64,000 bases of DNA from Octopus sinensis (lineage: Eukaryota): contig NC_043003.1 in NCBI RefSeq assembly GCF_006345805.1, forward strand, positions 88,040,001 through 88,104,000, given 5' to 3'. This document shows, piece after piece, positions 1 through 64,000 of this stretch (positions are counted from its first letter, which is position 1; each line of letters opens with the position of its first letter). The position numbers and the translations under genes are program-made. The notes beneath the pieces were generated by a model that did not search any database, was not told the origin of the DNA, and saw nothing but the letters and a program-made list of their open reading frames with translations.

Positions 1-748
1 CCCTTGCGGTTGAGCGAACCTGTGGAAGAGGTAGACCCAGGAAGACCTGGGATGAGGTAGTGCAGCATGACCTTCGAACATTGGGCCTCACCGAGGCAAT
101 GACTAGTGACCGGGACCTCTGGAAATATGCTGTGCCTGAGAAGACTCGGCAAGCTCAAATGAGACCATAACCTTGTGGCCTATGCCAGTGGTGTAACCAG
201 TCCACTTATGCGTACCTTTCCTTTATTGGACACTAAACTCCGCTTCCGAAGACCTGTTGAGGCAATCGAAATCGAAATCAAATTCAATGAGTGACATCCG
301 TTCTAATGGAGCGCTAAGAGTGCCATATGAGCGTGATCATTGTCAGAGCAACAAGCTGGCCTCCGTGCCAGTGGCACGTAGAAAACACCATTCAAGTGTG
401 ATCGTTACCTGCGTCACTTTTCTGGCACTTGTGCTGGTGGCACATGAAAAAACATTCAAGCGAGATCGTTGCCAGTGCCGCTGGACTGGTTCCTGTGCAG
501 GTGACACATGTAAAGTAGCCTCTGAGCGTGGCCTTTGTTAATACTGCCTGACTGGCCCTCATGCCGGTGGCACGTAAAAGCACCCACTACACTCTTGGAA
601 TGTTTGGCGTTAGGAAGAGCATCCAGCTGTAGAAACTCTGCCAGATCAGATTGGAGTCTGGTTCAGCTATGTGATTTGCGAGACCTCACTCAAAGCGTCC
701 AACCCATGCTAGCATGGAAAGTGGACATTAAACGATGATGATGATGAT
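1..748 (+). mobile_element. RTE-type LINE, 3' end (ORF C-terminus, 3' UTR, (GAT)n tail)
   Basis: Translates ...TCGRGRPRKTWDEVVQHDLRTLGL..., matching the end of the 59.3-63.1 kb copy; ends CCCATGCTAGCATGG...TAAAC(GAT)n. Confidence 0.9.
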
Positions 749-1544
749 AAATATATATATATATACAAATAAGAAAATGGAGGAACAGATTTCTTTCAAT
801 CATCGACTTACAGATATTACCAATTCATATTATTTATTAGGGGTGGACTGAATATTTGTTTGTTTAGTTTTAACTACTTACGTGGTCCATCTCGATATTA
901 ATAGTTTGATCAAACATTTATTTAATTATGAGGATTTACTTGTATAACCTTTGATCAATAATAAATTACCTATTATATATAGGGGTACATGGATATGATA
1001 TTGGATAACCTTAGATTAATATCTTATATCAATAAATGGATGTATAATTGAATAGATAGGTATTAATGCAGAATTAAAATATGAATAGTTGCATAATTGA
1101 GTAACATTAAAATTGTATATCGATCTCTAAAATATCCACAATAATACACATAAACTCGAAGATATTATATGGTCAGATACAGAATATTTTGTTTTTATTA
1201 CGGTATTTTATACGACTTAAGTTTTGCAACGAATTTAATTGGAGAAGTGAAAACGCTAATGTTAAATTGATTGTAAGGATTAGCATTATAGTAACGGTAT
1301 ATTTACACGATGAATTTGATTTTTGTATCTTTCGTAAATATCTTCCTATTTCTTTCCCATAAATCTTGGCAAATGTGCAATGCATACCTTCTACTTCTTT
1401 TGAAAGTTTTGTCTGAATATTTTCCAACCTTTGCCAAATATATAATCCTAACGTATTATACCCATTTAGGCCACTTTTTATATATTAGGAATTAGCATAG
1501 TTTTCACTTTAAATGGTTTATAATATTATTATTTTAGTTATTAG

Positions 1545-1705
1545 TATGTATATGTGTATGGGGGTGTATATAAGTATGTGCATATGTACATATATGTATG
1601 TATATGTGTATATGGATATGTATGTATGTATGTGTGTATTTATGTACATATGCATATCTATATGTACGTGTGTATGTGCGCATATATGTATGTTTGTATG
1701 TATGT
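1545..1705. repeat. (TATG/TA)n compound microsatellite
   Basis: Direct sequence; explains the low-complexity ORFs at 1513-1775. Confidence 0.9.
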
Positions 1706-2152
1706 GTATTTTAACCAACCAACCGTAACTAAGACAATGAAATTCAAATGTGTCAACCAATTGGATTTAGCTTGAGATTGTAAATAATCTCTCCCCTACC
1801 CCCGTAAGATTTTAAACCACTGTAATACTATATATTAATAATAACGTAAGCATAGCCCGTTACGGCCTACCTCTTACCTCTTGATCTGTGAACTCTACAT
1901 ATGTACATGCATATATCTTTTGTATGATGTAAAAGGGTATAATCTCTTTATATATGTATATGTATTAGTGGATGTTTTTACGCATATATGTATATGCATA
2001 TACATGTGTTTGTTACCTGTGTGTATATATATGTATGCAGAATAAGAGTGAAGTTTCAATTTTGACTGTATGATATATGAATATAATGACATTATTTGTT
2101 GAATTAATGTGCTTGCATCTTTCATAGGCATCTGTCTATATATTATGTTATA

Positions 2153-2212
2153 CCGTCCAACCCATGCTAGCATGGAGAACGGACGTTAAACGATGATGAT
2201 GATGATGATGAT
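2153..2212 (+). mobile_element. 60-bp 5'-truncated RTE 3' stub
   Basis: CCGTCCAACCCATGCTAGCATGGAGAACGGACGTTAAAC(GAT)7, same as other RTE 3' termini in the window. Confidence 0.85.
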
Positions 2213-2489
2213 ATATTATATATGTGATATACAATATATTATATTATATTACACTATATTATATTTTATGTGGTATTTTCCATCAACTATGTATTGGGAA
2301 TAGCAGAATGCACATATTCCAATATTGGTATTATTTATTTATAATAATAATAATATTAATAGTTTTGGTAATGTAATGTAATGAACTTTGTATATGTACC
2401 CATTGATGTGGATGTATTTGTATACTCCAGTATATATATTTGAATATCTGTAACCTTATGTGTATGTATATTATTAAATATATACTTAT

Positions 2490-2522
2490 ATATGTCTATA
2501 TATATATGTATATACACTTATA

Positions 2523-2584
<62 letters not shown>

Positions 2585-2612
2585 TATATATACACTTATA
2601 TATATATATATA
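2490..2612. repeat. (AT)n microsatellite
   Basis: Direct sequence; a similar tract lies at about 3137-3268. Confidence 0.95.
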
Positions 2613-3134
2613 TTCTTTTGTATGTGTATTTTGTTTCATATTTATATTTGCATATTTTTATAATTGTACTTTATAATCTCTGGCGAGGCCTTGAGATATA
2701 TAAGTAACTCATTTTTAACAGCATATTACCTCAATACATCTGACTATTATAGGCATAATGAGATACTTTTATCTACAGGCTGAAACAGCTGTAAGATCCA
2801 TTTTATGTGTATTATTTTTATGGTATTATCTTACTTACTGATGTATATTGTCTTATTCTGTTGGATTTGGATGTTTCTATTTAATTAGTTAATAGATTAT
2901 ATGAATTGGTATTATCTGTAAGTCGATGATTGAAAGAAATCTGTTCCTCCATTTTCTTATTTGTATTATGAATTTGAGGTAAAATATTTTACCTTCGCCC
3001 ATCTAAAACAATAAATGAATTGCATTGCAATTATAAGCATTTATATATTTGCCTTTTGGGTACTTCACCAGCAGTATATTGGATAACTGATATCCCATAG
3101 TGGGTTACACTCATAACCCCTATCTCACTTTGTA

Positions 3135-3202
<68 letters not shown>

Positions 3203-3203
3203 C

Positions 3204-3256
<53 letters not shown>

Positions 3257-3273
3257 TACATATATATAAGTGC

Positions 3274-3620
3274 AGGTGTGGTGGTGTGGTGTGGTAAGAA
3301 ACTTGGTTCTAAAGCACATGGTCGTGAGTTCAGTCCCACGGTGTGGTAACTTGGCATGTGTTTTCTGCTGTAGCCTCAGACCAACCAAAGTCATGTGAGT
3401 GGATTTTGTAGACAGAAACTGAAAGAAACCCATCGTATATATATGTGTATATGTAAGTCTTTGTGTCTCTGCCTCATCACAGCTTGACAACTGGTGTTGG
3501 TTTATTTACATCCCTGTAACTTAATGGTTTGACAACAATAGACCAATAGAATACGTACCAGGTTTATCAAAATAAAATAAAGCACTGGGGTTGATTCATT
3601 CGACAAAAAATTTTTCAAGG
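3274..3620 (+). mobile_element. Diverged tRNA-derived SINE (family A)
   Basis: Head GTGTGGTAAGAAACTTGG...GAGTTCAGTCCCAC; body GTAGACAGAAACTGAAAGAA homologous to the 10441 and 63385 copies. Confidence 0.75.
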
Positions 3621-3689
3621 TAGTCTCATATTTTTGTTTGCCTACTCAATTGTATCTCTCAATCTATCTTTCTGTGTACATATGTACAT

Positions 3690-5964
3690 ATCATCATCAT
3701 CATCATTTAACGTCCATTTTCCATGATATCATGGGTTGGACAGTTCTACCAGGATCTGGAAAACCATGAGTGTAGTGGGTGTTTTTTATGTGCCACCAGC
3801 ACAGGGGCCAGAGGAGGCTGGCAAACGGCCACGATCAGTTGGTGCTTTTATGTGTCACCGACACAGACGCCAATGAGGCGGTGCTGGCATCTGCCACGTT
3901 CGGACGGTGCTTTTTACATATCACCGGCACGGGTGTCTTAACTGCAATTTTCATTTGATTTTTATTGTGATGTTGGTGTTGACGTACTTGATTCGATAAG
4001 TCTCAAGAACAGTGGGCCACTCTACGATCCAAGGTTAGCACAGCAGGCCATCCTGTGAGCCATGAACAACTCACTTCATTTGTTGGATCATCACAGTTAC
4101 AGCATATCTCAGAGGTCTCGGTCTTCGTCATTTCCTCTGTGAGACCCTATGTGCCACCGGCAGGGGTATCGCATCTACAATATCCATACAATTTTTATTT
4201 TGATGTTGATGAACTTGATACAATAGGTCTCCTCAAGCGCAGCAGGCCATCCTGCAAGTCATGAACTCACTTCATTTGTCGGGTTTTCGAAGTCACAGCA
4301 TATCTCCAGAGGTCTCGGTCTTTCGTCATAGCCTCTGTGAGGCTCAATGTACGATGGTCATGCTTCACCACCTCATCCCATGTCTTCTTGGGTCTACCTC
4401 TACCCCGGATTCCTTCAACAGTTTGGGAGAGGCACTTCTTCACTTATTTTTCCAAATCTATCCATAATACATGACCATACCAACTCAAACGTCACTCCTG
4501 CACACTGCATCCGATGCTACTTATGCCCAACATCTCTCAGGGTGCTTACACTCTGTGATGCATGGACACTGACATTACACATCCAGCGGATCATGCTAGC
4601 TTCATTTCTTTTGAGCCTACGCATATTCTCAGCAGTCACGGCCCATGTTTCACTACCGTGAAGCATGGCAGTTTGCACACATGCAGCGTATAATCTACCT
4701 GTCACACTGAGCAAGAGACCCTGTCGCCAGTAGGGGAAGAAGCTTTCTAAACTTTGCCCAGGCTATTCTTATTCTAGTGGTAACACTCTCTGAGCATCCA
4801 CCCCTGCTACTAACTTGGTCACCTAGGTAGCAGAAACTATCAACTACCTCTAGTTTCACCCCCAGGAGTGTAATGGAATCTGTTTTCTGAGTATCAATGG
4901 TGTCTATTGCCCCTGTGCATCTGCCGCACACAAAAGCTATCTTCTTGGTTAATTTTCCTTTGATATTGCTGCACCTCTTATGTGTCCATAGCTTACACTG
5001 GGTACATCTTATGGAGTTTCTACCTACATCTTTTCTACAGATCGAGCAGAGCCACCTGAAGGGGTGTGTGGTGAGTTTGTCTTCCTACTTACTAGAACTT
5101 TGGTCTTTGCTACATTGACTCTAAGGCCTTTTGATTCTAAACCTAGCTTTCACACACAAAATTTCTTCTCTAGTTCCAGTAGTGATTCTGCTACATGGGC
5201 TAGGTCATCAGCATAGAGGAGCTCCCAGGGACAACCCGATTTAAATTCCTCTGTTATTGCCTGGAGGACTATGATGAATAAAAGGAGACTGAGGGCTGAG
5301 CCTTGGTGAACGCCAGCTTCTAGCCAGAATTCTTCACTATACTCATTGCCAATCCTAACCTTACTAACAGCCTCTCTGTATAGGGCCTGTACAGCCCTTA
5401 TTAACCAGTCGTCAATCTCCAGTTTCTGCATCGCCCACCAGATAAGGGATCGGGGGACACTGTCAAAGGCTTTCTGCAAGTCCACAAAAGCTAAGTATAG
5501 GGGTTTATCTTTGGCTAGGTATTTCTCCTGCAGTTGTCGAACCATGAATATGGCATCAGTGGTGCTTCTACCCGGTACAAAACCGAACTGCATCTCATCT
5601 AAGCAGACTCTCTCCGTGACCGTTATCACCTGATCCAGCAGTTTGATACCCCTGTAGTTATTTCTATCTCTATCACCTTTACTCTTGTAGCAGTCGACTA
5701 TGGTGCTGCTATGCCAGTCGTTGGGTATGACTCCATCATGAACTACCTGGTTTACAATGCGGGTGACTAGGCCATAGCTCACACCACCAGATGTTTTAAG
5801 CATCTCAGCAATGATTCCTGATGGGCCAGGGGCTTTTCCTGGTTTAATACCCTTAATTGCCTTATCTACTAGGGAGCTATCTATACGGATAGCTGGTCCC
5901 TCTACTGAGTCAACATTTGGCAGGCTCTCCTCCCCCCATTCATTCACCACATTCATCAGTCTTT

Positions 5965-5965
<1 letters not shown>
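3690..5965 (-). mobile_element. RTE-type LINE, 5'-truncated, with a duplicated 3' UTR segment
   Basis: (CAT)n tail at 3690. ORF 5150-6040 carries RT motifs (KAPGPSGI, NYRGIKLL, QFGFVPGRST, VDLQKAFD, HQGSALS, LYADD). Segment ~3990-4140 recurs in diverged form at ~4190-4330. Confidence 0.92.
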
Positions 5966-6017
<52 letters not shown>

Positions 6018-6036
6018 TTGTGCATATATATATATA

Positions 6037-6570
6037 TCAATATCTATAAAGTTGAAATGTGAAAAAGTTTCTTGGTTATTTGTCTCATTTTGGGATGGGA
6101 ACGGTAGATGGGGTCGGATTGGCGCCAAAATTTACACTGGGGGTAAAATGGGGTGGGCAATGGTGTTAGGAGGGTTGCAAGTTGCTCGGGGCTACCATTT
6201 GGTTGCCATGGTGAGGAGTATGGGAAAAATTGAGTTTTATGGGATAGACAGGTTGCACTGTTTGAATAATGGTGGCTTTTCGTGTTGCTGAAGGGGCTAT
6301 CTTTAATTGTGGGTGTAAAAATTTGGGGGATTTTGGAAAGGGAGGGGCCATCAGCTATGGAGATGATGAGAAGGAGAAAAGAAAGAGTGGAAGAAGAGAA
6401 AGAAGAAAAAGAAGATAAAGACAAGGAAAAAATAAAAATAAGAAAAAGAAAAGGGCAATAAAAAGAACCAGGCAAAGAAGACTCACAAAAGAAGAAAGGG
6501 AAAAGGAGACAACATGCACAATATAACACCACCACCAAAACCCAAGCGAAGCACGAGTCAAAATAGCTAG
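6037..6570 (+). mobile_element. Non-autonomous Helitron-like element 1
   Basis: Starts A|TCAATATCTATAAAG; ends GCGAAGCACGAGTCAAAATAGCTAG|T. Fits the TC...CTAG termini and A|T target of Helitrons. Confidence 0.55.
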
Positions 6571-8187
6571 TCTGTTATATAAAAGTCTTTGTGTGTTACT
6601 TATAGACTCGAAAAACTACTGGATCGAGTCTAATGAAATTTGGAACACAAAATCCAAGGATAGGGAGAATAGTAATGCTGTATGTTTCATGCAATTTTGA
6701 GGGAGCAGAACACCTCAGTGAAAATTCATATGCTTTGGATCTTGATGAAATTTCAACCATAGACACAAATCAAGAAGCATTCCCAATGTTTCCGCTTCTC
6801 ATGAGGATTCTAAGACCCCCTAATGAGGGCCTTAACTCCCAAACTTTAGTCAATTTTTATAATCCAAAACAAGGTCAAAAATACTGAATGGATCTTTATG
6901 AAATTTGGAAATTATATTCTATGCATAAGGACAGATGTAATGCAGTATATGTTTGAAAGTAAGGGGGGCATAAATGAAACTATAGCCCCTTGAAAATTCA
7001 TATACTTTTGCTGTTGATGAAATTTTAACCATAGATATTAGACACAAATGAAGTAATATTCCTAAAATTTCAACTTCTTAGGAGTTAGTAAGACTCTTTG
7101 ATGGAGGCTTAACCCCAACAATTTAGTCATTTTCCCTAAGCCAAGATGAATACAATTGTAGTCTTGGAATCTGTAGAGTCACCCGAGCATACAAGATGAG
7201 CGTTATTTGTAATTCAATGGTACAACAGTGTAAGAGTTTGCTTTGAGATATACTCTGATTGTGATTTCTGCAATGTGGTGCAGAAATTGTCAAGTAAAGG
7301 AGATACATCTTTGCCTCCACTGATTCAGTTGTAAAGTGTTATTTTGAGTAAAGTTATTTGTTGCACACCTCCTTTGAGTCTTTTTATTATCATTGGGTCA
7401 AAGATAGTCCCCAGATGGTAACACTGATTTCGAGGCCTTTCCAGATAAGTGATTGGTCATTCAAAGAGATTTATAGATTGCAAATTTATTCTGTCCAGTT
7501 ACCTATCGGCATAGTGGTCATTGGCAAACTCCAGACGTGACACTTTTATTTCTCCTTAGCCCTCACATCACACAGTTGTTAATGTTTATTTGAGTTGGGT
7601 CACACCCTTCCAATTGCTATAGATCCGTAATGCATCTTTCAACTGTGCCTGTCACCTGTATGGTGAGGAATCTTACATTGGAGAGTGGTAATGACTAGGG
7701 TAGCTGACTGCTTATTGTGATCATTCGTCTTTTGGTTTCCTCTAGCTTTCCTCTCTTCTACAAACCCAGTGAACATTCATATATTTCCGATTTCAAATTT
7801 GTACAATGGATATAAGACACAAGTTAAAAAAGATTCCCAACAATTCAACTTCTCTGGTTGACTTTAAGACCCCCCCCCCCCAATAGGGGCCTTAACTTCC
7901 ACATTTTAGAGCTGCATGTGCTCCATTTTTCAAGAGCGAAAACCTTTCAATAGGTTTTATAAGATTTGGATTTTGGAATATGGGCATAAAGATGAGTAGT
8001 ATGTGATAAATATGTTGTGATAAGAATTTTTGTCAGGGTGTGTAAAGAGGGAAAAAACCCTCATTAAAATTCTTAATCTCCAATTTTGATGAAATTCAAA
8101 TCATGGGTACTCCAGTTCATTAGAGACAATATAAAAGAAAAGTCTAATTCTTCAATTCCATGTGGCAATGCTGGGTATCTCTGCTAG
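6571..8187 (+). mobile_element. Non-autonomous Helitron/HINE-like element 2
   Basis: Starts TCTGTTATATAAAAG...ACTACTGGATCGAGTCTAATGAAATTTGG; ends GGCAATGCTGGGTATCTCTGCTAG|T. A ~65-bp internal motif recurs at ~6783, ~7061 and ~7837. Confidence 0.6.
7126..7740 (-). mobile_element. Heavily decayed non-LTR RT fragment nested in Helitron-like element 2
   Basis: Frame-broken remnants resembling RPITCL (*PITYL), NNxLxxNQ (QNNTLQLNQW) and VFLDYKK (VVPLNYK). Confidence 0.35.
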
Positions 8188-8729
8188 TATATATATATGA
8201 ATGAGCAGAATTATGATGTAAGCATATGCTAAAACCCCTCATAACTTTTTTATTTTTACGAATTAAAAAAAATTTTTTTCAATTCTGTCTTCTGCAAAAT
8301 GGAATTGATATGACTATGCAAAAAAAAAAAAAAAAAAACTCCCATCCCCACCAATTTTTTTTTTAATTCATGGTTTTAAAATATGGCCTGTCAGAATCTA
8401 CCATTCATTTCTCTTTATAACTTCCAAATATTTTTTTATGGAAGAAAGTCAATTGATGGTCTTCACACTTTTACACATAATCCTGGACTTTGAAATGCCA
8501 GTGATACACTGCATGTCCATCAGCAATATTAGCGGACAGACAGCTGTGCAGTGATATGACATATAGTCCAAGTAGATGAAAGCCTTCTTTTTAAGAGGAA
8601 AAAATGAAGTTGGAAGAGTAGTGAAGAAGTTTTGGATACTTGTGATTGTCGTAACCAACGGTGTACCAGTTTTTTATGTGTGTATGCGCATGTATAAAGA
8701 TATAATTAAAACAATATGTATACACCCCT

Positions 8730-9810
<1,081 letters not shown>

Positions 9811-9953
9811 AGTAAAAGCAATTAAGATTCAAGTCAGTAAAAGCAATTAAGATTCAAGTCAGTTCTAATGAATTCACTTGAATGCAGTACTTAACTTAGA
9901 TGCACCAGAAAACTATATGGTATTAACCATACAATAATGTGGGGTGATTATAA

Positions 9954-10430
9954 ACGAGAAAAAAGCAACAAGAATGGATTAGTTTTTTAGTACAATTGTT
10001 TCATACAAAGACAGGCTTTATTAAAAGCTGTAAATATTGCAGCAAATACAAGTGTCCCGTACTCATCAGCTAAAACACATATGAGTTCTCCAAACATCTT
10101 ATTAAAATAAGCTTTTTTAAAACCTGTGATAAGACTGTGCATCATCATTAAAGAACTTTGGAAGTCTGCTTCCTGTGATAAGACTGTGCATCATCATTAA
10201 AGAACTTTGGAAGTCTGCTTACAACCTGAATTTGCTTTTTATAGAATTATCTCCGATACTTCATGAGTGTAGCCTCACCCACTAAGATGTTTGGAGAACT
10301 CATATGTGTTTTAGCTGATGAGTACGGGACACTTGTATTTGCTGCAATATTTACAGCTTTTAATAAAGCCTGTCTTTGTATGAAACAATTGTACTAAAAA
10401 ACTAATCCATTCTTGTTACTTTTTTCTCGT
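9954..10430. repeat. 148-bp near-perfect inverted repeat with a 181-bp spacer
   Basis: 9954-10101 is the reverse complement of 10283-10430 with one visible mismatch. The spacer holds a ~49-bp tandem duplication. Confidence 0.92.
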
Positions 10431-10440
10431 ATATATATAT

Positions 10441-10837
10441 ACTCTTTTACTTGTTTCAGTCGTTTGACTGCGGCCATGCTGAAGCACCGCCTTTAGTCGA
10501 GCAAATCGACCCCGGGACTTATTCTTTGTAAGTCCAGTACTTATTCTATCGATCTCTCTTGCCGAACCGCTAAGTGACGGGGACGTAAACACACCAGCAT
10601 CGGTTGTCAAGCAATGCTAGGGGGACAAACACAGACACACAAACATATACACACACACTTATATATATATACATATATACGACAGGCTTCTTTCAGTTTC
10701 CGTCTACCAAATCCACTCACAAGGCATTGGTCAGCCCGAGGCTATAGCAGAAGACACTTGCCCAAGATGCCACGCAGTGGGACTGAACCCGGAACCATGT
10801 GGTTGGTTAGCAAGCTACTTACCACACAGCCACTCCT
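10441..10837 (-). mobile_element. tRNA-derived SINE (family A), full length
   Basis: Minus-strand head AGGAGTGGCTGTGTGGTAAGTAGCTTG...GGGTTCAGTCCC (A/B boxes), internal (AC/AT)n; nearly identical to 29803-30205. Resembles the OK/OR-type octopus SINEs from memory; not verified. Confidence 0.88.
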
Positions 10838-11887
10838 GTGTATATATATATATACAACAAAGCCTAATGGTGTGAATTTTCTAAAACTCCTTTAGGGAGA
10901 AACGGTTTTCCCAATGAATTCCAATTTAATCAGAATCTTTGTAGGAAAGAAATATTTAATTTTCTCAAGGTGTCATGAAGAAGCAAATCTTTGGAGCACA
11001 ATTGTGTAGATATGCCGAAATATTTATATATATACAAGGATGTATATAAAACTAACTCTAAAAATGTGTGTGTGTGTGTATATATTTGTATGTTTCTGTA
11101 CGCATTGATATATGCATATGTATAAGTTTCAGAAGATAATAGAATAATGGAATAAAAGTCAGTCATAATAAGAGATCTCCCAAAAATCTATTTCCTTAAT
11201 TTTTAACTACTGTTTCTGGCACACATATTTACACACTTTTGATTTTGAAGTATCAAAAAATTATTTGGATATTATAAAGAGAAACGAATGTTATATTTGG
11301 ACTGTCCATATTTTAAAACCACAAATTTAAAAAAAACAATTTGTGTGTGTCAAATTTTTTCATGGCTTCACAGGAAAAAGCATGGAAAACTGCATCAAGA
11401 TAACCAATTTTCAGATTTTTTACTTTCTTGTAAAAAAAAGCAGATTTTGTGAATGAAACAAACTAGATCCTGATTAAGAAAGGAATGTTTAATATAGCAA
11501 ATTTTCAGATTTCTTTAAAGTCATTTTAAAAGTGAGCTGATTTTGTGACTCAAACTAACTAGATCCAAGTACTGTGAATACCATACTCCACAATTTATTT
11601 GTATCACATTGATCACGTAAGTGTCATATGGTGTAAATAAACACAATTACCAAACTTTCAATTCACTATTTCATTGTTTGGCATTTCAATTTGTACCTAT
11701 GTACTCCTGAATGCATACAAGTGCATATGTAAAATGACATCCTTTATTTTTTAATAACCTCCTGATATCAAAATAAGTAGTATATTGAAAAATAAAAATA
11801 TTTTCTAGGGTGGGGGGCATTTGTGACTCCAAGGGTCAAAAGGGGACCTTTGGCCACAATGGGTTGAGAACCTTTGGTGTAGATTAT

Positions 11888-13204
11888 GATTACAAAGAAA
11901 TTTGTCGGCAAACTTTTTTGTGTAGGGTGGAGAAGTTTCTGGAAAATGGTGTTTTGGATCAGATGGCCACATAAGTTGAAATTTCTGTTTTGACGGCGAT
12001 AGGGCGGAGAAGTTTCTAGAAAATGGTGTTTTGGATTAGATGGCCCACATAAGTTGGAATTTCTGTTTTGACGGTGATATTTTCCAATTTTTCTTTTTCA
12101 TCACAGTCTTAATAATGACGGGAAGCATTTTTTGTAAAAAAACTTAAGATTTTCTTTTACTCCTGCCACCACCCAACCACTCCAGTCCAGACCGATTTTG
12201 GCCCATTTTTGTTGTTTTTTTTCACTATGCTCTTAAAAAACACAGGAGAAACCTTTCTGGTTAAAAAAAACTGTTTACCTTTTTAGAGGAAAAAGTGTTT
12301 GATTTAAGGGAGATTTGGCTGTTGTTTCTAGCACATCGCATAACCACCCTCCCTGTTTTTTCTCACTTAAATATGTATTGACATTTTTCAATATTTTCCC
12401 CAATAAACACAGTTATGCTATAAAAAAGAGAAATTTTTAAACCTATGATTTTTTTAGCCCCACTCCCTGCTCCCGATTGTTTCTGTTTATATAATTCTAA
12501 AATTTTGGAAAGCCTGAGAAGATTATTGCTGGGATTTATCCAGAGTGATTTTAATGCGAGGTATGTAAAAGATGATTTATTTTGATAGCATAATTTTCTG
12601 TTAGAACATGTTTTTTTCTTACACACACACAGCCTCGCTTTATTGGAGTGCAAGTAAAAATTTAAATTACCATTTTTTCTTTCCGTTTGCTTATATCCCA
12701 GCAATGGACTATGCATGAGTTATTTTGGCATCATCATTCCATAAAATATGTTTATGGGGAGAAATATTTGAAAAACATCAATAGATGTGAGAGTGAGAAA
12801 GAAAGGAGGAGAGAGGTTTTGGGATGTGCTAGAAACAACAGCTAGATCTCCCTTAAATCACACATTTTCCTCCAAAATTATTAACCTTTTTTTTTTTTTA
12901 ACCGAAAACGTTTCTCTCACGGGCTTTAAATACATAGTGAAAAACAAAAACAATGGGCCAAAATCGGTTCAGACTGGGGTGGTGAAGGGATGGTAGGAGT
13001 GAAAAAAATCATAAATTTTCAAAATTTTTTTCGTTTTGCCAAAGAAAGATGCCTCCCATCATTCCTAAGACTGTACTGAAGAATAAATTGGAAAAATTCT
13101 CGTCAAAACAGAAAAATTCCAACTTATGTGAGCCATCTGATCCAAAACTGTTTTCCAGAAACTCGCCCTGTGCAAAAAATTTTGCCTACAAATTTCTTTG
13201 TAAT
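11888..13204. mobile_element. Large imperfect palindrome (foldback-like non-autonomous DNA element)
   Basis: Arms ~11888-12410 and ~12750-13204 are diverged reverse complements (e.g. GTTTCTAGCACATC / GATGTGCTAGAAAC). The left arm has a ~73-bp tandem duplication. Confidence 0.7.
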
Positions 13205-13535
13205 TGTAAGGCATTTGAAAGGCATTTGTATAAAATTTCATTACAAAATACCCATTTTCCTGAAAGTTATGAGGGGGGAAGTTTTGGGTTTTGTGAATTT
13301 TCCAAAACTTCCCTCCTCAACTCCCTCGGTAAACGTTTTTCCAACAAATCTTTATATACACTCAATTGGCCTCCGTAAAGAACATGGACTGCACCCCCTT
13401 TCGGTTATTATTCTTTTTGTTCTTTCAACAGAAACCCACCTTTTCAACTGCAGAGGTTCCGAATCTGCAAAAAAAAAAAAAATCAGCATTTCTAAATTTT
13501 GATTGCCTACCCCACCTCCGAAAACGTGTTTTGGT

Positions 13536-13776
13536 TGTTATTTACATTTGACGGGTATTTGTCCTCATCTTTTTGTTGTTAACACATTTTGGCTGATATA
13601 CCCTCCAGCCTTCATCAGGTGTCTTGGGGAAATTTCGAACCTATGTTCTCATTCCTAAGGTATTTTTTGATGTTATTATTATTATTATTGTTGTTGTTGT
13701 TCAGATCACTACTTGGAATTGAACATGGAATCTTGGGGTTAGTAGCCCACGCTCTTAACCACTACGCCATATGCCC
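13536..13776 (-). mobile_element. tRNA-headed SINE (family B) with hammerhead-like 3' region
   Basis: Minus strand: GGGCATATGGCGTAGTGGTTAAGAGCG...GTTCAATTCC, (AAT)n, then GACAC-CTGATGA-AGGCTG..CAGCC-AAAAT. Confidence 0.75.
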
Positions 13777-13779
13777 ACA

Positions 13780-14438
13780 GGCATTTGGCGTAGTGGTCAA
13801 GAGCATGGGCTATTAACCCCAAGATTCCGAGTTCCATTCCAAGCAGTGACCTGAATAATAATAAAAATAATAATAATAATAAATGCCCTGATGCAGTACC
13901 AGGCAGTGGCTCTCATGGCTTCTGATCTTAACTGATTGGAAGTGTTATCATGTACATTGTTTTGTCTTGGTATAAAAGATGGGCTACAGCAAATATTCTG
14001 CTCAATACCACAGATTTGCTTGTCAGTTGTTTGACCGTAACCAGTTGAGCATGTCCCTTAGTGGCTGATGATATGTGCATCTCTGATCACGAGCAGAAGT
14101 AGTGGGGGAGCATCATAGCCATGTGTTGAGAGGGATTCTTTGGGGTTTGAATAATTCACCTCTGGAAACATGGGTGGTTCTTCCAACATCCTTAGACAAC
14201 CCTTATTCAGGGACCTTTTGAGCGGGATGGGCTACTCAACCTGAAGAAAATTCTAACTGGGCCCCACCTGCAAGGTCATGTGCTGTTTATCTTGATATGA
14301 GATCACCATGACGCGCACATATGGTTGCGATGCATGTGCCTGGTGTACCCTTATCAGACGGGTAGTCATGATGGGTATATTGGGCTTCGTATATTTTACC
14401 CCAGTGTCACTTTGATGGCATGAACTGCTCTCTCACTC

Positions 14439-14469
<31 letters not shown>

Positions 14470-14620
14470 TCGAAAAATACCGTAAGAATGAGAACCCAGG
14501 TTCGAAATTCCCCAAGACACCTGATGCCGAAACGTTGTGCTAACAATAAACAACATGAGGACAAATATCCGTCTAATGTAAATAATGTACATAATTCCTC
14601 ATCTCTTAAATATAGAACTT
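13780..14620 (+). mobile_element. SINE family B, plus-strand copy interrupted in its (AAT)n tract
   Basis: Head 13780-13855; body resumes after ~14466 (GAAAAATACCGTAAGAATGAGAACCCAGG...CTTAAATATAGAACT). Confidence 0.75.
13884..14466 (+). mobile_element. 5'-truncated retroposon 3' end with (AAT)n tail inserted in (TAA)n (R4/Dong-like?)
   Basis: ~555-bp unique block flanked on both sides by (AAT)n; ends CTGCTCTCTCACTC(AAT)n. The clade is inferred only from the target preference. Confidence 0.45.
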
Positions 14621-15520
14621 TGTTTTGGGGGTTTTCAACCGTAAAGTCCGACAAGCTTGAAACAACAGCCAAACCGAAGATCCACTTTCTAAATACGAAT
14701 TACCAAAAACAGAAAAAATTTTTTTAAATTTTGTTGTCGTGTGTGTGTGCAAAACTTTTGCATACCTTTCTTCATTTCAAAAACCCTCAACCACAACATG
14801 TTCACTTTCTGTTACAGATGCGCTGACGGAGTGTTGGGGGTGTATATTTATTTATTTATTTTTGAAAAATTTAAATTTTACAAAATTTTCTTTTTCACAG
14901 AATGATAATCTCCGTATTTTTCTACGTATTTCGCCAAAACAAATTTCTAAAAAGGTGAAAAATTTGGGGTAGGAGTAGGGAATTAAAATTTTGAAATGCC
15001 GATTTTTTTTGGATTTTTTGCAGATTCGGAATCTCCGCAGTCAAAAAAAAAAAATATCCGAAATGGGGTGCGGTCCATGTCCTTTACCTCCGCCAGGCAA
15101 CGAAGTCGGGAGTTATGCCAATTTTTTAACCTCAATCAGAGAGAGAGAGAAAAAAAAAAGAATTACAAAAAAAATACGGGTTTGATGGTGGGAAAGAATA
15201 TCGAAGTAAACTGTTTCCAAATATATCTACAAAATAAGAGAATGACACGAATGAAATAAAGAAAGAAAAGAAATTAGCCCGTTACACATCACTAAGGTCT
15301 CCTTCCAGATACTCCCTGTCAAACCAGTTTATTTCTCATCAGATGATGACAAATCTTCACAAATAAGGATTATGTTTCCAATTGGTTTCACCAATTAATA
15401 TGTGAAACTGCAGTTATTTGTTTAACGATGCGATAAATAAAAAAAAAACACAAATATGCAACACGCATCCAAAAGTAAACAAAATCTACTCATGTTTATT
15501 TTTTAACAGCAACAACAAAC

Positions 15521-15562
15521 CTGACATAAACATCTGTAACCATATAGCTTCTTCCACTTCAC
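15521..15562 (-). other. Candidate 42-nt second exon of a minus-strand host gene
   Basis: aacaacag|GTGAAG...TGTCAG|gtttgt; lies 127 nt downstream of the gtaag donor at 15689. Confidence 0.3.
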
Positions 15563-15689
15563 CTGTTGTTATTAAATAGCAAATTTATAAGTATAAGGTT
15601 TACAATCTGATCTCAATTAGATCGTACAGGTGTAGGGAAATGTTCTTGGGATGATCCCAAACCTAGCAGAGGTGTAAAAGTTGCCTTAC

Positions 15690-15740
15690 CTCGTCATGGA
15701 GAGGAGAATTTCGACACGACTTCGCTCTTTGTTGTAATTT
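15690..15740 (-). other. Candidate first exon (ATG ACG AG|gtaagg)
   Basis: Strong donor AG|GTAAGG at 15689; CpG-rich segment in an AT-rich background; ATG at 15697. Confidence 0.4.
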
Positions 15741-15759
15741 CCTCCAATTAATCACATAA

Positions 15760-16300
15760 ATACGTTTTACGTCATTTATTTGTGTGTTTACGTCATCGTT
15801 TCAGCCCCCTTCTTTACCATCTGCTAGCATTTGATATCTTAAGCACACCGTTGTTTCCATCAAATCCTCAATTTTCGCAAATAGTATTTACTACTTATAA
15901 CAGGTACAGTCGTAAGAAATACTTTCAACTATGTCTGTAGGAAAATATCGCAGTCGACTTCGTAGTTCCTGATTACACAGTGACGACTGAACCAATGATG
16001 GCGGTTTATTATATATGCAATAATGGGTTCTACACAGTGTTTTCAGTTACTGACTCAGAGTAGCGGGGTATATTGCAAAAGTGGAGTTAAAATCTGAGGA
16101 AACAAAATATCAGTTTTTGAACTTAAGCAATTATGAATGAACTTGTTTTGTGTAGAAGAAACGTAATTTCTTATTCTATTCCTCTTTCAGTAGAATCGAC
16201 CATGATGATTTTTTTTCAACCGGAAGTGACCTCTGTGACCTATAAGCAGACGAATATCCATACTATTTTCGTTTACGTAACACTGACTGGCGAGGCGACT
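15760..16300. promoter_or_regulatory. Candidate housekeeping-type promoter
   Basis: Two TTACGTCA CRE-like sites (15767, 15788), CCAAT (15992), YY1-like GATGGCGG (15997), ETS CCGGAAGTG (16220); no TE recognised in the stretch. Confidence 0.45.
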
Positions 16301-16425
16301 AGATTAAAAGGCATGGTTAGATTATGGAGAGGAACGATTAATTTTCATTTCAAATGTCTGTATGTGACTGGGATAAATGTTAGTCCATCATATGTCTTTC
16401 CTTATGTTTGCTTGAAACGAACTGA

Positions 16426-18559
16426 CATCATCATCATCATCATTTAACGTCCGCTTTCCATGCTAACATGAGTTGGACGATTTGACTGAGGTCTGGTGAA
16501 CTAGATGGCTGCACCAGACTCCAATCTGATCTGGCAGCAGCCACGCTCAAATGGTGCTTTTTATGTGCCACCTGCACAGGAGCCAGTCCAGCGGCACTGG
16601 CAACGACCTCGCTCGAATGTTTTTTCACGTGCCACCTGCACAAGTGCCAGTAAGGCAGCTCAGGCAACGATCATGCTCGAATGATGCTTTTTACATGCCC
16701 ATCGGCACAGAGGCCAGCTTGTTGCTCTGGCAATGATCACGCTTGTATGGTACTCTTAGCGCTCCATTAGCACGGTGCCAGTCATCAAATTTGATTTCAC
16801 TTGCCTCAACAGGTCTTCGCAAGCAGAGTTTAGTGTCCAATGAAGGAAAGATACACATAAGTGGGCTGGTTACACCCCTGGCATAGGCCACTAGGTTATG
16901 GTCTCACTTGGGCTTGCTGAGTCTTCTCAGGCACAGCATATTTCCAAAGGTCCTGGTCACTAGTCATTGCCTCGGTGAGGCCCAATGTTTGAAGGTCATG
17001 CTTCATCACCTCATCCCAGGTCTTCCTGGGTCTACCTCTTCCACAGGTTCCCTCAACCACTAGGGTGTGGCACTTTTTCACATAGCTATCCACATCCATT
17101 CTCGCCACATGGCCATACCAGCGCAGTCATCACTCTTGCGCACCACATCTGATGCTTCTTAGGTCCAACTTTTCTCTCAAGGTACTAAAACTTTGTCGAG
17201 TATGCACACTGACATTATACATCCATCGGATCATACTGGCTTCATTCCTTGCGAGCGCTTACGCATGTCCTCAGCAGTCATGGCCCATATTTCACTGCCA
17301 TGTAGCATGGCTGTTCATACATGTGTCATACAGTCTACCTTTTACTCTGAGCGAGAGGCCCTTTGTCACCAGCAGAGGTAAGAGCTCTCTGAACTTTGCC
17401 CAGGCTATTCTTATTCTAGTGGCTACACTTTCAGTGCACCCTCCCCCACCTACTGACTTGGTCACCTAGGTAATGGAAGCTATCAACTATTTCTAGTTTT
17501 TCTCCCTGGAATGTGGTCTCTGCGCATTTTCAGTGTTATTTATAGCTCCCGAGCATCTGCCACATACAAAAGCTATCCTTCCAGTTAGCCCTCCTTTAAT
17601 ATTGCTGCACCTCTTATGTGTCCATAGATTACATTGGGTATATCTTATAGAGTTTCTACCTACACCTTTTCTATAGATCGAGCAGGGCCATCTACCTGAT
17701 GGGATATGTGGTTTGCCTGCCTTCCTACTTATTAGGACTTTGGTTTTAGCTAGTTGACTCTAAGGCCCTTCAATTCTAATCCTTGTTTCCACACTTGAAA
17801 CTTCTCCTCTAGTTCTGATAGTGACTCAGTAATTAGAGAAAGGTCATCAGCATAGAGGAGCTACCAGGGGCATCCTGTCCTGAATTCCTCCGTTATTGCC
17901 TTGAGGACTATGATAAATAGGAGGGAGGTGAGGAATGAACCTTGGGGGACTCCTACCTCTACCCGGAATTCTTCAATGTACTTGTTGCAAACCCTCACCT
18001 TACTGACAGCGTCCCTGTACATGGCTTGCAAAGCTCTCACTAACCATTCATCTATCCCTAGTTTCTTCATTGACCACCAGATAAGGGATCGGGGGACCCT
18101 GTCAAAGGCTTACTCAATGTCAACGAAAGCCAGGTACAGAGGTTTATTTTTGGCTAGGTATTGCTACTGCAACTGTCTTACCAGAAATATAGCATCAGTG
18201 GTGCTTTTCCCTGGCACAAACCCAAACTGCATCTCATCTAAACTGACTCTCTCCCTAATTAGTTGGGCTATGACCCTCTCTGTGACCTTCATTACCTGAT
18301 CCAAGAGCTTGATACCTCTGTAATTGTTTGTATCTAAAGTGTCACCTTTACCTTTGTAGCAGTTGACTATTATGATGCAACACCAGTCATTGGGTATGAC
18401 TCCTTCGTGTATCACCTGGTTAACTATACAGGTGACTAGGCTATAGCTGACACTGCCAGATATTTTGAGCATCTCTGCAGTAATTCCTGATCAGCCGGGG
18501 GCTATCCCTGTCTTCATACTCTTAATTGCTTTATCTACCAATGTACTGTCAACTCGGAT
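16426..18559 (-). mobile_element. RTE-type LINE, 5'-truncated
   Basis: (CAT)n tail; RT ORF pieces 18164-18472 and 17861-18070; C-terminal piece 16896-17108. Confidence 0.92.
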
Positions 18560-18828
18560 AGGTTACCGTGTGGTAACCTGATATTTTAAGCTATCTTGAC
18601 TAGCGATTGCTCAACACAGTACTATAAGCATACACTATATTTTACACATTTTCCACCAATGAATGCCATTCCTATGTGCATCAGCACACCTTTTGTTCGT
18701 GACATGAATTAGTCTAGACAAGCTCAACACCCAACATTGTATCGCAATTCCTTGACATACAGCTTCTATTCACAGCCAAGGGGTCACCCTTGTGTCTTAC
18801 AGATCTTCAACTTCAAATAGGCATACCT

Positions 18829-19470
18829 GGATCTTTTCTGTTTGGCTGCACCTGTGGAAATTTTAAAGTTTAGTGAAAATTTTACAATTTGGTGTACTCA
18901 TTTAATTTTCCATACTGAATCTCCAAGAGATAATTCATTTTTACCCAGTCAGAAAACAGGATTTGGAAGCTATTATTTTTTTTTGTGCATGACAGCACGT
19001 GTTGTCAACTGTAAAGAAATGAAATATTGGCAGAATTCTGCTTTATGCATGCCATATAACCCATCATGACTTTTGGGAGGGGGGATTTTCAGAAAATATT
19101 TGTGAATTTGTATTTTACACATGGGAATTCATATAACTTTTTTGAGCATGATTTAAGGCCTATTTAGCTGTTGTTTTTAGCACATCTCATATTGTTTTAA
19201 GCATTTATAAGTAACAAAAAGAACACATTGGTAACAGCTTGGCTTGCTACTTTAGAAACAGGTACCTATATGTCTGTGGCTTTCAGTTTGCCTAAAATTA
19301 CCCAAAATTTGCAAACTTTAAACGCTATTAACTCTTTATTTATTGATTTATGGTGAAAATGAATTTTGTGTCAATGATTACTTTACAAAACTACACCAAT
19401 ACACCAAATATGAAATCAATTGGAACAAAACAGAAGAAATTGAAAAGTGGCAACCAAACAGAAAAGATCC
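18829..19470. mobile_element. MITE-like element with GGATCTTTTCTGTTTGG termini (copy 1)
   Basis: Left end GGATCTTTTCTGTTTGGCTGC; right end GCAACCAAACAGAAAAGATCC. Confidence 0.6.
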
Positions 19471-19605
19471 TTAATATGAGCAAAAACATTCAGTTCAATA
19501 CCTGGACTCCACCATACACTTCAATGAGGATACTCTTAATTATGTGTTAATGGTGGATGATTGAGGTGGAGATAAATGTCTGAAATCTTCTGTAATCAGA
19601 AGTTA

Positions 19606-19754
19606 GGATCATTTCTGTTTGGCTGCCACATTTCAATTTCTTCAATTTTTGTTCCAATTGATTTCATATTTGTCAGAGTGGAAAATTACATCACTACACC
19701 AGATTTTAAAATTTCCACTTAACTTCCACAGGTGCAGCCAAACAGAAAAGATCC
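19606..19754. mobile_element. Internally deleted copy of the same MITE, opposite orientation (copy 2)
   Basis: 19606-19672 mirrors 19405-19470; 19724-19754 is a perfect 31-bp reverse complement of 18829-18859. Confidence 0.6.
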
Positions 19755-20671
19755 CCAATTAGTAAGGAGTGTAGATGCATTGACATTCTTTGCCTACAAG
19801 GTGATTACTAGATGAACACTGATTTGAACTAGCCTTAGTCTGTCTGGCTGGAACAAATATGTAAGTATTAGTGCAAAGCAGTGGTGGAAAATAAGTTTTA
19901 TAAGTTGAAAAATGTCCCAAACATATTTGAACTAACCTAAAGTTTGTTTATTTTTCATCCTTGCTTTATGCTACTATTTACATATTTGTTCAGACTGGGT
20001 AGTCTACATGTGCAAGTCAGTAAATATTATTGACTGATTTATCATCAAACTTAAAGCTTTCAGACAGTTCAAAGTTACCTCTGTTACAGAAGACAGCTAA
20101 GCAGCCAGAAATGCATCTAGTTGAATTTAAGTGTTATCACTTTGTATAGTATAATATGGAAATTAGTGTATGCCTGTATAAGTGAGTGCATGTGTGTGTG
20201 TGTCAATGTGTCTGTGTGAATCAGCATATGTATATTAATGTGTATGATTATCAATGTATGTGTGTATCACTGCATGTGTATGTATCAGCATGCGCCTGTA
20301 TATTGGTGTATCAGTGAGCAAATGTAACAATGTGTATGAGTGTGTCTATAATGTATCAGTATGTAAGTATACCAGTATATGTGGGTCCATAAATGGATGT
20401 AGTAGTAATAAATTAACTCCAAACTGGAAACACGCAATTGTCAGAAAGTAAACTAAGTGAATTGTGGAATAAAGGGAATTAAGATTATAAAAGATGTCAT
20501 TGGAAGCAAGTGACATGTGCTTAATGACCTGTTGCTCCTTCTCTTATCTTTTCACCCTTCCTTTTCTATTTTCTCCCTGACTTTAATTCTTAATCTATCT
20601 AGTTCTCTCTTCCTCTACATAATTATAATGGGTTTATTGCCAAATGGGGAGGGGGGCACTTTAATACACCT

Positions 20672-21700
20672 TTTTTTGTAGGAAGGAGGAATTCCAACCA
20701 CGTTTCACGGTTTGCTACTTCAACAGCTCCTTTATAGGATTCAGTGCCTAAGGACATTGTCAGGAGGAACCACGGCTAGTGTCAGCCCCTACTCTTCCGC
20801 TGTTTTCGACACAGCAGCCCCCGCCCCTTTCAGAGGTGTCTTCAGCTCTGGTGTTGAGTACATTTTTTTCCTTTCTCCTTTTTTCATTGGTTTTTTGGTC
20901 TTTGGTTTCTTCGATTCAGCTTCAATGAATGTCAGCGGGCAAATGGCCACCCTGGAAAATTTCCCTTTAAATACTTACAACTAGCTGTCTTGTGCTACAA
21001 GCCTTTGAACTGTCTCTTCAATTAATCTCTCATACCTCCTCTCCTTCTATAGCTCAGCATTAACAATGTTCTCTTCCCATGACAGTGTCAGCTCTAGTAA
21101 AATTACAACTTTTCATTCTGTATTCCATAGGATTTAGTCTGGTCTTTTTGTTGTTTTTATGAATGGAAATATTAACAGTCTTTCCAAATCCATGGCCAGC
21201 TCCCAGTATCCCTTCCATCTTTCATCTGTCTCATATACTTTTTTGAAGGCCTGGTCTTATGTCTTTTTCCCTTCTTCAGAAAGTACATCCTTCTATACTT
21301 TTCCCCTATTATATCCCTCAATCTTGAGTGCTGCACTTATAACACTGAGAACTTGATTGTAATGCCATGTATATCTGTCTAGTGCTAGCCTGCAGTTTGA
21401 TAGAACATATCTCACCGTCGCTTTCTCTCTGCATCTACATTCATTAGTCAGTTGTATGTTCTACCAGACTAAATTGGCTGGTGAAGGCAAAATGTTGAAG
21501 GTAGACTTGATCAGGAAGGATCTTCTTGCTTGTTCCCAAGCCCAAAGTTCCTTCCATGAAATTCTGCGACTGACCACATATTCCTCCTGTCTCAGGTACT
21601 GTCCCTGTTGACTACATTGCACCAAATGTACATTTCGCCTTTCTTCTTCCTCCTTTCTCACTTCATATACCACTACTTATTTCATCTCTTTTACACTGCT
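20672..21700 (-). mobile_element. RLE-type non-LTR retrotransposon 3' fragment (HERO/NeSL-like)
   Basis: QQGQYL...ISWKELWAWEQARRSFLIKSTFNILPSPANL; CCHC-region remnant CRC..YVLSNC..DRYTWHYNQVL; endonuclease KRPD*ILW..VVILLELTLSWEEN; several stops. Confidence 0.8.
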
Positions 21701-21827
21701 CATGCAAAATGGTTTGAAGTTTTGCAAACCTAGACCAACTCATTCTTATTATTTGCTTAGATATTTGTTTATATCTTTGTTTTTGTAGCATGTAAATCTC
21801 CATCTGTATATATGTCTGATTTTACAG

Positions 21828-22128
21828 TTCCATATTTAAGAGATGAGGAATTATGTACATTATTTAAATTATTTACATTCAACGGATATTTGTCCTCATC
21901 TTGTTTGTTGTTAACACGTTTCAGCTGATATAACCTCCAACCTTCTTCAGGTGTCTTTGGGAAATTTTGAACCTGGGTTCTCATTCCTAAGATATTTTTC
22001 GATATTATTATTATTATTATTATTATCATTATTATTATTATTATCATTATTGTTCAGGTCACTGCTTGGAATTGAACTCGGAATCTTGGTGTTAATAGCC
22101 CGCACTGTTAACCACCACATCATATCCG
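21828..22128 (-). mobile_element. SINE family B, third copy
   Basis: Degenerate tRNA head, (AAT)n, then GACAC-CTGAAGA-AGGTTG..CAGCT-GAAACGTG and the same 3' end as 14466-14620. Confidence 0.75.
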
Positions 22129-22500
22129 TTGAATGTAAATAATGTCTGATTTTATTTTGATCTCATGCATGTTTTTTATCATAATGTTTTTATCTATCTT
22201 TGTCTTCTTATCAGTGTATTCCATTTTATTACTTTTTGTGAAGAATTGTGTCTTTTCTCTCGGTTTCTTATGAGAACTACTATACTGCAGCAGTTACCTA
22301 GATATGTATTGCTAAAAGCTAAGTGAAATGGCAAGGAGAAAAAGCAAGGTAAAGTTACCTGAGGGGACACAATCTGCATCTGTTATGCAAGACAACTGAT
22401 TGTACAACATCTCACCTGTGAGGTACAGGTGTGAGATGAGTCAAAACAATTGTAGTATATTTGAATAAAGAATCTCATGAATTCCATTTTGTGCCTCTGA

Positions 22501-22544
<44 letters not shown>

Positions 22545-23238
22545 GATAATGATATACAATCTATAAAAATAAGAAACACAACACAAAATAAGATATGATT
22601 ATAAGAAAATGAACGAAGTTAAAAGTGCTGAACGGTTAAAAATTATATATACACACACTTTTGGATGGCCATTGACTCTTGTGAGTTTGCAGTTTGACAG
22701 GTTTTGTTTTCCATCCTGCTGGGTGTCCAAATATTATCTTCCTCACCAAGCAAGCTTGGTGCAGTCACCAGTTTAGTTGCCAAACAACTTGACCATGTGA
22801 CAGATCATACTGGGTTACATGTTACCAGTAGCACTCAAAAGTGACCTGACTTGGGCTTTATGGTGAGCTTATGCTGGGAAAGAGAAAAAATAGTAAGCTA
22901 GAAATAGAAAGATACATTGACTCTTTAAAATCAATTCTGAAATGCCTTAAATTAAGTTACAAACGTACTGAATCACTTGCGCAAAGTGTGGAGAGCTTTG
23001 ATTTGGAAAAGTGTTAAAGATTTTAAGCTTGATAGAGATAAGCAAGCTGAAATGAAAGGAAAATTTTGTAAAAGTGAGATTAATATCAAATAACATTATG
23101 AGAATTTCTTGCTCCTTCTTTAAATGATCTTTGCACACAAAAGTATGTATATCACATGCTGGTATGAGATTGCACCAGTGCGCAGATATGGGTTAGGCAT
23201 ACATGAATTATTGGAAATTAATTTCAGATGACCAGGTT

Positions 23239-23413
23239 CAATGCAATATCTGTAAAAAAAAACTAAAAGTCAGGTGGATCATTGAAGTAGCATTTGAACT
23301 TTCATAATAAACAAGTGGAAAACAGAGCCAATGCTGAAATGAGTCATTACTACAGTATATGTGATCATCTTTTCAAACAACTTTCAGGGCTCAAAAGTCA
23401 TTTAAGATTCATC
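23239..23413 (+). pseudogene. Two degenerate C2H2 zinc fingers
   Basis: CNIC-KKKLKSGGSLK*-HLNFH (one frameshift, one stop) and (Y)SIC-DHLFKQLSGLKS-HLRF; exact CX2CX12HX3 spacing. Confidence 0.55.
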
Positions 23414-23605
23414 TAAGAAATTACAGATACAAAAAGACGTTAAAATATGGAAAGAGCAGACAGACAGCATATATATATATATATATATATATATAGATAT
23501 ATATATAATTTTTTTTACTTGATTTTTTCTTTTTTTTCTCTTATGAGATTTTTCACGCTAACTACTTGATAAAATACTTATAAAGATTATATCCTATTTT
23601 TAAAT

Positions 23606-23647
<42 letters not shown>

Positions 23648-23680
23648 CATATATACATATATATATATGTATATATAAAT

Positions 23681-23868
23681 AACGGGAAGGTTTACGAAAA
23701 TAAACAAAAGACGAAGGCAGGTGGAGTACAAACAATGTATTAGTATGGCGCTCAGGAATAGAAATAAAACAAGTCTTTTACGTTTCGAGCCTACCCTCTT
23801 CGACAGAAAGATACACAGAAAAGAAACAAAAAGAGAAAAAAATTGCATGTAGGGGCTAACGATCCAAC

Positions 23869-23875
<7 letters not shown>
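23681..23875 (-). mobile_element. Penelope-like terminal fragment with hammerhead-like motif
   Basis: Homologous to 53461-53660. Minus strand 23811-23774 reads TCTTT-CTGTCGA-AGAGGGTAGGCTC-GAAACGTA-AAAGA. Confidence 0.55.
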
Positions 23876-23914
<39 letters not shown>

Positions 23915-24099
23915 AGTTATAAATTGAGATAGGGGTTGTAAATGCAACCCTCAATGGGATAACATATATCCAAGTAGAGATACCCGGTCTTGCTCGAGAT
24001 TAAAATGGCCTAATTTTTATTGTTTTACTTTTTTTAGTCATGTAACTGTAGCCATGTTGGAGCTTCCGCTTTTAATTGAACAAACCGACCCCAGGATCT

Positions 24100-24713
24100 A
24101 CTGTTTATAAGCTATGTAGAGGGGTTTATCTTTAGTTAGGTATTTCTCCTGCAGTTGTCGAACCAGGAATATGGCATCAGTGGTGCTTCTACCTGGCACA
24201 AAACCGAACTTCATCTCATCTAAGCAGACTCTCTCCCTGATGAGATGGCCTATGACTCTCTCTGTGACTTTCATCACCTGATCCAACAGTTTGATACTCC
24301 TGTATCTAGAGCATCACCTTTACCCTTGTAGCAGTTGACTATGGTGCTGCTACACCAGTCATTGGGTATGACTCCATTATGAACTACCTGGTTTACAATG
24401 GGGGTGACTAGGCCATAGCCCACACTACCAGATGTTTTAAGCATCTCAGCAGTGATTCCTGATGGGCCAGGGGCTTTTCCTGGCTTCATACCCTTAATTG
24501 CTTTATCTACTAAGGAGCTGTCTATTGGGATAGCTGGTCCTTTTGCTGGGTCAACGTTTGGCAGGCTCTCCTCCACCCATTCATTCTCCATATTCAGTAG
24601 TCTTTCATAATAGCTTCTCCAAGCCTCTTTCTTTTCCGAATCATTAAAAGCAAGTGCACCATCATCCATGCTGACACATTTCTCTCCTGTGACATCACAA
24701 TTTTCTCTCACAC
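24100..24713 (-). mobile_element. RTE-type LINE fragment, split by the LTR element (continues at 28591-28660)
   Basis: ORFs 24274-24711 and 24098-24286. Removing 24714-28590 plus one CACAC restores TTTTCTCTCACACACTGTC, homologous to the reverse complement of ~60765-60785. Confidence 0.9.
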
Positions 24714-24883
24714 TGCTTCACCCAACCTTAACGTGATGACCCGTCTTAACGCCTCGACGACCTGACTCGAAAAGGCAGAATGCCCCGCTCGCTGCACGTG
24801 CATCACGGCTGACTGGAGAGGGCAGCCCTCTCCAGTCAGCCCCAAGTTCCGGTCAGCTCCCCAGCTGCTGACATCATCCCACA
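24714..24883 (-). repeat. 3' LTR (170 bp)
   Basis: Direct repeat of 28432-28590. Confidence 0.92.
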
Positions 24884-24949
24884 CGCCACCCTGATCTTAA
24901 AGATCATAATCTCTCTACTCCATGTCGTAGTCCACCATCCAACCTGGAG

Positions 24950-27900
24950 GGCGCCTTGCGCGTCGAGATCTACTCAAGCTGGGCACCTCATTCTCCCCCT
25001 CTCCACAATCGTCGTCTGTCGAAGTGACAATCCTGCGAAGGTCCAAGATGTGTCACGGCATTCCATCCACGGAGACGTTGTTTTTGGAATTGACCTCCGT
25101 CACTGTTCCTCTGCTCCATTGAGATGTACAGCGCGCCTTTGGTGGCTTAACCCAGACTTCCTCCCCTATTTTCATGCAGACGGGTCCCTTCTCCTCCTCG
25201 TGGACCTCCAGCGCTTTGCTCGGGTGCCTCCATTCATATTTAAATACAGCTCTCTGTGGCACAGATTCCTCAGCTTGTCCAGATCGGGGAGACAGGTTGT
25301 ACCAAAAAACTGCTTCAAGCGGCGAAATGTGCCCTCTTTCCGCTATGGCCTTGACTGTCCGATGGTGCCTCTCTACGATCCCGTTACCACTCAGCATATA
25401 TGCTGCTCTGAACAAGCGACGCACCTTCCACCGATCAAGCATAACCCTCAATGCTTCCAAACAAAACGCCACCCCATTGTCCATCAGCAGTTCTTCCACG
25501 GGACCTCTAAAAATATCCCATTCAAGATCTGCGCGATCTCGTCAGCAATGCCTGTTCTCAACTCTCTCCAAATAGCCAGCCAGCCAGGCCTGCAGTCGAC
25601 CATGGAGAGATACATTCCTTGACAGTAGTGCGTCACATCCACAGCTAGCCTTTTCCAGTTATGCTCCACCGAAAGGCTTCCCTGTTCATGACCACACGGA
25701 GCGGGGGTCGATGGACTGACACCTGTCGCAGCTCCCGACCACTTTCCGGATGCTTCTCCTAGTGACGTCAACATCAATTTTCTTCACCAGATACAGGGTC
25801 CTGTCCACACCCAGGTGATGCATAGCATGCAGTCTCTTCAGTTCAGAGTCATCCAACCGACATGCCGCAGCTATCCCTTTCCGGGCCTCCTCCGCTTCTT
25901 CCAGCCACGCTCTTTTCACCATGGTCAGTGTGTCCACCCTGTTTTTCTCCGAAGGCACGAAAACCACATTCAGCTTCAGTCCGAACTCGGCGATCAATTC
26001 ACCTAGAACTCCTAGACGGCGCTTCACTAACATATCCGCGGCACCTTTCGTCCACACTCTCCTTTCACCAGTGATCACCGATCCTACTCAGCCAAGCACA
26101 GTGGCCAAATCCGTCTGGATTTCAATTGAGCGCAGCCCCTATTTCAGGGTCAAGTTCACCTCTTTCAGCACCGTGTCTAATTTGGCGACATTGATGTGGT
26201 TGAAGTCATCTGCTTTTCGAAGCCAGGCTGCGTCCTCCACCGCAGCGCCTTCGATTGCCAACACAACCCCTATCGCTATACTGCAAGCATCACACCAGAT
26301 GGTCCTGCATTCCGTGCGCAGCCATCCAGCAATCGGGTAGTGACCAACCAACTTCCCACACACCAAGAACAGCTCTCTCCTGCTGACACTGGAACTCAGC
26401 TCTGGGATTTCATTCCCTCTCCGGAACACCAATTCACCCGATCTATCTCTTCGCAGCTTCAGTCCCAGCGCGGCTCCCCCTTCCATCGACTCCGGTGGCT
26501 TCGCAATCAGTCCAAACTTCTCCAGATGTCTAACTACCTCGTTGGCTGGCACTACAGTTTCGTCCACCAAAATGTCGTCAATGTAGGAGCTGGTGGCCTT
26601 TCTAATCTTGCCGTCTTTCCCTAGGACGGACTTAAGCACTGCCACCATGATCTTCGGAGGGGAATTCAACCCGAAACCCAGCCTGGTTAAACAGTACATC
26701 CGGCCTTTGTACTGCACCAGCTGATATCGCCACAGTTTGTCACTCACATGGAGCTGCAAGTATGCCGATTTCAAGTCGACAATCGTCGCTGCCTCAGTTG
26801 ACTGTTTCCATGCACATAACGGCTCGCCACAAACGTCTGTCACCTTACCTCCCGTGTGACACAATATATGCTGGTTTAGCTCCCTGAAGTCCAGCACCAG
26901 TCTGACTTTTCCCTTCGTAGGCTGCACCACCGCCATCAGGAGTAGCACTCCATCCACTACCTCCTCCTCCCAAGGGACAAGAACCCCTTCCTCGATCCAC
27001 CTCTCCACCTCATTTTCAAACTCAACCCTGGCGTGGACTTTCAGGTTATGTTTTTCAGCATCGGGGGCTCGTCCTTCCATCTCCACTCTATCGTCCACCG
27101 CTGACCATCGAACGCCGCCTGAAAGTCTTTGTCCTCGATGGTGTAAGCAGCGCAGTTCCTCGCGGGGCTCTGCTCTCTCTGGTGATCCTGACTCGCAGTG
27201 CACAACGCACCCATGCTTCCAAACATGACCTCATCTCCCACAATACTGACGCCACTGGGGCATCCATCTCTATCACCACATCCACCCCATCTATCACGCG
27301 TTCAACCACAATTACCTGCAGCCTTAGCATTGCGCCGCGTACCACTATCTCTGCCTTGCTGCTGCCTCTGCAATGGATTTCACCCGGACGCTACTTGCCC
27401 CATTCCATTTCTTCGTCACCCTTGAAGTCACAAGGGTGGTCGTGCAGCCCGTATCCATGAGGGCCCTGAACGTCTTCCCCTCGGCCTCCACGTCAATTAA
27501 TGGCAGCGTCTCCAATAGCGCCTCTACTCGTTTGTGGGGAAGTTTGAGAGGCACCAACCTCCCCGCGGTCGTTTCCCTGGTCGCAATCACGGCCGATGTG
27601 TCTGGTCTGCCTGCATCGATAGCAAACGGGCCCCGGTTGCGTACAGTCCCGCGCCATGTGCGACCCCTGACATCTAAACACCGACCTGAGAACGGCCGCT
27701 GTCGTTGCATGGTAGGCTTCTCAACGTCTTTCTCTGGTTATCGTCTGTCTTTACGCACCTCCGTCACCGCCATCGCTATCGCCTTCCGCCCAGAGTGTCA
27801 TATCAAGACGCAAGCTTGAATCACAAGTTTGCTCAGCGTCATCTTTTTAATCCCTGGCAATCGTTGTAGGTGAATCCCTACATCGTCGGGGAACCCATTT

Positions 27901-28278
27901 ACAAACTCCAGTCATGCTGCTCTCTCCAGCCCTTCTCCTGTAAACCCAGCCAGCTTCGCTTACCTTCGAACTTCTGCTGCGTACTCGTCCACCTGTCCTC
28001 CCGTCCATCTGATCGTACCCAGCTTAGCGAAAGCTGTGTATTCACACTCCGCGTAGGCATCCCGCAGACGTTGCTCTATCTTTTCCTTGCTCAGACGTTC
28101 TTCCTTGTCCATCTCAAGATATAGCATCAACGCGCTCCTTTCCAAATACAGCGCCATAAGACTTGCCACATCACTTATACCTTGCCACCAGCCTGATTTT
28201 GCGAAACCAAGCCACTACATCGCCTTCACCATTAAAGGGTCTGATGATGTCGCTGGCAATCCTGATTTTCGCTGCCAT
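24950..28278 (-). pseudogene. gag-pol polyprotein with stops and frameshifts
   Basis: Gag starts MAAKIRIASDIIRPFNGEGDVVAW; knuckles CFRCQGSHMARDC and CYRCRQTRHIGRDC; protease LMDTGC; RT LDFRELN, DLKSAYLQ, YIDD; RNase H WCDACS...QTD; integrase HHCC, LAVDVT, LMDNG, GIVERHHRTVK. Confidence 0.9.
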
Positions 28279-28431
28279 CGTGGTGACGTCTTATACAGAG
28301 CGTCGAAATACCTTGTGGTGTGTGCGAGAGATTCGAAATAAAGGCACCTACCTTCTCTTCGCTCAGATGGAGACCCTTCAGCGGTAACAGATCCTTCAAC
28401 ACAGTCCAACCCGAACGCTAGAGATAGCAGC

Positions 28432-28590
28432 TGCTTCACCCAACCTTAACAACATGATGACCCGTCTTAACCCCTTGACGACCTGACTCGAAAAGGCAGA
28501 ATGCCCCACTCACTGTGCGCGTGTCACGGCTGCCCCTTCCAGTCAGCCCCAAGTTCCGGTCAGCTACCCAGCTGCTGACGTCATCCCACA
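28432..28590 (-). repeat. 5' LTR (159 bp)
   Basis: Direct repeat of 24714-24883, with about a dozen substitutions and two indels. Confidence 0.92.
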
Positions 28591-29244
28591 CACACACTGT
28601 CTTGCAATCCGAAATACCTCAGTTCTTTGGTCCTCACGTTGCTAGACATTGGGAAACTTCTTCTTTTCTTCTTTATTATATTATTATAATAAGAAGAAGA
28701 AATATACTATACTAGCTTTGAATTTAACTTTCATAGATAACTAAAAAAACTTCACTGTAAACTTGAAATTGGAATTTTTTCTAAATCTAATCTAGTTTTA
28801 AAATTAATAAAGCTTTCCCCCAGTTATAAAATACTATGCCTACTCATAATAATAAGTGATAGGTTTTTTCCCTACTCTCTGTAAAGGGGATTAATGACCA
28901 TTTGACATTGACCTAGTTCCTCTCACCAAATAGCAGTAATTGGCATTTTGTCAGTGGCAACTTGAATTCCTTTTATGGTATTCTGAAACCTCCCTTACCT
29001 CATTCCTACAACTAAAAAATCTTTATTACTTCTAATCTTATAGCAGTTAGATACAGCCATAGCTTGGTCAGTCAGTGATTGGACTTCACAACCTCATATG
29101 TTCTTAAAATTTAAATCTACATCTTTATCTATATATCTACCTTCTCTATAATGTTACTACTTGATTTGAAAGCCTTTGTATTAATGGAAAACCTATGTAA
29201 TTGGCTGATGAGTACTCAGCGTCTTAAATCTGCTGTAATACTTA

Positions 29245-29397
29245 CATTTCTCTCAGGGCACTTACACTCTGTCGTGTATGCACACTGACATTACACATCC
29301 AGCGGATCATGCTAGCTTCATTTCTTTCAAGCCTACGCATGTCCTCTGCAGTCACAGCCCACGTTTCACTACCGTGAAGCATGGCAGTTTGCACACT
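29245..29397 (-). mobile_element. Internal RTE fragment
   Basis: Encodes VQTAMLHGSETWAVTAEDMRRLERNEASMIRWMC. Confidence 0.85.
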
Positions 29398-29802
29398 ATA
29401 AATTATTTGTAGGTTATGTAGTGTATGAACAAAATTTAAATAACTGTTAACCAAGGGATTAATAAAACTAATTGAATAATATATATTAATTTATGGAAAT
29501 TTAATTAATTTTATATTTTTGAATATAATGTCGTAGATTTAAATTATTGAGAATTTAGAATTTTTCCCTGTAAATGGTATATTACGTCATATTTTTTTAC
29601 CATTTTTATTCTTATCGTTAAATACATATATCTATTTATTTATTGTATATTTATTGTTTACGTCATGTTTTACGAGGTAGGTGTTTTTTACAATGCTAGA
29701 TAGTAAGTTTAAAATTTCTTTTAACTGGTTTTCACCAGTAAGATAAGTCATGTTTTTTGCTTTACATTAATATTAATATTGTTAAATTTTACTGAATTAT
29801 TT

Positions 29803-30205
29803 ACTCTTTTTTACTTGTTTCAGTCATTTGACTGCGGCCATGCTGGAGCACCGCCTTTAGTCGAGCAAATCGACCCCGGGACTTATTCTTTGTAAGCCCA
29901 GTACTTATTCTATCGGTCTCTTTTGCCGAACCGCTAAGTGACGGGGACGTAAACACACCAGCATCGGTTGTCAAGCAATGCTAGGGGAACAAACACAGAC
30001 ACACAAACATATACACACACACTTATATATATATACATATATACGACAGGCTTCTTTCAGTTTCCGTCTACCAAATCCACTCACAAGGCATTGGTCGGCC
30101 CGGGGCTATAGCAGAAGACACTTGCCCAAGATGCCACGCAGTGGGACTGAACCCGGAACCATGTGGTTGGTTAGCAAGCTACTTACCAAACAGCCACTCC
30201 TGCGC
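29803..30205 (-). mobile_element. tRNA-derived SINE (family A), full length
   Basis: Near identical to 10441-10837. Confidence 0.88.
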
Positions 30206-30528
30206 CTATTTTAAATTTTTTTTAAATAAAATTTTAATATTATCGATTTATATTTTTAGTCATGAAATGCACGTAGTTAATTTAATGTTTGATTTATTAT
30301 GAGATTTTTAGAATAATGATTATAAAATATTTAATTAACTTCTATGTGGTTATTATAGATAATATCTTTTCACTGTTGATTGAATAACTAGATAGTGGTT
30401 TTTCTCTAAATTCTATATAAATATTTATAATATATAGTGAATTTTGATTTAGAGTTTTTCCCCAGTTAGCTTGGAATTATTACATTCCCTAACTATTAAT
30501 TATATAGGTATATGTATATATATCCATA

Positions 30529-30702
30529 TATATGGATATGCATATATATATACTGGAGTAAACACATAAATGTGAAACAAGGTGGAAAAAAGAACAAAAA
30601 CTGTCCGACGAACAGGAACGTGAAACTCAGGTTTTGTTGAATTTCTGCTGCTTTTAAATAAAGTATATATATATATATACATAGGCATATATATATATAC
30701 AT

Positions 30703-30739
<37 letters not shown>

Positions 30740-30934
30740 CATATATATAGATATATATTCATATATATAGAGAGAGATTATATGTATATATAATATATAT
30801 ATATATATATGGATGTATGGATATATATATGTATATATCCATATATAGATATATCCATATATATATATCCTTATATATATATGTATATATGGATATATAT
30901 ATATATATATATATATATAAGGGTATATATATAT

Positions 30935-30968
<34 letters not shown>

Positions 30969-30995
30969 GTATATATATATGGATATATCTATATA

Positions 30996-31029
<34 letters not shown>

Positions 31030-31043
31030 CCATATATATATAC

Positions 31044-31081
<38 letters not shown>

Positions 31082-31112
31082 TATATATATCCATATATAT
31101 ATACCCTATATA

Positions 31113-31144
<32 letters not shown>

Positions 31145-31558
31145 CCATATATATATACCCTTATATATATATATATATATATACATATATATATCCATAT
31201 ATACATATATATATAAGGATATATATATATGGATATATCTATATATGGATATATACATATATATATCCATACATCCATATATATATATATATATTATATA
31301 TACATATAATCTCTCTCTATATATATGAATATATATCTATATATATGTATGTATATATATATATATATATATATCTATATCTATGTATATATATATATGC
31401 CTATGTATATATATATATATATACTTTATTTAAAAGCAGCAGAAATTCAACAAAACCTGAGTTTCACGTTCCTGTTCGTCGGACAGTTTTTGTTCTTTTT
31501 TCCACCTTGTTTCACATTTATGTGTTTACTCCAGTATATATATATGCATATCCATATA
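30529..31558. repeat. ~1-kb near-perfect palindrome centred in an AT microsatellite
   Basis: Unique block ~30553-30665 is exactly mirrored at ~31425-31535. The ORF track gives the same [21 protein letters not shown] start on both strands. Confidence 0.9.
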
Positions 31559-31756
31559 AACATATATATATATATATATATATATATGCTAGCATTATGA
31601 CTTGGTGTTGCCGGGTCATAGTGCTAGTGCATGTATATATGTGTATATATATGTGTACATGTTACATGTACATCTATATATATACATCTACACATAAAAT
31701 ACAAAATACAAAGTTATATCTTGATATCGCTAGTGATAACAATACTCAAAATATAT

Positions 31757-32274
31757 AACAGACTGGAATTGTAGGCCCGTCTCTTGCAATTTCAATCAAT
31801 TGAATCTTGTCCTCCCTCTTGTATATGTGGCTACAATCCAGCCTACTTCTACTTCCGGGGGGGACATTTTTAATTTTTATCCGGGACGTCCTACATCCCA
31901 GATATAAAGGTAAAAATAAAATATTTCCACTTTGCAAGGTTCGAGTCGAGTACTCCCTTGCACGCTCCGTTGACTCGAACCTTGCTTCTATTGTGGCGAA
32001 TTTACCGCCTCTGGTTAGATACTTGATATCTTCCATAGTCGCACCAAGACACTTTTCAATGGTGCTTTCCTCCAGGTGTTCAAATCTTTTTTTTTCTCTA
32101 CATTGTATACTTTATAGACAATAGTCTTTTCTTTAATTTAATTTTTTTATTTCGTTTGGTGGTGTTATCCTAGATTCACCGTCTTTGTCGGTGATCAATC
32201 CGAAATAGGCTTGTATTTCTTCCATTTTAATTTTAATGAGTTCGCCGCCTGCCGACGGCTGCAGCAAAATTCAT
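31757..32274 (-). mobile_element. Decayed LINE ORF1 5' fragment (L1/Tx1-like?)
   Basis: Starts MNFAAAVGR; later EKTIVYKVYNVEKKRFEHLEESTIEKCLG...RIKIKNVPP; frameshifts; upstream AC-rich UTR-like sequence to ~32640. Confidence 0.45.
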
Positions 32275-32999
32275 GTTTGGACTTTCTTCTATCGAAGGCA
32301 TTTTAACAAAAATGCTTCCGTATAAATGGTGAAAATATTGTCAATTTCCTCAAACAGGGACACAATTCAATTTTTAAACAATAACCAAAGCTCCTTCTCC
32401 CAAAGGGGGAGGGTTACAGTTTACAATTATTTAACAAATGCAACACAACAACGTTTCCCTTACGAGGAACCAACAAACGTGATAACAATAGTTAAACAGT
32501 AATAATAATAACAACAAACCTTACGGTGAATCAAAAAGCAGTACACAGTTGAAGCTATAGTCCTTTATGTATAAGAAATAAACCAACAGCAGTACTCAGT
32601 AGAAGCGGCTGTTCGAGAAAACAGACATTACATACAGCCAGACTTCATATAGATACTTAATGCTAGCTAATTAGCAGATAATCTAATGTAAAAGCTGTGG
32701 TAAAGGGTATGTGCACAGCTCCATCTGGACTATTCCATTTCTGCACATTAATTTTATTTTTAATTTATTCCCATTCATGTGAAACCACTTATTCAAGTTC
32801 AAGTCATTGATGCAATTTTATACCAATTGTTATTTTTACTTTTGTTATGTTACGATTATATTATACTTGAGTTTGATTTTAATTATTACTTACTACATAT
32901 AATTCAATTGTTATCTCTAATTTTTATTGTTAAAGTGAAAGTATCTGACATAAAATAGAGAAATGTTTTTGTTTCACTTTTAACACGTAATACTGAAAT

Positions 33000-33188
33000 A
33001 GTGGAGAAGATATGATATTGCTATGGGCTCGCCCTAGGCAAGAAGTTGAACATTTTTTTGCCCATAAAACTACATGGACCCTAAGTAAGGCATGTGTAAA
33101 ATTTGAATGAAATTGGTTGAGTAGTTCTCAATTTTTAGGGAAACACAGACTGACAGACACACATTCTCAGTTTTATATATACAGTATA
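33000..33188 (-). mobile_element. Helitron/HINE-like 5' end
   Basis: Minus strand TACTGTATATATAAAACTGAGAATGTGTGTCTGTC...ACTACTCAACCAATTTCATTCAAATTTT, similar in layout to the start at 6571. Confidence 0.5.
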
Positions 33189-33317
33189 TAGAGATATATC
33201 CATATGTACACATATATATCCATATACACACATATATATATATTCATATATACATATATATATATCCATATATATATATGTATATATATCCATGTATATA
33301 TATATATATATATGAAT

Positions 33318-34034
33318 ATTATAATTTAGGGTATCTACGAGATATCACCATGCTGAAAATAGCAGCCAAAATCTGACTTTAAAACCACATTAAATGTTGA
33401 TACAGCACAAGGAGAGAAGACAAAAAGACAAAATAGAACTACCAAAAAATTACTGGATAATTCCAGATCCCAGATATCTGGCTTTGCATTTAGAAATACT
33501 TTACCTCATCAGTGGAATATACGCAGAAAGTAACATAAATACACACATATATACATATAACATACGGATACTTACATATACGAACATACACATACACATA
33601 TATGCATGTATGCAACATGCCCAGTTTAAATTGCCCGCTTTGTAACTCCTTGTGCGATATGGTTAAAACATCACCGCAGTAAATACAATGATGAAATAAA
33701 ATTAAAATTTATATAAATAAGAATAAGATCGTTAATTTAAATTAAATGACGATCTTATCAAGTGGCCAGCATGGAAATAAAAACCTTCAAATTATTTATT
33801 AAAATTATAATTTAGGGTATCTACGAGATACTGCCATGCTGAAAATAACAGCCAAAATCTGACTCTAAAACCACATTAAATGTTGATACAGCACAAGGAG
33901 AGAAGACAAAAAGACAAAATAGAACTAGCAAAAAATTACTGGATAATTCCAATACGTTCGTATATGTAAGTATTCATATGTTATATGAATATATATATGT
34001 ATTTATGTTACTTTCTGCATATATTCCACTGATG
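33318..34034. repeat. Direct duplication followed by an inverted duplication
   Basis: 33318-33465 repeats at 33803-33951; 33507-33585 is inverted at 33956-34034. Confidence 0.85.
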
Positions 34035-35032
34035 CTCAATAAACATAATGAGGCACTAAGCACATGCAACCACCACTTATATCACACATTTAAATTCTAC
34101 CACAAATCCAAATGCCAGAATGACCATAGAGTACATTTCCACAATACTCCTTAGGTAATCCCAATAACCTATAAATTTACACTCTAACTCATAATCCCTA
34201 TCTAGTTTCTCACATATACAACCATCTGATTATATTCCTATGTATGTGCACACACCCATGCGTGCATATATATGTATGAGTGAGGGTATGCGTATATGCA
34301 TGTATGTGGGTATATGTAAACATATGTACACATGCAAGGTATATATACCTGCATATGCAGGGGTGATGATACATGCAGATGAGTGTATAAGTGAGCGTGT
34401 ATGAGTGCATACGCATGTGAATAAGGATTGTATATGTAACTTAACTGATATATACATGTATATACATCTTCACATATATTTTCTCAGATTACTAAGCACT
34501 GAACTGCTATTTCCTGAATTCTTCATATCTTTGCCCCACAGTTAGACCCTACTACTACACATTGGTCATTCCTTTACCTCTTAACCCTCCCATTCCTCTA
34601 TCTTTTACACTATAATACCTTTCTCTCTCTCTATCCCCACTCCTACTTTCAAATTATCTCCACTGACCACTGACTCATCTATATCGTAATTTTTTTTCTT
34701 TATGCCCTTTATTCCTATCTTCAGGTTTTTTATTCTTTATTTTTTTTTTATTATTATTATATTTTTACTAATCTTCTCTCTCTTTTCTCTTTCATTTTTT
34801 CTTTCTCTCCTCTTTTTTCTCTTCCATTTTTTTTTTCATTCCTCCCTTCCTGTTTTCAATTTAACCATACTAATACACTCCCTATTTCTAGTTCATTTTA
34901 AATACAAACCTTTGACTCTGCAACACTATAAATTCCCTACTGGGAATGACCAAGTTTAAAAATCTGCTGGATCTCACTCATAAGGGAATCTTACATTGCT
35001 TATAAACTCTATATTTGGAAGGACTCATATTA

Positions 35033-35063
<31 letters not shown>

Positions 35064-35697
35064 AATATATATATATATAATACAAAATGGGACAAGAACG
35101 CAAAACATCCAGACAGCTAGGTGATACAAAAAGGGACAACAAAACATCCAGATAGATGATACAAAGAAAACAAGGACTGGTCAGTCGAAGTTTTCTTTCC
35201 TCAGTCAAGCACCAGATTATCCTCACAATTTTGGATGATTATTCTTAAGATTGCTCCAATGTACGGTTGTACTGCAATCACCTCTTGTTATCCTGTTGCT
35301 TATTTTGATTATATATATATATGTATTAGACGTGCATGGCTGAGTGAGTGTCTCAACAAAATGTAGAGACTCAAACGACGTGCTCATCTATAAATGCCTA
35401 ATGCGTGCCTGGGCCCTATAATTTATTTATATGAATTAATTAACTCATATAATAGACTATTACATTAGAACGAAACTTATATTAAACATGTTCCTTGTAT
35501 TACAATGATTCCAAATATATATAATTTGCATTTTAAAAATTTTATTAATTCATTAATTCAAATTTTGTTTGTATTTTTGAGTTGTCGTCATTTTCTGACT
35601 TTCTTTCAGCCACTCAAACCTAATACGCTCTTTTGTGTTACGCAAGAAGTCTATCGATTTTTATTGTTATTGCTGCAGTCCGGTCTGCAGCAGGTCA

Positions 35698-36385
35698 TAA
35701 TTAATATTAATATAATAAAAACTAACTCAGAAACCCTGACATTACCATAATTTTTTTTGGAATGTCTTTTAAGCGCAAATTTAAAAATTAAAAAAAATTT
35801 TTTTTAATAATTTATATTGGATTAAATATGAGATAATTTTTACTTTTAATAGTTCTGAATGTATTTTTTTCGAAATAATATTGTTTGTTTTCAAATTTGC
35901 ATTAAAAATTATTTCATATATAAAATTTTTTATAGAATGGCGAAAAATTGGTGATTTTTGAAAAAAAGAAAATTAAATTTTTACTTTCATTAATTTTTTT
36001 TAGATCTTTGCAAATGACTCATAATTTCATTCAAACATAATAATACATAGTTTTTAAAGACAAAAATATCTTTGCAAATTCAAGACATTTGCCATGCTGA
36101 TCGATATTTAGAAGAATGCTTGCAAATATTCCACCCCCACCCCATAATTAATATTAATATAATAAAAACTAACACAGAAACCCTGACACTACCATAAATT
36201 TTTTTAAAATGTCTTTTAAGTGCCAATTAAAAAATTTTTTTAATTTAAAAAAAATAGTTTATATTGGATTAAATATCAGATAATTTTTACTTTTAATAGT
36301 TCTAAATGTATTTAAAAAAAAAATTATATTGTTTTAGAATTTGCCTTTAAAATTATTTCATTTATAAATTTTTTTATAGAATGTC
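35698..36385. repeat. Diverged ~445-bp tandem repeat (~1.5 units)
   Basis: ATAATTAATATTAATATAATAAAAACTAAC..AGAAACCCTGAC at ~35698 and ~36144. Confidence 0.75.
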
Positions 36386-36475
36386 AATGCTAATGGTTAT
36401 TGTCAGAAGAATTAATGCTAAAATCTCATATTTTAAAACCAAAAAGCAAAATAGTTTTGGCACTAACTTTAAATC

Positions 36476-37174
36476 AATGGAAAGTGCAAGGAATATTAAT
36501 GCAGTATATGGGAATCAGACAATAAGCATAAGCTAATATAAACCTTTTTTGGACTGAATAGTAACTGGTGATGGGAAATGGGTTCTCTATAAAAATGTCA
36601 AGCACCAAAGATAGTGGGTAGGGAAAGGAGAAACACCAGCACCCCAGGCTAAAGAAGGTCTTCACCCATGTAAGGTGTTGTTATCTATTTGGTGAGATAT
36701 GAAAGGTTTAGTCTACTTTGAACTTTTAAACCCAAAACAAATGATAAATATCTACTGCAAGCAACTTAAGTCAGCGCTAGAAGTAAAATGACCATCTTTG
36801 GTTTCAAAACAAAAGGTATTCTTCCACCAGGATAATGCTCGGCCACATACAGTGAGGATGACATTCCAAAGGCTGGAGCAGCTTGAATGGGAAACAATGC
36901 TCCATCCACCATATTTGCCAGACATTGCCCCAGTCTTCAAAATCATTTTACGGAAAAAATATGAATTCTATAGATGAGGCGTACTGTAGGCGTACTTTTC
37001 ATCACAGACAAGTGAATTTTGGAAGAGGGGTCTTGCAAGTCTACCAGATAGATGGAAGAGCATTGTAGAGAATGAACAAGAGTATATTTTAGGTTAAAAA
37101 AGAACTTTGTTTATCTTAATTTTGAAAAATAAAAGAAGTATAAAAATACTGCATTATTTATGGGATGACCCAAT
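36476..37174 (+). mobile_element. Mariner transposase fragment with 3' TIR
   Basis: IVTGDGKW, LHPCKVLLSIW, FHQDNARPH, HPPYLPDIAP; ends ATTATTTATGGGATGACCCAAT|TA. Confidence 0.9.
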
Positions 37175-38975
37175 TACCTTTCACTTTGAGAGAGAATCCT
37201 TTTGTTGCCAACAGAGGTAGTAGTTCTCTGAACTTACAATACATTTTATTATTATTCTAAAAACAATACTTTCAGAGCATCCACCACCATTACTAATTTA
37301 GTCACCTAAGTAGCAGAAACTATCTACTACTTCAAGAGAGCCTCCTGGGCATTTGAGAGAGTCTATTATTATTCCTGCACATCTTCCACACAAAAACGAC
37401 CTTATCAATCTACCTGTGATTCCACTACATCTCTTAAGTTTCTATAGCTTACACTGGATGTAGCGAATGGAATTACTTCCCACTCTTCTCCTACATAGAA
37501 AGACAGTCTTATCTGCTTTTTTGCTAACAACTTAAGTCTTTGCTTGGTTAACATTAAGACCCTTTTATTCCAGATTTTGCTTTCATACCTGGAACTTCTT
37601 CAATTCTACAAAAAGAGTGAGGTTATCAGCATATAGCAGTTCTCATGGGCATCTAGTTTTGAATTCTTCTGTTATAGTCTGGAGGACTATGATGAATAAG
37701 AGTGAACTAAGAACTGATCCTTGGTGAACCCCAACTTGTACACCAAATTCATCATTGTATTCAAGGCCAACTCTCACCTTACTGACAGCACTGCTGTACA
37801 TGGCTTGTATGGCTCTAACAAGCCACTCCTCTACTCTTATCTTCTTTAGAGACCACTAGATAACAGAGCAGAGAACTCTGTTGAAAGCTTTCTCCAGATT
37901 GTTCAAAGGTTTACTTTTGGCCAAATACTTTTCTTGCAGCTGTCTCACTGGAAAAATAGCATCTGTGGTACTTCTCCCAGGAACAAAACCAAATTGCATC
38001 TTATCTAGTTTAATCTTATTCCTAATCAATTGAGATCTAACTTTCACGACCTGGTCCAGCAGTTTGATGCCTCTGTAGTTAATCCTATCTTAGGAATCAC
38101 TTTTGCCCTTGTAGCAGCTAACTATACTACTACTACTACTAAAATCACTGGGGATGACACCTTCCTGAATAACCTGATTAAACAGTGCGAGTGACTAGGC
38201 TGTACCCTTCAGATTTTAATCATCTCAGCAGTGATACCTGATGTTCTAGGGGCTTTCATTGCCTTCATATTCTTAATTGCCTTATCTATTATACTGCTAT
38301 CAACTCTGATGGCTGGTCCCTCAATTGGTTTGATATTTGAAAGCCTCTCCTTCTCCCATTCATTTTCTACACTTAATAACCTTTCATAGTGGCACTTCCA
38401 CACATCTTTCTTTTCTGAGTCACTAAGTGAAAGTCCACCATTATCCATTCATACACATTTCTCACCCACTACATCTCTAATCTGATATACTACTTTGCAA
38501 TCCTGAACACCTCATGCCTCTGATCCTCACACTGTAGAACATTGGCAAACCTTTTAACTTTTGCTATTCCTTTTTCTATGTAAACTGGTTGCCTAGCTTC
38601 CCTTCTGGCTCCCTGATATAATTCTCTACTTCCATTGTTTTTCCAGTCTTTCCAGATCTGTCTCCTTGCTTTTATAGTGTTTATTCACCTCCTTATTCCA
38701 CCACCATGTCACCCTCGGCCAAGTTGGGACTTTACCCCAGCCACAGATTTGGTCAGCGGCCGCCAGTAAATTGTTCTGCAGGAACTTCCAATTGTCCTCT
38801 ATGCTATATGGCCCCACCTACTCCTCCTCTCTATCATCAGAGGCTTCCATTAGAATGTCTCTAAACTTCTGTTGGTTTGTAGTGTCTTTGAACATCCATA
38901 ATCTTCTTCTCCAGTATGGTTTATTTCTCCGAGTCATTCTAGCCCTAATTCTGAAGTCACTAACAGACTTAGTCC
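37175..38975 (-). mobile_element. Older RTE-type LINE fragment
   Basis: ORF pieces 37856-38047, 38209-38448 and 38626-38817 with RTE motifs. Confidence 0.85.
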
Positions 38976-38979
38976 TCTT

Positions 38980-39235
38980 TTAAGCACCATATGTGGTTGG
39001 CTAGGGACATGATGTTGCGCCTTTCCAGTAAAAAAGGGCCTGTTGTTCAGACGATGGGGAGCTGAGGTGGTGGGCGGCACTGACACCCAGAGCAAAAGAG
39101 CAGCAATGACACATCTGCCAACAATAACAGCTGGTACTGACAACTGGGAGCCCTTTTAAGCAATGTCTGAACAAGTCCTCTTTTATTGGAAAGGTGCAAC
39201 ATCATGTCCCTGGCCAGCCATGTATGGCACATAAG
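38980..39235. mobile_element. Small palindromic MITE-like element
   Basis: Arms ~38988-39052 and ~39165-39226 (GGGACATGATGTTGC.CCTTTCCA / TGGAAAGG.GCAACATCATGTCCC). Confidence 0.6.
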
Positions 39236-39371
39236 TCTGTTGGGTAATGAGTGGCTATAAGAGGAATCCAGGTTGTGATAGACATATAAAATACACATGT
39301 AAGTATATAAAGTATACATACATGAATGTTTGCCTGAATATTTTCAGTCTTTGTTTCTCCCTCTTTACATA

Positions 39372-41455
39372 TCATCATCATCATCACCATTGTTTAACAT
39401 CCATTTTCCATGTCAGCATGTGATGGACGGTTTAACTGAGGTCTGAAGAGCCAGTGGCTGCACAAGGCTCCAATCTGATCTGGCAGAGTTTCTACAGCTG
39501 GATGCCCTTCCTAATGCCAATCACTCCGAGAGTGTAGTGGGTGCTTTTTACATACCACCGGCACAGGAGCCAGTCGAGCAGGCCTGGCATGGATCACGTT
39601 CAGATAAAGCTTTTTACATGCCACTGGCATGGGGGTCAGTCAGGGGGTATTGGCATCAGCTACGTATGGATGACGCTTTTTACATGCAAGCAGCACGGGA
39701 GCCATTCAGGGGGCACTGACCACAGCTACGATATTGGTTTTACTTGACTCAACAGGTCTTCTCAAGCATATCATATTGCCTGACACATCAAGGTTACTCT
39801 TAACTGGGCTGGACATGCATGACTGCAATCTCACTTTAGTTGCTGAGTCTTCTCAATCACAGCATATCTCCAAAGGTCTTGGTCACCTGTCATTGCCTCA
39901 GTGAAGCCCAATGTTTGAAGGTCATGCTTCACCACCTCATCCCATGTCTTCTGCCACAGTTAGGGAGTGGCACTTCTTCATACAGCTGTCCCCATCCATA
40001 CATAATACATGACTATACCAGTGCAGTTGTCTCTTTTGCATGCCACATCCAATGCTTCTTATGCCCAACTTTTCTCTCAGGGCGCTTATACTCTGCCATG
40101 TATGCACACTGACATTACACATCCAGCGGATCATACTAGCTTCATTTCTTTCAAGACAACACATGTCCTCAGCAGTCATGGCCCATGTTCGACTGCCATG
40201 TAGCATGGCAGTTCACACACATGCATCATACACTCTACCTTTCATCCTGAGCGAGAGGCCGTCAGTTGCCAGCAGAGGTAGAAGCTCTCTGAACTTTGCC
40301 CAGGCTATTCTTATTCTAGCAGCTATGCTCTCAGAGCAACTACCCCCACTAGACTTGGTCGCCTAGGTAGCAGAAGCTATTAACTATTTCTAGTTTCTCC
40401 TCCTGGCATATGATGGAATCTGTTTTCTGTACATCATCAGTGTTTATTGCCCCTGTACATCTGCCACACACAAAAATTATCTTCCCAGTTAACCTTCCCT
40501 TGATATTGATGCATCTTTTGTGTCCATAGCTTACACCAGGTACGTCGTATGGATTTTTACCCAAGCTTTTCTACAGATCGAGGAGAGCCATCTACCTGAA
40601 GGGGTTTGTGATTTGACAGCCTTCCTACTTACTAAGACTTTGGTTTTTGCTAGGTCAATCCTAAGGCCTTTTGATTCTAGACCTTAATTCCATACCCTAA
40701 ACTTTGTCTCTAGTTTTGTCAGTGACTTGGCTATTAGAGCAATGTCATCAACATAGAGGAGCTCGCAGGGGCAGCCTGTCTTGAATTCCTCTGTTATTAC
40801 CAGGACTATAATGAATAAGAGGGGGCTGAGGACTGATCCTTGGTGGACCCCTACTTCTACTTGGAATTCTTCACAATATTTGTTGTCTACCCTCCTGTTA
40901 CTCACAGCATCCCTGTACAGGCTCTTGCCAATCACTCGTCTATCCCCAGTTTCTGCATTGACCACCAGATAAGGAATTGGGGGAGCCTGTCAAGGGCTTT
41001 CTAGTTATTACACTTTCTGTGCATTCTCCCCCACAATTAATTTGGTCCCTTAGGTAGCAGAAATTATCTACTACCGCCAATGAGCCTCTGGGACATGAGA
41101 AAATGTAGTTTTTATGGCTCCTGTGCATCTTCCACATACGAACACTACTTTCTCTGATAACCTTTCTATATTCCACTATACCTTGTGGGTCCATAACTTA
41201 CATTGGAATTTCAGGTTTTGCTTCTATACCTGGAACTTCTTTTCTAGCTCTGATATAGAGTTTGCTATAAGGGCAAGATTGTCAGCATGTAGTAGTTACC
41301 AGGGGCTGCCTGTCTTGAATTACTGTTATAGCTTGGAGGACTATGATGAAAAGTGGACTGAGCTTTGATGAACACCTACATGCACACCAAATTCTTTGCT
41401 GTACTTATTAACTCTCACCTTACTGACACTGTTCCTGTACAAGCCACTCAAATAC
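39372..41455 (-). mobile_element. RTE-type LINE, 5'-truncated (to ~40985), followed by rearranged RT pieces
   Basis: (CAT)n tail; ORFs 39937-40206, 40349-40564 and 40684-40965; a second LYADD-like segment near 41280. Confidence 0.85.
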
Positions 41456-41669
41456 TCTTCAGAGCCCTGTTGCACAATCCATTATTTCAGTTGATAGCAC
41501 TTGGGAATCCAGCTGGTAAATGACAGGAGGTGTCTGAAGACTCTACTCCCATGAACTTAACCAGGAATAGTGACAGAGATGGATATATATATATATGTGT
41601 GTGTGTATTCTGATAGTTAGACTGGATGTGAACAGCAAATGCCCAGTTTAAGTATAACAAAACATGTGG

Positions 41670-43010
41670 ATCATCATCATCATCATCATCGTTTAATGTC
41701 TGCTTTCCACGCTGGCATGGGTTGGACGGTTCGACTGAGAACTAGTAAGCCAGGAGGCTGCACCAGGCTCCAATCTGATCTGGCAAGGTTTCTACAGCTG
41801 GATGCCCTTCCTAATATCAACCACTCCAAAAGTGTAGTGGGTGCTTTTTACATGCCACCAGCATGGGGGCCAGTCAGGCAGCACTGGCATTGACCATACT
41901 TGAATAGTGCATTTTTCATGCCAGTCAGGTGGCACTGGCATTGGTCACAACTACAATTTCACTTGACTCAACGGGTCTTCTCAAGCACAGAGCATATCTC
42001 CAAAGGTCTTGGTTGCTTGTCATTGCCTCCATGAGGCCCAATGTCTTCCACTGTTAGGGTGTGTCATGTCTTCACACAGATGTCCTCATCCATATGCAAC
42101 ACATAACCATACCAGTGCAGTTCTCTCTTGCACACCACATCTGATGCTTCTTATATCCAACTTTTCTTTCAGGGTGTTTACACTGTTGTGTATGCACACT
42201 GACATTACACATCCAGCAGATCATACTAGCTTCATTTCTTTTAAGCCTATGCATGTTCTCAGCAGTCAGTGAACATGGCTGTTTGCACACAGGCATCATA
42301 GTCTACCTGAGCGAGAGGCCCTTTGTCACCAGCAGAGATAAGAGCTCTCTGAACTTTGCCCAGGCTATTCTTATTCTAGCCGCTATGCTCTCAGAGCATC
42401 CATCCCTGCTACTGACTTGGTCACCTAGGTAATGGAAGCTATCAACTACTTCTAGTTTTTCTACCTGGCAAGTGATGGAATCTGTTTTCTGTACATCTTC
42501 GGTGTTTATTGCTCCTGTGAATCTCCTACACACAAAAGCTATCTTCTCAGTTAACTCTCTTTTGATATTGCTGCACTTCTTATGTTTCCATAGCTTACAC
42601 TGGGTACATCTAATGGAGTTTCTACCCAAGCCTTTTCTACAGATCAAGCAGGGCCTTCTACCAAAAGGGATTTGTGATTTGTCTGTCTTTCTACTTATTA
42701 GGACTTTGGTTTTTGTTAGATTGACTCTAAGGCCATTCAATTCTCGACCTTGCTTCCACTCCTGAAACTTCTCTAGTTCTGGTAGTGACTATTAGAGCAA
42801 GGTCATCAGCATAGAGGAGCACTCAGAGGCAGCTTGTCTTGAATTCCTCTGTTATTGCCTGGAGGACTATGATGAATAAGAGGGAGCTGAGGACTGATCC
42901 TTGATGAACCCCTACTTCTACCTGGAATGCTTCACTATACTCGTTGCCAACTCTCACCTTACTGACAGCATCCCTGTACATGGCTTGTACAGCTCTCACC
43001 AACCACCAGA
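41670..43010 (-). mobile_element. RTE-type LINE, 5'-truncated
   Basis: (CAT)n tail; ORFs 42303-42740 and 42072-42299. Confidence 0.9.
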
Positions 43011-43782
43011 TGTAAGGCTAATATCAAAATAAATACAAATGTTAGTAGACAGTAAAACCGAATCCATCACCTTGTTCTTTCTTCAGTAAGTCAACATCAT
43101 CATCGTTTTTAATGTCCATTTTTTTTAATTGGTCAGACAAATTTGTTCAGGCAGATTTTCTATATCTGGATGTCTTTCCCGTAACAAACCCCCACCTGTT
43201 TCCCAAGGCCAAAAATGCTTTCTTGGAAGATTGGAAATGAACAAAATTACTAGTGTGATGATGATGCTTATTTACAACCGTTACATGATATCAGGACAAG
43301 GTCACAGGTACACTTGTGTTTAAAAGATGGTCTTCTTTCAGTTTCTGTCTATAAAATCCATTTACAAGGATTTGGTCATCCAGGAGCTATAGTAGAAGAT
43401 ATTTGCCCAAAGTGGCATGCTAATAATTATAATTTGCATTGTGTTCCTCAATAAAATCCATTTGAAATATTGATGCCTCTATATTTTCACATCCAAGCCT
43501 CACTGCCTGCTCACATTTGAAAAATCTATTTTCATATATCTGCACACTTCCTCATATTTAAACATATACATGTTTTTGCTGTTTAAGCTTAGACTAACCA
43601 TTGACAAATTTAATTTGACGTATGAATATCTGTGTGGTTAAGAAGTTCACTCTGCAACAATGTGGTTTGGGGTTTAGTCCCACAGTATGGCGCCTTGAGC
43701 AAGTGTCTCCTACTGTAGCCCAAGGGCTGACTTGTCTTGTGAGTTAATAAGGTAGACAGAAACTGTATGGCAGCACTTCAAT

Positions 43783-43825
<43 letters not shown>

Positions 43826-43913
43826 ATTCATTAGTTTTACAGATTACTAAAAGAACAAAATTGATAAATTGTTAGAACAAAAGAAAGACTTTATCATTTG
43901 AAGCAATCTAATT

Positions 43914-43970
43914 TTATTCTGAATCGTCTTCTTCTTCAGCTTGCTCTAACCAGTTGATGTATTTCTCTGC
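43914..43970 (-). CDS. Terminal coding exon of a W2-domain translation factor (eIF2B-epsilon favoured; BZW/5MP or eIF4G-type not excluded)
   Basis: tttttatttttctctatag|GCA GAG AAA TAC ATC AAC TGG TTA GAG CAA GCT GAA GAA GAA GAC GAT TCA GAA TAA = AEKYINWLEQAEEEDDSE*, the AA-box 2 motif (WLxxAEEE) at a C-terminus. Confidence 0.8.
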   Translation of the reverse strand, partial: AEKYINWLEQAEEEDDSE

Positions 43971-44317
43971 CTATAGAGAAAAATAAAAATGAAAAATAAA
44001 AATATTCAATCAAACACATAACAAGCTCAGTTTATGTATAACTATGCACATATTTATAAACACACACACACACACACATTTAGCCTCTCTGTGAAAATGT
44101 AGGTTTTCTTTTGTGGTCAGAAAAAGAAATCCATCTGACAATTTTCAGCTTTGATTAACACCTCAAAAGAGATTGTGACCAGAAGTTGGGATCAGAGAAG
44201 GGATACTACCTTCAAAAGTTTCATTAGCCTTACCAACACTATAACCTATTTCAGTCTGCTACTTTTATGTGCATATATAAATATATATTTAGAATAATAA
44301 GGTAGTCAGAATGTTGG

Positions 44318-44432
44318 ATCATCATCATCGTCGTCGTTTAACGTCCGCTTTCCATGCTAGCATGGTTTGGACGGTTTGACTGTGGGCTGGCGAACCTGAT
44401 GGCTGCACCAGGCTCCAGTCTTGATCTGGCAG
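44318..44432 (-). mobile_element. RTE 3' stub
   Basis: (CAT)n followed by TTTAACGTCCGCTTTCCATGCTAGCATGG. Confidence 0.85.
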
Positions 44433-44484
44433 GATTATATATATATTTTTTATTTACATTTTTAGCACTACTCTTGCCACCTGT

Positions 44485-45030
44485 CATACATCAAAAGGAA
44501 CATCTCATACAGAATGGCAAGACGCATCTGAACCATAGTAACTGATCCACAAATACGTCACATTAGACTTGATGAACTCAAAAACTTACAAGAACAAAAT
44601 TACCCTGTGAAATGGAAATCTTGAAAGCAATGAAATTAGACATCACACAACTTAGGATCCAAAAGAAAAAAAAAAACCAAGGAACATACTATTCCATTTA
44701 TTAATACATACAACCCTGAAATAACCAATATTTTCCACATTATACAATCAAACCTACCAATACTCTTACAGAGTCCCAAAATGAGAAAACTGAGAGACAA
44801 AAGCTACCTGTGAAATAGTAAACACCAGGAAAAAAACCTTAAAAAACAATTTACAAGAGCCAAATTCACATCAGAGATTGAAACAGAATTCTCTGTAAAG
44901 GAATGTGGAGACAGTAGATGTGGAATATGCAACAACAATAACTACAAATATATAGATGGGGACACCCACATAAAATTTGAGAGTGGATTCTTACTCAAAG
45001 TAAATGCAAGACACAAAACCTCATAACTAT
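44485..45030 (+). mobile_element. Penelope-like element fragment (RT thumb and linker toward GIY-YIG)
   Basis: KRNISYRMARRI*TIV, EQNYP, IPFINTYNP, KQFTRAKF, KECGDSRCGIC; frameshifted. Confidence 0.75.
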
Positions 45031-46835
45031 GTATTCTTTTAAGACAGCTGCAGGAGAAATACCTGGCCAAAGATAAGCCCCTGTACCTGGCTTTCGTTGA
45101 CATGGAGAAAGCCTTTGACAGGGTCCCCCGATCCCTTATCTGGTGGTCAATGAGGAAACTAGGGATAGATGAATGGTTAGTGAGAGCTGTGCAAGCCATG
45201 TACAGGGATGCTGTCAGTAAGGTGAGGGTTTGCAACAAGTACAGTGAAGAATTCCGGGTAGAGGTAGGAGTCCATCAAGGTTCAGTTCTCAGCCCCCCTC
45301 CTATTTATCATAGTCCTCCAGGCAATAACGGAGGAATTCAAGACAGGATGCCCCTGGGAGCTCCTCTATGCTGATGACCTTGCTCTAATTGCTGAATCAC
45401 TATCAGATCTAAAGGAGAAGTTTCAAGTGTGGAAACAAGGATTAGAATTGAAGGGCCTTAGAATGAACCTAGCTAAAACCAAAGTCCTAATAAGTAGGAA
45501 GGCAGGCAAACCACAAATCCCTTCAGGTAGATGGCCATGCTTGATCTGTAGTAGAGGCGTAGGTAGAAACTCTATAAGATATACCCAGTGTAAGCTATGG
45601 ACACATAAGAGGTGCAGCAATATCAAAGGAAGGATAACTGGGAAGATAGGTTTTGTATATGGCAGATGCTCGGGAGGGATAAACACTGAAAATGCCCAGA
45701 CACCAACTTCCGCCACATTCCAGGGAGAAAAACTAGAAGTAGTTGATAGCTTCCGTTACCTAGGTCAGTAGCAGGGGAGGGTGCACTGAAAGTGTAGCTG
45801 CTAGAATAAGAATAGCCTGGGCAAAGTACAGAGAGCTCTTACCTCTGCTGGTGACAAAGGGTCTCTCACACAGAGTAAAAGGTAGACTGTATGATGCATG
45901 TGTACGAAGAGCCATGCTACACGGCAGTGAAACATGGGCTGTGACTGCTGAGGACATGCGTAAGCTTGCAAGGAATGAAGCCAGTATGATCTGATGGATG
46001 CGTAATGTCAGTGTGCATACTCGACAGAGTGTTAGTACCTTGAGAGAAAAGTTGGACCTAAGAAGCATCAGATGTGGTGTGCAAGAGAGACGACTGCGCT
46101 AGTATGGTCATGTGGCGAGAATGGATGAGGATAGCTGTGTGAAAAAGTGCCACACCCTAGCGGTTGAGGGAACCTGTGGAAGAGGTAGAGCCAGGAAGAC
46201 CTGGGATGAAGTGGTGAAGCACGACCTTCGAAAATTAGGCCTCCCCAAGGAAATGACTAGCGACCGAGACTTTTGGAAATATGCTGTGCTTGAGAAGACC
46301 CAGCAAGCCAAATGAGACCATAACCTGTGGCCTATTCGAGGAGCGTAACCAGCCAGCTTATGCGTACCTATTCCTTCATTGGACACTAAACTCTGCTTGC
46401 GAAGACCTGTTGAGGCAAGTGAAATCAAAATCACATTCGATGACTGGCATCTGTACTAGTAGGGTGCCAAGAGCACCATCGGAGCGTGATCGTTGCCAGA
46501 GCAGCCAATTGGCTTCCATGCCGGTGGCACGTAAATGGGCACTATTCGAACGTGATCGTTACCAATGTTGCCTTACTGGCACCTGTGCCGGTGGCATGTG
46601 TAAAAAGACTTGAGCTAGGTCATTGCCAGTATTGCGCAACTGGCCCCGTGCCAGTGGCACGTAAAAAGCACCCACTACACTCTTGGAGTGGTTGGCGTTA
46701 GGAACGGCATCCAGCTGTAGAAACTCTGCTAGATAGACATTGGAGCCTGGTGCAGTCGTATGGTTCGCCAGCCCTCAGTCAAAATCGTCCAACCCATGCT
46801 AGCAGGGAAAGCGGACGTTAAACGATGATGATGAT
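45031..46835 (+). mobile_element. RTE-type LINE, 5'-truncated
   Basis: RQLQEKYLAKDKP...; ORFs 45102, 45427 and 46112; (GAT)n tail. Confidence 0.92.
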
Positions 46836-47049
46836 ATATATATATATAATATAAACATATATAATATATATTATATATACATATATAATATATTGGAAAA
46901 AACGGTAAGATAACAAAAGAAAGAGACCTCAATATTATGTATATAGAGGAAATTTATCTGTAACATAATATGCGACAATTATTTGGTAGCCAAGATAAAA
47001 CTCTGTGTTTCGGATGCCAAGGTGGAAATCCACACCACCATCTCTTCGG

Positions 47050-47082
<33 letters not shown>

Positions 47083-47463
47083 CTACCTATATTAAAGAGG
47101 AAAAAAACTTGCACACTTTGGCTTTGGTAAGGATTCAATGGCACAAGATGTGCTAGGATCGAGCTATAAAGATGTGGTTGTTATGGCAAAGAGAGTGAAA
47201 ATTGATAAGTGTTTGTTTTTCCTCTCTAATGGTTATCACCCTTTCTTCTTCCGTCTCTCTTTCTTCCCTTCCCTTCACTTTCTTTAACGGCGTTTGAAGT
47301 TTCCACTATCTTTCCCTCGCCACCTTGGTCACTCTTTACTTTCACATACTCTCTCTCTGTACATCTGTCTGCGCTTTCTCTCTATTACGACGTTTCACAG
47401 GTTCGCCGTCTCTCTGTTACTCTTTCTCCCACCACCTTTCTCACTGTACTTCTGCCTCTATGT

Positions 47464-47656
47464 TAGCGCTTTTCAACCTTTTTGCTGGAGCGGAACCCCA
47501 AGAAAACATTTCACAGGCTTGAGGAACTCCTGTGCAATAATTTAATTGTCTTATGCACACATATCTGCACAGGAGAATTGAAAATTACTTTCGACTTTAG
47601 CATTTTTGTAACTTCTTGCGGAACCGTACTGGAGGAACCCTGGTTGAAAACCACTG
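47464..47656. mobile_element. hAT-type MITE
   Basis: TIRs TAGCGCTTTTCAACC / GGTTGAAAACCACTG; 8-bp TSD CTCTATGT / TTCTATGT; internal GCGGAACC motifs. Confidence 0.8.
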
Positions 47657-49648
47657 TTCTATGTATACAGAATCAGCGTGACAGTAGCAACAGTTTAAAT
47701 ATTCCTGTCTTTTAGAACGCTGACATATTGATATGGAGGTCAGTTCGGAAAAAGAAAATAAGAGTGCCATGACCCACTTTTGCTGGTTTGTAGTCGTAGA
47801 GTCTAGGATAAAAAGTTATTGCCTTTTGTTCTGCCATTTTCTGGAGAGATTAATGTTTTTGGAAGAGACCTTTGACCCTGTTCCGGTCAGGGAAAGTTTA
47901 AGAATCTACCCTTTAAAAAGTGTCGAGCTGTGAGTTTGTGGGGCAGTTCGGCCGGAGACAGTGAATTGGCAACAGGGCAGTTTAGGAGTTCTGCCTGAGA
48001 CAGCAAAGGGGCCGGAGGAGACAGTCAGTTGGCATCGGGATCAGTTTGGCAACAGGTAGTTCTGCCGGAGACAGTGAATGTGAGAGGATGACAAGCGAGA
48101 GGTTGAGAAAGACATACACAGAGGATTGAGAGCGAAAGGGAGGTTATGGCATAGAAGGCATTGGCTATTGTAGTAGGAGTTGCAGACTCGAAAACGTTCG
48201 GTAATGTTTATGTTTGCTTTTGTTGTTGACTTTTGATGTGTTAAAGAAAAGAAAAGAATTGTTGAACTAAAAAAGAATTGATGTGTCAGAAAAAAAAGAA
48301 AGAAGGAAAAGAGGAAGAAAAGAAATGAGATTGTAAAGAACACTGTGAAAAGAGTTGTTGAATTGAAGGAAAAAAAAGAAAGAGAAAGACTTTAGTGTAG
48401 AACATTGATTTGAACTGTTTTGATTTGTCTCCGAACTGTATTGCGCTGAATATTTGTTTTGATTGCTTCGGACATTCTGTATCGTGCATGCCTTTGATTT
48501 TATTGTTTTCTCTTTAATGTATCTGCTATGTTTCACATTGTATTTGATGTTGTAATAATTGTTATAAACTGTTCTTATATGTAGCAAAATTGCCTCCGCC
48601 GTCTTTTTATCTCTTCCTGCTGTTGTTGTTATTATCTCCGGTCGCCGGTTCGAGTTCGCTGCCTTCCCCCCACCACCGTTTTCTCTCTGTGTGGCGAATT
48701 CCCTGTTCGACTGGGCCGGTCAATCGTCGTTGCTCGACTTAGTAGGGTCCCGGGTTTGAAGTTTGAATGACGGCAGGTGGTTTCGTAACAATATTATCGC
48801 CCACCATCATCGCACAATCATAACAGATATTATTAATCAGATATATAGTGTGTTAATTTATATATATATATGTGTGTATATAAATATATATATAATGTGT
48901 ATACATAAATATCTTTACATATGGGGTTGAGAGGAAAATGGGATCTTTTGATCTTGATCGGAAGATTTGATGGGGTGTGCAAGTCACACACACACACACA
49001 CACACACACAAGCGGAACGCCAACTTCAAAAGAAATTCGCACTCTATCTGTCTGGCTTTTATGATACCCTTCCCCCCAACCCACATATTAAAAAATAAAT
49101 AATTTACGGAAAGTTACGATCTTATGTAAACAATCGCACATGGTCCAGTGACTAATCATTTAGTAATATTTCTAAGTGAATGTGATTTCGAAAATGTAAG
49201 TTGTTTGTACAATAAGTATTTATATTTTAATTTTCTTTAAACAGACAATATTTCAATGGTTTTTAAAAATTATTTTCAATGAATACCATTACAAAAATTC
49301 TTTTTGGTGTAAATATTTCGTAAAAGACCTGTGAAATAATTTTTTTCTATAGGTTTTTTCCAAGCGCATTCAACGCATCTCACTTCCGAATAATTGACTG
49401 CTATTTCTAGCATGCCCCGCTACCACGTAACCGCTATTTGCGATAAAGGACCCCAAATACCTGTTACGTGATAGTAGGGTGTGCAAGAAATAGCAGCTAA
49501 ATCTTTCCTTTTCTGGGGAAAGGAGCTGCTTACTTGTGGTTTCGAAGTCACATTCATTGAAAGCATGCAAAATAATCTGGAAAAAGAAGAAAAAAACCCT
49601 ACGAAACAAAACTCAGACTTTTCCGGTGACCCAACAGGCTATGAGTAG

Positions 49649-50515
49649 TCTATATATAAAGCTAAAGTTGTGTGTGTATGGTAGGTTTGGTAGCCTTCAA
49701 CTAACACTATCTCCTCCGAGACCCTGCGGGGCAAGTTGACCAAAATTGAGAGTATGATAGAAGAAGGCTTGCGCTTCCTTCTGTAGAAGAAAAAATTCAT
49801 ATCGGACCATGTTAACACCAAAAATTATTTACATCAAAAAGGTGCTTTTTTTTCTACGAAAATCCCTATTTTTTACGATTTTTTTTACTGCTGTGTCGCC
49901 ATTTTTCGGTGTATTTCAACCAGAAAAATGTTCACTTAAAGAGAATAACAAGCTACATAATGCAAAATTTTTACTTTTCAAAAATTCCAAAGGATTCAAT
50001 GGCACTAGACGTGCTAGGATCGAGCTGAAAATTTACACACCTACACGTGGTGTAGTTACGGCTAGAGTAGGTTTCAAGTCTCCATCTCGATAACAAAGGC
50101 CTGAAACAATGCATTTTCTCCAAGTGAGTGGATGTCATACACTATTGCTTTGAGTTGTGTTCACGCAACATGTTGGATTCTACGCCTGACTGTGCGCAAA
50201 TGCAACGGAAAAATGGGGCGAAAACGCATTCAATTTTTGAGTTTTTTGAAACACAAAATATGAGCACAAACGTAGAAAAATTTCCTGAATCGATTGGAGC
50301 AAGTTTGAATTATCTAGCTTGAAAAATGCAAATTCTATCAATTTTGAGTGTGCCTTTTTAAGGAGTTCTCAATTAAAAATGGTGTCAAAAAATAGCTCAA
50401 AATGAGAGAAGTATTTTGCAGAACGAATCGCCTCAAAAATCGAACGCGAAGTGCTCTTAATCTAGATATATAAAGCTGAAGTTGTCTGTGAGCGGCAAGG
50501 TTTGTTTCGTAAACT
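49649..50515 (+). mobile_element. Helitron-like sequence with two 5' ends (49649 and 50461)
   Basis: TCTATATATAAAGCTAAAGTTGTGTGTG and TCTAGATATATAAAGCTGAAGTTGTCTGTG; block 49990-50030 is shared with ~47135-47170. Confidence 0.5.
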
Positions 50516-50517
50516 CT

Positions 50518-50565
<48 letters not shown>

Positions 50566-50573
<8 letters not shown>

Positions 50574-52835
50574 TCAATATAGGGTGGCAAAAAATTTTGT
50601 AGAATTTTTTTGCCACCAGCGGCCTAGTGGGAAAAAATTAAATAGTCATAGACCATTTTTAAGTTCAATATCACAATCAAGGAACGGCCATAATAGGCCA
50701 TTCACCACTAGAATAACAGCCAAAGCTTCAACCGCAAATAAACATCAATTCCGTAAACCAGGAGAAAATTAAAAAACATTTACCCTGTAATTTCTTATAC
50801 GATGCACCGTTTTATCTACTGTTTAATGGTAAACTAACCTGATTAAATTAAATCAAGCCAATCTTCCATAGGCCCTTAGAATCATCAGTAAGAAATAGCC
50901 AAGTCGGAACAGATATTTTCACGAGGCATTTCCGACCCTGCCTCGGCAATATCTGACCTAAAATTTTCAAATCATCGCACTCGCGCCAAATTTATCGGCA
51001 GCAAATAAATATAAGCCGCCGATTCCATTACGGAACTAACCAGAAAATTCATAATTAATCAATATAGGGTGGCAAAAAATTTTGTAGAATTTTTTTGCCA
51101 CCAGCGGCCTAGTGGGAAAAAATTAAATAGTCATAGACCATTTTTAAGTTCAATATCACAATCAAGGAACGGCCATAATAGGCCATTCACCCACTAGAAA
51201 TAACAGCCAAAGCTTCAACCGCAAATAAACATCAATTCCGTAAACCAGGAGAAAATTTAAAAACATTTACCCTGTAATTTCTTATACGATGCACCGTTTT
51301 ATCTACTGTTTAATGGTAAACTAACCTGATTAAATTAAATCAAGCCAATCTTCCATAGGCCCTTAGAATCATCAGTAAGAAATAGCCAAGTCGGAACAGA
51401 TATTTTCACGAGGCATTTCCGACCCTGCCTCGGCAATATCTGACCTAAAATTTTCAAATCATCGCACTCGCGCCAAATTTATCGGCAGCAAATAAATATA
51501 AGCCGCCGATTCCATTACGGAACTAACCAGAAAATTCATAATTAATCAATATAGGGTGGCAAAAAATTTTGTAGAATTTTTTTGCCACCAGCGGCCTAGT
51601 GGGAAAAAATTAAATAGTCATAGACCATTTTTAAGTTCAACATCACAATCAAGGAACGGCCATAATAGGCCATTCACCACTAGAATAACAGCCAAAGCTT
51701 CAACCGCAAATAAACATCAATTCCGTAAACCAGGAGAAAATTAAAAAACATTTACCCTGTAATTTCTTATACGATGCACCGTTTCATCTACTGTTTAATG
51801 GTAAACTAACCTGATTAAATTAAATCAAGCCAATCTTCCATAGGCCCTTAGAATCATCAGTAAGAAATAGCCAAGTCGGAACAGATATTTTCACGAGGCA
51901 TTTCCGACCCTGCCTCGGCAATATCTGACCTAAAATTTTCAAATCATCGCACTCGCGCCAAATTTATCGGCAGCAAATAGATATAAGCCGCCGATTCCAT
52001 TACGGAACTAACCAGAAAATTCATAATTAATCAATATAGGGTGGCAAAAAATTTTGTAGAATTTTTTTGCCACCAGCGGCCTAGTGGGAAAAAATTAAAT
52101 AGTCATAGACCATTTTTAAGTTCAACATCACAATCAAGGAACGGCCATAATAGGCTATTCACCCACTAGAAATAACAGCCAAAGCTTCAACCGCAAATAA
52201 ACATCAATTCCGTAAACCAGGAGAAAATTTAAAAACATTTACCCTGTAATTTCTTATACGATGCACCGTTTCATCTACTGTTTAATGGTAAACTAACCTG
52301 ATTAAATTAAATCAAGCCAATCTATTATGGCCGTTCCTTGATTGTGATGTTGAACTTAAAAATGGTCTATGACTATTTAATTTTTTCCCACTAGGCCGCT
52401 GGTGGCAAAAAAATTCTATAAAACTTTTTGCCACCCTATATTGATTAATTATGAATTTTCTGGTTAGTTCCGTAATGGAATCGGCGGCTTATATTTATTT
52501 GCTGCCGATAAATTTGGCGCGAGTGCGATGATTTGAAAATTTTAGGTCAGATATTGCCGAGGCAGGGTCGGAAATGCCTCGTGAAAATATCTGTTCCGAC
52601 TTGGCTATTTCTTACTGATGATTCTAAGGGCCTATGGAAGATTGGCTTGATTTAATTTAATCAGGTTAGTTTACCATTAAACAGTAGATGAAACGGTGCA
52701 TCGTATAAGAAATTACAGGGTAAATGTTTTTTAATTTTCTCCTGGTTTACGGAATTGATGTTTATTTGCGGTTGAAGCTTTGGCTGTTATTTCTAGTGGG
52801 TGAATGGCCTATTATGGCCGTTCCTTGATTGTGAT
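50566..52835. repeat. 485/487-bp satellite: 3.6 forward units plus ~1.05 inverted unit
   Basis: Units start at 50566, 51051, 51538 and 52023; orientation flips at ~52323; near-identical units. Confidence 0.97.
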
Positions 52836-52877
52836 ATATATATATATATATATATATATGTATACATATGTATACAT

Positions 52878-53421
52878 GCATCTTTACTAGTACATACGCA
52901 GTGAAGCTATACATTAGCGTCGTATTTATTACGTTCGCTATTTTCCAGTAGATATCGGTGCTTCGTTGTACCATTTATTTACTTTTATGTATAATTTTAC
53001 CCTCACGGGCTATCCTTTACTGGAAAGCAATACTCTCGTATTGCATTACTATTTTCATTGAAACTTCTTCACTGTTCTCGTTCTGTTAACATTTTGGCGT
53101 TCAGACGAGTGTACTGGCATAGATGTGGCAACATTTGAAATATTGTCGAGGTTTATGCAGCTGATGAAGATAAATCAAATATACGCTTGCCAAGCATATT
53201 TTGAAAAATCCGAAACTGGTACAGCATTATCCGTTATCTAGGTTTTTCATTTTTCAGATGTTTTTCCTAGAGGTAAGACAATTTTTTTCATGTTTGTTGC
53301 ACACACGCATCTTTACTAGTACATACGCAGTGAAGCTATACATTAGCGTTGTATTTATTACGTTCGCTATTTTCCAGTAGATATCGGCGCTTCGTTGTAC
53401 CATTTATTTACTTTTATGTAT
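52878..53421 (+). mobile_element. 429-bp-period unit (1.27 copies) carrying a hammerhead; PLE pseudo-LTR or retrozyme-like
   Basis: 52878-52992 repeats at 53307-53421, with the hammerhead between them. Confidence 0.6.
53155..53227 (+). ncRNA. Type I hammerhead ribozyme-like motif
   Basis: Stem I ATGCAG/CAGCAT (5 of 6 pairs); core CTGATGA; long stem II hairpin; GAAAC-TG-GTA cleavage context. Confidence 0.7.
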
Positions 53422-53453
<32 letters not shown>

Positions 53454-53460
53454 GTATATA

Positions 53461-53760
53461 TAACGGGAAGCTTTATGAAAATAAACAAAAGACGAGGGCA
53501 GGAGGAGTACAAACAAACAATTGTATTAGTATGGCGCTCAGGAATAGAAATAAAACAAGTCTTTTACGTTTCGAGCCTACGCACTTCAACAGAAAGATAC
53601 ACAGAAAAGAAACACGGAGAGAAACAAGGAGAGAAAAAAAATTTGTGCAGGAGCTAACGAATCAACACGGCGGTCTGATTTCGGCCAGAAGTCAGAGATC
53701 AGACGTGAGACGCAAGAAGGAAAGTAGGGGAGATAACAGGGTCAAATGACTTCGCCCCAA
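53461..53760 (-). mobile_element. Penelope-like terminal region with hammerhead-like motif (53560-53597)
   Basis: Homologous to 23681-23875; TCTTT-CTGTTGA-AGTGCGTAGGCTC-GAAACGTA-AAAGA. Confidence 0.55.
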
Positions 53761-54185
53761 CATAAGGGTGCGTGTGTGTATGAGAGAGTATGTATGTGCA
53801 TATGAGAGGTCTGGACGTGTGTATGTACGATGTGATGTGTAATATCGTATAGTGTAGTGTAGAGAGAGGAGATGAGGGGGAGAAGAAGGAAGGAGAGGAG
53901 AAGAGAAGGGGGATGGGAAAGGAGGGGAGAGGACAGGGGGAGGGAGCAGAGAGAAAGAGGGAAGGGGAAGAGGGAAGAAGAAAGAGGAAAGAAGAGGAGG
54001 GAAAGAGAGTAGGAGTGAAAAGAGGAAGGACTGAAGAGAAGTAGGAGTCAGGGGGGAGAGTTGAGACCAAATGGCGTAAAAGAGCGAAGAGAGAAGATTA
54101 ATCCCTGTTCACGGCGCAAACAGGTGTTGTAAGGAGTGACCGGTGGAGCGGAAATGGTGTGAGACCGGTGTGTCGTTGGCAAGGC

Positions 54186-54394
54186 AATGATCTGGCAATG
54201 TTTCTATGGCTGGATGCCCTTCCTAATGCCAACCACTCCATGAGTGTAGTGGGTGCTTTTTACGTGCCACATGAGGCTGGCAAATGGCCACGGTCGGATG
54301 GTGCTTTTTACGTGCCACCGGCACAGAGGCCAGGCGAGGCTGGCAAACAGCCACGATCGGATGGTGCTTTTTATGTGCCACCGGCACGGAAGCC
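54186..54394 (-). mobile_element. RTE 3' UTR fragment
   Basis: CTGGATGCCCTTCCTAATGCCAACCACTCC and repeated GGTGCTTTTTACGTGCCAC units. Confidence 0.85.
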
Positions 54395-55674
54395 AAAAAT
54401 TATTTAAAAAAATAAAAAAAGTAAACAAAAAGGTAAAAATAAAAGTAAAAGTAAAATCAGAGAAATCCCAGAAAAGATAGGAAAAAAAATAAGAAGAAAA
54501 ATAGGAAAACGTAGGAAAGAAATAGGAAGGGGAAAATTAGAGAAAAATTATAAATCATGTACCGCGACATCCTTTGTGTTTGTATATATATATATATACA
54601 TGTGTGGGCTTGTATATTCGGGAATATATAGGTATGTGGATATGTGTGTGCATGTATATGTACATGTATATGTGTGTGCATGTATGTATGTGTACATCTG
54701 TATGTGTATGTATGGGTATATGTATATGTATGTGTGAGTATGTGTGTGTATATATGTGTATGTATATATATATGTATATGTATGTGTGTATATGTATGCG
54801 CATGTGTGAACATGTACACACACGCACATATATATATATGTTTATTGAGTTTTACATGCGTGTGGTTATGTGTGTGTACAGATACCTATATCTGTACATA
54901 TCATTAGTTGTATGAAACAGGTTTATATATGTGCGCGTGGGTAAGTATGTAGACACAGATACTAGATATACTTAAAGCATGTAGCGACAGATTGCTATAA
55001 ACTGACCACTCACTACAACAATATCAAATTTCATTCCCCCTCCTCTGATAATCAGAAGTAATTTATGACACTTACCCAACATCAAAACCTAAATCTCAAC
55101 TTTTTAACATCTTATCTCTCTATCTTAATTCTTTTGTCTTTATTATCACTTTATATCTTTTTATTTTTGTATATTTTACATTTTTACAATACATTTCTAT
55201 AATTTACAGTTTTATACCTTATGTTTTTTTAAAATAATTTATTGTTTTATTGTATTATATCATTAGTATTTATATTTTTTTTACTTGTGATCCCAACATT
55301 ATTACCTTTTCTCCCCTTTTTTTATTTCTCTTCCCCTCTATTTTTTTCTTATTTTCCTTCCCACTTTTTTCTTTCCTTTCCTCTCCATACTCTCCCTATT
55401 TATTTTCTCTATTTCTTCTTTTCTCCACCTTCACTTCCCTTACAAGAGGAATGAACCCACTCGAATCTACTCAACATTCACTCTATGTTGACTGATGATA
55501 CAGTATGGACGGATTTTCGAAGTCCAATGATACCCTACACACCTATTGGATTATGAAGATTTACAAACATACTTTCACAGTGATACTCAATATACCTACC
55601 ATTATAGATAATACCAAATGTACCTTTTCGAATTTTTCATAATGTGATGTAAGTGTTTGGTATAGCAATTGCAT

Positions 55675-55766
55675 GTGGCTGAAGAGAGCTTTAAACCATC
55701 TGTTCTGTCGATTATAAATTGATGAAAGAATAGGTTGTTTTATAAATCCTGAAACACGTGTACTGC
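55675..55766 (+). ncRNA. Type I hammerhead-like motif, copy 1
   Basis: GTGG-CTGAAGA-stem II-GAAAC-ACGT-GTA-CTGC; stem I held by two G-U pairs. Confidence 0.6.
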
Positions 55767-56978
55767 GACATCCTTTGTGTTCTGTTTTTTATTTCATTTG
55801 ATGCATATACCCTCTCACCTCTGCCACTAGCGGGCATATACAGGTGCTTACACTTATCAAGTATTCACCCTGAATTTATATATATATATATATGTATGGG
55901 TATATATATTACTCTTTTACTCTTTTACTTGATTCAGTCATTTGACTGCGGCCATGCTGGAGCACCGCCTTTAGTCGAGCAAATCGACCCCGGGACTTAT
56001 TTTTTGTAAGCCCAGTACTTATTCTATCGGTCTCTTTTTGCCGAACCGCCAAGTGACGGGGACGTAAACACACCAGCATCGGTTGTCAAGCAATGCTAGG
56101 GGGACAAACACAGACACACAAACACACACATATATATATATGTTTATTGAGTTTTACATGCGTGTGGTTATGTGTGTGTACAGATACCTATATCTGTACA
56201 TATCATTAGTTGTATGAAACAGTTTATATATGTGCGCGTGGGTAAGTATGTAGACACAGATACTAGATATACTTAAAGCATGTAGCGACAGATTGCTATA
56301 AACTGACCACTCACTACAACAATATCAAATTTCATTCCCCCTCCTCTGATAATCAGAAGTAATTTATGACACTTACCCAACATCAAAACCTAAATCTCAA
56401 ACTTTTTAACATCTTATCTCTCTATCTTAATTCTTTTGTCTTTATTATCACTTTATATCTTTTTATTTTTGTATATTTTACATTTTTACAATACATTTCT
56501 ATAATTTACAGTTTTATACCTTATGTTTTTTTAAAATAATTTATTGTTTTATTGTATTATATTCATTAGTATTTATATTTTTTTTACTTGTGATCCCAAC
56601 ATTATTACCTTTTCTCCCCTTTTTTTATTTCTCTTCCCCTCTATTTTTTTCTTATTTTCCTTCCCACTTTTTTCTTTCCTTTCCTCTCCATACTCTCCCT
56701 ATTTATTTTCTCTATTTCTTCCTTTTCTCCACCTTCACTTCCCTTACAAGAGGAATGAACCCACTCGAATCTACTCAACATTCACTCTATGTTGACTGAT
56801 GATACAGCATGGACGGATTTTCGAAGTCCAATGATACCCTACACGCCTATTTGATTATGAAGATTTACAAACATACTTTCTCAGTGAAACTCAATATACC
56901 TACCATTATAGATAATACCAAATGTACCTTTTCGGATTTTTCATAATGTGATGTAAGTCTTTGGTATAGCAATTGCAT

Positions 56979-57070
56979 GCGGCTGAAGAGAGCTTTAAAC
57001 CATCTGTTATGTTGATTATACATTGATGTAAGAATAGGTTGTTTTATAAATCTTGAAACACGTGTACCGC
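56979..57070 (+). ncRNA. Type I hammerhead-like motif, copy 2
   Basis: GCGG-CTGAAGA-GAG...CTT-GAAAC-ACGT-GTA-CCGC; perfect 4-bp stem I; palindromic ACACGTGT stem III. Confidence 0.7.
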
Positions 57071-57214
57071 GACATCCTTTGTGTTCTGTTTTTTATTTCA
57101 TTTGATGTATATACCCTCTCACCTCTGCTACTAGCTGGCATATACAGGTGCTTACACTTATCAAGTATTCACCCTGAATTTATATATATATATATATGTA
57201 TGGGTATATATATT

Positions 57215-57606
57215 ACTCTTTTACTCTTTTACTTGATTCAGTCATTTGACTGCGGCCATGCTGGAGCACCGCCTTTAGTCGAGCAAATCGACCCCGGGAC
57301 TTATTTTTTGTAAGCCCAGTACTTATTCTATCGGTCTCTTTTTGCCGAACCGCCAAGTGACGGGGACGTAAACACACCAGCATCGGTTGTCAAGCAATGC
57401 TAGGGGGACAAACACAGACACACAAACACACACATATATATATATATACGACAGGCTTCTTTCAGTTTCCGTCTACCAAATTCACTCACAAGGCATTGGT
57501 CGGCCCGGGGCTATAGCAGAAGACACTTGCCCAAGATGCCACGCAGTGGGACTGAACCCGGAACCATGTGGTTGGTTAGCAAGCTACTTACCACACAGCC
57601 ACTCCT
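57215..57606 (-). mobile_element. tRNA-derived SINE (family A), full length; its 3' half is duplicated at ~55913-56130
   Basis: Same head and body as the 10441 and 29803 copies. Confidence 0.88.
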
Positions 57607-57627
57607 GCGCCATATATATATATAATA

Positions 57628-58416
57628 TCATCATCATCATCATCATCATTGTTTAGCATCCGCTTTCCATGCTGGTATGGGTTGGACGGTGCAACTGGGG
57701 TCTGGGAAGCCAGAAGGCTGCACCAGGCCCAGTCTGATCTGGCAATGTTTCTACGGCTGGATGCCCTTCCTAACGCCAACCACTCCATGAGTGTAGTGGG
57801 TGCTTTTTACGTGCCACTGGCCACAATCGGATGGTACTTTTTACGTGCCACCGGCATGGAAGCTAGTCGGGGCGGCACTGGCAACGGCCACGTTCGGATG
57901 GTTCTCTTATGTGCCACCGGCACTGGTATTACAGCTACAATTTCCATTCATGTTGATTGATTTTGATTTTTGATTTTGATCTTGATTTTCACTTGCCTCA
58001 ACAGATCTTCACAAGTAGAGTTTTGTGTCCCAAGAAGGAAAGGTATGCATAAGTGGACTGAGGCCATGGATTATGGTCTCACTTGTCCTGCTGAGTCTTC
58101 TCACACACAGCATACTTCAAAAGGTCTTGGTCTCTAGTCATTTCCTTGGTGAGACCTAAAGTTCTACTTCGTCAAATGCTTCAAGTAATATGTCCCTAAA
58201 TCTCTGTCCATTTGCAGGATCTTTAAGCTTCCAGATCCTTCTTCTCCATGTTGGTCGTCCTCTTAGTCCTGATCCTAAAGTCACTAACTACCAGTCTATG
58301 TTGTGGGGTATATTCTTCGCCTGGGAAGGTTTTGGCATTTATAAGCAGCCATCTTTCCCTTTTTCTGGCAAGGATGTAGTCAATTTGGCTGGTATGTCGA
58401 CCCGATTGGTAGGTGA
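57628..58416 (-). mobile_element. Internally deleted RTE copy (3' UTR joined to an endonuclease-region piece)
   Basis: (CAT)n tail; 58170-58416 is the reverse-complement homolog of ~60165-60425. Confidence 0.85.
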
Positions 58417-59298
58417 AAGCTAAGTGATTCTTCTTTTCAGCCTCGCTTCAACTACCTTCTATCTTTGCACGTATCATCATTATTCTTTCACTATTCTTCG
58501 ATTACTATCTCATTGTATTGTTCCTCTTTCTTTCAGTATTCCCTCATTACCCTGTCTAGCTCAAACATTTTTTTTGTTTAGTCTTGTCTCCCGGTTCATA
58601 GCCACTTATCTTCCCCATAAAAATTCTCATTCTCTCTGATTTTTCAAACCTATTTTCTTGCTCACACGATTAACAGAACCTCTTTCTAGGTTATGGACTA
58701 GTTAGATTGCCTGACAAACTCAGATTTTACCTGTTTTGCCCCAAGACTATATTAGTTATCAAATAATGATTATTATCTACAATGCCGTCCCCTTTCAACT
58801 ATGCTAGTCAAATTTCCTCACACCGCTTTATTCCCACGTGTTCCTCGACCACCTCTCTCCACCCCTCTCTAACTAACCCTATCTCTCTCCCTATGTTTCT
58901 CTATGTCCCTCCCCCTTTCCATAACCGTCATCGCCATATATAAAAGAGCGATCGCATTATCGTTAACCCCACTCGCTTCCAAATATCTAAAGATGAAATA
59001 CGCACAGATCATGAATGGCTAAAGCTAAGTGATTCTTCTTTTCAGCCTCGCTTCAACTACCTTCTATCTTTGCACGTATCATCATTATTCTTTCACTATT
59101 CTTCGATTACTATCTCATTGTATTGTTCCTCTTTCTTTCAGTATTCCCTCATTACCCTGTCTAGCTCAAACATTTTTTTAGTTTAGTCTTGTCTCCTGGT
59201 TCATAGCCACTTATCTTTCCCATAAAAATTATCATTCTCTCTGATTTTTCAAACCTATTTTCTTGCTCACACGATTAACAGAACCTCTTTCTAGGTTA
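58417..59298. repeat. ~277-bp direct repeats with ~606-bp period
   Basis: AAGCTAAGTGATTCTTCTTTTCAGCC...CTCTTTCTAGGTTA at ~58417-58693 and ~59023-59298. Confidence 0.9.
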
Positions 59299-62200
59299 CA
59301 GTGCACCCACCCTCCCACCCCCTCCACACATGCCGGAAGTTCCTATTCTTGGCCATCCCGGGGTTGCTTCCCATGAAGACTGCAAATGCTCTTTCACCAT
59401 CCCTACCCCTAGTCTCGACCTATGTAAGGTAATGTTCATACAGTGCAAAATATGAAAGGCTAATGTTATGCAGGTTGTACTGAAGGCTACTTTATTACTT
59501 GCACATGAATTCTGCCAAATGCGAGCTTTCTTTTCAGGTACACGAAGCTACTGTTCACCGTCCCAGGGTCTCTAGGGCCCATGCCTCCCACACCCTCAGG
59601 GTTGGCACACTGAAAGGTAGGTCTGGTGAGATAGTCGAGATGCTTGAACGGAGATGTGTGGATATATGTTGCATGCAAGAAATAAGGTGGAGAGGAGGAT
59701 CTGCTAGGTTCCTCACAGGCAAGGAACGCAGGTACAAGATTTTCTGGGCAGGGAACACTGATGGGGTTGGTGGCGTGGGTATACTTATCGCTGAGAAATG
59801 GGTAGATAAAGTAATTGAGGTAATCAGAGTATGTGACAGAATACTTAAGATTAGATTAATGCTTCATCATAGTTTAGCAACCATTATATCAGCCTATGCT
59901 CCTCAGTCGGGGCTACCCGATGGACAGAAAGACCGATTCTATGACACTCTACTGCAGACTACCTCGTTGACGAACGACAGAGACCTTCTCTTTGTGGCTG
60001 GTGACTTCAATAGTCACGTTGGACGACATGCTGAGGGCTTCCATGGCGTACATGGAGGCTATGGCTATGGTTCCCGCAACGAGGAGGGAACCAGGTTGCT
60101 GGAGTTCTGCGATGCAAATAATCTTATGATTTGCAACACTAACTTCAGGAAACCTACCAGCCACCTAGTCACCTACCGATCGGGCCAACATACCAGCCAA
60201 ATTGACTACATCCTTGCAAGGCAAAGGGAGAGATGGCTGCTTATAAATGCCAAAACTTTCCCAGGCGAAGAATGTACCCCACAACATAGACTGGTAGTTA
60301 GTGACTTTAGGATCAGGACTAGGAGGACAACCAGAAGATGACCAATATGGAGAAGAAGGATCTGGAAGCTTAAAGATCCTGCAAATGGACAGAGATTTAG
60401 GGACATATTACTTGAAGCCTTTGACAAAGTAGAAGGGGATAGAGCATCACAGGGGGTAGAAGACAACTGGACGTTTCTAAGGGACAACCTGCTGAGAGCC
60501 ACTGACCAGATCTGTGGCTGGTGCAAAGTCCCCTCTCGACCTAGAATAACGTGGTGGTGGAACAATATTGTAGACAGGGCTATTAGAGAAAAGAGACAGG
60601 CTTGGAAGGTCTGGAAAAATGGGGGTAGCAGGGAATTGTATCAGACTGCCAAAAGAGAAGCTAGGAGACAGGTTTATTTAGCCAGAGGGGAAGCAGATAA
60701 GAAAAAATTTGCCAATGTTCTGCGCCGTGAGGACCAAAGACTGGAGGTGTTTCGCGTTGCAAGACAGTGTGTGAGAGAGAATCATGATGTGGTAGGAGAG
60801 AAGCGTGTTCGCATGGAAGATGGTTCACTTGCGCTAAATGAGGATGCAAAGAGAGAGGTTTGGAGACGCCACTATGAAAGGTTGCTGAATAAAGAAAATG
60901 AATGGGATAAAGAGAGTCTGCCGAATGTTGACCCAACAGAGGGATCAGATATCCGAGTTGATAGTTCCTTGGTAGTTAGGGCAATTAGAAGCATGAAGAC
61001 AGGGAAAGCCCCAGGCCCATCAGGAATCACTGCAGAGATGCTCAAAATGTCTGGTAGTGTCGGCTATAGCCTAGTCACCCGTATAGTTAATCAGGTGATA
61101 CACAAAGGAGCCATACCCAATGACTGGTGTACCAGCATAATAGTCAACTGCTACAAAGGTAAAGGTGACGCTCTAGATACAAATAATTACAGAGGTATCA
61201 AGCTGTTGGATCAGGTGATGAAGGTTACGGAGAGGGTCATAGCCTAACTAATTAGAGAGAGAGTTAGTTTAGATAAGATGCAGTTTGGGTTCGTGCCAGG
61301 GAAAAGTACCACTGATGCTATATTCCTGGTAAGGCAGCTGCAGGAGAAATACCTAGCCAAAGATAAGCCCCTGTACCTGGCTTTTGTTGACATGGAGAAA
61401 GCCTTCGACAGGGTCCCCCGATCCCTTATCTGGTGGTCAATGAGGAAACTAGGGATAGATGAATGGTTAGTGAGAGCTGTGCGAGCCATGTACAGGGACA
61501 CTGCTAGTAAGGTGAGGGTTGGCAACGAGTACAGTGAAGAATTTGGGGTAGAGGTAGGGGTCCACCAAGGCTCAGTCCTCAGCCCCCTCCTATTTATCAT
61601 AGTCCTCCAGGCAATAACGGAGGAATTCAAGACAGGATGCCCTTGGGAGCTCCTCTATGCTGATGACCTTGCTCTAATTGCTGAGTCACTATGAGAACTG
61701 GAGGAGAAGTTTCAGGTGTGGAAACAAGGATTAGAATCGAAGGGCCTTAGAATCAACCTAGCCAAAACCAAAGTCCTAATAAGTAGGAAGGTAAACCAAT
61801 CACAAACGCCTTCAGGTAGATGGCCCTGCTTGATCTGTAGAAAAGGTGTAGGTAGAAACTCTATAAGATGCACCAAGTGTAAACTATGGACACATAAGAG
61901 GTGCAGCAATGTCAAAGGAAGGCTAACTAGGAAAATGGTTTTTGTATGTGGCAGATGCTCAGGAACAATAAACAATGAAAATGCTCTGAGACCAACTTCC
62001 GTCACTTTCCAGGGAGAAAAACTAGAAATAGTTGATAGCTTCCGTTACCTAGGTGACCAAGTCAGCAGCGGGGGCGGGTGTGCTGAAAGTGTAACTGCTA
62101 GAGTAAGAATAGCTTGGGCAAAGTTCAGAGAGCTCTTACCTCTGCTGGTGACAAAAGGCCTCTCGCACAGAGTAAAAGGCAGACTGTATGATGCGTGTGT

Positions 62201-63118
62201 ACGAACAGCCATGCTACATGGCAGTGAAACGTGGGCCGTGACTGCTCAGTATATGCGTAAGCTCGCAAGAAATGAAGCTAGTATGCTCCGATGGATGTGT
62301 AATGTCAGTACTCATACTCGGCAGAGTGTAAGTACCTTGAGAGAAAAGCTGGACCTAAGAAGCATCAGTTGTGGTGTGCAAGAGAGACGTTTGCGCTGGT
62401 ATGGGCATGTGGCGAGAATGGATGAAGATAGTTGTGTGAAAAAGTGTCACAACCTAGCGGTTGAGGGAACCTGTGGAAGAGGTGGTGAAGCATGACCTTC
62501 GAACTTTAGGTCTCACTGAGGAAATGACTAGAGACCGAGACCTCTGGAAGTGTGCTGTGCGCGAGAAGACCCGGCAGGACAAGTGAGACCATAACCCGTG
62601 GCCTTCTACATGGGATGGAGCCAGCCTACGTATGCATACCTTCCCTTCTTGGGACACAAAACTCTACTTGTGAAGACCTGTTGAGGCAAGTGAGGATCAG
62701 AATCGAAATCGATCAATGGAAATTGCAGATGAGTTACCAGTGCCGGTGGCATGTAAGAGAACCATCTGTTCGTGACCGTTGCCAGCGCCGCCCCGATTGG
62801 CCTCGTGCCGGTGGCACGTAAAAAGTGCCATCCGTTCGTGTCCGTTGCTAGCCTCGCCTGGCCCCCGTGCCGGTGGCACATAAAAGCCCCATCCGTTCGT
62901 GGGCGTTTGCCAGCTCTGTCTGGCACCTGTGCGGGTGGCACGTAAAAAGCACCCACTACACTCACGGTGTGGTTGGCGTTAGGAAGGGCATCCAGCCGTA
63001 GAAACACTGCCAGATCTGACTGGGCCTGATGAAGCCCTCCGGCTTCACAGACCCAGTTGAACCGTCCAACCCATGCTAGCATGGAAAACAGACGCTAAAC
63101 GATGATGATGATGATGAT
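59299..63118 (+). mobile_element. Near full-length RTE-type LINE (APE endonuclease + RT)
   Basis: EN motifs CMQEIRW, SAYAPQ, GDFNSHVG, QIDYIL, QHRLV; RT motifs KAPGPSG, NYRGIKLL, DMEKAFD, HQGSVLSP, YADD; (GAT)n tail. The 5' edge is approximate. Confidence 0.93.
59505..62590 (+). pseudogene. RTE EN-RT ORF disrupted by three in-frame stops and a 3' deletion
   Basis: Stops at 60339, 61245 and 61692 in one frame; short deletion near 62480. Confidence 0.9.
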
Positions 63119-63167
63119 ATATACACATATATAATGAATATGTATATATATACATATATAATGAATA

Positions 63168-63217
<50 letters not shown>

Positions 63218-63274
63218 TAATATATATATACATATAATATATATATGTATGTGTGTGTATGTGTTTGTGTGTCT

Positions 63275-63366
63275 GCCCGCATAGTTCAGTCAGTAGAGCA
63301 TCAGACTTTTATATATCAACCTTGGGAACAATCTAAGGGTCACGGGTTTGAGTCTCTCTGCAGGTG
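63275..63366 (+). tRNA. tRNA-Lys(TTT)-like gene with a 19-nt insert at the canonical 37/38 intron site; probably a pseudogene
   Basis: GCCCGCA..GTTC AGTCAGTA GAGC A TCAGA CT TTT A [TATATCAACCTTGGGAACA] A TCTAA GGGTC ACGGG TTTGAGT CTCTC TGCAGGT G; mismatches in acceptor, anticodon and T stems. Confidence 0.75.
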
Positions 63367-63384
63367 TGTACCATTTATAGTCGT

Positions 63385-63738
63385 AGGAGTGGCTGTGTGG
63401 TAAGTAGCTTGCTTATGAACCACTTAGTTCCGTGTTCAGTCACACTGCGTGGTGCCTTGGGTAAGTGTCTTCTACTACAGCCTCAGGCCGACCAAAGCCA
63501 TGAGTGGATTTGGTAGACGGAAACTGAAAGAAGCCTGTCGTATATATATATAATGTATGTGTTTGTGTGTCTGCGTTTGTTCCTCCAACATCGCTTGACA
63601 ACTGATGGTTGTTTATGTCCTGTAACTTAGCGGTTCGGCAAAAGAGACCGATAGAATAAGTACTAAGCTTACAAAGAATAAGTCCTGGGGTCGATTTGCT
63701 CGACTAAAGGCAGTCAGTTTACTGATACAAGTAAAAGA
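63385..63738 (+). mobile_element. tRNA-derived SINE (family A)
   Basis: AGGAGTGGCTGTGTGGTAAGTAGCTTG...CGACTAAAGGC...AAGTAAAAGAG. Confidence 0.88.
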
Positions 63739-64000
63739 GAAAAATAAAAGAGAAAGAGAAATATAATATATAGATATATATGTAGTTCGTATTTGTATCT
63801 GGTTTTGAAAGAAATACTATTGAACTTTGGGAGCAGCATTATGCTGGTAATAATAAACAGATGCACTAGTTCAGTCCTTTATTGTTAGTGTTAGTTAATG
63901 GGTTAGCTACTCCGTTAACCAATTTGTCGATTAGTTGCTTTTTTTACTAGTTTTTACTCATATGTTAAATACTTTGTTCAAACAGTTAATCATGCAAATG

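What the first reader, a model, noticed from the sequence alone, without database searches (positions are those of the whole stretch)
50566..52835. Young 485/487-bp satellite with A-B-A-B alternation, mosaic variants and a terminal inversion
Units 1 and 3 read TTCACCACTAGAATAAC and AATTAAAAAAC; units 2 and 4 read TTCACCCACTAGAAATAAC and AATTTAAAAAC. Two other sites (CAATATC/CAACATC and GTTTTATC/GTTTCATC) split units 1,2 from 3,4. These partitions cannot fit one tree, implying conversion or unequal exchange. At ~52323 the array flips through 2-bp CT microhomology into a copy mixing A and B alleles. Both ends abut (AT)n. Each unit has a GGTGGCAAAAAA..TTTTTTGCCACC hairpin. A Helitron-like 5' end lies ~100 bp upstream (50461), and Helitrons are known to seed satellites; that link is inference.
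Basis: partly seen in the sequence, partly recalled or inferred. Interest (0 to 1): 0.7.

Follow-up and report, generated by a model that had tools for sequence, protein, structure and literature searches.

The report
Octopus 485-bp tandem repeat array
A non-coding 485-bp sequence sits about four and a half times in a row, with the last copy flipped, inside a (TA)n microsatellite of an octopus-type genome; it is a real and tidy young tandem repeat, most likely built by copy-and-switch DNA repair, but nothing shows it is a genome-wide satellite, a Helitron product or functional.

Summary
The description holds. Window 50566-52323 carries 3.6 head-to-tail copies of a 485/487-bp unit at 98-99% identity. 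They are followed at 52324-52835 by a 512-nt inverted copy joined through a 2-nt CT overlap. Pure (TA)24 lies on the left and (AT)13 on the right. The A-B-A-B sites (140, 146, 206) and the 1,2|3,4 sites (102, 248) do fail the four-gamete test.

The interpretation needs trimming:
- "Satellite" is unproven. There are about 4.7 copies here, none elsewhere in the 64 kb, and none in any collection I could search, which hold almost no octopus DNA.
- The flipped part is not a simple inversion. It is an inverted duplicate displaced by 169 nt, and its haplotype can be an intermediate rather than a mosaic.
- All three junctions carry 2-4 nt of microhomology, which points to replication or repair template switching at a fragile (TA)n tract.
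- The Helitron link is a lead only. Each unit has a hairpin, then 10 nt ending in CTAG, then T, which is the canonical 3'-end geometry. But the unit junction reads CTAG-TG, not CTAG-TC, no HINE-type flanks exist, and no Rep/helicase gene is in the window.

No ribozyme, tRNA or coding signal was found. Interest is modest.

The parts
50521..50568 (.). Left flank: pure (TA)24 microsatellite directly abutting the first unit. 3 nt (ATA) are shared with the unit.
50568..51052 (+). Unit 1, 485 bp, type A (no +C/+A, 206A), 102T and 248T
51053..51539 (+). Unit 2, 487 bp, type B (+C at 140, +A at 146, 206T), 102T and 248T
51540..52024 (+). Unit 3, 485 bp, type A, 102C and 248C, private 443G
52025..52323 (+). 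Unit 4, truncated at unit position 299, type B, 102C and 248C, private 132T
52322..52323 (.). Strand-switch junction with a CT overlap shared by both orientations
   Evidence: read directly from the sequence; arm coordinates
52324..52835 (-). Inverted duplicate, 512 nt, equal to unit positions 104-487 plus 1-130. Haplotype: +C, +A, 206A, 248C, 102C, with private 27G and 32A. It differs by 4-6 nt from every possible local template.
52834..52874 (.). Right flank: (AT)13 that then degenerates (GTATACATATGTATACAT). 2-4 nt (AT or ATAT) are shared with the unit.
50583..50627 (+). Hairpin GGTGGCAAAAAA/TTTTTTGCCACC followed by AGCGGCCTAG and then T. Repeated at 51068-51112, 51555-51599 and 52040-52084, and in reverse at 52391-52435. 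The geometry resembles a Helitron 3' end.
50461..50520 (+). A paralogue of about 60 nt (73% alike) lies at 49648-49710. Whether it belongs to the array is unproven.

Best explanation
This is a non-coding, locus-level tandem duplication array lying in a split (TA)n microsatellite of an octopod genome. It was built and remodelled by replication- or repair-based copying with microhomology-mediated template switches (the FoSTeS/MMBIR or break-repair class). It is not the product of a recognisable transposon.

**Shown**
- Five copies at about 99% identity, with a dimeric A-B pattern.
- Reticulate variant sharing between units.
- Three junctions carrying 3, 2 and 2-4 nt of overlap.
- Both outer ends lie exactly at (TA)n, and both are 5' starts in unit sense. 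The two 3' tails meet at 52322-52323.

**Inferred**
1. The unit was duplicated and diverged into A and B forms.
2. The dimer was then duplicated. One short conversion tract (67-145 bp) or an unequal exchange produced the conflicting partitions.
3. A stalled fork or a break came next. The cruciform-prone (TA)n and the unit's own palindromes are plausible causes. The nascent strand left unit 4 at position 299 and re-primed on the opposite strand 169 nt back through CT. It copied 512 nt backwards and then rejoined the (AT)n tract through AT or ATAT.
4. An equivalent one-step version is possible. Both 3' ends of a (TA)n break primed on the same strand of a donor array, and the two products were joined tail to tail.

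I see no evidence that the array does anything. The hairpins probably act as substrates for rearrangement rather than as signals.
For: - Array, phases and junction overlaps.
- Both ends sit on (TA)n although such tracts cover only 1.9% of the window.
- A simple inversion is excluded by phase: 299 is joined to 130, and the far end is at 104.
- The inverted copy differs from every possible local template by 4-6 of 512 nt, about as much as the units differ from each other. It is therefore as old as the dimer duplication.
- A second young duplication lies 2 kb away: 1.3 kb x2 at 98.3%. It is likewise bounded by (CA)n(TA)n tracts, so microsatellite-associated duplication is active in this region.
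- The variant spectrum is 6 transitions, 1 transversion and 2 indels. That looks like real mutation.
- No coding, RNA-family, tRNA or ribozyme signal was found.
- The unit is rich in short palindromes, with fold z-scores of -6.2 and -6.7.
Against: - No independent copy of the locus or of the unit could be examined. In-situ growth cannot be separated from insertion of a piece of a larger array located elsewhere.
- Overlaps of 2-4 nt in AT-rich DNA are individually weak evidence.
- All three A/B-defining differences are homopolymer-length changes (CC/CCC, AA/AAA, TTA6/TTTA5). Long-read consensus errors can produce this class of difference.
- The hairpin-N10-CTAG-T geometry in every unit is left as a coincidence. 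About 1 of 55 other hairpin records in the window shows it.
Confidence: 0.5

Rival explanations
1. The array is carried or seeded by a rolling-circle (Helitron or Helentron/HINE-type) element. In this reading the upstream block at 50461 plus (TA)24 is the left module. The units are central tandem repeats, or repeated 3' ends, each with a terminator hairpin and CTAG. Insertion was into an AT-rich target.
For: - Each unit has a 12-bp-stem hairpin followed by 10 nt ending in CTAG and then T, which is the canonical 3' geometry. The defining features are taken from PMC4778049.
- 50461 reads A|TC.
- A left module ending in a microsatellite just before the tandem repeats is the HINE layout described in oysters (PMC7492417).
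- (TA)n is an ideal A|T target.
- The 5' motif occurs twice, at 49648 and 50461.
Against: - The unit-to-unit junction reads CTAG-TG. It is not the precise CTAG-TC junction of Helitron circles or tandems.
- No pair of subterminal inverted repeats links the flanks, and no terminal palindrome lies in a right module.
- The outer ends of the whole insert are not TC...CTRR on either strand.
- The copy at 49648 follows a G.
- No Rep/helicase ORF or Pfam hit is found in the window.
- The termini criteria carry little information without multiple copies.
Confidence: 0.17
2. Assembly artefact, wholly or in part. The copy number, the alternating homopolymer variants or the inverted block would come from consensus or polishing errors, or from a mis-join in a repeat flanked by (TA)n.
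For: - The A/B differences are all homopolymer-length changes.
- Inverted repeats of 512 nt at 99% identity with a short spacer are unstable in vivo and are a known product of mis-assembly.
- Two other duplications at 97-98% identity lie within 5 kb.
Against: - The block is not a fold-back palindrome of the preceding sequence, because the phase is displaced by 169 nt. It carries its own private substitutions.
- The non-indel variants are mostly transitions.
- The alternation is strictly periodic.
- Unique flanks continue on both sides.
Confidence: 0.12
3. Retroposition of a multimeric repeat transcript by a LINE reverse transcriptase, with 'twin priming'. Both 3' ends of a nicked (TA)n target primed on the same RNA. 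This gave a direct block and an inverted block joined tail to tail.
For: - The geometry matches twin priming. Both outer ends are 5' starts of the same sense, and there is microhomology at all three junctions. What twin priming looks like is from my own knowledge of L1 biology.
- RT- and EN-encoding RTE-like LINEs surround the locus.
- The putative RNA 3' end would carry a stem-loop 15 nt from the priming site.
Against: - There is no poly(A) or LINE-type tail.
- The local RTE copies end in a different palindrome plus a (GAT)n tail, and share no similarity with the unit.
- Target-site duplications cannot be scored within (TA)n.
- A heterogeneous multimeric source transcript has to be assumed.
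Confidence: 0.07
4. A foldback-type (FB/Tetris-like) DNA element whose inverted arms are made of tandem repeats.
For: The arms are in inverted orientation, are built of the same tandem unit and are of unequal length. A TA-type target-site duplication would be hidden in (TA)n.
Against: The two outer termini are different sequences, unit phase 1 versus phase 104, so there are no matching terminal inverted ends. No other copy is known.
Confidence: 0.03

Closest known systems
Short dispersed satDNA-like arrays of molluscs (Crassostrea gigas Cg_HINE central repeats; phBglII400, BIV160 and Cg170 short arrays)
   Same: Both are short arrays of a few monomers in assembled, non-heterochromatic DNA of a mollusc. 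Monomers within an array vary little. A palindrome lies close to the array junction; here the hairpin starts 15 nt from the left end. A microsatellite lies next to the repeats (PMC7492417; PMC5139131).
   Different: The oyster arrays sit between conserved left and right modules with subterminal inverted repeats and a 3' palindrome, at TT sites. None of that is found here. The monomer here is 485 bp rather than about 160 bp. Genome-wide copies are unknown.
Canonical Helitron 3' terminus (Helraiser/Helibat type)
   Same: A short hairpin lies about 10 nt upstream of a CTAG end and is followed by T. The surroundings are AT-rich.
   Different: There is no matching 5' TC at the unit junction (CTAG-TG). 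The ends of the whole insert do not fit. There is no multi-copy evidence and no RepHel gene in the window.
Microhomology-mediated template-switch rearrangements (FoSTeS/MMBIR, inverted duplications) and breakage at AT-rich palindromic repeats
   Same: The breakpoints carry 2-4 nt overlaps. An inverted duplicate is displaced from its template. The breakpoints lie at cruciform-prone (TA)n. This comparison rests on my own knowledge of those mechanisms.
   Different: Those events are known mainly from human disease loci and from yeast. Here the substrate is a tandem array, so the template cannot be assigned uniquely.
Higher-order-repeat (HOR) organisation of satellites such as primate alpha satellite
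   Same: Two monomer types alternate, so that monomers one dimer apart are more alike at the A/B sites than neighbours are.
   Different: There are only two dimers. The A/B distinction rests on three homopolymer-length sites. There is no evidence of a long homogenised array.
LINE-1 twin-priming inversions
   Same: A direct and an inverted segment of one template are joined tail to tail with microhomology, and both 5' ends sit at the target.
   Different: There is no poly(A) tail, no scorable target-site duplication and no known source transcript.

Membership tests
Satellite DNA (classical sense) | Head-to-tail tandem repetition of a non-coding monomer | tested here: met
   3.6 direct copies at 98-99% identity. 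The longest open frame is 80 aa and has no homologue.
Satellite DNA (classical sense) | Long arrays or high genomic copy number | not testable with these tools
   About 4.7 copies occur at this locus and none elsewhere in the 64 kb. No octopus genome was searchable. Scans of the other collections were empty.
Canonical Helitron | 3' end CTRR followed by host T, with a short palindrome about 10-12 nt upstream | tested here: met
   Hairpin, then AGCGGCCTAG, then T in all five copies. Only 1 of about 55 other hairpin records in the window shows this. The criterion is from PMC4778049.
Canonical Helitron | 5' TC terminus placed after host A, shared by copies of the family | tested here: inconclusive
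   A|TC occurs at 50460/50461. The paralogous motif at 49648 follows a G. There are no further copies to define a terminus.
Canonical Helitron | Precise CTAG-TC head-to-tail junction in circle-derived or tandem copies | tested here: not met
   Every unit reads CCTAG-TGGG.
Canonical Helitron | RepHel-encoding autonomous partner | not testable with these tools
   None was found among the window's ORFs. The rest of the genome is not available.
HINE (non-autonomous Helentron) | 5' and 3' subterminal inverted repeats of 11-12 bp, with an internal complementary inverted repeat in the left flank | tested here: not met
   Only chance-level inverted matches of 9-10 nt occur between 49500-50525 and 52860-53900.
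HINE (non-autonomous Helentron) | Left module ending in a microsatellite, followed by central tandem repeats | tested here: met
   (TA)24 directly precedes unit 1. In oysters the microsatellite motif is 3-8 nt and is separated from the repeats by 10-500 bp.
HINE (non-autonomous Helentron) | Right module with a 3' palindrome after the last repeat, and a TT target | tested here: not met
   The array ends in an inverted unit and (AT)n. No right module is present.
Foldback (FB/Tetris-like) element | Matching outer termini on the two inverted arms | tested here: not met
   The left end is at unit phase 1 and the right end at unit phase 104.
Retrozyme / ribozyme-bearing satellite | A self-cleaving ribozyme (for example a hammerhead) in each unit | tested here: not met
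   The Rfam scan at E up to 10 gave only (TA)n noise. No hammerhead core pattern lies in the array.
tRNA-derived SINE | tRNA-like head with usable A and B boxes | tested here: not met
   An A-box-like GGCCTAGTGG and a B-like box at +42 exist, but a T5 terminator lies between them. ARAGORN and Rfam find no tRNA.
LINE twin-priming retrocopy | Target-site duplication and a 3' tail of the mobilising LINE | tested here: inconclusive
   A target-site duplication cannot be scored within (TA)n. The local RTE tail is (GAT)n after a different palindrome.

The most novel reading that the evidence does not exclude
The insert was copied from a single-stranded template, either a rolling-circle (HUH/Helitron-type) DNA intermediate or a repeat RNA. 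Both ends of a broken (TA)n tract primed on it. Each unit's hairpin-CTAG would then be a working rolling-circle terminator. This would be a cephalopod example of a mobile element caught at the moment of seeding a satellite.
Probability: 0.15. Interest if true: 0.55.

Novelty: new member of a known kind. Interest (0 to 1): 0.3.

Why it matters
If the structure is real in reads, the locus is a clean, datable snapshot of an early tandem repeat, running monomer, then dimer, then dimer duplication, with conversion and a template-switch inversion. Every breakpoint is readable, and it sits in a cephalopod genome whose tandem repeats I found no literature on. It also adds a case for (TA)n tracts as rearrangement hot spots. 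A second duplication bounded by microsatellites lies 2 kb away. Beyond that it is ordinary: no gene, RNA or regulatory role is indicated. The main practical uses are as a structural marker and as a check on assembly quality in repeat-rich octopod genomes.

Tried and rejected
- **Other copies of the unit.**
  - blastn of the unit against the window found only the array itself.
  - Exact-pattern scans of metagenome, viral and prokaryote contigs gave 0 hits.
  - A full-text search of papers for six 17-22-mers of the unit gave 0 hits.
  - The unit's longest open frame (80 aa) had no candidates in the protein collection.
  - Exact look-ups of four unit ORFs found nothing on record.
  - One 21-kb Octopus vulgaris locus, fetched through a TE protein, shares the window's TE families at 72-89% but has no copy of the unit.
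  - None of these collections holds octopus genomes in bulk, so absence says nothing about abundance.
- **Ribozyme or retrozyme.** Rejected.
- **tRNA or SINE head.** Rejected.
- **Coding potential or host gene exons in the flanks.** Nothing was found.
- **HINE flanks.** Rejected.
- **Partner-LINE 3' end.** The RTE copies end in CCATGCTAGCATGG followed by (GAT)n, with no similarity to the unit.
- **Foreign origin judged from CpG content.** The unit's CpG o/e is 1.09 against 0.54 for the window. The immediate flanks are equally undepleted (0.95 and 1.34), so this is a regional property.
- **Rolling-circle copying of a dimeric circle.** Rejected as a full explanation. It predicts U1 = U3 and U2 = U4, yet both members of the second dimer share 102C and 248C.
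- **Six-frame Pfam scan of 46-58 kb as DNA references.** I scanned stop-free segments instead.

Full report
**Context.** The window is eukaryotic and rich in repeats. An RTE-like reverse-transcriptase/PHD ORF (61716-62495) has its best named relatives in Octopus vulgaris (88%) and O. bimaculoides. Other ORFs carry RT, endonuclease, integrase and protease domains of LINE and BEL/Pao-type elements. A 21-kb O. vulgaris locus shares the same TE families at 72-89% identity. The source is therefore an octopod genome, but I could not fix the species. (TA)n tracts of 8 or more repeats number 50 and cover 1.9% of the window.

- TRF reports a single array at 50566-52323 with period 487, 3.6 copies and 98% matches.
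- Anchored unit starts are 50568, 51053, 51540 and 52025, giving unit lengths of 485, 487 and 485.
- The block 52324-52835 is the reverse complement of unit positions 104-487 followed by 1-130, 512 nt in all.
- A column-by-column comparison gives nine variable sites:
  - +C at 140, +A at 146 and T at 206 in units 2 and 4. These are the A/B sites.
  - T at 102 and 248 in units 1 and 2, and C in units 3 and 4.
  - Private changes: U4 132T, U3 443G, and 27G and 32A in the inverted copy.
- Apart from the two indels, the changes are six transitions and one transversion.
- Pairwise differences are 3-6 per 299-487 nt. The inverted copy differs by 4-6 of 512 nt from each possible local template.
- The hairpin GGTGGCAAAAAA/TTTTTTGCCACC is present in all five copies and is far more stable than shuffled sequence (z = -4.6).

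**What the variants do and do not say.**
- Sites {102, 248} and {140, 146, 206} show all four combinations among units 1-4, so a single duplication tree cannot explain them.
- The minimum is two recombination breakpoints. One gene-conversion tract that covers 140-206 but not 102 or 248 (67-145 bp) would suffice. An unequal exchange would also do.
- The inverted copy (+C, +A, 206A) adds only a third combination at the A/B sites. It may be the intermediate state from which A (two 1-nt losses) and B (206 A>T) arose, so it need not be a mosaic.
- A caution: all three A/B-defining differences are changes in homopolymer length, the class that long-read consensus can get wrong. Their strict alternation and the transition-rich remainder argue that they are real. 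Only reads can settle it.

**Anatomy of the junctions.**
- Left: (TA)24 meets the unit with ATA shared.
- Centre: ...AAGCCAATCT joins CTATTATGG... with CT shared.
- Right: the unit's ...ATCACAATC meets (AT)n with AT or ATAT shared.
- Read in unit sense, both outer ends are 5' starts, at phase 1 on the left and phase 104 on the right. The two 3' tails meet at the centre.
- A plain inversion of the array's end is excluded, because it would need the original array to jump from phase 299 to phase 104.
- The nearest possible template for the inverted block ends 168-169 nt before the junction (pair I2). The block is therefore a displaced inverted duplicate. It is not the perfect fold-back that a missed-adapter or chimeric read would give.
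- Both ends fall exactly on (TA)n, although such tracts occupy about 2% of the sequence. The association with (TA)n is therefore not chance.
- A 1.3-kb tandem duplication (54816-56141 / 56118-57445, 98.3%) lies 2 kb downstream and is also bounded by (CA)n(TA)n tracts.

**Most likely mechanism.** I favour replication- or repair-based copying with microhomology-mediated template switches at a fragile (TA)n tract. The inference runs as follows:
1. The unit was duplicated and diverged into A and B forms.
2. The dimer was duplicated.
3. One conversion or unequal exchange took place.
4. The nascent strand then left unit 4 at position 299 and re-primed on the opposite strand through CT. It copied 512 nt backwards and rejoined the (AT)n tract.

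The same picture arises in one step if both 3' ends of a (TA)n break primed on the same strand of a donor array and the products were joined tail to tail. Its RNA version is LINE "twin priming". I cannot separate growth in place from transplantation of a piece of a larger array, because no other copy of the unit was reachable.

**The Helitron idea.**
- The defining features are a 5' TC, a 3' CTRR with a short upstream palindrome, an A|T target, and circles with a precise TC-CTAG junction (PMC4778049).
Only one of about 55 other hairpin records in the window has that geometry.
- Against:
  - The unit junction is CTAG-TG.
  - The ends of the whole insert fit TC...CTRR on neither strand.
  - The 50461 motif is little more than TC plus AT-rich sequence. 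Its only paralogue (49648, about 60 nt, 73% alike) follows a G.
  - The HINE layout known from oysters needs subterminal inverted repeats and a right module with a palindrome (PMC7492417). Neither is present.
  - No Rep/helicase ORF is seen.
- It stays a lead at about 0.17.

**Other readings tested.**
- No Rfam family matches at E up to 10 except (TA)n look-alikes.
- There is no hammerhead core in the array and no tRNA.
- The A-box/B-box-like pair is interrupted by a T5 terminator.
- The flanks hold no coding signal.
- The unit folds unusually well on both strands (z = -6.2 and -6.7) because it is full of short palindromes. This feature is often noted in satellite monomers and near array junctions in molluscs (PMC5139131).
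- At 99% identity between copies, nothing can be said about selection.
- The undepleted CpG content (o/e 1.09) is shared with the flanks.

**Verdict.** The locus is a real, neatly readable young tandem array with a template-switch inverted duplicate in a (TA)n tract. It is a new example of a known kind of structure. "Satellite" and "Helitron-seeded" remain untested labels. I found no literature on octopus tandem repeats. Interest is modest at 0.3. It would rise if a genome-wide search showed the hairpin-CTAG to be a mobile-element terminus.

Noticed in passing
window 54816-57445: A 1.3-kb tandem duplication (54816-56141 and 56118-57445) at 98.3% identity. Each copy begins right after, and ends in, a (CA)n(TA)n tract, so the duplication is bounded by microsatellites. 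It lies 2 kb from the 485-bp array.
   Followed up: partly
window 52869-52992 and 53298-53421: A direct repeat of 119-124 nt at 96-97% identity. The first copy directly follows the array's right (AT)n. The second directly precedes another (TA)n at 53423-53447. Its relation to the array is unexplained.
   Followed up: partly
window 49648-49710 and 50461-50520: Two copies of a block starting TCT(AG)ATATATAAAGCTRAAGTTGT, about 60 nt long and 73% alike. The 18-nt core is found only at these two places in the window (0.3 expected by chance).
   Followed up: partly
window 59499-63135; also about 45030-46890 and 16420-18560(-): RTE-like LINE copies carrying endonuclease, RT and PHD-finger ORFs. Their 3' ends carry the palindrome CCATGCTAGCATGG, then about 16 nt, then a (GAT)n tail. 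A 200-bp module of the 3' UTR recurs at least 8 times in the window and includes a 63-bp x2 tandem at 54273-54395.
   Followed up: partly
window 24000-28000 (-): A GC-rich (50-54%) remnant of an LTR retrotransposon of BEL/Pao type, with protease, RT/DUF7047 and integrase zinc-finger ORFs.
   Followed up: no
window 8500-9800 and 30600-31600: Kilobase-scale blocks of (TA)n and TA-rich compound microsatellites (GC 17% at 8-10 kb). The window holds 50 pure (TA)n tracts of 8 or more repeats.
   Followed up: no
window 36000-44000 versus 48000-54000: Strong CpG heterogeneity: o/e is 0.18 in the TE-rich 36-44 kb stretch and about 1.0 around the array. This suggests mosaic germline methylation.
   Followed up: no
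window 7508(+), 13787(+), 13768(-): tRNA-type A-box-like motifs (GGCNNAGTGGT). The one at 13768(-) has a B-box-like motif 44 nt downstream. These may be SINE heads. Rfam reported no tRNA at gathering score.
   Followed up: no
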